A stretch of DNA of 57,242 nucleotides, the filler included, from Jimgerdemannia flammicorona (taxonomy: Eukaryota): NCBI GenBank assembly GCA_003990765.1. It is 2 parts of 2 records of this genome, joined end to end, with 100 filler letters (N's around TTAATTAATTAA, not from the genome) between each part and the next. Parts side by side here need not be neighbours in the genome. Positions count along the whole stretch, not along the records: positions 1 to 28,576 come from RBNJ01000550.1; 1 more part is not named here. One strand, given 5' to 3'. The notes beneath the pieces are model-generated. The model saw only the letters and a list, made by a program, of their open reading frames with translations, was not told where the DNA came from and ran no database searches. Both the position numbers and the translations under genes were made by a program. Positions 1-57,242 of the stretch are shown here, piece by piece. Numbering within the stretch: position 1 is the first letter of the stretch; every line of letters begins with the position of its first letter.

Positions 1-33
<33 letters not shown>

Positions 34-52
34 GTCTCTTAGACTGCCCTTT

Positions 53-3000
53 ATTACCAAAGTCTATAATATATACAATACAATGTCACCCCTGTCCTCA
101 ACTCATGCCCCAGGGACCCAAACCCTCCCTCTCATCCTCCTCTTGCCCAAGCACCACCCAATTACCCACTACCCGAACCCTCCTACCACTCTTCTGGGCA
201 ATTCGCTGCACCAGACTCCTGTGATACCCCTCACCCATCCCCCAACCCTGCCATCAACTATTCAAAATATCCAACATCAACCATTCCCACCTAGTCATCT
301 TGTCACCAACCCCGACCCAGTGCCCTTCCTCAAATACATAAACCCAGTGCCCTGCCAGTCCAACCCACATAGCCAAAGCCCCAGCCATTCGTCTCCAACT
401 CCACCCACTAGATGCTGGTGGAGCTCTCCCCACCTCTCCCCTTCCTCTCCCTCCCTGGCCCCCAGCCCTACCCTGTCCATAATACCTCTTCAAAACTCCC
501 CCAAAACCTCACATTCACTAAGCCAATGTTCAGGCGTTTGTATCACTCCTCCCTCCTGACCAACATTGAAACAATCCTCGCACTCGAATACCCCACCATC
601 CACCAAGTGTCCAGACTGATAGTTCAACATCATATTCCACCATAGGACCTGCCACCACACCACCCAGAACTTGGGGGGCAGCCACTGCCACATCTGTTTG
701 CTCCAAAGCCAGAGTCCATTCCAATCCCACTCCTCCCCAATTCCAACCCTCTGCCAGGCTTCTGGCCACAGGTCCCCGCCGAGGCCCCACAGACACTCTA
801 GACCCTCGCTAAGCTGAAAGCCTCCACCAGGACCCCACCCAAAAGAAGCCTGTCCCACCACCACATCTGCGGTCCCCAATCCTCCTCGGCTTCATCACCT
901 CGCCACCGAAGTCTAATCTTCTTAGCACCATCCACCACCCCCCACCAAAAGCCCATAAACCACATCTTCCTGCTCCCTTCTATGGCCACCATCGCAAGCA
1001 GATCCCCGGAGCCACCACGTGGGAAGTACCGAACCTCCCACAACCTCTGCATGAGTGGCACCCACTCCCACCCCCTGAGCTTGCTCGCCCTTCACAGCCA
1101 CCAGGCTCTCAGACATAGAAGTCGCTTAGTAAAGTCCACTAAGCCCAGCCCACCTCTTTCCAAGGGTAGCATGAGCACCTCCCAACCAACCTGGCTTCGC
1201 CCTCCTCCCCAGATCCATGACCTCGCCATCTTCAACAACTCCTTAACCACCCAGGTTGGAAAATCCAAATGATATCCAACATACTACAGCTTTGGCATCT
1301 AGTATACATTCAACACCATCACCCTTCCGGCAAGAGACATATGCCGGCCTCCCCATCTCAGCAAAACATTACCCCACTCCAGAAGTTTATAGTTCCACCA
1401 TGCCTGGGGAAGAAGAGATCCGAACACTGAGAAGTAGATCCCCAAGTAGTGCACTGGTTCACCTGCCAGCACCACTGTCCCAATAATATCACCACCAATA
1501 ATTCCGGCACCCAGCACCAGCATCTCGCATTTGTGCTAGTTAAGTTTAGCACCAGAGCCCTGCTCATACCATTCCACAGTCCTCTGTAACTCTCCCACAT
1601 CTCCCAAGGAGCCCAGCCTGACCACCATATTATCAGCAAAGGCCCACCTTCCAGTTTACTCCTAAAATGTCCAAGCCTCCAATCTGACACCGAATCCTGT
1701 CCAGTAGTGACTCCAGGGAAAGAGCATACAATATGGGTGATAAGGGGTCCCCTTGCAGTACTCCACGTCCCAGGGGAAAGCTCATCCCCTGGAAGCCATT
1801 GATGACCAATGCTGCCTGACTGTCCTCCAAGAGGCTGATTAACACTCTTCGGACCCCTGGTGGGACACCAATCTGCTTCAGCACTCCTTCCAGCCATAAT
1901 CTCCACACTCTATCATAAGCCTTCTCTTGGTCCAGAAATACCAATCTGCCATCCACCCCTGTTGCCCGAGTACCTTCAATCACTCCATGAACCCAGGCTG
2001 TCCCATCTCAAATCAACTGACCACCAACAAACCCACATTGCTCCACACCAAGAACCTGCTGGGTGATGCCCTGCAACCTCATCACCAAGATTTTCATCAC
2101 CAATTTGTGGTCAATATCGAGAAGCATAATTGGCCACCAGTTCTTCCAGTTCTCACACCTTCCCTTGTCCTTAAAGAGCAAAGAGACCAGCCCTAAGCAC
2201 TGTCCCCCAATCCAGGCACCAGACCAAAGAACTCCATCACACATAGCAGTCATTTCCTCTAGCACCACACCCACCCCAGCCATCTTCTGTCAAAAATCTC
2301 AGGGAAGCCCATCCTCTCCCGGAGCTGTCCTCTTACTCATTGAGGCCACAACCCTGTAAATCTCCTCACCACTCACTGGGTCCCCCAATGCCCCAAGTCC
2401 CATCGCAGGGTCCGGGTACCAATCCCCCAGCTGTCTTTCAATGTTCAGGGCATCCAGTCCCCCATCCTCCTCACTCCAAAGATTCCCCCACCGGGTTCAC
2501 AGTAGGTCCAGAATTGCCAGTGTCCCCACCACCAGCTTGCCATTCTTGTCCAAAACTCTCTCCCACTGCTGCCTCATATGTTGTGCTTGTAACAACTGTG
2601 ACAAGAATCTGGTAGGCCTCTCCCCCTCTTCAAGCCCCTGCCACTGCAGATAGGCCACCATTCCCTGCAACTGCTCCTCCTCCTCCCTGCATAGTATCTC
2701 TTTGAGCTCCTCTACCTTCTGCCGTATCCTCACAATATGCCAATCAGTCACAGCCCCATCCTCCAGCACACCTGCCCATCTCTCCATGAGTGCTGCTAGA
2801 TGCTGCGAGGCCCACAGCACCTGCCGCCTTCGCTGGGCACACTTTCCTTTCCCTGCTTCTCTCTAATACTCCTAAGCCTTCGCCTTCAGCCTTCTCCAGC
2901 AGTCCCCAATCTCCAGTCCTTGTTCCCGCCACCTGCCTATATTTCCAACCACCTCCAATTCCCATCCCTCCCACAACACTCTATCCTCCAACAGGGAAGA

Positions 3001-3747
3001 ATTCAGTCACCAATGTCCAGGTCCATCCTCATTTCCCCCAAACCTCCTCCCTCCAAGCAGCCCCCAGTGATCAGACCATGGACACCATATGACTTCCAGT
3101 GCTGACTAGACATCTGTTCCCCAACACTCTGCCGTTAGAACCCAGTCAATCCTAGAGCCCAGTCCTGCTGCCCAGTGGGTGTACATCTGCCAATCAGCCC
3201 AAAAATGTCTTCCTGAGTCTACTAGAGAACACAACCTCTCCATCTCCAACCAGTCACCCAACCCACCACTTTCACTCCACATGTCTCTCCCTCCATCAGT
3301 TCTGTCCAACTCCTTATCCCATACTATGTTGAAGTCACCCCCCATACAGTCTAACCCAACTTCTCCCAACACACCAGCCTCCTTCAATCTGCAGATCCAT
3401 TCCACTCTCTCCCCTCTCTCAGCTGGGCAGTAACAGGACCCGACTGTCAGCGGGCCCCATCCAGGCCTCTTCCACACTCCCCACACCACTCGAGACCCCC
3501 AATGTCCAATGTTCCCAATGTCCCCCATCTCTTTCTGAACGAGAATACACACTTTTCCCCTCCAAACTGCTGTGCCCCCCCATTCCTTAGTCCAATCCTG
3601 TAAGTCCACATCTGCCTCATAACGAATATCCTGTAGTAAGAAGATGTCTGCATCCAGTCCCTTAAGCCAACCAAAAATATACTTCCTCCTAGCTGACTCC
3701 TATAGCCCATTAACGTTCAATGAGAAAATTCTAGTTGTACTGTTCAT
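53..3747 (-). pseudogene. LINE ORF2: APE endonuclease, reverse transcriptase and C-terminal CCHC zinc finger, disrupted
   Basis: Endonuclease motifs MNSTTRIFSLNVNG, LLQD, GGDFN, SRIDW, SDH. RT motifs PGEDG, WWPIMLLDIDHK, QCGF, LDQEKAYDRV, GVLQGDPLSP, FADN (from FADD). C-terminal CEDC..HWLSEC. Multiple stops and frameshifts; 3' end approximate. Confidence 0.92.
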
Positions 3748-3778
3748 TTTGAAGAAATGTTGCAATAGAGACCCTAAT

Positions 3779-5695
3779 CTATAATTCCATGCTCATCTCA
3801 TCTCCTGCCAGATCCAAGCACCGCTCAGCTTCCACTTCACCCTCAGTATTATCCTGAGCATCCAGTGCTCCTAAGATTTCCTGACATTCCACTCTGTCCA
3901 CTTCCTCCATATCAGCCCTATAGTCTAAGCAGACAGTATGCCACTTCTCCAGTCCCTTCCTCAAATTCCACAAGAAAAATGCTCTGTCACTCACAATCCT
4001 CCTAAGTTCCTCCTCCCTCTGATCATCAACCTGATACTCAACCAACTCCAGGAGGACTGCCAGGATCTCATTCCTCATCTTCCTCGGCACCTCCTCCCTC
4101 CATAGGATCTCCTCCCAATGCTTCTCCTCCAACACCCTGAAGTCCTCACCCCCCAGCTCTTCAGCCGCCACCCCTTCCAAGGTCTTCCACATCCACTTCT
4201 CCTCATCCACTGCCTCCACCGCCCCCTGAGCGATTTGTCCTCCATCCACCTCAGGGTCCACCAGCATACTCCTTCTCACCCGACTCATCCCACTCCTCAT
4301 CTGGCACATCCATCAGCTCCTCCTCTCCCTCTGCCCCATCTGGAACACTATACTGAGGGTACACACCCTCACCCATTTCGGCATCCACCTCCAAATTGCC
4401 CTCCCTCCCCTCCCCACCACCAATCTGAACTCCACCCTGGGCCATCTCTCCCCCCTCAGCCCAGGTGCTCTCCTGTGATCCTGCAACTCCCTCCCCTGAG
4501 CTTCTACCAGCCCCACTCTCACCCAACTTCATCAACAGCTCCTTCTGGATCCTCCTCCCCTGCATCTTTTCCCAGGCCCCCTTTCCATCCAGACCCTCTT
4601 CCCATCCATCTCCCCAACCACCGTCCTGGTCTCAAACTCCTTCCAGGCCAATTTCCTCCTTGCCACTGCCCCTTCCAGAACCTCCAGAGCCTCCAACAGG
4701 TCCTCCTTCTCCTCCGGAGTCCCCTTCACCCTGGTGACCTTACACTCCACCGGTCCCCACCTCAGTGCCGCTGGCCAGTCCCTCGACTTCCCCGTATTCT
4801 CCTTCTCAGCCAGCCTCACCCTGACATTGACATTGCCAGTTCTAAGCTCCGTGCCCTCCCAGACCTTGAACCCAACATCCACAATCTCGCCATACTCCTT
4901 GACCACCTCCACCACCAACTCCCTGGTCCTTTCCTTTGACACCATCAGGAGGTCCAACACCATCAACTGCACCACTCGGGGGTCCCAGTATATGCACCGG
5001 GCCATAGGTACCACAACTCTGCCAACCATCACCCCCTTCTCCATGGCTGCCAACAAGGCATCTTCCTCCTCAAACCCCACCTCAACCCCTTCCTTCCCCC
5101 TCAAGAACTTCACCGATGCTGCTTTCTTAGCCTCCTGTGCCACCAGCTCCAGAATCATCCTCACCATCACTGCCAAGCCCCGGAAGCACATCATGACCAT
5201 GAATTCTGACCTCAACTTCTTGAGTAATGGGGCTGACACCATGCCCATCACCCCATCAGCCAGGTCCCCGGGCCTCGTGTCTACTCCAAGTCATGAATTG
5301 CCACCTGCCATCACATCTGGATTTTTTGCCAGATCCCCAGTCACAGCCCCATCAACAGTCACATCTCCAGCCCCTACTCCGGCCCCTTCCCTACCACCAG
5401 AAGTACCCCGGGGTGTGCCTCCCTGACCCCCAGCAGTAGCCATCGATGCCTTCCCCAGGCCCAGCCAACTATCTAGCCTAGAAGCCATTTTCCCCATTCT
5501 GACCTTGTCAGCAAAGGTCGATCTCGCCTCTCCTCTCTGCCTCAGACCGCCCCTCCCTCCACCACCAGGGTCTCGGCTAGCCATCGAGGCCCCTGGCATC
5601 TCCAAACCATCTCCCCTCCTCCCCACCTGCTGCCAGCCAAAGGCGCCATCACCCCCCTGGCCAGTATGCTCACCAGTTCGATTGTTGCTGTCTAT
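3779..5695 (-). pseudogene. LINE ORF1: Gly-rich N-terminus, RRM-like core, acidic C-terminus; disrupted
   Basis: Track fragments 5291-5626, 4532-5251, 4251-4565 and 3779-4309 are colinear. The YGEIVDV..RTGNVNVRVRL..WP pattern is typical of Tx1/L1 ORF1. The start reads ATA where copy 3 has ATG. Confidence 0.85.
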
Positions 5696-5777
5696 ATTGT
5701 TAGTCGTTGAATACCAAAAACGTTGTAAAAAGTATTGTCTGAGTCTTGTGTCACCCGAATATTACTGGTGAAAGGTG

Positions 5778-8700
5778 CTCTCGATTAACTACTCTCTATC
5801 TGAAGCCCCTATATTACATATGCTCACTACCCCTAAGCCTAACCAAAGACAGTAGATTCCCTGAAGAGCCCCTTAGCAAAAATCTCATCTCTCAGACCTT
5901 CTGTATTAGAGAACCCAGCTATCTCTCCTTAGTTCCACAGCTCTCTTCAGCTATTATGCTCTCAGAAATGAATTCTCTTCAGGAAGTCAACTAGCCCAAG
6001 ACCCCCTCTATCTACTGGTATTGATAGAATATTTCAGCTAATCTGACTCTACCTCTCAGCCCAGATCTGATCCTTGGCTAGCTTCAATAGTCTCTTTACC
6101 ACTCAGATCAGAAAGTCTAAATAATATACCAAATACCATAGCTTCAGAAGCCAGTAGATATTTAAGATTGAAACACAGTCTATAAAAGAGATATAATGGC
6201 TGCTCTAGCTCTACAGTACCTCTTACCAAATAATTATCTATTGCTTCTACCAAGTTCTAGATAGGACAGATCCATAGACTGAGAGGAAAATATCCAGATA
6301 TAATACAGCATCTCCAGTGGGGACAATTGTTCCAATGACATTCCCTTCCATCAGACTATTGCTAAGTACTATTATTTTATACTTATGCTAGTTATATTTT
6401 GCCCTAGAGTGTGCCTCATACTATTCCACTGTTTTCTCAAATACCTTTACATCTATAATTGACTCAAGGTGAACTACTATATCATTCACAAAGGCCCCAA
6501 CCTTCTAGATAATTCCAAACACCAAGAGCTCCACTACCTTATAATAAATTCTATCTATAAATAGCTTCAGAGATAGAGTATACAAAATAGAGGACAGTGG
6601 GTCATCATGGTAAATACCTCTACCTAGAGAGAATACTACACTCTAATGACTATTACATATAGTACTACTCTACTCTCTTCTAGTAGACTGATTATTGAAA
6701 CTTAGAACTGCTGAGGGACTTCAATCCTATCCAACACCTTCACCAACCAAACCTATCAGACATGATCATAGGCCTTCTTCTGATCCAAGAAGACCAATCT
6801 TCCATATAGTCCATAGGCTTGAGCTCCTTCAATAATACCATGAACCTAAGCTGTACCATTCTAAATGAGCTGGCCCCTAACAAAGTCCTATTGCTCCTCA
6901 TCTAATACTTATTGGGCCACCTTCTGCAGCCTTAAAACAATTATCTTAATGACTATCTTTCTATCTATATCCAGAAGTATAATCAATTACCAGTTCTTCC
7001 AATCCTCTCTCCAGCTCTTATCCTTATACAACAATGTCACCAGCCCCAGATCCCACCCTTCCACCCACTTCTCTGACTGTAATATAGAGTCACAAAGTGC
7101 TATCATCTCTCTAAGCACTCCAGGGACTCTCAACATCTTCTTCCAGAAGTCTCAGAGCAGTCCCTCCTCCCCTGGTGTGTGCCTAGCTTAGTTATAGCAA
7201 GAATCTGATAAATCATCTCCCATTGAACAGACAACACTAAACTGCTAAGCCTATCTACTTGTGGTGGGTACCAATTCTCCAGAGTGTATTCAATGATAGC
7301 AGCATCAGTCCCACCCTCCTCCTCACTCCATAGACTACTCCATCTCTCCTTTAGAGAGTTTAAAATATTTTGTAAACTATATACTAGCAGGCCCTCTGAA
7401 TCCAAGACCCCCTCCCACCTCTGCCTCACTCTCTTTACCTAAAGAAGTCTTAAGAGATACTTAGAGGACCTCAAGCCCTTGCCAATATAGCTATATAGTC
7501 ATTTCTCTTATAAGAGTCTCCTCCTCTTCCTTCAATATCTATTGTAACTCAACAACCTCTAGCTTCACTTGTACCAACCTCCAATCCTCTACCCCCTCTA
7601 AGACCAATAGATCAGCTCAATTTTCCTGAAGCTGGACCAACCTAGCAGAGGCCTCCTCCTCCACTGTCTTCCTGCTACCTTACCAGCCTCACCTCAGTAA
7701 GCTCTAGCAGCCTCCTTTAACCTCACCATTGAACACCCACTGGGGAGCTCTCTTGGACCCAACTATCTACTTTCTGCCTAATATTCTTAGCCCAAGTATC
7801 TCACAGCCCCTTCTCAGCTAATAAAGGAGAATTGAGATATCGATGTTCAGGCTTATTCTCACTTTCCCAAACTGACCATATCCTAATAAGCTCTATTGAT
7901 CTGATCAAGGATATTACTCAACCTCTAGGGACTTTCAGATATCCAGATCTCAGTAATCAGCTATCAGCACCCAGTCAATCCTAGTCTCAAGACCACTCAT
8001 CCAATGAGTATAGATCCTCCTATCTCTCTATATTACTTAACTAGTATTCATTAAGGATCTAAGTTGCTCTATCTCCTTCTAATTTTTCAGACTACTATTT
8101 CTACCTCCAGCATTCCTCTTCTCATCTATTCTATCAAACTATACTATACAAACTATATTAAAGTCTCTTCTAAGTATATCTACTTCTATCTCTATAAGGA
8201 CTTCGCTATCCAAAAGACCATCAATCTACTCTATACACTCACTTCTAACTGTAGGGCAGTAATAAGATCTAATTACAATTGGCTCTCACCCTGGCTGACA
8301 CCATTTACTCTAGACCAATTGATCTCTCCAATTTCTGCTTCTATATATTTTGTCTTGCCTTTTCCACACCAGTAGCCCAACCTTGCTATTTCAAACTGCA
8401 GCCTCTCTCTATTCTCTTGTCTACTCTTATTGATCAAGGTCTTTCTCATATTGTATATCCTGCAGAAGAAAGAGATTAGCTTCTAATTCCTTTAACCAAG
8501 TAAAAATATTATGCCATCTCTCAGAACCCCTCAAGCTATTCATATTCAATGAAAAAATATTAGTTGTACTATTTATAGGAAATAATATTAAAATAGATAT
8601 ATCCTCTTTATAGCTCTATATTCATCACCTCTCTTGCTAAGTCTAATTCATATTCTACAGTAGTCTCCTCTCCCTCAACCTACTTAGCCTCCAGTCTAAC

Positions 8701-10695
8701 CAAAAGCTCAGTCAATACTGTATCATTCTCTCCTCTATCTTCTCTCAGTATTCCAAGGAGACCTCTTGCCAGATTTCTAGTTCATGCCTCTGTTTCTACC
8801 AAAAGACTATATACTCTCTAGTAGTCTCAGTCATCTCTGCCTCTCTTGTATCATCTACTACATATCCTTTCTCATCTAGGTATACTAATAATACCTCTAT
8901 TGCCAAGGTCTCCATAATATTATCTCTCTGCAGCACTCTTGCTCAGTGCTCCTTACTGATAACTCACAGGTCCATATCTCCCAACTTCTCTGCTATCAAG
9001 TTGTTCATCATCTGACATATTCACTACAAATCACTAATCTCTTTGCTCCCAGAGGTTACTGGTCTACTGGTCTCTAGTATAATAGTGTCTGCCCCAGCCC
9101 TCACAGACTTATTCCATTTCTCCTCAGAAATATCCACCAGCTTATTCACTCTAATCTCAACTATCTGCCCCCAACTTATTATCTCAAGCACTTCAAATTA
9201 GACATAGTGAGTCTCTAACATCTCCACATCCTCACTAGTCTTCAGCTATATAACTCCAGACTGCTCTCCTATATCCTCACTCTCCTCTCATATCTCCAGC
9301 ATACTATTATCATAGATTGTCTGATTCCTTATCTTCCAGCTCCCACCCACAGCCTTTGCACTTCTCTCCACATTATCATCTGTCTAGATACTCTCTCAAG
9401 CACCCTCTGTGGTACTATCTGAACTGGGTAATATCTTCTCTTTCTCCTTCAAACTAGCCAGCAATGCCTTCTATTGCTTATATCCCTAAGTCCTCTTCCA
9501 CTGTCTCTTATCTACCTGAATACACTTTCCATCTACTTGTTGAGTCTACATATGTCTGCCAAGTCTTGGCCCACTGCTTCACTATCCCACTGAGCTCCAG
9601 TGCCTCCATCAGATCCTTCTCCTCTTCTATACTTCTCTTCACTCTCACTATCTTACAGATAAATACACTCTATAACAATACTGAGGGCCAGTCTTACAGC
9701 TTCTTCATTGCCTTCTTCCCAGTCAGCCAGAGTCTGATATCCACATTCTTTGTCCTGAACAAAGTCTCCTTCTAGACCTGGAAATCAATATCAATTACTT
9801 TATCATACTTAGCTATAACTTTCTCTACCTTTCTCTTTATCTCAACTGTCATTCCTATGGAAACTTCTATCACTAGTAGCTGGACCACTTTGAGATCCTA
9901 TCTCAGATAGTGAGCCATTGAAACCACTACCTCTCCCACAGTCAACTCTATCTTCAATGCCTCCTCTAAGGTAGCAGTCTTCTCAAAGCCCACCTTAGCC
10001 CCCTTAAGCCTCTTCAAGAACTTCACTGAGACAGTTCCAGTCATCTGCTTTGAGATCAACCCTAGTACTATCTTCACTATTACTACTAAGCCCTAGAAGC
10101 ACAATATGACTGCAAACTCTAAGATCAATTTCTTGAATAATAGAGTCACTGTCAGGTCTATTATACTATCAGTCAGGTCTCTCTACCCCTGTCAGTCCCC
10201 CTGTATAGCTCTACTATCAGCTATTACATCTTCTTTTTTTTTCCAGATTCTCTATTACATCTCTATCAGTAATTACACTACTGCCTCCAGCCACAGCCCC
10301 TCCTGTCTCTATACTCACTTCCCTGGACATATGGCCTGCCACTCTCTCTAGGTTAGCCTTGTCTTTCTCCTCAGCTATATCAGTCTGAATATCTACTGGC
10401 TATCTCCTCTTCTTCACCTTATCAGTAAAACTTGGGGGCCCAGATCTGTCCTTATTTCTACCCAATACCAGCCTCTCTCCAGATCTTTCTCCATTATTTA
10501 TATCTCTAAAAGTATCTATCTCTAGATCATAACTTCTCTTTATATGCTATTAGCTAAATACCTCAGATTTACCAAACCCAGCATACCTGTCAGGACTCTT
10601 GCTCAATGACATATTACTAGTATATATCTTTTCTCTAAGTTGTATTAAAAAGTATTGCTTGAAGTTTATATAATGTAAATTGTACTGATATTGAG
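5778..10695 (-). mobile_element. Older, heavily mutated LINE of the same clade (copy 2), cut in the 3' part of ORF2 by copy 1
   Basis: Colinear with copy 4 from ~43920 onward. RT remnants (LDQKKAYDHV, FVND), endonuclease LLQD at ~8455-8480, ORF1 remnant and 5' end near 10690. TpA-enriched. Confidence 0.88.
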
Positions 10696-10889
10696 ATTTA
10701 CTTAAAGATGTATTAAATTTTTTTCAGTATTTAATTATGTATTTAAGAAGTAGTATTATAGCTATGATTGAAATTCTGAGAAAGTTGAATAGTATTTTTA
10801 TAATATTTTCAAGCACTAACTATCTAATAAATAATCTTTTATAATATATCTTTACCTTAATACTTCTAAATTAATCTCTTAAATAGTAT

Positions 10890-11125
10890 CAGTTTCTGTT
10901 TCATCTCTTTCACCTTCATCTTCTATATCTTATTTGTCTTCTTTATCTTCTTGTCTCATCTATCTCATTTGTCTTATCTATCTTATCTATTTTATCTATC
11001 TCATCTGTCTTATCTGTCTTATTTCTTATCTGTCTTATCTATCTTATCCATCACATCTGTTTTGTCCATCTCATCTATCTTGTCTATCTCATCTATCTCA
11101 TTTATTTCATCTATCTCATCTATCT
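10890..11125. repeat. Low-complexity pyrimidine-rich microsatellite (tcttatc/tcatcta-type units)
   Basis: Directly visible degenerate short tandem units. Confidence 0.8.
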
Positions 11126-11446
11126 AATATATATTCAAAAAGACATTTTATATTTAAAATTTATTGTATTGGAGAAGAATCACTAATAATGAATATGTAC
11201 ATAAACATAATGAGAAGATGCATTGTTTTAATTGATCTTACTATATAATTTTTTGCTTACTTTATTGTATATATATTGTCACATATATTATCACTTATAT
11301 CATCACATATATCATTGCATGTATTATTGCATGCTGTTGCAAACTTAGTATCTATTGACTTTTTTTTCTTTTTTAATATTGTACAACTGTATGTTGTCAC
11401 ATAGTATAAACCACTCCCAGTCAGTTCTGAACTCCATTCATCCCAA

Positions 11447-11956
11447 ATGGGTAATATATTTTCGCGCCGACAAGCCCCAAAACGTCCGTCCGGCGAATGC
11501 CCTAAAGATGTGTTATCCCGCTATAGTCCTATGATGGATGTGTATGGTGTGTTCATAGTGCGCTTCATTCAAATGATCCACGACCTCGTCCTTACGAAAA
11601 ACCAAAAACGCTGGGGCAACTTTGTGGTGCTTGACTTGCGATTCAAGAACTCAGAGCCAGGGAAACTGGTGGCGGCCACAGCAAAGAACCCCGCGGACAG
11701 CAAGAGTCGTAAAGAAATGTTATATCTCAAATCCGTGGAGCACAGTGCCTGCGACCGTCTGAACTGGGTAACCTTCTGGGACTTCGTGGAAAACCGATTA
11801 AATGACGTGGAGGAGTTCAACAGATTCAAGCTGGAGTTCAAGACAAGAGTTAATAGAGGCCGGATTAGTGTGGATCACGTCATTACAAAGACACGTCCTT
11901 CAGTCTATTGGCCTTCGAAGGACCCGGAAATGCGCTTGGTTCGCTTTCGGCTCTGA
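11447..11956 (+). CDS. Hypothetical 169-aa protein with N-myristoylation motif (MGNIFS), paralog 1
   Basis: Uninterrupted ORF with CpG retained and TATAAA at 11405-11410. Clear amino-acid similarity to 13347-13877 along its whole length. Confidence 0.8.
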   Translation: MGNIFSRRQAPKRPSGECPKDVLSRYSPMMDVYGVFIVRFIQMIHDLVLTKNQKRWGNFVVLDLRFKNSEPGKLVAATAKNPADSKSRKEMLYLKSVEHSACDRLNWVTFWDFVENRLNDVEEFNRFKLEFKTRVNRGRISVDHVITKTRPSVYWPSKDPEMRLVRFRL

Positions 11957-12210
11957 TTTTACGAATTCAAATGGACTACTTATGCTTACATCCATACTGG
12001 TTGTCCTTATGTATGTCTTATGATCAATCAATAAACTATGAAGCTCTGTCTCGTCCGGCCCTTGGCTATTCTAGGTTGTTCCACAGGCCCTCGATTTGGG
12101 ACGCGTCAATTTTGAGGCACAGAATTACCATCATCATTTTGTTATCTGGATAAAAGACACTCTTCTCCCTCGTGTCATTCATATTCAACGAACGCCATTA
12201 CCAGTCCACC

Positions 12211-12705
12211 ATGGGCAACAATAACTCGCGCCGACGTGCCCCAAAAACACCCCCTGAAGATGAAGTATTGTGCTGTAGCCCGATAATAGCAGAGTATGGT
12301 GTGTTCATAGCCCGCTTCATCCAGATAACCCATGACCGTGTCCTAGCAAGTTTGGGACCGCTTCGTGGTGATTGACTTGCGATTCCCGAACTCAGACCCA
12401 GGGAAACTGGAGGCGGCCACGGTAACGAACCCCATAGACAGTAAGGTTCAAAAAGCTCAAACCCGCGGAACACAGCGCCTGCGACCATCTGGACTGGGCA
12501 GCCTTCTGGAACTTCGTCGAAGAAAAATTAAACGTCGCTGAGGAGTTCAACAGATTCAAGCTGGAGCTCGGGACAAGTGTGAATGGGGGCCGGCTCACTG
12601 AGGATCACGTCATTACAAAGGCACGTCCGTCTGTCTATTGGCCTTCGGAGGGGCCAGAAGTGCGCTTCGTTCTCTTTCAACTGCGGTTTTCACGAGTTCC
12701 AATAG
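12211..12705 (+). pseudogene. Frameshifted paralog 2 of the MGN.. family
   Basis: Pieces MGNNNSRRRAPK..YGVFIARFIQITHDRVLA, SACDHLDWAAFWNFVEEKLN..FNRFKLE and RLTEDHVITKARPSVYWPSEGPEVRFV are split over different frames. Confidence 0.8.
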
Positions 12706-13346
12706 ATTTTTACAGGCTTTACTTATTAATACCATTCAAAGTTATACTTTATAATCAACACACTTTGAACCTCTATGCCTCTATATCTATGAATTCTATT
12801 TGCCTATGTCTATGCCAGGTTTTATGAAAAAGTAGAACAAAGAACAATTGGAGCCTCTACTATTTAAATGTCAATATACTTTACTAATTTATCAAAAATT
12901 ATATATATTATACTAAGTATATATTATTTATAAAGTTTATTAAAATTTCAAAATGTCTCCTCCTTTTCTATCTTATAATGAATGAAATTTAAAGAAGTAT
13001 ATTTTTAATAATTTTGTAAAAAATAAATTCTGATACTTAAAAATCAATATTTATAACCAAGTAAAGCTCAATATATTTTAAAGTTATAAACATCAAAAGT
13101 AAGTTAAAAATTATATTGCAATATGTATCATAGTTATTAAAATAGTCTATATATTGGAATGCATATAATAGTAAAGTTCTATGGTATAATGAATTGACAT
13201 TCAGGTAATAAGAAGTCCTTGGGGGAAATCCTGCATAGACATAGGCTAATCAGACTCATAGACATAGATGTTCTGATTGGATGAATTATAAATAACAAGG
13301 TCTAACAGCATGTATATGTATAACATGAGTGGAGTCTACGAAATGT

Positions 13347-13877
13347 CTATTGAATCTCGTGAAATTGGAGCTGAAAGCGAACTAAACGCATTTCCGGGTC
13401 CTTCGTAGGCCAATATACAGAGGGATGAGCCTTTGTAATGATTTCATCCACACTGAACCGGCCCCTATTTACTATTTTCTCGAGCTCCAGCTTGAATCTG
13501 TTGAATTCCTTGTCGTCGTTAAATCTATCATTGACGAAGTCCCAGAAGGCTGTCCAGTCCAGACGGTCGCAGGCGCTACGCTCCTCCAATTTAAGTTTGT
13601 TTATAACTTCCTTGCGGCTCTTACAGTCCGCGGGGTTTCTTGCTGTGACCGCCACCAGTTTCCCTGGCTCGAAATTCGGGAATCGCATGTCAATCACTAC
13701 GAACCTGCCCCAGCGTTTTCGGTTCTTCGCTAGAACGTGGTCGTGGATTATTTGGATGAAGCGCACTATGAACGCACCATACACCTCCATCATAGGGCTA
13801 CAGCCGGATACTTGATCTTCAGGAGGTGCGCGGGATCTACATGTTGGTGAACTTCGGCGCGAGAATATGTTACCCAT
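13347..13877 (-). CDS. Hypothetical 176-aa protein with N-myristoylation motif (MGNIFS), paralog 3
   Basis: Intact ORF homologous to 11447-11956; TATATAA on the minus strand at ~13933-13939. Confidence 0.82.
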   Translation of the reverse strand: MGNIFSRRSSPTCRSRAPPEDQVSGCSPMMEVYGAFIVRFIQIIHDHVLAKNRKRWGRFVVIDMRFPNFEPGKLVAVTARNPADCKSRKEVINKLKLEERSACDRLDWTAFWDFVNDRFNDDKEFNRFKLELEKIVNRGRFSVDEIITKAHPSVYWPTKDPEMRLVRFQLQFHEIQ

Positions 13878-14401
13878 GGTGAACTGGCTGAAGGGGTTTG
13901 AAGTGAATAGAATTCAAATTTTACTGGGAGGATTATATAGTTGGTCGGGCGTTTTGCATAATAAACCTTTGTTTTTTTTTTTTTAAAAAAAAAATAAAAT
14001 AAAAAAAAAATCATTCCCAGCGGATATTGCTTTCATTTTGGTTCAGTAGATTCTCGATCAAAAACCGTGTTAGGTCAATGTTGCCCTATTTTATTTTTCC
14101 TTTTTACATCGCCGTCCGCATATCACGTTCTCTGCATATATTTCGCGCTCGCGCGCGCCTCTTATATGTATTTTATCCTCGCGCCCCCCTTTATATATTT
14201 TGTTCTTCAACTCCGTGACGCCAATGTCCCATTCCTCACGTGCAATACGCCCAAGTGTCCATATAATGTCGAGGAAGTTAAAAAGTGACTTAACAGTATT
14301 AACTAAGTCGAAAATCTCCCATATTCACTCACTTGATTACTTTTGACTTGATATGACCGGTCATCTGGTTGATATGGCTGATCTGGACTTATCTGGATGC
14401 C

Positions 14402-14630
14402 AACTAAGCGCAGTGCGGTGATGACTAAGCACAGAGTGCCAACGAACGACGACTTAGCGCAGAGCAGTGACGATGATACGGTGACAATGCGCGGAACTGT
14501 GATAAACGAATACTAAGCGCAAAATGGCACGACGGACATGGATGACGGCTGACGGATAAGCACAGAACAATGACAACGATTAAACGCAGGACGGCGATGG
14601 ACGAGAACTATGTGCAGAATGACGACGATA
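14402..14630 (+). repeat. Degenerate minisatellite, ~8 copies of an ACTAAGCGCAGA-like core at 21-44 nt spacing
   Basis: Cores at ~14403, 14424, 14452, 14484, 14512, 14556, 14579 and 14607. Confidence 0.65.
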
Positions 14631-14935
14631 GTGGTCCGGATGAGTCAATCTAGAAAACCAACCACTGCGAGGTACTCGCTAAGCGATTTCGGCAGTCATT
14701 GTAGTAGGGCATTACGGTAGAGTGTAAAGAGTATGTCGTGGCTAGGAGTGGGAGTGGTATGACATGCCTTTCATTAATTGTGTCCTAACCACACGTGAAG
14801 GTCAACTTATAAATGGCTCTGCAAAGAGAGCTACACATATTGTACGTGCGCAGCTGGTAGTCAGGCTGAGTTCCGTGAAAAATTGCTTATAAGACCCAGG
14901 TCCTATCAGGAATTTCATTTGTAAACGAGTGTTGG

Positions 14936-15232
14936 GTTGAAGTCCCCGATTATGGCGAAAGGCGGCGAAGTTCATCGTTTAGAAGGGGAATGGCTGCAAA
15001 GTCTCCGATTACGGTGAATGACGGCGAGTTCGTTGTTTAGGAGGCGGCAAAGTCCCCGATTAAGGCGGGATTAACGTTTAGGAGAAGCGAATGGCGGCGG
15101 AATCCTCCATGAAGGCGAATGACGGCGAGGCGTATTTTTAAGGAAAAGGCGAAATCCCTAATTAAGACGAATGATGGAGTAGTTCACCGTTTAGGAGGAG
15201 CCAAATGGCGGCGAGGTTCATTGTTTAGGAAA
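14936..15232 (+). repeat. Degenerate 50-60 bp tandem repeat, 5-6 units
   Basis: Recurring AAGTCCCCGATTA.GGCGAATGACGGCGA.GTTC..CGTTTAGGAG blocks. Confidence 0.75.
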
Positions 15233-16009
15233 GAACTTGCCCACATATGGAAGTCTTACGCGATGATGCAGGAACGTTTGTGAAGGGATTGTTTGCATTT
15301 TTTAAATAACCCGAAATTGGAAAGATAAAGCAATTCTGGTTGACTAAGAAAGCATTCAAAAAAATGCGAAATAGGGTCTAGATAGGTGATGTTACGTTCT
15401 GATCTCTTAAAAATTCTCTAATAAAGTATCGATGAAGATCTAAGAAAAACCGCTGGTGGGTTTGCCTAGAAATTCACGAGTGTAACAGGCTCGGAGAGCA
15501 GACGATTTTGGACATCTGAAGAGCATCTTGTTCCAAATGCGCCCAATAAACTTTACTTCGGAAATGAGTTTTCTGTAGACACTGTGGTAGATGCACTTTT
15601 CTGATTTGTGCGTTAACATTACTAATCAATTTTCATCAGTTTCGACGACATTCTGGAGATGCTCAATGCATCTACACTGAGTTCCTCTGCAAAAAAAATG
15701 TACATATACCCTTCTTTCTGCAATAATACCATATAAGTAATGGTCTCAAGGAAATCAAAAGGTCCCCACCCATTAAAGAACACAAGCTCTAACAAGTCAA
15801 CAAGACGCCTTCACAAGCAGTAATAAGTTCAAGAAAGGCTTGTAATGTGTCTTGTGGAAGAGAGCTTATATCAGAATACCATAATAGAAAAGTTTATGAT
15901 GCAACATATTGTCACTCAGGCTGCAAAGACTCCAACTGTGCCTACTTCTGCTATCTCAAAAATCACCGCATAGGTATAAACAAATTGTAATCATAGACAA
16001 AAAACGTCT

Positions 16010-16510
16010 ATTAATTTGTGAAATCGGAACTGAAATTGTTCAAAGGTCGATAGACTATAGGATGTGTTGTAACCCACACTGAGCCGGTCCCTGTTCACTC
16101 TTGTCTCGAGCTCCAGCTTAAATCTGTTGATCTCTCCCACCTCGTGAAATACTTTCTCGACAATGTCCCACGGTTCAATTACATCTGAAAGGCTTGGTAC
16201 GGCAGGGGATTCGCCATTGTAATGATGTCAAAACGGAGCCTCCTATTCACCTTTGTTTCTAGATCCATATTGAATCTTTCGAATTCGTTTCCCACATCGT
16301 TAAATTGTTCTTTTGAAAAAGTCCTAGAACGTTTCCCAATTCAGACCGTTTCAGCTGCTGCACTCCATGGATTTTAGCCTTTATATCATCCCCTTGAGGC
16401 TCTTACTGTCCGCGGGGTTCTTTGTCCAATTTTCCTGGTCTGTGTTCGGGAATTGCAAGTCAAGTTCGCTAGGACTTGGTCGTAGATCATCTGAATGAAG
16501 TGCACTTCCA
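16010..16510 (-). pseudogene. Decayed paralog 4 of the MGN.. family with a duplicated C-terminal segment
   Basis: FIQMIYDQVLA, DLQFPN, KNPADSKS, LNWETF*DF..FNDV..FERFNMDLETKVNR, then again WDIVEKVFHEVGEINRFKLELETRVNRDRLSV. Confidence 0.75.
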
Positions 16511-16667
16511 AGTGGTGTGCGGAACCGACCTCAGAACACTTTGGAAATTAATTGAATTGTAAAAAAAAAAAAAAAAGCATTTATGGATAATACTATAGGG
16601 TGTCAGGGGTCTGGGCAAAGTGACTGTTGTAGAGGCACGTGCTCAGAAATCAATGCATCCTAATAAG

Positions 16668-17001
16668 TGTAACTCTACCATTGGCCATTAAAGGAAGAAG
16701 TCCACTGTAAGCTACTACATGCTTAATAATTAAATACATAGAAGCTTTCAGCAGACTTCTTCTGCAAGGATTACTCAGAGAAGTTTACATATCATATGGA
16801 ATTAGCTAGCAAATAGCTGAAACCTATATAAATAAGAAGAGATTAGAAATAGTAATAAAGCAGTTCTGAAATCTTAAATAAGTAAGTGTTTATTGCCAAG
16901 GACTAGATATTCAAGAAATATCTTATACAATAGATCACTTCTCAGACTCTTCAAGTGATTTCTAGATATATTTCTTAGTGAATTCTAGTAAATATATCTA
17001 T
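16668..17001 (+). mobile_element. LTR of family E, interrupted by an LTR of family C
   Basis: Starts TGTAAC, with TATATAAAT at ~16826 and AATAAA at ~16854. It is an inverted copy of ~19765-20089. Confidence 0.7.
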
Positions 17002-19200
17002 TATAATAGTGACCTCAGAATAATAACATCAGTATAGGAGACAGCCTTTCTTATAAGCTACCAGATCAGAAGGAGATCATATGACATAACTCACTCAGAC
17101 TATGAGATGAGTGATGATGACCAACTGAAGTCATTGTGACTACAGTATAGGTATATTGAGAAATATAAAAGAAGAATCAAGGAACTATAGTAGTAGTAAC
17201 TCAATAAGACCCACCAATCTCAAAATAGCTTAAAGACTTACTATAAATGAAATACCTGCTGCTTATTAAATCTCAAGGTCAAGGAACCACCAAGGTCTCT
17301 CAGTTGAAAAAAGGATGTTCCAAGACATCAGAAGAGCTATGAGGACCTATACAAAAAGGACTCCTAGTCTCAACCTGGGTACCAAAAATCCTTATCACTT
17401 TATCCTCTACTGCTGTAAAATGGAAACAAGAATCACCATTGCTACTGAATGCCTCTAAATATAGCAGAAGTATAAAATAGGAAACCTTCTCTACCAGGGG
17501 TTCCCACAGACCAGCTCTCAAGAGTTATAAGATATCACTTCTATAGATATATATGAAATAAGAACAGCTAAGAAGATTTATCAGATCTTCAGACATGTAC
17601 CATAGTTGATCCCCAACTTGGAGTATACTAGAGTCACAGACTTCAGAGATCTGTCAGCCTACTATATTAATACACTAGAAGCCAGAGTGGCAACAGAAGT
17701 CCAGTCCACTATCACTCTTGATAGTAATGAGATAGAAGAGTTCTGGTATCTCATTCTTAAGAACAATCTAGATCAATTCCTATAAAGATTGATCTCTGTA
17801 TTCTAAGGCCCCAGCATCCAGATCAGATCTCCCTAAGACCTTATATTTGTTTCCTATTATATAGAAGAGAACCTCATAGATTAGAGAGTCCCCAATTTCC
17901 CCACTACTGAATATGATGACATTATCAGTAATAATGTCATTCTATGCAATATATGTAAAATATATGATAAAACCAATTTTATCTCCTTCAAAGACATCCT
18001 GACCTCTAATAAAGATAAGGCCTTCATAATCTTAAATATTTTGCTCTAAGTCCCTTAGTTATACTGAATTATGATGGCATTCTTTTCCTGTGTAATAGCT
18101 ATTCCTCCACTGGTATTCTGACCTTATGTGACTCAGAATTATTCCAGCACCCTTTTTCTGTATTATTGAAATTATACCAGCATCCTGAACCTATATAACT
18201 ATCTGTGACTTATTCTACTAGAAAATAATATCTACAACTTCCTTTCTCCCTTCTAAGATCCTCTCACTGACCCTAACATAACTATAGAGAATGCAGAAAA
18301 TAATTTTGCTAGACTCTCTGAAGAAAATAAGAAGAAAGATAAGGATGATATAATCTCTATTATATTGAACTTTAAGATATATAAAGATGACTCTATTAGT
18401 CAAATTTGAATAAGTTAGTGACTACATATTTAAGTAGTCATATTTGGGTTAGTTAGTTAGTTACATAAACAGTGACTGTACTTTAACTAGCCAAATTTAT
18501 CACAAATATAAAACTAGCTTTTTTCAGTTAGTCACTTGAATTCCAAAGTATACTAAATAGTATTCTCTAGTAATTGTGAGTTTTAACCAATTACCCAGCT
18601 TTATATATAGTCTGAAATCTATATAAATACCCCTCTGATCTATAGTGAATAAACCTCAGTCAATTAGTATGTAACACAAGTCAATTAGTTTGTAATACTA
18701 ACTTAAGTTCTGAAAGACAAGAGAAGTCAAGTATAAGAAAAGACTCCAAGAGCTAAAGAAAATCACTCTTGCTACTACTGCTACAGAAATTGGATACAAG
18801 ACCCCAGAATTCAAGATTTAAGATATAAGACCATATTTTTAAAGATATGAGTCAATTGGTTTTACCAACTTAAGTTCTGAAAGACAAGGGAAGTCAAGTA
18901 TAAGAACTTTGAAAAAAGACTCCAAATGCTGCTATAGAAATTTTAATATTAAGAACTATCAAGAATTGCCACCATAGTTAGATAAGAAAATAACTATCAC
19001 TTAGAATACCAAGAACCACTACTACCATGAAAATCAGGTACTAGATCCAGAAACACTTACTAGAAAACTCACCAGAGATACTAAAAAACAATCACCAACT
19101 ATCAGAAAGCTCAGAAAACCTGCAGAAAACATTCTTTGACTATTTCAATATTCTGCTATTCAAAACACCTAGTTATATAACCAATAATCTGTAACATGTG
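17002..19200 (+). mobile_element. Long (~2.2 kb) LTR of family C containing an ORF remnant; 3' end approximate
   Basis: The start tataatagtgacctcagaa is a transition-mutated form of tgtaacggtgaccccagaa at 28187. TATAAAAG at ~17164, TATAAATACCCC at ~18622, AATAAA at ~18648. Confidence 0.7.
17252..18413 (+). pseudogene. LTR-embedded accessory ORF (~385 codons), family C
   Basis: Homologous to 28428-28539 (MSAACQTSRSRNHQG..) and at protein level to 23596-23808 on the minus strand. Read in one frame for the first ~270 codons, with stops explicable by transitions; 3' end approximate. Confidence 0.7.
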
Positions 19201-19654
19201 AATTCCAACCTGATATAAGAAATATAAATAAATTGAAGAGTAGTTTAACTGAAAATTGAGCCAGAACATTGTTAGTAAAGATATTAATAGTCTATATATA
19301 TAATTAGTAGCACCATTGAGTTATATATATCAGTATCTATTAGTAACCAAATCTATACAAATTATATACCACAATATATACTTAGAGAATTATTAGATCT
19401 TATTTAACTATTAACTAAGTTTATAGTATAGTATATTAGATATCTTTCTAATTATTAATAGAGTTTATAATCTATATTATAAATAATTATAAACTAAATA
19501 GAAGAAGTAATTTTATTAATAATATAAAGTAATATATTTTATATATTACTATTAATAATATAATATACAAGTTATTTAATAATATATTATATAGATAATA
19601 AGTTGTAAATCAATATTATATATATTAGTAGCTTAGTTCAATTTATATAACAGT

Positions 19655-22600
19655 TATGAGAGTTCTATAAAAAAATTTGATTACTAGGAAATTAGTCAAT
19701 AAAAGAAGTAAGTTATAGGAGTATATAAGAGTAGTTTGTAGAAGAAATTACTGAGAATATACAGATATATTTACTAAGAAATCTATTAAGAAATATATAT
19801 ATCTAGAGATTACTGAGAATGTTTGAAAAGTAATCTATTATATAAGATATTTCTTAGATATCTAATTCTTAATAATATATACTTACTTATTCAAGATTTC
19901 AGAACTGTTTATTACTATTCTCAACCTCTTCTTATTTATATATTTGCTAGCTAATTTTATTATAATATATAAACTTCTCTGAGTAATTTTTATAAAAAAA
20001 GTCTACTAAGAGTTTTTATATACTTAATTATTAAGTATATATTAGCTCACAGTAGACTTCTTTCATTAATAGTCAATTATAGAGTTATATAAGAATTTTT
20101 CTTATTAAGATATATTGATTTCTGAATATACATATATCTCTATATTCATATTTCTTTATTTTGATATATCTATCTCTTAATTGATTAATTATAGATATTA
20201 TTATATAATAAGAATGAGAGCTAGTAGAAGACATCAGATAGAAAATATCTGTAAGTAGAAAAGCTATAGATTATTTAGTAGAATCTCAGGAGTCTATAAT
20301 CTATAAGTAATATAAGTATAGTAGTTATAAGGATTTAACTATCAAATTCTGCCAATTTTTAATCAAGTACTATAAATTTATAAAGAGCTCTAATAAGCTC
20401 CCATCAGTACTTAGGAACCTAAGAATAATCTTAATAGAAATAGTATCTGTAATGTACCAGCTTACTATATTTAGAACTATATATTATATATATTATAGAT
20501 CTTTCTCAGATATTCTCCAACTAGTGGAAAATTATTCTCTTATAATCTATAAGATCCTGATTGAGATTCATTTATACTGCTACTCAATATATTTAGCAAT
20601 TTATTGATATAGAGTAAAGAATATATATTTTTGATAGTTGCTAGATTGAGCTTATAGAAATTATTACAATACTATAGATTTCTATCCTTCTTATCAATAA
20701 TGACCACCAGTGAGGTCTAGAGGCTTACTGACTATTAAATTATAATAAGTATTATTAGTTTGCATAGTTTTTCTAATATGAACTTCTTTTTTTTTAAGCT
20801 GAGCCTATATTCTTTTTGATAAATTGAAATAGTATTATGTATCAGTATAAATATAATATTATATAAGAGTACTATACTCAAACTCTTCTATCTTATTAAT
20901 GAATAGAGTATTATTCAATATAAGAATGAGAGTATTAAGTTGGTCTTTTCTAAGATCTAGACTAATTATTAATATAGTAATACTTGGGTACTGATTTCTT
21001 CACTATTATCTCTTATATATAAGGTATTATTCAATCTACTATCTTCATTAATATTCTCAACTCATACTTACTAGGTACTAGTCTGAACTGATATATTATT
21101 ATTATTATTCAAAATTAGACATATAGTATTTAAGTAGATATTTACTTCTCTGGATTAAAATTAAGCCATTCTGACTAAAATTATTACTAGTAAGTATCTA
21201 GAAATACTATTATATCAAATCTATACTTCTTGGTACCAATTTTCATTTTGAGACTTTTTATTATATCTAGGAGTATAGAGCCCCATTCACTATATTTATA
21301 ACTAGATTGGTGAGCTTGATGACATATTCTATTTTTTTGACAATATATTCTCGAATATAGTTCTCTAATATATAAGTATCAAAGATCACTCTCTAGATAT
21401 CTATTTCTATATTATTATATAGGACTATAGTTGGCTTCATAATAGTAGTAGTACCTATAATTATAGTTTTTTTATAAGTTATAGATTCTATAATAGAGTT
21501 TATAATGAGTTTTATAGATATTATATCTCTTTATAACTCTTACTTGAGTTTCTTATAAGTAAGCAGTAAAAGTGCTAGAAGTTGTCCATAAGTAATACTA
21601 GTATTAATATTTAGAAGAAAGACTGCAAATAAGTGGAGATCTTTATTATTCATCATCTTAATTATTCTATACTTCTAGTAGTTTTTAGACTTTTTTTTAG
21701 AGATGATGGTAAAAGATTAAATATTTAAGCAATCAATAGTTCTATCTTACTTACTTCTTCTATCTATTTTTTTTATCTATTAGTTCTATCATATATTTAT
21801 AGTCTCACTAGTTATAGTTGTAACTATATCTCTTATCTTATATATTCTTCTTCTTAATAGATCATAACAGATGTTCTTTATAATTAGATTAGTTGGATAA
21901 GCCTCAGTTTGATCCCTGAGTTCTTCTTTACTAATATCTACATAGTTAGTAGCAAATTACTAGAATATAGAGATCATTTGAACTGAGATATTATTACTAT
22001 ATATTAGTTATAAAACTTTAATTATTATCTTGGTAGTAGGATGAGCAATGTTTTATAATATATATATCTAATATTATTATATTTGCAATATTTTTATAAA
22101 GTAGTAGAGATATACTATTATTATATTTAAACTATTATATATATATTCTATTATTAATTTGTTATATATTATTATTTATTATTATATTAATAATCTTCTT
22201 TATGAGCTCTATCAGATTATCATTACTGGAGGAGATTGTATAAGCTATATGTATATTGACTATAGAGTTCTGACTTTATATTAGTTGGACTATAAAGGGA
22301 TTCAGTTTAGATATAGTATTATAAGAGTTTATTAATAGATTCTAGACAGTAAAGAGTATAGTAAGTCTTGGAACAAATATTATCAGTCAGTTTATTTCTA
22401 TTTAGCTTGTATAATCTTACTATACTCTCTGAGTGGTAGTAAGTATGTTGTCAAAGATTTCGATTTATATTTTATTATATTTTACTTCTATATAGATATA
22501 ATTTATTATTATAAGATATACTCTTTTATCTCTTATACTTAATACTATAGAGAGCATAATTCTTCTTTATATAGATTCAGAATACTTTTGGAGTCTCTTC

Positions 22601-23110
22601 TGGTCCTATCTATATGATACTAAATAGGTTGGCAATATATTCTTAATTTCTGATAAAATATTAAATGATCTAATCCTTAAGTATATTATAAGTAATCTGA
22701 GCTAAGTTGGCAAGAGTGACAAGAGACTACTATTAATAGAACTATAGTTATGATATCTTAGATAAACTCTGAGACTTCTTCTTAAAGATAAATATGTAGA
22801 GTATCTACTTACTTATTATTATTATAGATCTATTATTCAACTATATAGATTTCTAAGTTCTCAAAGAACTTGAGGATATTTTTATTATAGATATCAGTAT
22901 AGTATATAGAGATTTTATATGATATATATATTTCTTAGATATAAGTATAGTATAAATTTTTAATATTGAGTAAAATAAGATTCCTCAACATTTTCACCAA
23001 TGTGAGGTTTTTATAAAGAAATTTGATTGTTAGGAAATTAGTCAATAATAGAAATATATTATAGAAATAAATAAGAATAGTTTATAGAAGAAAATTATTA
23101 AAAATATATA
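19655..23110 (-). mobile_element. Extremely degenerate, internally deleted Ty3/gypsy element, family E
   Basis: 3' LTR at 19655-20089; the remnant 5' LTR at 23001-23110 repeats 19655-19770. PBS-like TGGTGAAAATGTTGAGGAATC at 22979-22999 is tRNA-Ala-like after reverting transitions. RT N-terminal remnant (FYKLNLATIKNIYSLLYINKLL) at ~20590-20700. Confidence 0.65.
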
Positions 23111-23111
23111 G

Positions 23112-24372
23112 TATTATATAGTGGTTGCTAAATTCTTCAAATATATCAGATTCTCTTTAAAGTATATCTCTTAGACTAACTCAAGTTTGTTATAAGTAAG
23201 TTAAACTTCTTATCTTTAAACTGTCTTGTTATCTCTTAGATTGCTTATATGGAATTGAGGGTAAATAAACTAGAACTGACTTTATTTTGAAGGAAATAAG
23301 AGGGGTATTTATATAAAATATAATTTAATAGTTGCTAAGATATAAAGCTAAATATAAATTCCAATAACTAAATAAAATACTGGAACACAGAAAACTGCCA
23401 AGTTCCAGTGTTAGAGATTATCATTATTCTTCAAGTTGTCTAGGGTGATATCATTCTGCTCTTGAGGTCTCCAGTCAATAGTGAGGTTATCTATAAAGTA
23501 GGAAATATCTGTAGAGTTCTGAGAGTAGTAGATTATCAGAGAAGAGTCTTGAAATAGTACAATTAGACTATGAAGAAATTGGTCTGGATTGTCCTCTAAA
23601 ATAGAGTTCCAAAGATCTTGAACTTTATCACTCTAGTAGATTGGACCTCCTTGGCAACCATTTTCTCAAGGTGGTCTATATGATGGCTTCTTAATTCTTG
23701 AATATCAGAGACCTTAATATACTCAAGATTGGAAATAGTCCAGGCACATATATATAAATTGAAGATCTGGTGGACTCTTCTGGCTAGTTTTTGCTCATAT
23801 TTGTCCATACATATAGTATCTTCAATTTCTTGAAAGCTGGTCTATGAGAACTCTTAGCAGAGATGATGTTCTATTTTATATTCTTACTATATCCAGAGAC
23901 ACTTAGTGGTAGTAGTGATTCTTGTCTCCATTTTCTAGTAGTTGAGAATATAGTAATAGGGGTCTCTTATATAGAGGTTTAGACTAGGAATCCTTCTTAT
24001 ATATAGCCTCATTACTTTCTTAATATCAGTGAACATTTATTCTTGAACTGATGGACCTGAGTAGCTCCTTGACCTTACTATTTGGCAGATAGCAGATATT
24101 TTGTTTTGTAGTAAGTTTTGTAATTGATGTCTTATCCTCTTTCTCTTGATGATTCTTTTATATATTGAGGGTCTGCTCCTTTAGTCCAGAGTATAGAGTT
24201 ATCTAACATGAGTAGTATACTGCTGGGATCATTATGAGTCATCATGAGTTTGGTTGTAGATCATCTTATGATCAAGATGAGTTACAGTTGAGTTATAACT
24301 TATAACTGGTGGCTTGCTAAGCCTAAGCAGTCTTCAGATTCTGATGTCACTAGTTTTAAAAATATCATTACA
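23112..24372 (-). repeat. 3' LTR of element D with an embedded ORF remnant (~24099 to ~23400)
   Basis: TATAAAAG at ~24160, ORF piece 23596-23808, then TATAAATACCCCTC at ~23300-23313 and AATAAA at ~23281-23286. Lower boundary approximate. Confidence 0.72.
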
Positions 24373-24699
24373 TCTGCCTCTTGTAAAATTAGAGCCATCC
24401 TCAGTAGTAGTGGTTGTACAGAAATAGTAGATCTTAGTTCTCTTTTTTTTAGACTTTTGGTGTATTTACAAGAACTGATCATTCTTGTCTAAGATGAGGA
24501 CTCTCATTGTTATAACTGGGGATTTGAATCTCTCAGAAATGGTATTTTCTGTAATCTGAGGTAATTTCTAGTAGCTTATCATCTATTATATAGATAGACT
24601 TAAGACTGGTTTCAATATTATTGGCTTTTTTAAGTTCCAAATGAAGTATCTGTTATTTTTCAATAGAGATAATACAGATGAGGTGATTGGAATTACTCA

Positions 24700-27600
24700 A
24701 ATATATTTTACTTCTACTAAATAGTAAGGTCTTATATAGTTGCAGTATATTATATTCTTGAGTATAGCTCTATTCAAGGTCTTGAGTTGATAGATGTGAT
24801 TTATGAATACTTGATGTATGAGATAAGGTCCTTTTTATTTTAGTTCAAGTTTAGTACTTCAGTTTCCTTCTATGATAGTATATTATACTAAGACTTATTG
24901 TCTAATAAGTAGAAGTTCTAGGTTGGCTTTACAGTTATAATACTTTATTTACTATTCTTATATTTTAGCAATAAATTCTTATACTTGTAGTATACTTTAT
25001 ATAACTGGGTGATCTCTTCAGTGACTTGTTTTGTCAAATCTAGCTGAATCAGTTCAGCAGAGTCTTGTACTTCTTAGCCATATACTAAATAAAAGGGGGT
25101 CTATTGGATAGTAGTTACCTTTGAAGTATAGATACTGAATAGAATTACTAGAAAGTATATGTCTCAGTTTAGCTAATCTCTAGTTTTGCTGAGGCCTCAC
25201 TAGATGGTCTGGTTCATTTATTCAGTAAGTCTATTAGCTTATAGATGGTAGACTGTTATTGAGCACAGTTTGATCTTGAAGTTACTTGTAAAGATCTTTA
25301 TGACTTTTTTGACAAATTCTCAGCCTTGGTCTGTGATGATTTCTTTGGAAATCCCACAGTGGCTGAAAATTTTATCATATGAAATCTCAATAATTGTCTA
25401 AGCATCAGTAGTCTCAATGATAAAGACTTCAGGTCATTTTTTTTAGATAATCTTAGATAGTAAGAATATAAATAATATCTATTCCTAGTCTCTAAAAGAC
25501 TCTAGCTAGTACTGTGATTAGTATTAGTAGTGCTTTATCTATTGGCTTTTATCAGTATCTTTGACAGATATCATATTGTTAAATGTGAGTTGAAATTTGT
25601 TTCCTCATTTTTGGCCACCAGTATCTCTTCCAATTCCTCAGTATGTATTTTGATCATAATTGGTTATGAGTATTTTTGATATTTCATCTTCTTAGAGAAC
25701 TTAGATATATTGATCTCTTTCTACTCTCCAAAGTTCACTATTGTCTTCTTGAAATTTCTTAAAATTTCTTTGAATGAATAGCTTATTGGCTGGCTGAATT
25801 TCTTTCTTGAAGCTTCTGTAGTATAGGCTCTAGATGAGGGTGAGGCACAGTTCTCAGTTCATTTAGATGGATGGAAAGTAGTCTTCTCTTATAGGGACTC
25901 CTTCTCTTGAGTTTATGGAATTTTTGACAGAATATCAACATTGGAATTCTTGACATCTTTCTTGTAGACAATAGTGACCTGATATTCTTACAGAGATATA
26001 ATCCATCTTACAAAGATTCCTGAGGGTTCTGGTTTATTGAATAACTATTATAGAGCTTGGTGGTCAGTGATGAGAATAAATCTCTTTCTCAAGAGATAGT
26101 GTCTAAAGTGATCTACAGTCCATACTACTGTAAGATATTCTAGCTTGGTAGCTCTATAGTTTGCTTGTGTTTTATTAGTGGTCTTGCAAGCATACTCAAT
26201 AATATGTTCTTTCTTCTGATCATCTTGCTAGAATAGAATTGATCCAAGTTCAAGGACAGAGGCATTAGTTATCAGAATAAATAGTTTGTTAAAGTCTAAT
26301 TATACTAAGACAGGGGCTTCAGTGAGAGCCTTCTTGAGTAGGTCAAAGGACTTCTGTTATTCTTTCTTTCAGTAGAATGGTTGGTCTTTCTTGGAAATAT
26401 TATATAGTAGGGCTGCCTTGTCTGAAAATCTTGGAATAAATTACTAATAGTAAGATACCAATATAAGGAAGGATAGAGCTTCCTTTGCTGAGATAAGAGT
26501 TTGATAATCCTTGACTTTCTCTACCTTATATAGGTCTTGCAAGTATTGTTCAAATGTCTAAGAGTAGATTATTACATCATCTATATATACTAGTACATTT
26601 CTTCTAATGAGATCCTGGTAGATATAGTTTATTATTTATTGAAATAAGGTTAGTGTATTGCAGAGTCCAAATAGTATTTAGAGATATTTATACTGTCCTT
26701 ATCTAGTGATAAAGACTGTCTTGCAGATGTCATTCTTAGTAATAGGTATTACTTGGAATCCTTAAAACTGATTAGTAGTAATTATATACTTAGCTTTTTC
26801 TAGGGCATTGAGAAGGTTGTCAATTCTGGGTAGTGGGTAGATATCTTTTATAGTAATCTTATTAAGTTTTCTGAAGTCTACAACTAGTCTCTATTCTCCT
26901 TTCTTTGAAACTATAATTGCTATTAAAGCCCAGGGGCTTGATGAGAGTCTGATAACTCTATTTTATAGTATTTCATCTATATGTTGTTGTTTAAACTCAA
27001 TCAGGTAGTATGGTGTTCAGCAGGGGTGCTGTTGAATTGGTTTGGCATCTCCTATATATATAGTATATTCTCTGTATTGATATGATAGAAAGTTATTATA
27101 TGTAGTGATAAATATATCTTCATATTCTTTTATCAACTTCTATATCTATTCTATTGTTGCTGATCCTTGGTCAGAGTTGTTTTGATATTAATGACTTTGA
27201 TTACTGAGTCTTTCTCTCTAGTACTATTAGTCTCACTAGAGATGGCATGCCATTTCTCAAAAATTTGAAGACTTCTTCTTTATAGATAACTATCAGTAAT
27301 TCAAAATATCTCAATATTATTCCTTTAGAGATTGTCACTACTTCAAAGCCCAGGTTTTGGATAGGAATATAAATTGATGATATCTGGTTATAGATTTATT
27401 CTTTTACTAAGAGGAGGTGATATCTTTCTCAGAGTTCTATTGATGGCTTGAATATCAGATAATTGATATCTGTAGGTAGATATATATCAAGACCTTTTTG
27501 CTAATATAGTTGAAAGAGGATATCTTCTTTTGCTCAAATAGAGTAGCAGATGTGGGGTTTCATTTAGTGGAACTATACTACTATTGCTATATAGACTTCA

Positions 27601-27860
27601 ACAGGTAGTAGTGAGAGAGTTCTATTGGTACTTTCAAATTCTCCTTGTTCTCTCTAATTGATTCATCTCTTGAATAGTGGGCTATAATATCTTAATGAAC
27701 GGAATTTGACAGATGGCTTCCAAGGGGTTAAAGACTTGATAGTTTCTACTATTATTGCAAATAATGACTTCTTTTTCTACTGTAATTCCTTTGGCTGCCA
27801 GAGATAACCTTGATACTAGTTACCCATAATGTCCAGATGATATAGCAAGTATAATTTGAA
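24700..27860 (-). pseudogene. pol: Gypsy pol remnant
   Basis: dUTPase piece GHYG*LVSRLSLAAKGITVE (~27765-27840). RT motifs [31 protein letters not shown] and YIDD (26576-26587). RNase H motifs TNAS, ANYRATKLE, ITDHQAL. Integrase ITDQG; GPY at ~24825. Confidence 0.9.
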
Positions 27861-28186
27861 GGTTAAAGGTCCTGGTAGTTCTAGGGCAGAGTATTGTCTG
27901 ATAGGAGAGATAGAGATTATAATCTACTGATCCTTTTGTTTATACAAGAGGAGGTTGTGCCCAGGATGATAATAGCTTTACTTGAATAATTGGCTGAGTC
28001 TTGAGGAATGATGTCCCAGTGGTTACTACTATAGAAGAGAACTCCATACATTCTAACTTGAAGAATTACCAATATACTTTAGTCTTTGGATTCCTTATAT
28101 AGTTGAATCCAGTTCTTCCAAGTTAGTCTAAGGCTTCTATAAAGGTGAAGACAAGATTGACTCCTTGTTTGTCTTAGTGTGGCTAG

Positions 28187-28536
28187 TGTAACGGTGACCC
28201 CAGAATGATGATATCAGCACAGAAATAGCCTTTCTTTACAAGCCACCAGATCAGAGTACAAGAAGATTATACAGCATATGAGATGAGAAATGATGACCAA
28301 CTGTGAGTCATTGTGACCACAGCACAAGCATCCTGAAGAATATAAAAGAAGGATCAAGGAACCACAGTAGCAGCAACCAACAAGAACCCCCAATCCCAAA
28401 ATAGCTCAAAGACTTACTACAAATAAAATGTCTGCTGCTTGTCAAACCTCAAGGTCAAGGAATCATCAAGGTATCTCGGTTGAGGAAAGGATGTTCCAAG
28501 ACATCAGAAGAGCCATGAGGACCCACTCAAGAAGGA

Positions 28537-28539
<3 letters not shown>
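28187..28539 (+). mobile_element. 5' part of a younger family C LTR, cut by a poly(A) tail at the contig end
   Basis: TGTAAC start, TATAAAAG at ~28341, ORF ATG at 28428. Direct repeat of 17002-17363. Confidence 0.82.

Positions 28540-28576
<37 letters not shown>
28540..28576 (-). repeat. Poly(A) tail of a probable LINE insertion at the contig end
   Basis: A 37-nt T-run abruptly interrupts LTR C; the copy at 17360 continues without it. Confidence 0.7.
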
Positions 28577-28676
28577 NNNNNNNNNNNNNNNNNNNNNNNN
28601 NNNNNNNNNNNNNNNNNNNNTTAATTAATTAANNNNNNNNNNNNNNNNNNNNNNNNNNNNNNNNNNNNNNNNNNNN
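28577..28676. other. Artificial assembly spacer N44-TTAATTAATTAA-N44
   Basis: Exactly 100 nt; the central 12-mer gives stop codons in all six frames. Confidence 0.97.
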
Positions 28677-31600
28677 AGCCTCGCCACCAGATATTCAAAA
28701 TGTCCAACAGCAACCATTCCCAATGGGCCACCTTGTCACCAACCCCGACCCGCCACCCTTCTTCAAAGACATGAACCCAGTGCCCAGCCAACCCAACCCA
28801 CATAGCCAAAGCCCAACTAAGGGTCAGTCATTCATCCCCAACCCCACCCACCAGTCTCTGGCGAAGCTCTCCCCATCTCCCCCCTCCCTCTCCCTCTATA
28901 GCATCCAGCCCCACCTGGTCCATAATACATCTCCAGAACTCCTCCAAAACCTCACATTCACCAAGCCAATGTTCAGGCATTTGTATCACTCCACCCTCCT
29001 GACCAATGTTGAAACAATCCTCACACTCGAATATCCCACCGGCCACCAAGTATCCTGACCAATAGTTCAACATCACATTCCTCCATAGGACCTACCACCA
29101 CACCACCCAGAACTTGGGGGGCAGCCACTGCCTCACCTATTTGCTCCAACACCAGAGGCCATTCCAATCCCACTCCTCACCAATTCCAACCCTCTGCCAG
29201 GCTTCTGGCTACAGGTCTCCACCCAGGCCTCGCAGATACTCCAGACCCTCGCCAAGCTGAAAGTTCTCCACCGGAATGCCACCCAGTAGAAGCCTGTCCC
29301 ACCACCACATCCGCAGGTCCCAAACCTCCTCAGCTTCATCACCTTGCCACCAAAGTCCAATTTTCTTAGCACCATCTACCACCCCCCACCAAAAGCCCAT
29401 AAACCACATCCTCCTGCTCCCCTCCATGGCCACCATTGCGAGCAAGTCACTGGAACCACCACATGGGGAGTACTGAACCTCCCACAATCTCTGCATGAGT
29501 GGCACCCACTCTCGACCCCAAAGCTCACTCGCCCTTCACAGCCACCAGGCTCTCAGACAAAGAAGCCGCTTAGTAAAGTCCACTAAACCCAGCCCACCTC
29601 TCTCCAAGGGCAGTGTGAGCACCTCCCAACCAACCTGGCTTCACTGCCCTCTCCAGATCCATGACCTTGCCATCTTCAACAGCCTCTTGACCACTCAGGC
29701 TGGAAAGTCCAAGTAATATCTAACATACCACAGCTTCGGCATCCAGTATACATTCAACACCATCACCCTCCCGGCTAGGGACATATGCCAGCCTCTCCAA
29801 TGTAGCAAAACATTACCCCACTCCAGAAGTTTATGGTCCCACCATGCCCAGGGAAGAAGAGATCCAAACACCGAGAAGTAGATCTCCAAGTAATATACCA
29901 GTTCACCAGCTGGTACCACTGTCCCAATGATATCGCCACCAACAATTCCAGTGCCCAGCACCAGTGTCTCACATTTGTGCCAGTTTGGCTTAGCACCAGA
30001 ACCCCTCTCATACTATTCCACAGTCCTCTGTAACTCTCTCACATCCACCAAGGAGCCCAGCCCGACCACCATATTATCAGTAAAGGCCCCCACCTTCCAG
30101 TTAACCCCTAAAATGTCCAAACCTCCAATCTGATACTGAATTCTGTCCAGTAGTGGCTCCAGAGAAAGGGCATACAAAATGGGCAACAAGGGGTCTCCTT
30201 GTAGTACCCCACATCTCAGGGGAAAGGTCACCCCTCTGTGGCCATTGATGACCAATGCCACCTGACTATCCTCCAAGAGGCTGATCAATGATCCTCGGAA
30301 CCCCGGAGGAGTACCAATCCACTTCAGCACACCCTCTAGCCATATTCTCCGCACTCTATCATAAGCCTTCTCTTGGTTCAGAAACACCAATCGGCCATCC
30401 ACCCCTACTGCCCGGGTACCTTCAATCACTCCATGAACCCAGGCTGTCCCATCTTGAATCAACTGACCACTGACAAACCCACACTGTTCTACACCAAGCA
30501 CCTGCTGGGTGATTCCTTGCAGTCTCAACACCAAAATTTTCATCACCAGTTTGCGGTCTATATCAAGAAGCATAATTGGCTACCAGTTCTTCCAGTCCTC
30601 TCGTCTCCCCTTATTCTTATAGAGCAAGGAGACTAGCCCTAAGCGCTGTCCCCCAATCCAAACACCAGACCAAAGAACTCTATTGCACATAGCCATCATT
30701 TCCTCAAGCACCTCACCTACCCCAGTCATCTTCTGTCAAAAATCCCAGGGAAGTTCATCCTCTCCCGGGGCTGTCCCCTTACTCGTCGAGGCCACAATCC
30801 TGCAAATTTCCTCACCACTCACTGGGTCCCCCAATGCCCCAAGTCCCAACGCAGGGTTTGGGTGCCAATCCCCCAGCTGCCTTTCAACATCCAGAGCATC
30901 CAATTCTCCTTCCTCCTCACTCCAAAGATGCTTCTACCGGGTTCGCAATAGTCCTAGAATTGCCGGAGTCCCCACCATCAGCTCGCCATCTGCATCCAAA
31001 ACTCCCTCCCACCGCTTCCTTGTTTGTCATGCTTGTAACAACTGTGACAGGAACCTAGTTGGCCTCTCTCCCTCCTCAAGCCCCTGCCACCACAGGCGGG
31101 CCACTATTTCCTACAACTGCTCCTTCTCCTCCCTTCGTAGCACCCCTTTAAGCTCCTCTACCTCCTGCCAGATCCTTACTATATGCCAATCAGTCACATC
31201 CCCATCCTCCAGCACACCTGCCCATCTTTCCATAAGTGCTGCCAGATGCCGTAAGGCCCACTACACCCACCGCCTGTGCTGGGTATATTTCTCTTTCCCA
31301 GCTTCCCTCCAATACCCCTGAGCATTTGCCTTCAGTCTTCTCCAGCAGTCCCCAATCGCCAGTCCTTGTTCCTGCCACCTGCCAATATTACCCACCACCT
31401 CTGCTTCCCAACCCTCCCACAATACCCTATCCTCTAACAAGGAAGAATTTAGCTGCCAATGTCCAGGCCCATCCTCATTTCCCCCAAACCTCCCTCCTCC
31501 AAGTAGCCCCCAGTGATCAGACCATAGATACCATACAACTTCCAGCCCCGACCAGACATCTGCTCCCCAACACTCCGCTGTTAGAACCCAATCAATCCTG

Positions 31601-32193
31601 GAGCCCAACCCTGCTGCTCAATGGGTGTACACCCACCGATCAGCCCAAAAATGTCTCTCCGAGTCCACTAGAGAACTCAACCTCTTCATCTCCAATCAGT
31701 CACCCAACCCACCACTCTCACCCCGCATGCCTCTCCCACCATCAGTTCTGTCCAACTTCTTATCCTGTACTATATTGAAGTCACCCCCCAAACAGTCCAG
31801 TCCAACTCCTCCCAATACACCAGCCTCATTTAATTGACAAATCCAATCCACCCTCTCCCCTCTCTCAGCTGGGCAGTAATAAGACCCAACCATCAGCAGG
31901 CCCCATCCAGGCCTCTTCCACACTCTCCACACCACCCAAGATGCCCAATGTCCAATGTCCCCAATGTCCCCCATCCCTTTCCAAACAAGAATACACACTT
32001 TCCCCCTCCAAACTGCTGCACCCCCCCATTTCTTAGTCCAATCCTGTAAGTCCACATCTGCCTCATAACGAACATCCTGCAATAAAAAGAGGTCTGCATC
32101 CAGTCTCTTAAGCTAACCGAAAAAATACTTCCTCCTAGCCACCCCCTGTAACCCATTAATATTCAGCTAGAATATCCTAGTTGTACTATTCAT
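28677..32193 (-). pseudogene. LINE ORF2 (endonuclease-RT-CCHC), disrupted
   Basis: ATG at 32193. Motifs LLQDVR, GGDFN, SRIDW, SDH, LNQEKAYDRV, QGDPL, FTDN and CEDC..HWLGEC. Confidence 0.9.
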
Positions 32194-32224
32194 AATGAAG
32201 AAATGTTGCAACCAAGACCCCAAC

Positions 32225-34133
32225 CTATAATTCCATGCTCATCTCATCTCCTGCCAGATCCAAGTGCCATTCAGCTTCCAAGTCACCTTCTGCAATATCC
32301 TGAGCATCCAGTGCCCCCAAGATTTCCTGACATTCCACCCTGTCCACTTCCTCCATATCCACCCGGTAGTCCAAGCAGACTGCATGCCACTTTGCCAGTC
32401 CCTTCCTTGAGTTCCACAAGAAAGTGCCCTGTCACTTGCAATCTTCCTAAGTTCCTCCTCCTGCTGACCATCAACTTGATATTCGACCAGGAGGACAGCT
32501 AGGATCTCATTCCTCATCTTCCTTGGCACCTCCTCCCCCTATAGAATCTCCTCCCAGTGCCTCTCCTCCATCACCTGGAAGTCCTCACCCCCTAGCTCTT
32601 CAGCCGCTACCCCTTCCAGGGTCTTCTACATCCACTTCTCCTCATCCACCACCTCTGCCACACCTTGAGCGATTTGTCCCCCATCTACCTCAGGGTCCAC
32701 CAGCATGCTCCTCCTTACTGACTCATCCCACTCTTCATCCGGCACATCCATCAGCTCCTCCTCCCCCTCTGCTCCATCCGGAACACTATACTGAGGGTGC
32801 ACACCCTCCCCCATTTCGGCATCTGCTTTCAAATTGCCCTCCCTCTCCTCCCCCACTCCAATCTGAGCCCCACCCTGGGCCCTCTCTCCCCCCTCAGCCC
32901 AGGCACTCTCCTGCAACCCTGCAACTCCCTCCCCTGAGCTTCCACCAGCCCTACTCCCACTCAACTTCGCCAACAGCTCCTTCTGGATCTGCCTCCCCTG
33001 CATCTTCTCCCAGGCCCCCTTCTCCATCTGGACCCTCTACCCATCCACCTCCCCCACTACTGTCCTGGCCTCAAACTCCTTCCAGGCCAATCTCCTCCTT
33101 GCAACTGCCCCTTCCAGATCCTCCAGAGCCTTCAACAGGTCCTCCTCCTCCTCCTGGGTCCCCTTCACCCTTGCGACCTTACACTCCACCAGTCCCCATC
33201 TCAACATTGCTGGCCAGTCCCTTGACTTCCCCGTATTCTTCTTCCCAGCCAGCCTCACCCTGACATCAACATCACCAGTTTGAAGCTCCATTCCCTCCCA
33301 GACCTTGAATCCAATATTGACAATATCGCCATACTCCTGGATTGCCACCACAACCAACTCCCTGGTCCTCTCCTTCGATATGGTAGGGAGATCCAACACT
33401 GTCAACTGCACTACTCATGGGTCCCAGCACATGCACCAGGCCATAGGGACTACAACCCCTCCAACCATCAACCCCTTCTCTATGGCTGCCAACAAGGCAT
33501 CTTCCTCCTCAAACCCCACCTCAACCCCTTCCTTTCCCCTCAAAAACTTCACCGACGCCGCTCCCTTAGCCTCCTGCACCACCAGCCCCAAAATCATCCT
33601 TGCCATCACTGCCAAGCCCCAGAAGCACATTGTGACCACAATTCTGACCTCGACTTCTTGAGTAATGGGGCCGACACCATGCCCATCACCCCATCTGCCA
33701 GGTCTCTGGGCCTCATGCCCCCGCCCAGTCCCAAATTGCCAACCACTATCACATCTGGATTTTTTGCCAGATCTCCAGTCACAGCCCCATCAACAGTCAC
33801 ATCTCCAGCCCCTACTTCCACTCCTCCCCTGCCACCTGAGACTCCCTTAGATGCACCTCCCTGTCCCCCAGTAGCAGCTGTCGATGCCATCCCCAGGCCC
33901 AGCCAACCATCAAGGCCTGAGGCCATCTTGCCCATTCTGACCTTGTCAGCAAAGGTCAACCTCTCCCCTCCTCTCTGCCTCAGCCTGTCCCTCCCTCCAC
34001 CACCAGGACCTCGGCTAGCCATCGAGGCCTCCAGCATCCCCAAACCATCTTCCCTCCTTCCCACCTGCTGCCAGCCAAAGGCACTGTCACCCCCCTGGCC
34101 AGTACGCTCACCAGTTCAATCATTGCCATCCAT
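32225..34133 (-). pseudogene. LINE ORF1, disrupted
   Basis: ATG at 34133; fragments are homologous to copy 1 ORF1 and end in EMSMEL*. Confidence 0.85.
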
Positions 34134-34215
34134 GTTGCTAGTCGCTAAATACTGAAAACATAGTAAAAAGTGTTGTCTGAGTCTTGTGTCACCCAAATGT
34201 TACTGGTGAAAGATG

Positions 34216-35651
34216 ATTATATAGGGTTTCATCTATCTGCTGATTTCATTAGAGTACTTCTTTTTTTGAATGAAGTCTGTCTCACTTGTTGCAGATATAG
34301 AGGTCAAATTGTCCTTATACATCAGGTTCAATTCTCTCCAGATTTTTAGATAGTTCAGGATAAATTCTAGTTCAGAGGTTGGGCTTTATATCAACTTGTA
34401 GGAATTCTTAAAAGAGTTTGTAGCAGGGTGAGAAAGCATCTTGAAGTAGAATTAGATTGTAAACTGCTACTACTAAGTTGTAAGAGAGTTACCTTGTTAG
34501 AGTAACTGTTATAGTTCTGGAAGGTTTTCTGAAAGTTCTAGATATTCTGAAAGATTATTTTCTTAAGGTCAAGATCAATTTCATATGGAGTACATTCTCT
34601 ATACTTATTGATTTTAAGATCAGGTTAACATCTCAACCAAAGTCCTTTTTCAGACTAGTTCTGGAGGTTCAGGATTTTTCATATTTCAGGAAGTTCAAGA
34701 AACTAAGACCAGCTTAGTTGAATCAGCATATCACTGTAGACAATACCCAATTAGGAAATTTCATGATAGAGTTAAGAGTGGGATCTAATGGGGAGTAGAT
34801 TTACTTAAGAGTGATTTGTGGGTTATTAAATAGGTTTATTCACTATTTATGATATTGCTATACTAGGAGTAGTTGTATAAAGGGATATTGTAAGAAAGTG
34901 TTCAGGAATTATATTTGAATTGTTCAAGTCTTCAAGTCTGAGATTCTGAGATCTGGGAGAGAGGGTAGTTATACTAGTAAAGGGCTATCTGAACTAGGCT
35001 AGATATGGATGTAGCACTTAGTACTTTGCTGAGTTGGAATGCAGTCATATAGTACAAGTGTGATCTGATATATCAAGAGATTGTCTGACTACTGAGTCAG
35101 TTTACAGTTATATTACATAAGACTAATCTAACTATACTATAACTGCTAAGCTGTCTATAAATTTAGATGCTGTCTGGATAGTCTTTGATGATATCACCAT
35201 CAATGACATTATCTCTGATGAAGTAGTTATCTAGGAAAAGTTGTTCACAGATTAATTCTCCTTATTTACTAAGATAATAATATATTAGAACTTTGTCACC
35301 ATTCTACAGAATAGTATTATCTGTCTTATATACTGGATAAGGAGTTGGTGAGTGAAGGAGAGGTACATCATCTTCACTTTTATCAGATTTGCTATCTGTA
35401 TACCTTCTATAGATAATGGTACTATAAGTTGTAGAGTTGTAGTATGCTGGTAGTTGTGCTTCATGTTGTTCATATTCTGGTGGTAGAGTTATTGGTTCAA
35501 TCTCAAGGATTGTTTGAAGGTATAGATTGTGTTCTCTAGTCTCTTCATTATAGTTGAAGTAATCAAGAGTGAACATAGATTGGTACTTGAGCTAGTGGTC
35601 ATTGTCCCAATAGGTCTCATAGGTAGTTATGAACTTTTGTAAGTTCATCAG
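34216..35651 (-). mobile_element. Family A LTR retrotransposon fragment A1 (partial LTR 34397-35651, PBS, leader)
   Basis: Reverse complement of ~36555-37895 and ~53235-54640. Confidence 0.85.
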
Positions 35652-38600
35652 TATAAGCACACAACCTCCAAGCCACTGAAATTACACATCACCCTCTGAA
35701 TGCCACTGAAATCACATGTGCCAGCTGAACAAATCTGGAAATCACCTACTTGATCATAAAGCTGAGTCAAACTGAAGTCACAAGCATACAAAGCTGAGTC
35801 AATATGAAGTTACAGAACATAAGATTTATACAAACAGAATCTTACCAATCAGGACCAAATATATATATACCAAGCACCAAGACATGTCAAAATAGAGAAC
35901 CAAAACAAACAACAACCACAACTTCTAAACATATACAAACATGACTACCAAGATCTATAACCATATCTGAACTGACATTTGGAATGCCATTGTCAACCAA
36001 GCCACACCCCTCTGCCCCTCATAAATATCCATAGTCTAGCACTTCTCTACTTTGTGGAAGTCCGATGGAATGCTCTGAATATACTTAGCGAGATATACTG
36101 AATTGGACAAATTTCAAGCTACTATCAGATCAGCTGCCTCTTAGAAGATATGGTCAAACACCACTATGATACAGATATCATACAGATGTCTCAACACTAG
36201 AAACTCATTGCCTGCAAACACTGAGAACTCTTTTATGAGTATAGCACCATTATTCCCCATTTCTGAGTTACTATCAGTGAAATGGTTACTACTCTATCCT
36301 ATGGTCAAATTGACAACATAATACAAGAACTCAACCACAAGTACCTCAAATATATTCAGACTATAGACAGAACCTTCTCGCACCCCAATGACCATATTCT
36401 GCAAATATCTCAAGTCAGATATGTAATGAAGAATGTCTATGATATAATCTGATTTGATGAGAATAAAGCAGAAGACAATGATCCCTCTGATGCCAACATA
36501 ACTGCAAGCCAAGGATCTCTGCCAACCCTGATCACTCTGCCAATCTTGCCAATAAACTTATAATAGTTCATAACCACCTATGAGACCTATTGAGACAATG
36601 ATCACTGGTATAAATAACAACCAGCATTCACCCCTGATTACTTCAACTATAATGAAGAGACAGGAGAATACAGCCTGTATCTCCAGACAACTCTCAAGAT
36701 TGAACCAACCACTCTACCACCCGAGTATGAGTGACATGAACCACAGCCACCAGCTTACTACAATTTCACAACTCATAGTGCTGTCAGCATATGAGACAGA
36801 TGATGCTATCCTGTAGAATGGTGACAAAGTTCTAATATATTACTACTTTAGTGAACAAGGAGAATTAATCCACAAACAACTCTTCCTAGATAACTACTTC
36901 ATCAGAGATGATACCATCAATGGTGATGTCATTGAAGACTAACCAGACAGTATCTAAATTTATAAATAGTTTAGCAGTCATAGTATAGTTAGATTAGCCT
37001 TGTATGATGTGACTGTGAACTGACTCAGCAGTCAGACAATCTCTTGACATGCCAGATCACATTTGTACTATATGACTGCATTCTGACTCAGTGAGACACT
37101 TAGTATTATACCCATATTCAGTATAGTCCAGATAGCCTCTTACTAGTATAAATACCCCCTCTCCCAGATCTCAGAATCTCAGCTTGAATACTTGAACAAT
37201 CTGAACACAACTCCTGAGCACTTCTCTACAATATCTCTTCACACAACTACTCCTAGTATAGCAATATCATGAATAGTGAATAAACCTATTTAATAACCCA
37301 CAAACTACTCTTAAGTAAATCTGCTCCCTGTTAGGTCCCACTCCTAACCCCATCATGAAATTTCCTAATTGGGTATTGTCTGCAGAAATATGCTAATTCA
37401 ACTAAGCTAGTCTTAGTTTCTTGAACTTCCTGAAATATGGAAAAATCCTGAACATCCAGAACTAGTCCAAAAAAGAACTTTGGTTGAGACATCAACCTGA
37501 TTTTGAAATCAATAAGCATAGAGAATGTACTCTATATGAAATTAATCTTGACTATAAGAAAACAGTCTTCCAGAATATCCAGAACTTCCAGAAAACCCTT
37601 CCAGAACTATGTAATAGTTACCCTAAAAAGCAATCCTCTTATAACTTGGTAGTAGCAGTTTATAATCCAATTCTGCTTCAAGACACTTCCTCACTCTGCT
37701 ATAAACCCTTCTGAGAATTCCTACAAGTTGGTATAAGCCCAACCTCTGAACTGGAATTTATCCTGAATCATCTGACAATCTGGAGAGAATTGAACCTGAT
37801 GTATAAGAATAATTTGACATCCACACCTGCAACAAGTGGGACAAACTTCATTTGAAGAAAGAAATACTCCAGTTAAATCAAAAAATAGGCAAAACTCTAT
37901 TCACTGAACTCCTTGCTCTACACCCAGCAAGTCAAGATGAAGAAGGTCTTATTGAAGCCTTCTTTACTCTTCTCAACAAGAGTTTTGTTAGCTCTACAAA
38001 TCCAAGTAACCTAGGACAACCATCAGTAGTCTTTCTAGCCTTAGTCCCTCATAAAGCCTAAGCCTCTGTAGCCAAGTGGCTCAACTCCACCAACTTTCAC
38101 CATACCAGGACCAAGACTGCATAATACTACTGATTCTAGAACAGCAAGGCCCACCATATTCTTAAAGAAGAAGCAAGAGAAATTCTTCATCAACTACCCA
38201 ACCCCAAACCAGAAGTAGGCCCTGCTACAGCTCTACCTAAACCTGAAACCAATACTGAACCAGAACTTGACTTTGAATTAAGTCCATCCAAAATCAGATA
38301 TACATATAACTGATTCTATCTACTTCAATACTGAGCAAACCCAACTATACAGGGACCAAACTGAAGAAAAGGAGGAGTATCTCAGTGAATTCAATCCTGG
38401 ATACACCACCAAAGGAGACACACCTCTATCAGGACAGAACATACCTATATAGCAACAGACACCTATTTATCAAGCCCTTACTCCAGACCCACAACTATTA
38501 CTCCAGCAACTTATACAGACTCAAAGAACACCCTCACACTCTACACTAGTACCTCAAGTAGTACCAGTAATATCACTACCAGCAGTCCAACCACCTCCAG

Positions 38601-38950
38601 CAAACAATATAGTGAACCAACAGATTCTAGACCTCACAGCCCAGGTAGCAATAATGGCAGCAACCATTACTACCTTAGCTGAACAGACCTGACCTACCAA
38701 AAATCTGAGCCTATCTACCTTCAATGGTACTGCACAAGAAGTCCAAAGCTTTATTAGTATAGTTGACACCAACTTTGAAGCCAATCAATGGACCAATGAG
38801 TGATTTGCTGACTGCTTTCTGATAAACAATCAAGACCATACTCTAGAACAACTCTTTGCTACCACTACAGCCTATGTCTGCCAAGTTGTTACATTCTTCT
38901 AAGAACCAGCTAAAGAATCAGTCTAACTAGTTACTGGTACACTTACTGGG
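35652..38950 (+). mobile_element. Family A LTR retrotransposon A2 (LTR 35652-37725, PBS, truncated gag)
   Basis: Direct repeat of 52370-55650. Termini TATAAG (from TGTAAG)...CCTACA, followed by TGGTATAAGCCC. Confidence 0.88.
35884..36957 (+). pseudogene. LTR-embedded accessory ORF, family A, copy A2
   Basis: Colinear with 52569-53723, with an internal deletion near 36785. Confidence 0.7.
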
Positions 38951-38999
38951 GAACATTCCTCTTGAGGTGGTTGACTTGAAGGAGATGTACTTCCTTCCT

Positions 39000-39405
39000 G
39001 TCTGAACTTCCAAATTCCTTGACTTGTCTTGTTCCTTTAGTTAGTTCAGAGACTTCTTGTAACTGTGGAGTCTTGACCTTCATGAAGACTACTTGAGCAA
39101 TCTTCTGTCCTCTAATGATTTGGTATCATTCTATACTGCTGTTGTGTAAGATAACCTTGATTTCCTATATATCTTGGATCAATGATTTCTCCTTCCACAG
39201 TTATTCCTTGTCTGGCAAGTCCAGACCTTGAGGTCAGTTGGATGTAAGATCCTTGGGGTGGCTGTATGGCTAATTTAGTTCTGATTATGAAGGTTTTTCT
39301 GGGCTTGATAGCTTCATCCTTCAGACTGTGAAGATTATATTCTACATCCTCTGAGTGGGCTTTGGTTGGGGGTTTGACCTTGGGGTGCAGCAGGGCATAC
39401 TGGGC
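39000..39405 (-). pseudogene. dut: Retroelement dUTPase (family B)
   Basis: QPPQGSYIQLTSRSGLARQGITVEGEII-D..IKVILHN..GQKIAQVVF..RQVKEFGSS; trimeric dUTPase motifs 2-5. Confidence 0.88.
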
Positions 39406-40679
39406 AATATTCTTACTGAGTTCAGGCTTTCCTAAGGCTGAAGCTCCACTAACAGAGAGCCTCCAAGCTCTAAGGTTGAGGTGTGGCCATCTGGCTCCAG
39501 TAGAGGGATCTTAGAGATAGTTAATTCTCCTTTTTTTTATAGGGTCTAGGGCTTCTATGAAGTTGGTAGCATCTTCTGCCCATCCTTGGCAGGTTGTATA
39601 TCTGATGAGAGCTAGGATGTCTTCTCCTAAATCATAGATCTTAAGGATCCTTTTTCCTGGCTTTTTGATCTGACTTTTTTTGGATCTGGCTTCAGTTATC
39701 TTCTCTCTTCAAAATATAGATTGCAATATCATAACTGAGATGAATCTTCTGATGTCTGCAGTCTCAGCAGTTGGGATATCTTCTATAGTTGCAATATCCC
39801 ATTGCTCAGAAATAATGTTCCTGGTTATTGATCTCTTGTTGTCTTGAAAATTGGTACCCATCTTGGTCATAGGTGGGTAGAAGAGTAGATAAGGGATATA
39901 TTTCTGTCTAGGTGAAGAAGCCTTGTCCCCTGAATTGGCTTTGCAACTTGGTGGTAACTTCTTGGAAGATAGTTGACTGTGCAAGTGTGTTTGGGAGTTC
40001 TGGTCTCTGGGGTCTGTCTCTCCTATTGGTCTAGTAAATAGTACTGATAGCAGTAGTCTTGAGGAGAGTAGAAGATCATTTGGTGTGGACATCTTCCAAG
40101 CTGAAAAGCCTTTTCTTAGTGAGTTTCTTTCTTGGGGATAATGGTGATTATACTGAGTCCTTCTTCCATATTCCAAGAGTCATTGTCTTCAGGTGGTGTC
40201 CAGTGAGAATTATCCCAGGGAATGAGTTCAGAGACCTCTTCTTCTTTAAGTACTTCTTGTTCAGGAACTTCTTGGTCAGAAGTTTCTTCTTCCTCAGATA
40301 ATTCTTGACCCCAAATTACTTGTACTTCTGCAGCTTCAGTTGCAGGTAATTCTGGAACATATCTGCATTTCTTCTTCTTCTTTCTGCATTCTGGGCAGGC
40401 TGTGCCAGGTGATTTCTTTATTCCCATGATCTTAGAGGAATGCTTGGGACACTTGTATCTCTTGAGGCAGGTAGGACATCCTTTGATTTCTCCTGCAATG
40501 GCTCCAATAGTGATGGGGATAGTGTTTTCTACCCACACATTGTCTTCTGGTCTGTCATCCACCAGGTTAATTTGGAGATTGAGTCTGGGATCATTTCTAT
40601 CTTCAGATTCTTCTTCTTCTTCTGTAGTAGACTCCTCACTGCTGACATATTCTTCCTAAATAGTGACCTTCTTCTTCTT

Positions 40680-41210
40680 CGATTACTCATAGCTGGTCAC
40701 CTTAACTCTATACTTCTTGCCTTGGTAGTCAAACTTGAGTACTTGTTGACCAATATCAATAACTGCATTCATTTCCTTCATCTAGTTGGTGCCAAGAATC
40801 ATATCAGAGGTGACAGCTTCTATGATAACAGCTTTGGAGATAGAGAACTAAATATGTCCAAGAGAGATAGTAATGTTTTGTATTTCTTCAAGGGGTTGAG
40901 TTTGGGCTCTATCTGCTACTATGATGCTGAGATTGGAAGGTCCATCAATGGGTCATTGAAGGGTGTTCAGGAACTGTTTGGCAATGATACAGATGGCTGC
41001 TCCTATATCTATGAGGATCTTTGCCTTTTGTCCTCCAATATCTCTATATTGGTAGGTGCTGACATATCTTTCAGCTGCTTGGACAGAGATGGAAACTGGT
41101 TCTTGCTGTGGGATTGGAACTTGGCCAGTACTAGACCTGGTTGTTCTCAACAATTTGTTTTGGACTCCAGCTGGTGTCAGTTGCAGGAACTGCAGGAGAG
41201 GAACTTCCAT
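40680..41210 (-). pseudogene. Retropepsin-like aspartic protease remnant
   Basis: KAKILIDIGAAICII (DTG changed to DIG by C>T), with a downstream VILGTN-type motif. Confidence 0.72.
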
Positions 41211-41649
41211 CTTGGCCTCTTAGATCTTCTGCCAGACTTCATTGTAGATATCTCTAGGTATGGTCTTTGGGGTGTACTTTTTCTTGAGCTTTGGGGCAAC
41301 AGATTCTCATTCTTCTTATTTCATTTCTTCATCTTCTAGTAGCAACTCATTTGTCTTGGAGACAAAAGGTGAGAGGGTTTGGGAGGTGTTTCTACTTATT
41401 ATTCTTCATATTCTTCATCTTCTTCTTGGATGATTCTTCTGCTAATATTTCTGGATGATCTTCCTACAGATCTCTTTCTTTTCTCTACTGGATAGACTGT
41501 TTTCTGAGTGGTAACCTTGGTAGGGTATAAGTCTAGGTCACTGTAGTCTTCACTGTTACTTGCCTCCTCAAAATCTTCAACAGAATGAGCTTCAGTCTTT
41601 TTGTACTGAGTGTCATTTCTTCAGTTTGATGATTCTGAGTCTCTTTGGT

Positions 41650-42733
41650 TACTTCTTTTATTGTCACATTTGGTAGTATAGTGTCCAAATTGTCTACAGT
41701 GGAAGTATTGGACTTGGGCTCTGTCTCAGATAGGATATCTTCTTTCTTCTTGCTGGTAATTCCTGTTATCTCTTAGTGGATAACCTTGGCTCCTCTGTGG
41801 TGGGTATCCTCTGTTGTCTTGGTAGCCCCAATTTTCACATGTAGTGAGTTTTTCAATCTGTCCAACCAATTGGTCCAACTTGGAGCTGAGGTCTTAGATT
41901 TTACTTCTGTCCTTCTTTTCTTTCTTGGCTAGCCTTCTTTCTTTGGATCTTTCTTGTTCTTGAAGGAGTCCTTGTAGAGCTTTGACCAGGATGTCTTCTT
42001 TATCTTCTTTCTTATTATGATCACTCCAAGTAGTTCCTTGTCTGACATCAAAGAATTCTTGGGCTGCATCTACTTACTCTACAGACCTTCTGATACCTAG
42101 GGTGTGGACATGCTGGGCAATGTTCAGAGGAATTCCATTCATAAAGGTCATTGGATCTATGATGTTCTGGTTGGTAGCATTGAATCCAGCAGCATGCATT
42201 CTCTTCTGGATTCTTGTGAAGAAGGCTCTGGGTGATTCTCTGAGATTCATCTTCATCTCCATGATAGATTCCTGGGCCTTATGGCAGGTTTCATTTCCTG
42301 GATACTTTTCAATGAGCCAGTGAACCATGGCTATATATTCTAGCTTATAAGATGCTGCTGCCTGTATCTGTCTTGTCAATTCTGAATCAGGATTGTTTGC
42401 TGTTTGATGGAAAATTCCTCTGGCTGGTTCTCTGAGCTGAGCCTTATAGATGGCAATTTTTCTTTCATCTGAGAGATTTCTCAGAGCTGTAATTCCTTCA
42501 ATTCCATCAAGGAATTCTCTGGGGTCTTCCTCCAGGTATTCTGCAAAGGTTGGCAATGAGGTGGCCATTTTGTTATCACTTTCTTCTGATTCTAGTTTGG
42601 GTTCAGATTCAGATTTTGATTTACTTTCTGAACTGTCACTAAAGATGGGGGTGCTTGGATATCTTGAGGATGGTGTTCTAGACCTTGGATGAAGTGAAAT
42701 AAGCCTAGGTATTCTTGTAGGAGCTACTTCCAA
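41650..42733 (-). pseudogene. gag: Gag of family B with a CCHC knuckle remnant
   Basis: LPTFAEYLEEDPREFL..KMNLRESPRAFFTRI..FMNGIP; (C>Y)FHCRQFGHYTTKC at ~41665-41707. Confidence 0.8.
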
Positions 42734-42954
42734 CTCTGCAAACAGTTGTGGTAAAGGTTCTATTAGTGAGATTAATGGGACTGATATGGGGTGTCTGGCT
42801 GTAAGGTCTCAGGTTCATATAATAAGATCTTTTAGTTCTTGTGCAAGTTCTTCAAAATCTCTAGCAGGACTACCTGTATTGTCTGGTTGATCTGATTGGA
42901 GATTTTGGACTATGCTACCTTCTGGTTCTGGTTGGGATCCTTCTGATGCTGAGT

Positions 42955-43020
<66 letters not shown>

Positions 43021-43042
43021 GTTACTTGGACTCTGTCTTTAT

Positions 43043-46000
43043 TACCAGTCTGTGAATAAGTATACAATATCACCACCTACTATCCAATCCCCATTGGGGA
43101 GTCCCTCCCCACCCCTTCATAAATAAAGATTACCCTCTCACCAACTACTCCAACTCTCCCACCACTCTGTCTACAGATTTTCTCTACCAAGTGATGTCTC
43201 TGACTCCCCTGCAGCCCCCAACCAAGCCATCAGCCTGTCAAGGTGTCTTCCATAAGACTCTGCCACTGTGACAACTGGCTCCTCAAGCTCTGTCACCTCC
43301 TATTCTCAAAAAAAAATAGCCAGTGACCAGCCAGCCTAACCCAAATAGCCAATGCCCAATCTAAGGTAATCTACTTCTTTCCTACCCCTCCTACCAATTG
43401 ATCCCTCAAGTCCTCCCACCTCCCCCGTACTTCATCTCTCCTACGTCTCACCCCCAAGTGGTCCCCAATGACCTGCCAAAAGTCTCTCAATACCTTGCCC
43501 TCTCCTAGCCAATGTTCTGGCATCTGTATAAAGCCCCCTTCCTGCCCTACATTGTGGTACTCCTTATAGTCAAAGCAACCCCCTATGATAAGGTGCCCTG
43601 AGCAGAAGTTGAGCATTACATTCCTCCTCAGCATACACCACCAGACCACCCAGTACTTCAGTGGCATCCATTTTTGTACTGTGGTACTCCAGATCCAAAC
43701 ACCATGCCAGTCCCACTCTTCTCTAATTCCAACTCCTTGCCAACTGCTAGGCCACAGATCCTGGCCTGGTCTCCTCTGATATTCTATTCTATCACCAACG
43801 TCGAACTCAAGTAAAGACACACCACCCAGCAGTATGCCATCCCATCTCCACATCACTAGGTCCCAAGCCTTCTCCCTCTTATTCCCCTGCCAGCGAATAC
43901 CAATGTGGTGTATCCCCTCCACTATCTCTCACCAGAAACCTCTATATTGCAATTGTGCAGTGTTCTGAAGTCCAACCAATGTGAGAAGATCACCAGTTGA
44001 GCCTCTCAATGATGACTGCCTCTCTCAGACCTTCTGCAGCAGGGGAACCCAACCCCCTCCTTGCAACTCCACCACCCTCTTAAGTCACCATACTCTCAAG
44101 CAGTATAGTCATTTGGGAAAGTCCACCAGTCCAAGACCCTCTCTTGCCACTGGTAGGGACAAGGTCTCCCAACCAATCTGACTCTGTCTGCCAGCCCAAA
44201 TCCATCTCTTGGTCACCTTCACCAATCTCTTCACCACCCAGACCAAGAAGTCCAGATGATAAGCCAAATACCACAGCTTCGGTAGCCAATATATATTTAA
44301 AATCAAGACCTATTCCACCAGAGAAAAGTGTCTTCCCCCCCAACCCTACAGGTCCTTCTCCTAAATTCCAATTTGCTGCTCCCACCAAAGCCTGGGCAGA
44401 ACTGACCCATAGACTGACAAATAGATGCCCAAGTACTGCACTGCCTCACCAGTGGGGACAATTGTTCCTATAACTTCTCCTTCCACCAGACCATTACCTA
44501 GTACCATTGTTTCACACTTGTGCTAATTCAGCTTCACCCCAGAGTTCTCCTTATATCACTCCACTATCTTCTTGAGCTCCTTGACATTAGCAATTGATCC
44601 CAAACCAACCACTATATCATCCACAAAGGCCCCAACTTTCCACTCAATGCTATAGATAGAGAGCCCCACTATCCTCTGCCTAATTCTGTCCATTAGGAGT
44701 TCCAGGGAAAGAGCATACAAGATGGGGGACAGTGGGTCCCCCTGGGGCAGCCCTCTACTCAGAGGGAATACTACCCCTCTATACCCATTACATATGAGTG
44801 CAGCCCTACTCTCTTTCAGTAGGCTGATCATTGCTGACCAAAACTGGATCAGAACCCCCATTCTATTCAATACTTTCACCAGTCAGACATATTGCACCCA
44901 GTCATAAGCCTTCTCTTGGTCCAAGAAGACTAGTTACCCATCTAGTCCACATGCTCTAGCCCCTTCAATAACTCCATGTACCCAGGCTGTGCCATCTCTA
45001 ATGAGCCGACCACCCACAAATTCCTTCTGCTCAACCCCTATAACTTGCTGAGCTACCTTCTGTAGCCTTGTGACCACCACTTTAGTTACCAACTTTCTGT
45101 CCATATCTAGCAACATTATTGGCTGCCAGTTCTTCCAATCCTCTCATCTTCCTTTGTTCTTATAAAGCAGCATCACCAGCCCAAGATCCTGCTCCCCCAC
45201 CCATCTCCCTGTCTGCAATATAGAGTCACACAATGCTGTCAACTCTTCCATCACACCTGGGACTCCAACCATTCACTTCCAGAAGTCCCAGGGTAGGCCA
45301 TCCTCCCCAGGTGCTGTATCTGAGGCTGTCGCAGCAAGAACCTGGTGGATCTCATCCTCCTTTACAAGTATTACCAGGTCACCTAGTCCCGCAACTTGTG
45401 GTGGACACCAATTCTCCAATATTCAGTCAATGTCAGTAGCATCTGCCCCACTCTCCTCCTCACTCCACAATCCACTCTAGTGCTCCCAATGAATTGAATC
45501 GAATCAAATTTGGCCCAAACTTGATTTGATTTGATCGAATCAAGGGTTCAATTCGATTCGATTCAAATTGAATCAAAGGTCCAATTCGATTTGAAGTTCA
45601 ATTCGAACCTTAATTTTCAAAATATAATAACTCGACGAAAACTCATCCAGATTTAACACATTTTAGCTTGTTAGATTCACCATATTAATGTGATTCTAAC
45701 AAGCTAAAGTACATTAGATTTGGATGAGTTTATGCTGAGTTATTGCATATTGAAAATTAGGGTTTGAATTAGACCCTCAATTTGATTCAACTTTTGATTT
45801 GATTCAAATTGATTCAAATTGAAAAATATCCAATTTGATTTGACTTATTTAACCCTCAATTCAATTTGATTCGAATTGATTTGACTCATTTGTGAGCACT
45901 AATCCACTCCATCGCTCCTTCAGTGATCTAAGAATATCCTGTACACTATGCACTAGTATACCATCCAAGTCAAGTATCCCTTCCCACCATTGCTGTACCC

Positions 46001-47166
46001 TTCTCGCCCTAAGGATCCTCATGAGAAACTTGGAAGGCCTCTCCCCTTCCTCTAGCCCCTGCCAATGAAGCCATACCACTAAGCTTTGCACCCTTGCCTC
46101 TTCCTCTTCCTGCAACACCTGTTGTAGTTCCCCAACCTCCATCTTCACCCTCATTACTCTCCAATCTTCTTCTCCCTCCACCATTGCCAGTCTCAGCCAC
46201 TCCTTTAGAAGCCTAGCCAATCTAGTAGAAGCCCAGTGCACTCACTGCCATCACTGCTTCCCTGCCACCTTGCCAGCCTCACTCCAGTATATCCTGGTCA
46301 TCTCTTTCATCCTCATCCACTGAACCCCAATTGAGGCACCTTTCTGCTGCCAGTTCTCCACCCTCAGCTGAATGTCTTTAGCCCACTCTTCCTACCAGGA
46401 CTCATCATCTAACAAGGAGGAATTTAGGCACCAATGTCCAGGCCCATCCCCACTTCCCCCAAAGCACCCCTGTCCCAAAAGGCCCCAGTGATCTGACCAT
46501 GGGCACCATTCCACCTCCAGCAACTTCCAAATATCTTGGCCCCAACAGTTGGCCATCAGAACCCAGTCAATCCTTGTCCTGAGGCCTCCAGCCCAATGCA
46601 TATACCCTCCTATCTCCCCAGTACTCCCTGCCAGTATCTACCAGTACTCTTAGTCTTTCAACTTTCTCCCACATCACCAGCCCCCCACTCCTGCTCTCAG
46701 CCCCCCATCCTCCATCAGTTCTATCCATCTGTATATCCTGAACCATATTGAAATCTCCCCCCAGCATATCCACTCCAGCCTCTGCCAGGATCCCACTCTC
46801 CTGGAGACCCTTCACCCAATCTACACACTCCCCCCTTATGGCAGGGTAGTAACAGAAGCCAACTGTAACTGGCTCCCAGCCTGCATGAATCCATTCACCC
46901 CAGACCAGCCTCTCCCCCCAGCTCCTCACATCTCTTATCTCCCCTCTGCCTTTCCGAACCAGAATCCTGACCTTGCCATTCCAAATTACTATGCCACCTC
47001 ATTTCTTTGTCCATTCCATCCTATCAGAATCATTCTCACACCTGATATCCTGCAAGAGAAAGAGATTGGCCTCCAATCCTTTCAGCCAAATAAAAATGTT
47101 CCTATGTCTAACAGCACTCTGTAGCCCACTCACATTCAAAGAAAAAATGTTAGTTGTACTGTTTAT
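43043..47166 (-). pseudogene. LINE ORF2, disrupted and interrupted by a MITE
   Basis: Motifs LLQDIR, GGDFN, TRIDW, SDH, GLPQGDPLSP and FVDD. Ends GDIVYLFTDW* with the stop overlapping AATAAA. Confidence 0.9.
45478..45901. mobile_element. hAT-type MITE, 424 bp
   Basis: TIRs TAGTGCTCCCAA / TTGTGAGCACTA and a perfect 8-bp TSD ATCCACTC (45470-45477, 45902-45909). Subterminal TTCGA/TTTGA repeats and a central foldback. Confidence 0.92.
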
Positions 47167-47196
47167 AATGAAATACAATTTATTACCAGTTGATCT

Positions 47197-49221
47197 CTAC
47201 TGCTCCATGCTCATCTCCTCCTGTGCTGTGTCCAGATTATGTTCTGCCATCACCTTCTCCTCTTCAGCCCTCTGAGCCTCCAATCCAGCCAACAGCTCAT
47301 TTATCTCCCCATCCGCCTTCTCCTCAAACTCCTCCCAGTACTCAATGCAAGCCTCCTGCCAAAGCTGCAATCCATGATACTTGTTCCAACAGTACTCAGC
47401 CCTCTCCCCAGTGACAACTATCATCTCCGCCTCCTGCTCCTTATCCACCTCATACCCTTCCTCCTCCAGATACACCACAAGAATTTCCGCCTTCAGTGCT
47501 ATCATCACTCCATCCCCCTGCAAAATCCACATCCAGTGCTCATCACCCATCACTCATAAGTCCACCTCTCCCAACTCTTCTGCCACCAGGTTATTCATCA
47601 TCCTGCACATCCAAAGAAGGTTCCCCACCTCCTTCCCTCCAGGGGTTGCTGGCCTCCCTCCATCCAGCATTGTGGTGTTGGCTCCAGCACTCACAGCCTC
47701 ATCCCACATCTCTGGGACATCCACCAGTTCCTCCTCCCCAGCTACCACTACATGTCCCCTGTCCATCACCTCTGGGACATCGAATTTCACCTGATGGGTC
47801 CCCAGCATTGTCACATCCTCCACCATCTTGTTTCTGGAAGCTGGGCCTCACCTGATAAGAGGAGAAGGAGTGGGGGAATCCTCTCAGACCTCATCCCAAA
47901 CCTCCAAGGTGCCATCATCATATGGGTCAATAATCTTCACCTCCTTCACCTTCCCTGTCTCCTCTCCAGCATTCCCACTCCTCTTGTCAGTCCAGATACT
48001 CGCTTTGGCCCCTTCCACACCCATCATCTTGCTTATATCCTCCTGTGGTCTGTTCCCCAGTTTAGCCAGCAGATCCTTCTGTCTCTTATATCCCTGAGCC
48101 CTTTCCCACTGCACCTTGTTCACTCGAATCCTCTTTCCATCCACCACCTCCAGGTGTGTTGACTCCACAAAAGCCTTCTAAGCCTTGGCTCACCATTCTA
48201 TAGCACCATCCAATTCTTCCAGCACTTCCAATAAATCCTCTTCCTCCTTTTCACTTCCTTTCACCCTCGTCACCTTATACAAGATCACTCCCCAGACCAT
48301 CACCGAAGGCCAATTCCTTGCCTTCCCAGTAGCTTCTTTCCCAGCCAGCTGAATCCTCACATCCACATCCCCAGTCCTGAGTAAGGTCCCTTCCCAGACC
48401 CTGAAGCTGATATCCACTACCTCTCCATACTCTACCATAACATCCTCAACTCTCTTTCTCATCTCCATCACTGTCACTGTGGGCACTCCTTTCATCAGCA
48501 GTTGGACCACCCTCGGATCTCATTTCAGACACCTCGCCATCGGAACACACACCTTCCCAACCACCAACCCAATCTTCAATGCCTCCTCCAGCAGCTCAGC
48601 CTCCTCAAAACCCACCTCCACACCCTCCAGTCCCTTCAAAAACTTCATTGACATGGCTCCTGCCACCTACTTAGTGATAAGCCCTGGTACCATTTTCACC
48701 GTCACCATTAAGCCCTAGAAGCACAGTGTAACCATAAATGCTAAGATTGATTTTTTGAGTAATGAGGCCACTACTAGGCCCATTATACCATCCACCAAAT
48801 TCCCTTGTCTTCCAAGCCTCAGCTGCTCAGCCTCACCAACAGCCATCACATCTGGATTTTTTTCCAGATTAGCAGTCCCATTGCCATCAGCAGTCACACT
48901 CCTCCCAGCCACTACTCCCCTAGCTCCACTACCCCCCTTTTCAAGGGCTACTCCCCCATGCACCACTACCTTCTTAGTCTCCTTGCCCCTCCTCAGCCAG
49001 CCCTCCAGCCCTAATGTCTGCTGCCTCCCCTTCACCATCTCCACAAAGCTCGCTCTCTCAGATCCTTGTCCACCACTAATACCTCCACCTCTTCCATGTC
49101 TTCCCACCAGCAGCCCCCTCATGTCCCCCCCCAGGCTCGGGCCCCTCCCCACCTGCTGCCATTCGAAAGCACTTGGGCCACCCTGCCTAGTATATACCTC
49201 AGATTGCCTGTCGGTCGCCAT
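47197..49221 (-). pseudogene. LINE ORF1, disrupted
   Basis: Track fragments 48715-49221, 48190-48510, 47884-48168, 47554-47826 and 47197-47553 lie in one frame and end in EMSMEQ*. Confidence 0.88.
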
Positions 49222-49471
49222 ATTGTTAGTCTCTTTTCTCTAAAAACAATATTGTAAGTGCCTTCCAAAGGTTGTGTAACCTGAATTATACTAGAGAAAG
49301 ATGTCCTACTAATGCTGGGTAGTTGGTAAGTCTTGATGTGATTACTTCTCTTTCTATCCAAATGCTGATGATAACTGGTTCTTCTGTAGTAACAGAGATT
49401 GGTATTGTATCAAATATATCCAGTTTGACTGTGGGTTCTTGTGAGCTGAAAAGTCACATTGATTTGAAATC

Positions 49472-49489
49472 TTCCCAGTTGAGCCCCCA
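49472..49489 (-). promoter_or_regulatory. Primer-binding site, tRNA-Pro-like
   Basis: TGGGGGCTCAACTGGGAA lies 2 nt after the LTR end GTTACA and resembles the canonical PBS-Pro TGGGGGCTCGTCCGGGAT. Confidence 0.75.
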
Positions 49490-49491
49490 AA

Positions 49492-50640
49492 TGTAACATA
49501 CCTGGCTCAATGGAGGCAAATTACAAGGTTGGGGGTTGATGTAGTTTGGCTTGAGCCCCCAGTTACTTTATCAAAAAGCAATAAAATATTTCAAGATTTC
49601 TGAGGTCCTTGGTGTTTAGTGGTATAATAGTCAAAAGCTGGATATCTGTAAGTAATTTGTATATCAATTTCCTAATTAGGTTGGTTCTCTGAGCATAGCA
49701 GCAATTTGTATGTCTTTTCCTTTCTTGGATCAATCTGGAAATTGGTAGAATTTTGTATATAGTGCAATGATCTTCCTTATGTGTGACAGTCTGGCAATTT
49801 AGCAGTTTTCCTTCTTAGGTGATGGTGATCTTCAAAAGTATGTGATTTCTGAGTGATAGTCTTAGTGTATCAATCTTTGTAGGGTATGACAATCTCTAAA
49901 AGTATACAATTTCTGATAGATAGCTTGATTTGTCTCACTGGGAATTGTATGGTATGGGTTCTTCTTACTGGAAATAATACTGATGGCAGATATCTTGATA
50001 ACTCAGGCTCACTGGGAACAATGAATGATTTTGGCAGCAGATAACTCAGATAACTTGGATGTTGTAAATTAGGCTCTTCTGGGAATAATACTTGGATGTT
50101 GTGGAAACTTGGATGACATGAATCAGGTTCTTCTGGGAATATAGATAACTTGAAAATGATGGCTTTAATTGGGAATTAACTTGGATGGTGTGGATTCTTC
50201 CTAAATTAGTGGCTTCAACTGAGAAAGAGTAGTAAAGTTCTTTCATGAACTTGGGCAGCAAATCTTCAGGCTTATCTGGCAAGTAAACTAAAAACAGATT
50301 TATTCTTTGTATCAGAAAGTGGACTAGAGTGGAAAAAGGAAACCAATGCTCACAATCTCCTAGTAGTGGCTTTAGAACAGGCATTTCTCCTAAGTATTGT
50401 AATCCTTCCTGAATCAAGTGGCTTTTGGCAGGCATATCCCTCAAAGTATAGTAGACAGACTTGTCTTTTGCTTTTTGGATTCAATTTCAGACTGAGGTTT
50501 ATTTACTCTTGTCTCTGGGGTATTTTATACAGGTTGGTTACTATCTGGTTGCTATGTGGCTAATTATAGATTTGCTATGTTTGAGTAGACAGCCACTGTC
50601 TAGTAGACAGTCACTGTCTAAGGAATAACTACTGTTCACA
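49492..50640 (-). repeat. 5' LTR of family B (~1.15 kb, short U3, no embedded ORF)
   Basis: TGTGAAC...GTTACA termini; TATAAAATAC at ~50520-50529 and AATAAACC at ~50496-50503. Confidence 0.72.
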
Positions 50641-50649
50641 TTATTCCCT

Positions 50650-51900
50650 TTTCTGACTATCTGGTTATTTATATGTTTTTCTGTAGCAATGGTTGCTGGT
50701 TACTATACTATGCTAATATTTATGTCACTCAGTTAGATTGAGATTACTATATCTTCATGGTTTGTCATAGTATCCTCTTTGCATTTTCTAGAAATTATTT
50801 CAGGATTTATACTTTTTCTTAAATTATTATCATTTATCTCTTTAGTAATTATTTCTGTTCTTTAGACTATTAGAATAATATGCTCTAATAATAACTTATC
50901 CTAGAGATTATTACTCATAGGTAATTATAGAGTTATTCTTATTTATAAATCTTTTCTGATAATTAATCTGATATAGTATTAAAGAAGTATGAAACTCTTG
51001 CTCTATTTATTGTTTACTCTTATTAATTATATTCTACTTTTATAATATTTAAAAGAGTCTCTAGTCTTATTATAAAGGCTTCTGGATCTTCTTTTCTATC
51101 ATTATAGAATTAGATATTCTTGAGCTTAGTTCTGACTTCAACAATATGGGCAGAACTGCAGAACTGTTAAATTATTAGCTTCTTTAGGCCTATGATAGCT
51201 AGATAGACTTTATAGTTAGAATAATCATCACTTTTATCACTTGTATCAATTTCAGTATAGATTTTTCAAATGAGAGAATATAATAAAAAATTATATTATT
51301 ACTGGATAGATATATCTATAAAATTAATATAGAGATCTTTAATTTTATAGTACTTATTATTGGTGAGAATATTGGCTAAATTACATATAATAGTCATTTT
51401 ATCTATTATTATAGTAGTTAGTATCAACTTATCTAATAAATACTATTACTTAGTCTACTTTATCTTCAAATAGTATAAGTTGAAGACCTTTTATAGGTTT
51501 GTTTATTTTGATATTAAGATAAAGAACTTGGATAAGAATAGCTACTTGATCAGCTAGAGCTGTTTTCTTTTTATTGTAGATATTATTTAATTATCTTTAT
51601 TATCTAAGTGATAGAGTAGTAGTAATCTTTCTTTAAATACTATTATCTCAGAAGTAGTATAATATATAGTTATTCTTCTATAATATTACTGAGATAGATA
51701 AATTTGGTAACTAGTCTATAGGTTAGTAGTCTTGATGAGGTTATTATTAAAACTTTTATAATAATTTTCAGTAAACTTGATATTCTTAGTACTAGATTTA
51801 TAATAGTACTGAGATCACTAGTATCTGACTTAGATATTTCTTTGATTATACTTCTAAGTCAGAATAATATATTTAGAACTTTGTTAGATTCAGTAGTTTT
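50650..51900 (-). pseudogene. Highly degenerate gag-like remnant related to family A
   Basis: LADQVAILIQ..FEDKVD*VIVFIR*VDTNY resembles family A gag (..FNGTAQEVQSFISIVDTNF). Very TpA-rich. Confidence 0.45.
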
Positions 51901-51904
51901 ATTC

Positions 51905-52369
51905 TATTTTATTTTATTTTTTATTTTATTTTATTTTTTTTAATAGATCCAAAGTTCCATGGATTTTATTAGAAGAGAATCTAGACTATATAGGCTGAAA
52001 CTCTCCCCTACTACTCCCTGAGTACTACTCTTATTAATCTAGACTAGCTATTATCCAGTAGCTTAATTATACCAGGTACAGAAGAGTATTGTTGCCTATA
52101 CCTTATTCTGTATACTATACTCTCCCTACTATTAAGGGAGAACAACCATATACCCACAACTGAGACATATATCTGAAGTCCCAACATATATATAAGGCCA
52201 TACTTAAGCTGAATAGAATAGTCTCTACCACTCTAAGAAGAATGACAGACAAAGAAAAACTCCCATCAAAGTACAGAACAATAGATAGGTTCTGATTCTC
52301 TCAGATGAGATAAGTAAGGACTTATATATGGGACAAGAGGAGACCTTTAATATCTCACTACTCAAGCCT
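51905..52369 (-). mobile_element. Possible 3' end of another decayed LINE with an (AATAA)n tail
   Basis: (TTATT)n tract at 51905-51941 and a CLSC motif at ~52153-52168 on the minus strand. Weak support. Confidence 0.3.
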
Positions 52370-54465
52370 TGTAAGCATACAACCTCCAAGCTACTGAAAT
52401 TACACATGACCTCTAAACAAATCTGGAAATCACCTGCTCAGTTAAAAAGCTGAGTCAAACTGAAGTCATAGTATACAAAGCTGAGTCAACACAAAGTCAT
52501 GAAATATAATTCATATAAACAGAATCTTACTAATCAGGACTAAATGCATATATACTAAGCACTGAGATATGACAAAACAAAGAACTAAAACAAACAACAA
52601 CTACAACTTCTGAATATACATAAACATGACCACTGAGATCTATAACCACATCTGCACTGACATTTGGAATGTTATTGTCAACCGAGCTACACCCCCTCTG
52701 CCCCTCATAAATATCCATAGTCTAGCATCTCTCTACTTTGTGGAAGCCCAATAGAATGCCCTGAATATGCTTAGCAAGGCCAACTGAATCAGACAAATCT
52801 CAAGCTACTACCAGATCAGCTGCCTCCTAGAAGATATAGTCAAACACTACTATGATATGGACATTACCTAGATGTCTCAATACTAGAAACTCATTGCCTG
52901 CAAATACCAAGAACTCTTTTACAAGTATAGCACCATTATTTCCTGCCTCTGAGTTACTACTACCAAAATGGTTACTACTCTATCTTATGGTCAAATCAAT
53001 GACATGATACAAAAACTCAACTACAAGTACCTTGAGTATGTCCAGACTACAGACAGAATCTTCCCACACCCCAATGACCATATCCTGCAAATGCCTCAAG
53101 TCAGATATACTATAAAGGATGTCTATGATATAATCTAGTTTGATAAAGATAAAGCAGAAGACAATAATCCCTCTAATGCTGATATGACCTCTAGCCAAGA
53201 ATCTCTACCAACCCTGATCACTCTGCCAACCTTGCCAATAAACTTACAACAGTTCATAACTACCTATGAGACCTATTGGGACAATGACCACTGGCATGAA
53301 TACCAACCTGCATTCACCCCCGATTACTTCAACTATAATAAAGAGACTGGAGAATACAACCTATACCTCCAGACAACCCTTGAGATTGAACCAACTACTC
53401 CACCATCTGAGTACAAGTGATATGAACCATAGCTGCCAGCTTACTACAACCCCATGACTCATAGTGCTATAACCTATAGAAGATATGCAGATAGTGAATT
53501 CGATGAAAGCGAAGATAATTCACCCCTCCTTCACCCACCAATACCTTATCCAGCATATGAGACAGATGATGCTATCCTGTGGGATAGTGATGAAGTCCCA
53601 ATATATTATTACCTCAGTGAACAAGGAGAAGTAATCCATGAACTACTCTTCCTAGATGACTACTTTATCAGAGATAATACCATTGATAGTGATGTCATCA
53701 AAGACTACCCAGACAGTGTCTAAAAATAGCTTAGCAGTCATAGTATAGTTAGATTAGCCTTGTATGATGTAACTGTAAACTGACTCAGCAGTCAGACAAT
53801 CTCTTGACATATCAGATCACACTTATACTATGTGACTGTATTCTGACTCTAAGTGCTATATCCATATTCAGTATAGTCCAGATAGCCCCTCACTAGTATA
53901 AATACCCCCTCTCCCAGACCTCAGAATCTCAGATCCAGACACCCAAGAATACTTCTGAATACTTCCCCACAATATCTCTTTATACAACTACTCCTAGTAT
54001 AGTAATATTATAAATAGTAAATAAACCTATTTAATAACCCATAAATCACTCTTAAGTAAATCCACTCCCCATTAGGTCTCACTCCTAATCCCATCACAAA
54101 ATTTCCTAATTGGGTATTGTCTGCAGCAATATACCAATTCAACTAAGCTGGTCTTAGTTTCTTGAACTTTCTGAAATACAGAAAATCCTGAATATCCAGA
54201 ACTAGTCCAAAAAAGGACTTTGGTTGAGATGTCAACCTGATCTTGAAATCAATAAGTGTAGAGGATGTACTCTATATGAAATTGACCTTGACCTTAAGAA
54301 AATAGTCTTCCAGAATATCCAGAACTTCCAGAAAACCCTTCCAGAACTACATAATGGTTACCCTAAAAAGCAACCCTCTTATAACTTAGTAGCAGCAGTT
54401 TACAATCTAATTCCACTTCAAGATGCTTCCTCATCTCACTACAAACTCCTCTGCAAATTCTTACA
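52370..54465 (+). repeat. 2096-bp LTR of family A
   Basis: Perfect 6-bp terminal inverted repeat; TATAAATACCCC at ~53897 and AATAAA at ~54020; three copies in the window. Confidence 0.88.
52569..53723 (+). pseudogene. LTR-embedded accessory ORF (384 aa reconstructed), family A
   Basis: One frame from ATG 52569 to TAA 53723, including track ORFs 53184 and 53454. Nine internal stops, all TGA/TAG; several read TGG/CAG in copy A2. Confidence 0.82.
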
Positions 54466-54489
54466 AGTTGGTATAAAGCCCAACCTCTG

Positions 54490-56430
54490 AACTGGAATTT
54501 ATCCTGAACCATCTGACAATCTGAAGAGAATTGAACCTGATGTACAAGGACAATTTGACCTCCATACCTATAACAAGTGGGACAAACTTCACTTAAAGAA
54601 AGAAGTACTCTGATTAAATCAGCAGATAGGTAAAACCCTATTTACTGAACTCCTTGCTCTACACCCAGCAAGTCAAGACAAAGAAGGTCTTATAGAAGTC
54701 TTCTTTACTCTTCTCAACAAGAGTTTTGTCAGCTCTACAAATCCAAGTGACTTAGGACAACCATCAGCAGTCTTTCTAGTCTTAGTCTCTCACAAAGCCC
54801 AAGCCTCTGTAGCCAAGTGGCTCAACTCTATCAACTTTCACTACACTAGGACCAAGACCATGTTATACTACTAATTCCAGAACAGTAAGGCCTGCTATAT
54901 TCTTAAAGAAGAAGTAAGAGAAACCCTTTACCAACTATCTGACCCTGAACCAGAAGCAGGCCCAGCTACAGCTCTATCTGAACCAGAAACCAATACTAAA
55001 CCAGAACTTGACTTTGAATTAAGTCTATCCAAAATCAGATATATAACTAATTCTGTCTACTTTGATGCCAAGCAAACCCAACTACATGAGGACCAAACTG
55101 AAGAGGAGGAGGAGTATCTTAGTGAATTTGATCCCAGATATACCACTGAAGGAGATGTACCTCTATCAGGACAGAATACACCAACACAGTAACAAATAGC
55201 TATCTATCAAGCCCTTACTCCAGATCCACAACTATTACTCCAGCAACTTACACAGACTCAAAGAACCCCATCACACTCTGCACTAGTATCTCAAGTAGTA
55301 TCAGTAACACCACTATCAGTAGTCCAACCACCTCTAGTAAACAATATGGTGAACCAATAGATTCTAGATCTCACAGCTCAGGTAGTCATAATAGCAGCAA
55401 CTATTACTACCTTAGCTGAACAGACCTGACCTACTAAAAATCTGAACCTATCTACCTTCAATGATACTACACAAGAAGTCCAAAACTTCATTAGTATAGT
55501 TGACACCAACTTCAAAGTCAATCAATAGACCAATAAGTGAGTTTCTGACCACCTTCTGACAAACAACCAAGACCACACTCTAGAACAACTCTTTGCTATC
55601 ACTATAGCCTATGTCTGCTGAGTTGTTACATTCTTCTGAGGACCTGCTGAAGAATGGTGGTGAACCCTTCCTGAGAAATCCCTTACATGGGATACCTGAC
55701 CTACAGTAGTTACCCAAAATGCAGCAAACAATACCCCAGGATATGGAGCCCATCCTGCAGCTCCTGGACTGAAATAACTAATAATTGCTCAATATCACAG
55801 TAAAATCATAATTGCTGAATCTTAAGTATAACTCTGCAACCTCAAATTTGATGTATATAGTAAGGAAGAATTCGAAACTTTCTATATAAAACTTGAGTCA
55901 CTCCTGAACACTGTTGGCCTAGAATACATTGCCAATGACAAAGCATGAAATGGTACAAGAGCAGACTATCTATTTGATGCCCTGCCTAAATAGCTTACCA
56001 GAAAAATCCAAGAACAAGGCTGCCCAGTTGGTTGTGACCACCAACAATGGTACCTAGCAAGAATCAAGACCATGGTCAAGTAAATTCTAACAGCTGGACC
56101 AATTCTACCCTAAAGACAATTCAACAACAAGGAAAAGACTTGGACCAAGAAAGAAGAACCCAAGCATGAAGCATCCCAAACTCCCTCAACATCTACCTCA
56201 TGGATACCCAGAAATCATGAACCCACCCAGCTGAGTACCTTCAAAAAACTCACTAAAGGAGAAAGGAATGAACTTTGAAGAAGTGGAGCATGCTTCTATT
56301 GCTGAAAGACAGGATACATGGCCAGTGCCTGCCCTAACTGAAAACCCTGAACAGTGACATGAGCAACTGTTACTACTCTATACTACATACCTCAATAACC
56401 TGACTACCAGAACACTGGATTTTGTTAAGT
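54490..56430 (+). pseudogene. gag: Gag of family A with a C-terminal CCHC knuckle; 5' end approximate
   Basis: STFNDTTQEVQNFISIVD..GPAEEWW..; CFYC*KTGYMASAC at 56291-56332. Confidence 0.75.
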
Positions 56431-56830
56431 TAAGACAAACTGCTAAACTCCAATCAAAGGAAGTCATAAGGCAGCTGGATATGACCTACATATATGTAGC
56501 CAAAGAAGCTACAGTTTCCAACTGAGAAGTCAAGCAAGTCTACACAGGAATCAGCATCCAAATCCCTGAAGGACATATAGAAAGAATATGCTATCACAGC
56601 AGCCTAGTACTGAAAGAACTTTCAGTAGAAGGAGGAGTCATTGATGAAGATTACACAGGCAAAATTATTGTCCTCATCTGAAACCATAGTTGGACACCTT
56701 TCAAGATCTCCATAGATTTCTGTATTGCCCAGATCCTATTTGAAAAAATTGAGTTAATCCTGACAGTCAAAGAAGTCCCTGAACTACTGTCCACCATCCA
56801 AGAATTCAAAGGATTTGGCTCATCAAACAA
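56416..56830 (+). pseudogene. dut: Retroelement dUTPase (family A)
   Basis: AAGYDL, YTGISIQIPEG, HSSL, VEGGVIDEDYTGKI, IAQILF, KGFGSS; all five dUTPase motifs. Confidence 0.92.
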
Positions 56831-56893
56831 GGCCCCAGCTAGTGCTCCGCAAACCCGACCCGATTAACCCGAAACCCGACCCGTAAAACAGCC

Positions 56894-57082
56894 AACCCGG
56901 AATTAGACGTCACCCGTCTTTAACCCAACCCGGAATTATACGTCACCCGTCTTTAACCCGACCCGGAATTATACGTCACCCGTCTTTAACCCGACCCAGA
57001 ATTGTACGTCACCCGTCTTTAACCCAACCCGGAATAATACGTCACCCGTCTTTAACCCGACCTGGAAATGTATGTCACCCGA
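56894..57082 (+). repeat. 33-bp tandem repeat (acccggaattatacgtcacccgtctttaacccg), ~5.7 units
   Basis: Units start at 56894, 56927, 56960, 56993, 57026 and 57059. Confidence 0.92.
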
Positions 57083-57107
57083 CCTGTTATTTACCCTTAA
57101 CCCAAAC

Positions 57108-57172
57108 CTGAACCCGACCCCTGAACCCGACCCTGAACCCGACCCCTGAACCCGACCCTGAACCCGACCCTC
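57108..57172 (+). repeat. 13-14 bp tandem repeat ctgaacccgaccc(c), ~5 units
   Basis: Directly visible. Confidence 0.9.
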
Positions 57173-57242
57173 TGAACTCTGCTCTGAAAAAATGATTCGG
57201 AAAATATTTGGATAATATTCAGAGTAATTGAAAGTGAAAAAT

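Follow-up and report, generated by a model that had tools for sequence, protein, structure and literature searches.

The window analysed here, a 57,242-nucleotide stretch of Jimgerdemannia flammicorona DNA, is a eukaryotic transposon graveyard. A repeat, family C, begins at 17002 in a copy (Ci) that carries the remains of an open reading frame (ORF), and two further copies (Ciii and Cii) lie downstream. Family C and its surroundings are organized as follows.

16643..17001, plus strand: X+, left inverted-repeat arm flanking Ci, carrying its own TATA..AATAAA module
17002..18740, plus strand: family C long terminal repeat (LTR), copy Ci; 5' end firm, 3' end approximate (18665-18740)
17252..18049, plus strand: decayed accessory ORF of Ci; 265 codons and a stop, nine internal stops, no frameshift
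18622..18656, plus strand: putative core promoter and poly(A) module of Ci; TATAAATACCCC at 18622-18633, ATAGTGAATAAACCT at 18642-18656
18741..19654, plus strand: sequence 3' of the C LTR, by eye possibly a leader and the start of gag
19764..20125, minus strand: X-, right inverted-repeat arm, with 92.7% identity to X+ in purine/pyrimidine code
23190..24372, minus strand: family C LTR, copy Ciii, inverted and ~550 nt shorter than Ci, 3' of a minus-strand Gypsy integrase
23432..24099, minus strand: decayed C ORF in Ciii; one frameshift, at least 6 stops
24500..28143, minus strand: Ty3/Gypsy pol fragment E2; dUTPase ~27942-27633, RT, RNase H ~26362-25981, integrase zinc finger ~25641
28172..28539, plus strand: family C LTR, copy Cii; truncated to its first 368 nt by a minus-strand LINE, at the LINE's poly(A) tail
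42900-39003, minus strand: Ty3/Gypsy fragment E1 with gag, protease and dUTPase
250-5777, 28683-34215 and 42988-49300, minus strand: LINEs with endonuclease and RT domains; large repeats, not LTRs

Organization of the family C repeats

The 5' boundary of the repeat is identical in Ci, Cii and Ciii, and the DNA upstream of it differs for each copy. The TGTAA start is present in Cii and Ciii and has decayed to TATAA in Ci, where the terminal TGT at 17002 now reads TAT; the LTR start that the original prediction placed at this position is borne out by the boundary common to the copies. Ciii lies 3' of RT, RNase H and integrase on the same strand, directly preceded by the purine-rich 12-mer ACAAGAGGCAGA (24384-24373), and both Ci and Cii lack upstream pol. 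We interpret the C repeat as an LTR because of this shared 5' boundary, the position of Ciii after an integrase, and the occurrence of Ci and Cii without pol upstream.

The pol fragment adjoining Ciii matches Pfam RT_RNaseH (4.4e-26), dUTPase (6.3e-07) and Integrase_H2C2 (2.9e-04), with the RT recognized by reading, and its domains follow the Ty3/Gypsy pol order dUTPase, RT, RNase H and integrase along the minus strand from 28143 to 24500. The dUTPases of E1 and E2 are just 33% identical over 131 aa, and the two fragments thus belong to different lineages; E1 and E2 as halves of one element were rejected, each having a full dUTPase of its own. There is no complete element with two LTRs in the window, and searches for the C LTR 3' end, a primer-binding site and a target-site duplication identified none of these. 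Similarity between Ci and Ciii fades past ~18740, a direct repeat pairs 18673-18739 with 18844-18906, and 18741-19654 has no Pfam match.

A DNA transposon spanning 16643-20125, with X+ and X- as 360-bp terminal inverted repeats, was considered and set aside; C units lacking X are found at 28172 and 24372.

Decay of the repeats is extreme. The observed/expected CpG ratio falls to 0.000 across 17002-19763 and to 0.036 in the family A copies described below, against 1.06 at 12-15 kb. DNA identity between family A copies A1 and A2 is 84-86% and rises to 97.5-98% in purine/pyrimidine code; decay has therefore proceeded nearly all by transitions.

A decayed ORF in the family C repeat

The coding part of the Ci ORF occupies 17252-18046, with a stop codon at 18047-18049; its ATG start has become ATA. 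The original prediction had extended the ORF to 18413, a span that holds 17 stops in 387 codons, eight of them in the 122 codons beyond the true end, and that extension is abandoned. All nine internal stops of the true ORF fall at positions that are Q or W in intact relatives. A ciliate-type genetic code was considered as the cause of the stops and rejected, since the other frames in 17252-18413 also contain TGA and the ORF's stops are at the Q/W codons of intact relatives.

When read through at 17312-17953, the Ci ORF matches three intact proteins (E 1.7e-86, 6.3e-77 and 1.0e-61, among 32 candidates). Conversely, in tblastn searches of the window the Ci ORF covers residues 1-271 of intact P0002 (E 5e-96) and residues 1-247 of P0001 (E 3e-95), and the full length of intact C-type proteins (215-342 aa) maps to 17252-18046 with no frameshift. 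The Ciii ORF matches residues 1-153 and 158-229 of P0002 (E 1.2e-54, tblastn) and is 46% identical to the Ci ORF over 157 aa (E 3e-37); Cii retains an ORF remnant at 28428-28538 in which the ATG at 28428 is intact. Because the decayed frame has intact relatives in public data, we regard it as a once-selected gene, and these comparisons support a real, protein-coding C-type gene inside a retrotransposon terminal repeat.

Intact relatives of the C-type protein

An HMM search of 1,835,955,588 representative proteins with the C profile returned five members (E 3.5e-152 to 4.2e-11), none of A type. C-type database proteins number nine (P0001-P0003 and P0005-P0010), and one metagenome contig, L001, the single locus obtained from a metagenome scan with P0007 as query, contains an intact C-type ORF of 291 codons; a metagenome scan with the C alignment as query gave 81 pattern matches, of which none was confirmed. 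The nine proteins and the L001 frame range from 138 to 342 aa and keep conserved blocks down to 28% identity, and the frame is open in C relatives at 28-80% mutual identity. Judged from these sequences, the C gene is a member of a small orphan protein family with intact members elsewhere.

All of the intact relatives lie on contigs of 0.9-4.8 kb, and the place within an element is visible for L001 only, on the 5' side only. There a TGACCCC start motif lies 234 nt 5' of the ORF; the DNA 5' of this LTR-start motif lacks a purine-rich composition, and an open frame extends into it. Between the Ci ORF and L001, transversions are lowest at codon position 2 (0.21, versus 0.29 and 0.33 at the other positions; p=0.008, also p=0.011), in a protein-guided alignment that favours a low position-2 result. 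Between Ci and Ciii a codon-position bias in transversions is absent (p=0.42).

These data bear on the view that there is no functional gene at all, the frames being chance or gene-caller products on repeats. Such a view would be in keeping with the lack of a known domain, the poor structure models described below, the short contigs that carry the relatives, and the absence of codon bias between Ci and Ciii. It has to contend, however, with nine C-type proteins and the intact L001 frame, whose blocks are conserved down to 28% identity, and with a loss of frame in the window copies solely via Q- or W-to-stop transitions. We consider it highly improbable.

Family A repeats and their ORF

The second repeat family, A, is represented by the following features.

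34221..35653, minus strand: family A copy A3, partial and inverted; ORF residues 89-247 at 35648-35166
35660..38918, plus strand: family A copy A1, LTR and gag-like frame; ORF from 36282 to ~37035, TATA at 37147, poly(A) motif at 37273
52370..54118, plus strand: family A LTR, copy A2; ends approximate, possible TGTAAG start, TGG-type primer-binding-like site at ~54119
52968..53723, plus strand: decayed accessory ORF of A2; 250 codons (52968-53720), three stops
53897..54028, plus strand: putative A2 promoter and poly(A) motifs; TATA box TATAAATACCCC at 53897, poly(A) motif ATAGTAAATAAACCT at 54014
54180..55655, plus strand: long nearly open frame 3' of the A LTR, gag-like by eye, ending at 55655

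The A ORF has one intact relative, P0004 (247 aa, E 1.9e-90), to residues 5-247 of which the A2 ORF is 62% identical (E 5e-100). This likewise supports a real and once-selected protein-coding gene inside the terminal repeat; viral contig scans with A8 and P0004 as queries gave no confirmed match. The A1 and A2 units run past the TGG-type site into the gag-like frame, both stopping at the same base and both without a terminal CA. Because they extend in this way, the A units consist of a 5' LTR, a leader and part of gag, and are not bare LTRs. The frame at 54180-55655 has 1-2 stops per 100 codons and resembles the E1 gag weakly (Smith-Waterman score 55, z 2.3, a score reached in 10 of 300 shuffles).

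Shared motifs and the position of the ORFs

Families A and C have two motifs in common. Four exact copies of TATAAATACCCC are present in the window, in Ci, Ciii (23313-23302), A1 and A2, against an expected count of 0.55, and four copies were reached in none of 100 shuffles. The poly(A) motif ATAGTGAATAAACCT is exact in Ci, A1 and A3, has one change in A2, and recurs with two changes upstream of the E1 gag (expected count 0.35; five copies reached in 0 of 100 shuffles). With exact common TATA and poly(A) motifs and the same layout, the A and C repeats are related as LTRs.

In Ci, Ciii, A1, A2 and A3, the ORF is followed by the TATA box and AATAAA motif. In Ci, the LTR start at 17002 is followed by ~250 nt, the ORF (17252-18046, or 18049 with its stop codon), ~570 nt, and the TATA box at 18622; in A2, the order is the LTR start at ~52370, the ORF at 52968-53723 and the TATA box at 53897, such that the ORF begins ~600 nt from the LTR start versus ~250 nt in C. 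The TATA box of TATAAATACCCC is a putative element promoter. Provided that it is the promoter, the ORFs of both families would lie in U3, because in every copy they precede this TATA box.

The same evidence can be set against a different arrangement, in which the ORF is outside the LTR proper, as an internal gene between LTR and gag (ORF0-type) or between integrase and LTR, and the repeated 'units' are element ends. This would accommodate the continuation of the A units into a gag-like frame and their ends without CA, LTR 3' ends that are not fixed, and the persistence of Ciii-Ci similarity past the poly(A) motif; the portions of two accounts drawn on here also describe extra ORFs upstream of gag in Retrosat2 (PMC3485330) and 'additional ORFs' in fungal Gypsy elements (PMC2864245). 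It fits poorly, however, with a C ORF that is found from the same start base both after integrase (Ciii) and with no pol upstream (Ci and Cii), and with a TATA box downstream of the ORF in every copy, which places the ORF in U3 if that TATA box is the promoter. We regard an ORF outside the LTR as quite improbable, and the reading that we adopt, with reasonable though limited confidence, is of a real accessory gene in the LTR U3 that is not detectably related to the A gene.

Relationship of the A and C proteins

The original prediction proposed a conserved gene-in-LTR system in which the A and C proteins are homologous. That both LTR families hold a once-selected gene with intact relatives is upheld by the data above, as is the similar length of the two ORFs (265 versus 250 codons in the true ORFs); the proteins, by contrast, are not detectably homologous. 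The homology had been drawn from a 42-residue alignment with 11 identities, which is indeed present (C 17552-17677, A2 52881-53006) but is at chance level: of 300 shuffled C frames, 123 have a best 42-residue window with at least 11 identities. Aligned with the other A copy (36195-36320), the C peptide has nine identities, not 11, and the A peptide as first quoted had two stops replaced by W and R. The alignment is also off-register: 29 of its 42 A residues are upstream of Met1 of the intact relative P0004, and C protein residues 101-142 are paired with A protein positions -29 to +13. The motifs YKIGNLL (17471) and YQISCLL (36123 and 52809), cited in its support, both exist, but a 3-codon gap is needed to join them to the 42-mer. 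A2 and C give a Smith-Waterman score of 51 (shuffle mean 39.2, sd 6.2; reached in 18 of 300 shuffles), C and the other A copy a score of 30, which is under the shuffle mean, and a six-frame BLASTP of C against A at E<=100 did not return the 42-residue alignment.

Profile comparisons and further sequence comparisons give the same picture. The hhalign probability is 1.06% when close alignments are used and 0.17% when the C alignment has nine sequences; neither is significant, and a profile comparison without a significant score was the first of the refuting outcomes named in the original prediction. The best BLASTP E value is 0.39. Smith-Waterman scores of A against C were reached in 101, 29 and 33 of 500 shuffles, and tblastn of P0001-P0003 on the A copies gave no matches at E<=10. 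A relationship between the A and C proteins is thus not supported, none being detectable in these sequence comparisons.

There is nonetheless a case for true homology of A and C, in which the two genes would be positional orthologues descended from a single ancestral U3 gene and too divergent for sequence methods to detect. The two genes occupy the same place, from the LTR start to the common TATA and poly(A) motifs, in parent LTRs that are related; their lengths are close; both proteins are acidic, strongly so in the last 60 residues; and they have in common a short look-alike patch, PxF[IV]..YF[IV]..[DN][VL]ID (also noted as YF.[DE][DN].ID). A precedent is provided by the Retrosat2-type ORF0, whose position is kept at ~10% protein similarity in the part of the account used here (PMC3485330). 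Against this stand the profile, BLASTP and shuffle results, the failure of the C-profile search to return any A-type protein, and the off-register 42-residue alignment. The look-alike patch is moreover missing in distant C relatives, which have PYMDGPNRIRW instead, and the ORFs begin at different distances from the LTR start. We judge homology unlikely, and retain it at that level because Retrosat2 ORF0 keeps its place despite such low similarity.

Predicted features of the C-type protein

Proteins of the C family have pI values of 4.1-5.9, with eight of the nine at 4.1-4.9, and the last 60 residues carry a net charge of -6 to -16. The first 40 residues of P0002, the longest form, have a net charge of +8; the A-type P0004 is acidic throughout. 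In the C family a basic N-terminus precedes a helical core, which is followed by a strongly acidic tail containing short hydrophobic motifs. Structure models are poor (pLDDT 34.7 with three sequences and 46.3 with nine), and the better model has helices at residues 47-149 (pLDDT 53-74) and a disordered tail.

No recognizable fold was found for the proteins of families A and C, in searches that used structure models of C. Pfam searches at E<=1 with 10 intact proteins and with the window frames were negative, in families A and C alike, and a PDB sequence search gave no matches at E<=1; the MMTV Sag family is accordingly not among the matches at these thresholds. A fold search of the better C model against 48,161 PDB chains found none at Z>=5 (best Z 4.0), a BFVD search with the C model gave no matches at E<=0.001, and the top ESM Atlas feature score for P0002 was 0.83 with TM <=0.33, which provides leads only. 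The C gene might encode a nuclear protein that regulates the element through transcription, RNA export or counter-silencing, a guess that we hold to be doubtful; the helical DNA-binding protein or transactivator suggested in the original prediction would likewise be a guess.

A scenario for the locus

In the reading that we favour, 17002-19200 represents the 5' part of a ~1.7 kb LTR of a Ty3/Gypsy retrotransposon with a dUTPase in pol. The Ci copy is dead, every CpG having been lost through C-to-T and G-to-A changes, and the wreck of a 265-codon accessory gene, at 17252-18046, lies in what is probably its U3. Family A is a related LTR that shares its TATA and poly(A) motifs with C and has a different 250-codon orphan gene at the equivalent place. 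As the U3 of the 3' LTR would be present in every element transcript, a U3 gene could be expressed from the 3' end of the RNA, probably through a subgenomic or spliced mRNA by analogy with MMTV sag.

A broader version of this scenario is that related Ty3/Gypsy lineages of this genome keep a U3 'slot' for a fast-evolving accessory gene. A and C would then both derive, as positional homologues, from a single ancestral regulator (N-terminus basic, core helical, tail acidic) that boosts element transcription or RNA export, or blunts host silencing. We consider this version distinctly doubtful; if it is true, LTR retrotransposons outside animals would have an accessory gene system in the style of retroviruses.

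What the window does contain is two related LTR families, each with a domain-less putative U3 gene kept open among relatives. LTR families with once-selected genes at the same position are real and modestly novel, and they suggest that such elements can host regulatory genes in the one region that ends up at both termini and is transcribed at the 3' end of each RNA. Should the proteins control element expression or silencing, they would add both new tools and new participants to the genome-transposon conflict.

Comparison with known systems

Complex retroviruses are characterized by their accessory genes. The 3' accessory genes tas/bet of foamy viruses and nef of HIV overlap U3 and run into the 3' LTR; the C-terminus of Tas carries an acidic activation domain. 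Accessory genes of LTR retrotransposons are known only sporadically, with CERV and ORF0 as examples. Our search of the literature found no ORF inside a fungal Gypsy LTR, which is not proof of its absence from print.

Among fungal Ty3/Gypsy elements that bear a dUTPase, PosPlaTy3-5 of Postia placenta is described, in the portion of the account consulted, as having the dUTPase between protease and RT (PMC2864245), and the placement in E1 and E2 is alike, which is consistent with a fungal host without proving it; a figure legend there mentions an 'additional ORF with unknown function', the legend itself giving no detail. The ORF0 of rice Retrosat2, RIRE3 and RIRE8 is an extra Gypsy ORF in elements with LTRs of ~3 kb, and the sections drawn on describe its position as conserved and its sequence as very divergent between families (PMC3485330). 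Unlike the C ORF, ORF0 sits between the 5' LTR and gag, outside the LTR, and in plant elements.

CERV of the C. elegans Ty3/Gypsy element Cer1 is described, in the part of the report cited, as a lineage-specific, domain-less nuclear protein that is needed for Cer1 RNA export (PMC10309623). The C-type protein resembles it as a domain-less accessory protein of an LTR retrotransposon, in a comparison made by domain searches, and CERV offers a model for its possible action, although an export role for the C ORF would be a guess from analogy.

The closest parallel in position is MMTV sag, an accessory ORF that, in the portion of the review cited, lies within or overlaps the U3 of a long LTR and is expressed from the 3' end of the RNA (PMC9147501). 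The C and A ORFs differ from sag in having no sequence relationship to it (no Pfam match), in a non-vertebrate host, and in belonging to Ty3/Gypsy elements without env in the window. They are like sag in that, by position, each would lie in the U3 of an unusually long LTR.

Repeats flanking the C LTR and its open reading frame

The C copy Ci, a decayed Ty3/Gypsy LTR carrying an accessory open reading frame, is bounded exactly by an inverted repeat of approximately 360 bp, with arms at 16643-17001 and 19764-20125. A TATA..AATAAA module is separately present in both arms, and each arm therefore resembles the end of another LTR; the structure looks like two inward-facing occurrences of such an end. 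No target-site duplication was seen for the inverted repeat. The inverted C copy, Ciii, is adjoined by a 110-nt direct copy (23001-23111) of the sequence at 19655-19764, and the two are 95.5% identical in purine/pyrimidine code.

In the metagenome contig L001, the intact relative of the C reading frame has an approximately 25-nt motif, TCAGGCGGAAC..TCAGAACA, on both sides (170-205 and 1470-1500). A frame in this contig is open from the 5' end of the contig, and its stop codon is the TGA within the LTR-start motif TGACCCC.

Junctions of the A copies, E1 and the LINEs

Both long copies of the A LTR family stop at an identical base in the gag-like frame (38918/38919 and 55655/55656), and the DNA to the right of these positions is unrelated. 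One of the two ends abuts the dUTPase end of the Gypsy fragment E1, which is in the opposite orientation. The region upstream of E1 and the LINE copies are as follows.

49300-52369, minus strand: heavily decayed DNA, in which a TATAAAATACCCC...AGAGTAAATAAACCT module lies at 50529-50495
250-5777, minus strand: LINE with endonuclease and RT domains
28683-34215, minus strand: LINE with the same domains
42988-49300, minus strand: LINE with the same domains

A long open stretch lies downstream of the module on the minus strand, and no reading frame of A or C type was found in 49300-52369. This region probably represents the E1 5' LTR and leader, with a LINE separating the E1 gag from both.

The sense strand of the LINEs is strongly G-rich (plus-strand GC skew of about -0.45 to -0.5, GC 0.52), and two of the copies share 85.6% identity. 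LINE poly(A) tails adjoin positions 28540 and ~42960. Two runs of 44 Ns (28577-28620 and 28633-28676) are located directly beyond a LINE poly(A) tail.

Other repeats

A small family of direct and inverted repeats contains open frames of about 180 amino acids:

11405-11953, plus strand: open frame
12438-12824, plus strand: open frame
13350-13913, minus strand: open frame

These repeats share 73-79% DNA identity within a stretch of normal CpG content (observed/expected 1.06), and Pfam gave no match for the frames. The right end of the window carries tandemly repeated units of ~66 nt (56892-57081), whose identity in purine/pyrimidine code is 97.6%.

Follow-up and report, generated by a model that had tools for sequence, protein, structure and literature searches.

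The window analysed here is a stretch of 57,242 nucleotides, of which positions 1-28576 are contig C550 of the 231-Mb Jimgerdemannia flammicorona assembly (G000), a genome whose 88 matches to the Zn2Cys6 family PF00172 agree with a fungal origin; an N-filled scaffold gap with short palindromic filler occupies 28577-28680, and the DNA past 28576 is not on C550. CpG is a heavily mutated target in the repeats of this genome, and the observed/expected CpG ratio is 0-0.03 at 22001-28000 of the window and about 1 in the genes at 12001-16000. Differences within retrotransposon LTR pairs are almost all transitions (in the L188 pair, for example, 93 transitions and 2 transversions over the 1,540 nt compared), and the post-insertion decay of copies is therefore C-to-T change.

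The minus strand carries a decayed Ty3/gypsy pol of family D, followed by an ORF-bearing LTR (Table 1); a Pfam search with the D integrase alone gave no match. The sequence-only reading had listed, in this order, the integrase GPY motif, a purine tract, TGTAAT, TATAAAAG, an ORF start, TATAAATACCCC, and AATAAA. All are confirmed on this strand: GPY near 24830, the purine tract (AAGAGGCAGA) at 24382-24373, TGTAAT at 24372, TATAAAAG at 24162, the start codon at 24099 (reading ATA), TATAAATACCCC at 23313, and AATAAA at 23286. Using 23200-24500 as a query against the genome, we scored 40 of 4,020 candidates and examined the best 30 D-type copies. Upstream of their TGTGA/TGTAA, 14 of the 30 have the same purine tract and 16 an unrelated AT-rich flank; because the copies share this boundary and differ in what flanks it, 24372 is the true LTR start, which places the ORF inside U3 of the D 3' LTR.

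The whole series of motifs had been assigned to element D, and this holds from GPY to the ORF start only. Homology of the window D copy to other D copies breaks off at 23415 and resumes at 18208 on the plus strand; most other D copies depart from it at ~23418 and go on with DNA matching 18208 onwards. Conversely, copies of a second family, C, depart from the window C sequence at 18207 and go on with 23414 downwards, and CTAT stands on both flanks of the split C LTR. On the simplest reading, the window D LTR is a chimera produced by inversion of 18208-23414 after both insertions, exchanging the tails of the D LTR (~2.1 kb) and of a C solo LTR (~1.5 kb). Assembly error is a less likely source, since the breakpoints are exactly reciprocal and have no sequence in common. 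As the D tail is displaced and 23414-23112 is C-type, TATAAATACCCC and AATAAA near 23300 belong to C, and their D equivalents lie at 18622 and 18648. The layout of ORF followed by signal nevertheless holds despite the inversion, because the motif pair (TATAAATACCCC-type, then AATAAA) follows the ORF in both families, in 26 of 31 copies of C and 22 of 30 of D; three of the D misses are truncated loci, and four of the 22 match AGTAAA first.

A third LTR adjoins the upstream end of D pol. It shares 79% identity with the C copy of the window and 66% with D, stops short at 28540, where it meets a poly(T) tract and the end of the contig, and, being a C-type LTR in opposite orientation, is not the 5' LTR of D. 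We also considered DIRS-like inverted terminal repeats formed by the copies at 28187 and 24372, and dropped this reading because C and D both form direct LTR pairs elsewhere. All three ORF copies in the window are broken by stops, frameshifts, or truncation; these copies are dead.

Table 1 Features of the window discussed in the text
Feature	Position	Strand	Basis or remark
Intact small gene	11447-11956	+	169 aa, N-terminus MGNIFS
Intact small gene	13347-13877	-	176 aa, N-terminus MGNIFS
Decayed relatives of the MGNIFS small genes	~12250-12700 and ~16065-16424		
C solo LTR, 5' part	17002..18207	+	TATAAAAG at 17164; broken C accessory gene 17253-18049
Inverted segment (simplest reading)	18208..23414	.	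Breakpoints 18207/18208 and 23414/23415 reciprocal, zero bases lost or duplicated
D LTR, 3' part, moved by the inversion	18208..19373	+	Continuation of other D copies; end from the C4131 LTR pair
Inside the displaced D LTR part	ORF stop 18407-18409; TATAAATACCCC 18622; AATAAA 18648	+	Also tandem duplications; end CCACA
C solo LTR, 3' tail, moved by the inversion	23112..23414	-	85-92% identity to tails of full C LTRs L061-L063
TATAAATACCCC in the C tail	23313-23302	-	
AATAAA in the C tail	23286-23281	-	
U3, 5' part of the D 3' LTR, as far as the inversion breakpoint	23415..24372	-	Copy boundaries cluster at 24372 and 23418-23415
D accessory gene, first ~230 codons, broken	23415..24099	-	Translations, selection tests
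TATA1, putative upstream TATA box for the accessory gene in the D LTR	24155..24162	-	TATAAAAG from 24162; 63 nt upstream of the start position
Short, impure polypurine tract of the D/G lineage (AAGAGGCAGA)	24373..24382	-	Same tract at LTR start in 14/30 D copies and G copy L195
~300-nt non-coding region after D integrase, also in the spacer of chromovirus E	24410..24712	-	Identity/alignment
D integrase with GPY motif, decayed, limits approximate	24700..25860	-	tblastn, 62% aa identity to a less decayed family-G integrase; translation
D reverse transcriptase and RNase H, decayed, many stops	25900..27130	-	Pfam RVT_1 2.3e-14, RT_RNaseH 1.1e-27 (stops read as X)
Truncated C-type LTR	28187..28540	+	Antiparallel to D pol; TATAAAAG 28341, ATG 28428

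Elsewhere in the window, four related small genes cluster in CpG-normal DNA at 11447-16424; the two intact ones share the N-terminus MGNIFS, which we take to be a possible myristoylation start, and neither has a Pfam match. A repeat of ~440 nt occurs twice, at 20087-19657 and as 16670-17001 together with 23111-23003, one copy having served as the insertion target of the C solo LTR. This repeat may have formed the termini of an older element that is now heavily decayed, with only two weak protein traces between the two copies. Related LINE-like elements with poly(A) tails lie on the minus strand at 1-5777, 5788-10285, 28683-34215, and 42988-49303 (86% identity between 250-5777 and 28683-34215), a further repeat family has direct and inverted copies at 34211-38918 and 52390-55655 (79-86% identity), and tandem repeats occur at 56846-57109 and 10936-11162 (a 33-nt unit containing TTAACCC and a 9-nt unit).

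Placement of the gene in four families

The accessory gene occurs in four Ty3/gypsy families of the genome, C, D, E, and G, and is ~270-330 codons long, with natural stop-free frames both in the genome and in metagenomes (P0003-P0011, P0017). The Ty3/gypsy pol order protease - RT - RNase H - integrase is found in L188 (C), L180 (E), and the window D element (Pfam, tblastn). Direct LTR pairs with TG...CA ends, a PBS-like TGG site, and purine tracts are present in C, D, and E, the ends of the D pair on contig C4131 being decayed; target-site duplications are CTAT in L187 and L188 (C) and 5 bp in L179 and L180 (E).

Full elements with two ORF-bearing LTRs (C, L061-L063 and L186-L188; D, C4131) bear out the earlier claim that the ORF lies within the LTR. 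Family C has direct LTR pairs of ~1.54 kb enclosing gag-PR-dUTPase-RT-RH-IN, and each LTR carries the ORF in L061 (447-1987 and 7641-9172) and likewise in L062, L063, and L186-L189; in L188 both frames are stop-free. The D element on C4131 has LTRs at 210-2542 and 10308-12390, ~10.1 kb apart. Copies of family G share a boundary ~212 nt upstream of the ATG, so the LTR runs for ~212 nt before the ORF begins; one of them, L195, sits behind a D-type purine tract. In families C, D, and G, then, the entire ORF falls within the LTR, so that it is copied whenever the LTR is and persists in solo LTRs. A longer C ORF starting upstream of TATA1 was rejected, since the frame there is not constant across copies. 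Our literature search, word-literal and covering few subscription papers, returned no report of an ORF wholly inside the LTR of a fungal retrotransposon.

Family E, which the sequence-only reading missed, departs from this placement. It is a chromovirus (Pfam Chromo 1.7e-12 and SH3_Tf2-1 6.1e-21 at the integrase C-terminus of L180) with an 814-nt LTR devoid of the ORF; each element has a single copy, between pol and the PPT, whose stop abuts a canonical PPT, and metagenomic locus L191 has the same stop-PPT-TG junction. In the E deletion derivatives L179:5483-9399 and L184:3088-7116, ~2.3 kb of internal DNA is left, in which the integrase tail, the spacer, and the accessory gene are kept and gag and RT are gone; L184 is also without the PBS-like site.

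The families differ in other respects. Insertion sites of C, D, and G are mostly AT-rich (CTAT or ATAT beside the LTR), and those of E have 5-bp duplications in ordinary sequence. A dUTPase is present in both C (L188:3750-5339, between protease and RT) and E (L180:2486-3496, ahead of protease). Copy-variable tandem repeats, with units of ~120-240 nt or as shorter duplications, lie 3' of the ORF in G (L193-L196) and in D LTRs (18660-18930 in the window).

Promoter motifs, selection, and probable exchange between lineages

TATAAAAG had been noted 60-90 nt ahead of the start in three C/D copies, and the distances are indeed 89 nt (17164 to 17253), 87 nt (28341 to 28428), and, in D, 63 nt (24162 to 24099). 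Across the genome, TATAAAWR is found upstream of the start in 30 of 31 C copies (at 83-89 nt), 28 of 30 D copies (53-70 nt), and all 28 E copies with enough upstream DNA (68-73 nt), against a background of 0.02-0.06 per 100 nt in ORF bodies. Family G has a non-canonical box, TATTTAAG, at -62 in 7/7 copies, and the metagenomic relative L191 has TATAAAAG at -80, so that a TATA-like box stands 53-89 nt upstream of the start in C, D, E, G, and L191. Within a single family, the persistence of TATA1 counts for little, since C-to-T decay leaves T and A untouched; what supports TATA1 as a putative promoter is its recurrence in five families, above all in E, whose gene does not lie in the LTR. There, the LTR carries the downstream box (TATA2) only, and the internal ORF retains a TATA at -72. 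Downstream of the gene, TATAAATACCC is followed by AATAAA in C, D, and E, AATAAA beginning 25-27 nt past TATA2. Polymerase II initiation is expected at about that distance from a TATA box. This spacing fits a very short R and a TATA1 RNA that ends in the same LTR.

The earlier claim of peptide conservation between C and D stands, with 47-53% identity over the first 215 aa, and so does the excess of synonymous change that was to be looked for between them. In pairwise comparisons of 29 C, 28 D, and 30 E copies, the net C-D dS is 1.18 and dN 0.235 (dN/dS 0.20), and the net C-E dN/dS is 0.33; the copies were chosen by protein similarity, which biases dN downward. Off-frame ratios for C-D are 1.0-1.4 in four of five cases and 0.44 in the reverse frame with shared third positions. 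Since protein-based choice introduces this bias and transitions favour synonymous change, we repeated the comparison with transversions only on DNA-picked copies (31 C and 30 D), obtaining net rates of 0.098 at 0-fold and 0.255 at 4-fold sites. Between the window C and D copies, transversions affect 43/385 0-fold and 16/57 4-fold sites (p=0.0013); counting all substitutions, the figures are 129/385 and 26/57 (p=0.077), not significant alone. Stop-free cores are found in 6/29 C, 17/30 E, and 0/28 D copies. The substitution pattern shows that purifying selection acted on the accessory gene during the active life of the elements.

This gene is common to pol lineages only 33-39% identical in RT. 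Identity in RT is 33-40% between E and either C or D, and C and D integrases are ~32-33% identical, for ORFs that are 47-53% identical; G integrase is 62-68% identical to that of four among the five D copies compared (the fifth, L070, giving 39%), for ORFs only 25-26% identical. As the ORF and pol relationships are discordant, the module has probably been exchanged between lineages, and we hold with fair confidence, on the basis of pairwise identities, that the promoter-gene module moved by 3'-end recombination. A candidate trace of such a move is the E spacer, 66-82% identical to the D/G post-integrase region (70% for the ~300-nt region of window D, 66-76% for other D copies, and 82% for G). 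The spacer starts with the D integrase stop and continues weakly into the start of D U3, with a gap over the D PPT. We infer that E captured a D/G-type 3' end, in which case the gene came to E from an LTR position. An integrase stop, 3' UTR, and U3 start of D/G type would then sit upstream of E's own PPT, rendering the gene internal in E.

The encoded protein and its expression

The predicted protein has a basic, Arg-rich N-terminus, with 7-9 K/R among its first 45 aa, and an acidic tail (14-33 D/E). Between them lie a helical core, modelled at pLDDT 75-93 over residues ~100-150, and a second module of small size; the maximum 19-residue Kyte-Doolittle value is 0.46-1.02 in four natural proteins, indicating no membrane segment. 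PDB sequence profiles gave 0 matches at E<=1 and at E<=5, and Foldseek gave 0 matches in PDB and BFVD at E<=0.001. The structure models reach a pLDDT of 60-65 only, and VIA-align against 48,161 chains gave best Z scores of 4.0 (rmsd 3.3, 80 aligned) and 4.8 (rmsd 3.1, 82 aligned), which, with models of this quality, do not show a new fold. An ESM Atlas assignment of the whole protein to a HECT domain (score 0.93, 167 shared features, low recognition 1693) was rejected as weak, there being no Pfam match and no HECT chain among the VIA-align matches listed; the clusters returned for residues 15-155 were unrelated and were likewise rejected as weak. The search for relatives also matched L192 at E 1e-4, and P0012 (E 6.9e-4), being repetitive, was dropped as a chance match. 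No longer, fused forms were found among 6,460 candidates, which is weak evidence.

On balance, we favour the view that the ORF is a genuine accessory gene which fungal Ty3/gypsy retrotransposons bear in the U3 of a two-promoter LTR and which may encode a regulator. Each LTR probably has two RNA polymerase II promoters, the second promoter being likely in view of its motifs. TATA1, ~160-210 nt into U3, would start an mRNA of ~1.15-1.2 kb for the protein, ending at the LTR AATAAA, and TATA2 would start the genomic RNA at about AATAAA, 27 nt on; with such a start, R would be very short and the 5' LTR would not cut the genomic RNA short. The earlier proposal that the LTR is a stand-alone unit with two promoters thus gains the conserved TATA-like box and the downstream AATAAA, both features of the DNA itself, and loses its ~1.4-kb transcript, the predicted unit being ~1.15-1.2 kb instead. 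Contigs of run X1, whose RNA origin is only guessed, cover the E ORF and LTR, and start, strand, and level are not readable from them.

As to the product, we tentatively suggest, at somewhat less than even chances, a soluble nuclear trans-acting regulator of the element's own expression, which would activate or protect element transcription against a background of heavy CpG mutation in repeats. A bolder version, which we regard as speculative, is that a promoter and a gene from a new protein family form a portable U3 cassette, which distantly related Ty3/gypsy lineages trade and which encodes a sequence-specific anti-silencing or trans-activating factor; every solo LTR would be a complete gene, such that deletion of the element leaves its regulator behind.

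Alternatively, the unit could be transcribed as proposed and its protein act on RNA in the manner of Rev, Rem, or CERV, in export, packaging, or translation, possibly through the ~300-nt D/G/E region. The Arg-rich N-terminus would suit such a role, CERV provides a precedent in an LTR retrotransposon (PMC10309623), and a non-coding stretch is 66-82% identical across lineages whose ORFs are only 33-37% identical. However, this stretch folds no better than shuffled sequences (z -1.66 for E and +0.71 for a decayed D copy), is not found in full C elements, and owes its similarity, since it begins with the D integrase stop, to capture of a D/G-type 3' end, all of which makes the RNA-acting protein unlikely.

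A protein acting on transcription or on RNA could also be made from a spliced subgenomic RNA of the normal 5' LTR promoter, as for env or some sag transcripts, leaving TATA1 incidental. Some MMTV sag transcripts are described as starting at the 5' LTR U3/R junction (PMC4667437), and a pyrimidine tract followed by AG lies shortly upstream of the E ATG; by eye, no comparable tract and AG precede the C ATG. Against this route, which we consider quite improbable, stand the TATA-like box 53-89 nt before the start in five families and the C-D alignment, which ends ~15 nt upstream of the ATG; moreover, this route would give no expression of the gene copies that sit in 5' or solo LTRs.

It is very doubtful that TATA1 is instead the main genomic-RNA promoter, with a very long R holding the ORF and no separate unit in the LTR. 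In C and D, TATA1 does fit the consensus well, but the E LTR, which has neither TATA1 nor the ORF, keeps TATAAATACCCC and AATAAA, so TATA2 is sufficient in E; a TATA1 RNA would, in addition, meet AATAAA inside the 5' LTR and place gag behind a 270-codon ORF. Finally, that the ORF has no role and is passive cargo, a piece of a captured host gene or other mobile element, as the broken state of all D copies examined and the lack of a known function might suggest, is scarcely credible given purifying selection across families with saturated synonymous sites, the conserved start and C-terminal motif, many stop-free copies, and retention of the gene in the L179 and L184 deletion derivatives without gag and most of pol.

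Comparison with known systems

A selected, self-contained LTR gene in several fungal lineages would extend a sag-like design to env-less retrotransposons, and numerous solo LTRs would be potential genes, affecting annotation and gene counts. Located within U3 in some families and immediately upstream of the PPT in another, and with traces of a move left in the sequence, the gene offers a natural test of how LTRs gain or lose coding DNA.

Extra 3' ORFs are familiar in Ty3/gypsy elements, although most of these elements transpose without such a gene, as is generally known and as a review of the additional ORFs indicates (PMC7264820). Its examples include the env-like ORFs of Athila and Bagy2, Grande gene23, RIRE2, Retand, and the fungal Boty; the extra ORF of Grande has its own promoter and encodes a nuclear protein, and, in the cases the review describes, the ORFs are internal and those with their own promoter are antisense (PMC7264820). 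The accessory gene resembles them as an additional conserved 3' ORF without a database match, and family E has it in the same position. It differs in being sense, not env-like, located in the LTR of three families, and shared across distant pol lineages. Compared with an env-like ORF3, we find a sense ORF between pol and the 3' LTR in E and L191 and inside the LTR in C, D, and G, with no transmembrane segment.

CERV of C. elegans Cer1 is reported as a novel accessory protein, made from a spliced mRNA, that exports genomic RNA (PMC10309623). The accessory protein has no detected homology to CERV, Rev, or Rem, and its one candidate response region, of ~300 nt, has shuffle z-scores of -1.66 and +0.71.

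Sag is a membrane superantigen of a mammalian betaretrovirus that has env. Its gene in MMTV is presented as the best-known exception to LTRs being ordinarily non-coding: it lies mostly in U3, has one of its promoters there as well, is present in genomes mostly as solo LTRs, and shows purifying selection (PMC4667437). Two promoters are also described for the MMTV LTR (PMC2723071). Our gene is similar in its U3 location, in its persistence in solo LTRs, and in a putative internal U3 promoter, represented here by the conserved TATA-like box. In contrast to sag, it belongs to env-less Ty3/gypsy elements of a fungal host, it lies with its start and TATA wholly inside the LTR, and its product has no membrane segment. 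Judged by sequence, the accessory protein is not a Sag homologue, with no Pfam family above cut-off for P0002 or the 21 alignment members.

VANC of the Arabidopsis VANDAL elements is described as a trans factor, encoded by the element itself, that acts against silencing and has rapidly evolving tandem repeats as its target (PMC10398659). VANDALs are class II plant elements, with no homology to the accessory gene detected, and the likeness is one of functional analogy only, in which the D and G LTRs also have tandem repeats downstream of the ORF. Should the accessory protein counter silencing, fungal retrotransposons would have in it their own equivalent of VANC.

Follow-up and report, generated by a model that had tools for sequence, protein, structure and literature searches.

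The window, that is, the whole stretch of DNA analysed here, comprises 57,242 nucleotides (filler included) of Jimgerdemannia flammicorona (assembly GCA_003990765.1), presented as two parts joined end to end. Close to its right-hand end there is a unit of 2.1 kb that begins with TGTAAG (52370-52375), finishes with CTTACA (54460-54465) and contains a long reading frame interrupted by stop codons. This copy of the unit, called A1, is followed by a leader, a gag-like frame and a dUTPase domain up to the end of the window. Two other copies, A2 and A3, are present, A3 being cut on one side by A2 and on the other by a LINE. The coordinates of these features are collected in Table 1.

Table 1. Position of the accessory ORF, of the 2.1-kb unit that contains it and of the adjoining features of the element.
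Feature	Positions	Strand	Basis or remarks
Copy A1, 2.1-kb 5'-terminal unit (candidate 5' LTR), TGTAAG...CTTACA	52370-54465	+	homology with A2 and A3
Two TGAGTCA motifs (52451 and 52482), tandem duplication of about 31 bp 5' of the ORF	52451-52488	+	sequence
Decayed accessory ORF, 365 codons plus TAA, 8 internal TGA/TAG stops	52626-53723	+	homology, copies, simulations
TGACTCA (53781) and TATA box TATAAATA (53897), candidate promoter of the element transcript	53781-53904	+	kept in A2, nearly kept in A3
AATAAA, candidate poly(A) signal	54020-54025	+	kept in A1, A2 and A3
Decayed gag-like frame with CCHC-like knuckle at its end	54467-56332	+	by eye
PBS-like site TTGGTATAAAGCCCAACC, two bases past CTTACA	54468-54485	+	almost unchanged across the three copies
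dUTPase domain of the element	56490-56825	+	PF00692, E 5.5e-18, 65.4 bits
Copy A2 of the unit	35652-37725	+	leader and gag continue to 38918
Copy A3, final 1.23 kb of the unit with 180 bp of leader	34218-35648	-	unit part 35648-34397

The plus-strand frame 52569-53723 had been described in the first-pass annotation as 385 codons broken only by nine TGA or TAG stops, and both translation and simulation agree with this description. There are four TGA and five TAG codons before a terminal TAA, and the remaining two sense frames over the same positions contain 19 and 46 stops. When the same 1155 bases were simulated with a first-order Markov model, nine stops or fewer were obtained in none of 5000 sequences (simulated mean 29.3) and a TAA-free frame in one of 5000. 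With just 10 stops in the codon-aligned antisense frame, stop counts by themselves do not tell which strand is coding. The true start is likely to be the ATG at 52626, in which case the stop at codon 15, the first of the nine, falls 5' of the gene. The ORF starts 256 bp inside the 5' terminus of the element and ends 174 bp before the TATA box and 297 bp before the AATAAA signal. Its terminal TAA is kept in A1, A2 and A3.

Intact relatives of this gene exist. When 1.84 billion representative proteins were scanned in full with HMMER, using the window frame (P0001) as query, exactly two homologues were obtained. P0002, of 247 aa, aligns with query residues 134-384 (64% identity, E 4e-99) and P0003, of 128 aa, with residues 20-147 (70% identity, E 5.5e-49), so that they jointly span residues 20-384. 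Both proteins are stop-free, are encoded by metagenome contigs of 998 and 1180 bases, respectively, the latter with about 800 bases 5' of the ATG, and are the sole members of their clusters. The first Met of P0003 coincides with the ATG at 52626, and P0002 ends at the TAA that A1, A2 and A3 have in common. The alignment to these relatives needs just two in-frame gaps of 2 residues, in agreement with the earlier statement that the frame has no frameshift. Related loci were also sought in metagenome, viral and genome contigs, and none was found.

The relatives also tell what the stop codons of A1 used to be. The first-pass annotation had regarded them as decayed CGA, CAG or TGG codons, some of them still being read as sense codons in A2. 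At all eight A1 stops covered by P0002 or P0003 the residue is indeed W (one), R (two) or Q (five), and three of the nine stop codons are TGG, CAG and CAG in A2. Over the 361 residues that can be compared, 235 are identical, 60 others are accounted for by C>T or G>A changes in the decayed A1 and 66 differ in other ways. Since intact relatives share the start, the end and a W, R or Q at the stops, the gene at 52626-53723 is real in its family, and it is dead in this window. We therefore regard the frame as an accessory gene of about 365 aa, real and lineage-restricted, of which this copy has decayed by transitions. An alternative is that the frame is non-coding, being open by chance or as the mirror of an antisense frame in repeat DNA rich in A and poor in G. 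This would agree with the similar number of stops in the sense (9) and codon-aligned antisense (10) frames, with a poor AF2 model (mean pLDDT 30) and with the fact that no protein family was matched. However, a non-coding frame is extremely improbable, since so few stops never arose in the 5000 simulations, relatives that are 64-70% identical stay open for 247 and 128 residues, and both the ATG at the start and the TAA at the end are kept.

The homology between A1 and A2 begins at base 1-3 of the unit, and the homology of A2 and A3 to A1 extends beyond 54465 into the leader. A1 and A2 show 283 differences over 1994 aligned bases, 260 of which are transitions, and the ORF of A2 has two deletions, of 1 bp and 80 bp. 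The observed/expected CpG ratio is 0.01-0.25 in repeat segments versus 0.79 in the gene-like region at 11-19 kb. The decay is of the deamination type found in methylated repeats, CpG loss and a RIP-like process being indistinguishable as its cause. Among the ORF codons with a single difference between A1 and A2, 38 differences are synonymous and 63 non-synonymous (the neutral synonymous share is 0.33), meaning that both copies have drifted about neutrally since their death. This near-neutrality of the dead copies A1 and A2 gives no evidence of selection and is uninformative about active copies. Nine of the 14 ORF transversions between A1 and A2 are at third codon positions, which is a weak hint of earlier constraint.

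The gag of A2 ends abruptly at 38918/38919, where it meets the truncated pol side of a minus-strand element. Since neither side of this junction is an element terminus, it would seem to result from deletion, rearrangement or misassembly rather than from an insertion.

Downstream of the A1 unit, one frame is protein-like for about 1.9 kb. This gag-like frame gave no gag match in a Pfam scan, and its CCHC-like knuckle (56291-56332, recognized by eye) carries Y in place of H. Just past the dUTPase there is a 33-base tandem repeat (56892-57081, 5.8 copies) that is read in frame as an 11-residue repeat, next to which comes a tandem unit of 12-13 bases (57093-57177). The window ends past these repeats and before any PR, RT or IN, so that gag followed by dUTPase is the visible order. 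The accessory ORF has a GC skew of -0.27 and an AT skew of +0.14, and the corresponding values for gag are -0.21 and +0.20. Two host-like ORFs show GC skews of +0.01 and -0.01. This likeness to gag, and not to the host ORFs, argues for a long residence of the ORF on the sense strand of the element. The best explanation is that the ORF belongs to a Ty3/gypsy-like LTR retrotransposon provided with a CCHC gag and a dUTPase.

Other repeats share the window with this element. A second, related dUTPase-bearing gypsy-like family has left minus-strand relics with dUTPase-like ORFs (39112-39510 and about 27763-28143), and a gag relic of this family (51029-51587, minus strand) adjoins A1. A recognisable copy of the accessory ORF was found in none of the second-family relics. 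Three LINE-like copies lie on the minus strand (250-5777, 28683-34215 and 42988-49000), with endonuclease- and RT-like ORFs detected by eye. Read on the plus strand, they have an extreme strand bias (C 0.35-0.39 and G about 0.14, with a GC content of about 0.5), and a long T run at about 42900 fits a poly(A) tail. Two runs of 44 N (28577-28620 and 28633-28676) are placed beside the 3' end of a LINE copy, and the order of the pieces may be unreliable there. The sole CpG-normal part of the window contains three copies of a small ORF, of about 176-183 aa, that start with MGNIFSRR (11447-11970 and 12201-12706 on the plus strand, 13350-13877 on the minus strand) and are mutually 73-79% identical in DNA. 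For the ORF at 13350-13877, no homologue was found at E <=0.001 among proteins of near length, and there was no usable Atlas match.

In the first-pass annotation the ORF was located in the U3 region of a 2.1-kb LTR. The TGTAAG and CTTACA bounds and the PBS-like site are present in the sequence as it described, the LTR label being an interpretation of them. The unit has TG...CA termini with a short inverted repeat, other copies ending in CCTACA. After CTTACA come AG and then TTGGTATAAAGCC, a TGG (54469-54471) lying three bases past CTTACA. CTTACA occurs four times within 4.9 kb of A1, so the terminal hexamers by themselves are weak evidence. No tRNA genes were found within the window, nor any Rfam match in 52000-57242. 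The TATA box, the AATAAA signal and the TGG site follow one another in the order expected for U3, R, U5 and PBS, and the earlier placement of a sense-strand ORF 5' of the first two agrees with both position and strand composition. Since the ORF lies near the 5' terminus and precedes TATA and AATAAA, the simplest architecture is that of a gene in the U3 of a 2.1-kb LTR.

The boundaries of the copies bear on the same question. A1 and A2 begin at the identical base in unrelated flanks, which are a minus-strand gag relic of the related family in the case of A1 and the interior of A3 in that of A2. This left boundary, 52370, is defined by one A1/A2 homology breakpoint and by a fall-off in depth. 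No pol domain was found 5' of A1 on the plus strand. A tandem arrangement, in which A1 would be the 3' LTR of the A2 element, was rejected because the sequence upstream of A1 has no pol domains and carries instead the minus-strand related gag relic. All three copies in the window are 5' ends with a common leader, and neither a 3' nor a solo LTR is among them; A1 runs off the window end, and A2 and A3 are truncated. The accessory-gene reading of the first-pass annotation is thus upheld in one part, a genuine sense-strand gene of the element, as indicated by the relatives and the skew. Its other part, a copy of the 2.1-kb unit at the second end of the element, was not seen, the three copies being all 5'. 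We infer the LTR status of the unit, the placement of the ORF being plausible but unproven; taken as a whole, the U3 of a 2.1-kb LTR is the best explanation, and our confidence in it is evenly balanced.

The abundance of the different regions was studied in Logan contigs of four runs at 80% likeness, X1 and X4 being DNA-like runs and X3 and X5 RNA only by guess. These depths are neither copy numbers nor a ranking. As means over bins, the ORF part, the last 700 bp of the unit and the internal region had depths of 653, 1848 and 474 in X1, and of 44, 158 and 26 in X4. The ORF part is thus 1.4 (X1) and 1.65 (X4) times as deep as the internal region, and the last 700 bp 3.9 and 6.0 times, whereas a model with two LTRs leads to the expectation that the ORF part should be at least 2 times the internal region. 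Since contig depth is a poor measure of copy number, this result calls for caution but does not refute the LTR reading. Depths at single points are very noisy, ranging from 13 to 700 within one part. Within an LTR it is normally U3 that diverges most rapidly, and such divergence would let fewer contigs pass the 80% cut and lower the depth of the ORF part.

The stretch 53770-54381, which comprises TATA, AATAAA and the beginning of the putative U5, is far more abundant in contigs than its neighbours, with bin depths of up to 4040 (X3) and 2586 (X1). In X3 and X5 there are loose ends with varied continuations at 54381, and not at 54465, and the internal region is without cover. This stretch could be a conserved R-U5 core common to other families or a separate high-copy repeat. 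The pair TGTAACT/TATAACT at about 53768 and 54380 was considered as the target-site duplication of an inserted high-copy unit and was dropped, because matches of this kind are expected by chance once transitions are allowed.

In another reading, the LTR would comprise only the last 700 bp or so of the unit, from roughly 53761 or 53774 to 54465, the ORF being then a 3'-internal accessory gene, or one embedded in the LTR in some copies. Two alternative plus-strand priming sites could generate long and short forms, and the copies in the window would then represent either the long form or the outcome of recombination or tandem arrangement. The excess of the last 700 bp over the internal region, much greater than that of the ORF part, points in this direction, and so do the TGTA/TGTAA motifs at 53761, 53768 and 53774 and the fact that about 700 bp is a more usual length for an LTR. 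However, there is no purine run or polypurine tract directly 5' of 53761-53774, which argues against a short LTR starting there. Moreover, the precise left end at 52370 is common to A1 and A2 and the depth drops there too, the sequence upstream of A1 is not pol-like, and the noise of the point depths and the fast divergence of U3 weaken the depth argument itself. An LTR restricted to the last 700 bp appears, on balance, rather unlikely.

The 1.4 kb that carry the ORF might, alternatively, be a captured host gene or a separate adjoining repeat, and not an adapted gene of the element. Its relatives are limited to two metagenome fragments, and a host-like gene in the window is equally orphan, so a host donor would also have gone undetected. 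In addition, a 9601-base contig from organism A matches a core of 297 bases alone (53238-53534), at about 81%, with unlike flanks. This contig belongs to run X3 (depth 369), the match being near the contig start, and the core codes for the best-conserved stretch of the protein. Against such an origin, the strand-asymmetric composition of the ORF is that of gag and differs from host ORFs, the ORF runs without a break into the TATA region in the three copies and in a bridging X3 contig (53686-53933), and in X1 the ORF, the last 700 bp and the internal region are covered jointly by thousands of contigs. An origin by capture from the host, or as an adjoining repeat, is quite improbable, and a gene of the element located in the U3 of the long LTR continues to be the preferred reading.

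The composition of P0002 bears out the acidic, Tyr/Pro-rich C-terminal half that had been noticed in the decayed frame: its pI is 4.05, and its 247 residues include 46 D+E versus 10 K+R, 23 Y, 24 P and 13 F+W. None of P0001, P0002 and P0003 had a significant Pfam match (the top one, RAMP, had an E of 0.073, below the cut-off), a PDB profile search gave no relative (best E 0.43), and in the ESM Atlas there was no usable feature match, the structural TM being <=0.30. The ESM Atlas model of P0002 has a pLDDT of 0.39. The structural comparison that had been suggested was not fruitful, since the AF2 model built on a three-sequence alignment (window frame, P0002 and P0003) reached a mean pLDDT of 30.4 and was unusable, and no fold or family match was obtained. 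With low confidence, this model predicts six helices within residues 22-160, beyond which there is little structure.

Acidic, aromatic-rich tails are typical of activation domains. As a speculation, the N-terminal half of the protein is probably helical and the C-terminal half, very acidic and rich in Tyr, Pro and aromatic residues, probably disordered. Taking together this composition, the weak model and the lack of a family or fold match, we speculate that the protein may serve the element in regulation, as an adaptor or a transactivator-like factor, and is not an enzyme. The tandem TGAGTCA motifs upstream of the ORF, which we take to be AP-1/Gcn4-type sites, are possibly an enhancer or promoter for it.

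The textbook example of an ORF inside U3 is the sag gene of MMTV. The ORF region of the MMTV 3' LTR is mentioned in PMC2118998. Under the LTR reading, the window ORF would resemble sag in being a sense ORF of about 1 kb located wholly in a long LTR, 5' of the LTR promoter, and present in both LTRs. There is, however, no sequence relation between them, Pfam being blank for the window frame and its intact relatives; the host is not a vertebrate, no env was seen in this gypsy-like element, and its acidic accessory protein is probably disordered. More generally, Pfam and PDB profiles revealed no homology to any known LTR-encoded protein family. HIV nef and foamy virus bel/bet overlap U3 and start upstream of the 3' LTR, and the foamy virus Tas protein is an element-encoded transactivator with an acidic activation region. 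These are also accessory genes of the 3' end that reach U3, and Tas is a precedent for a transactivator, but the window ORF lies entirely within the unit and has no homology to them.

To our knowledge, LTR-overlapping ORFs such as MMTV sag and HIV nef are not a standard feature of Ty3/gypsy elements. In a limited literature search, no gypsy-type element with an ORF inside its LTR was found. Orphan extra genes are, nevertheless, carried by gypsy-type elements, such as brtn, the extra ORF of Botrytis BcGypsy1/Boty (bioRxiv 10.1101/2021.04.13.439636), the "add. ORF" of fungal chromoviruses (PMC2864245) and the extra ORFs of bdelloid elements (PMC5408684). The window ORF is like them in this respect, and differs in that the relevant parts of these descriptions do not place those ORFs inside an LTR. 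Similarly, a dUTPase domain located downstream of gag, at the N-terminus of Pol, appears in PosPlaTy3-3 of Postia placenta and in elements of Phanerochaete chrysosporium and Tuber melanosporum (PMC2864245). The element of the window has the same order, gag and then dUTPase, whereas an LTR-embedded ORF is not described for those fungal elements in the corresponding part of that article.

If the ORF is located in U3, it would be copied to both ends of the element at each reverse transcription. Its transcript could be either the 3' portion of the genomic RNA or the product of a separate TGAGTCA-bearing promoter situated upstream of the gene in every LTR. The duplication of the gene at each transposition and its survival in solo LTRs, which the first-pass annotation had proposed, hold only if the LTR reading holds. 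The fullest version of this proposal, is a gypsy-type element whose U3 carries a conserved orphan gene with its own promoter that encodes an acidic transactivator or adaptor, and whose long and short LTRs coexist through alternative plus-strand priming. Each LTR, including solo LTRs, would in that case be a gene complete in itself. In this full form the proposal is a long shot.

Even on a cautious reading, the gene defines a new orphan protein family that has been seen in three places only, the window and two metagenome contigs. The retroelement to which this family is linked carries a dUTPase and is abundant in soil samples, and natural intact copies of the gene exist. If the LTR reading fails, it would be one more orphan accessory ORF. 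If that reading is true, the gene would be a retrotransposon counterpart of MMTV sag, and solo LTRs could leave protein-coding genes scattered through the genome. Accessory genes are the divide between complex retroviruses and simple retroelements.
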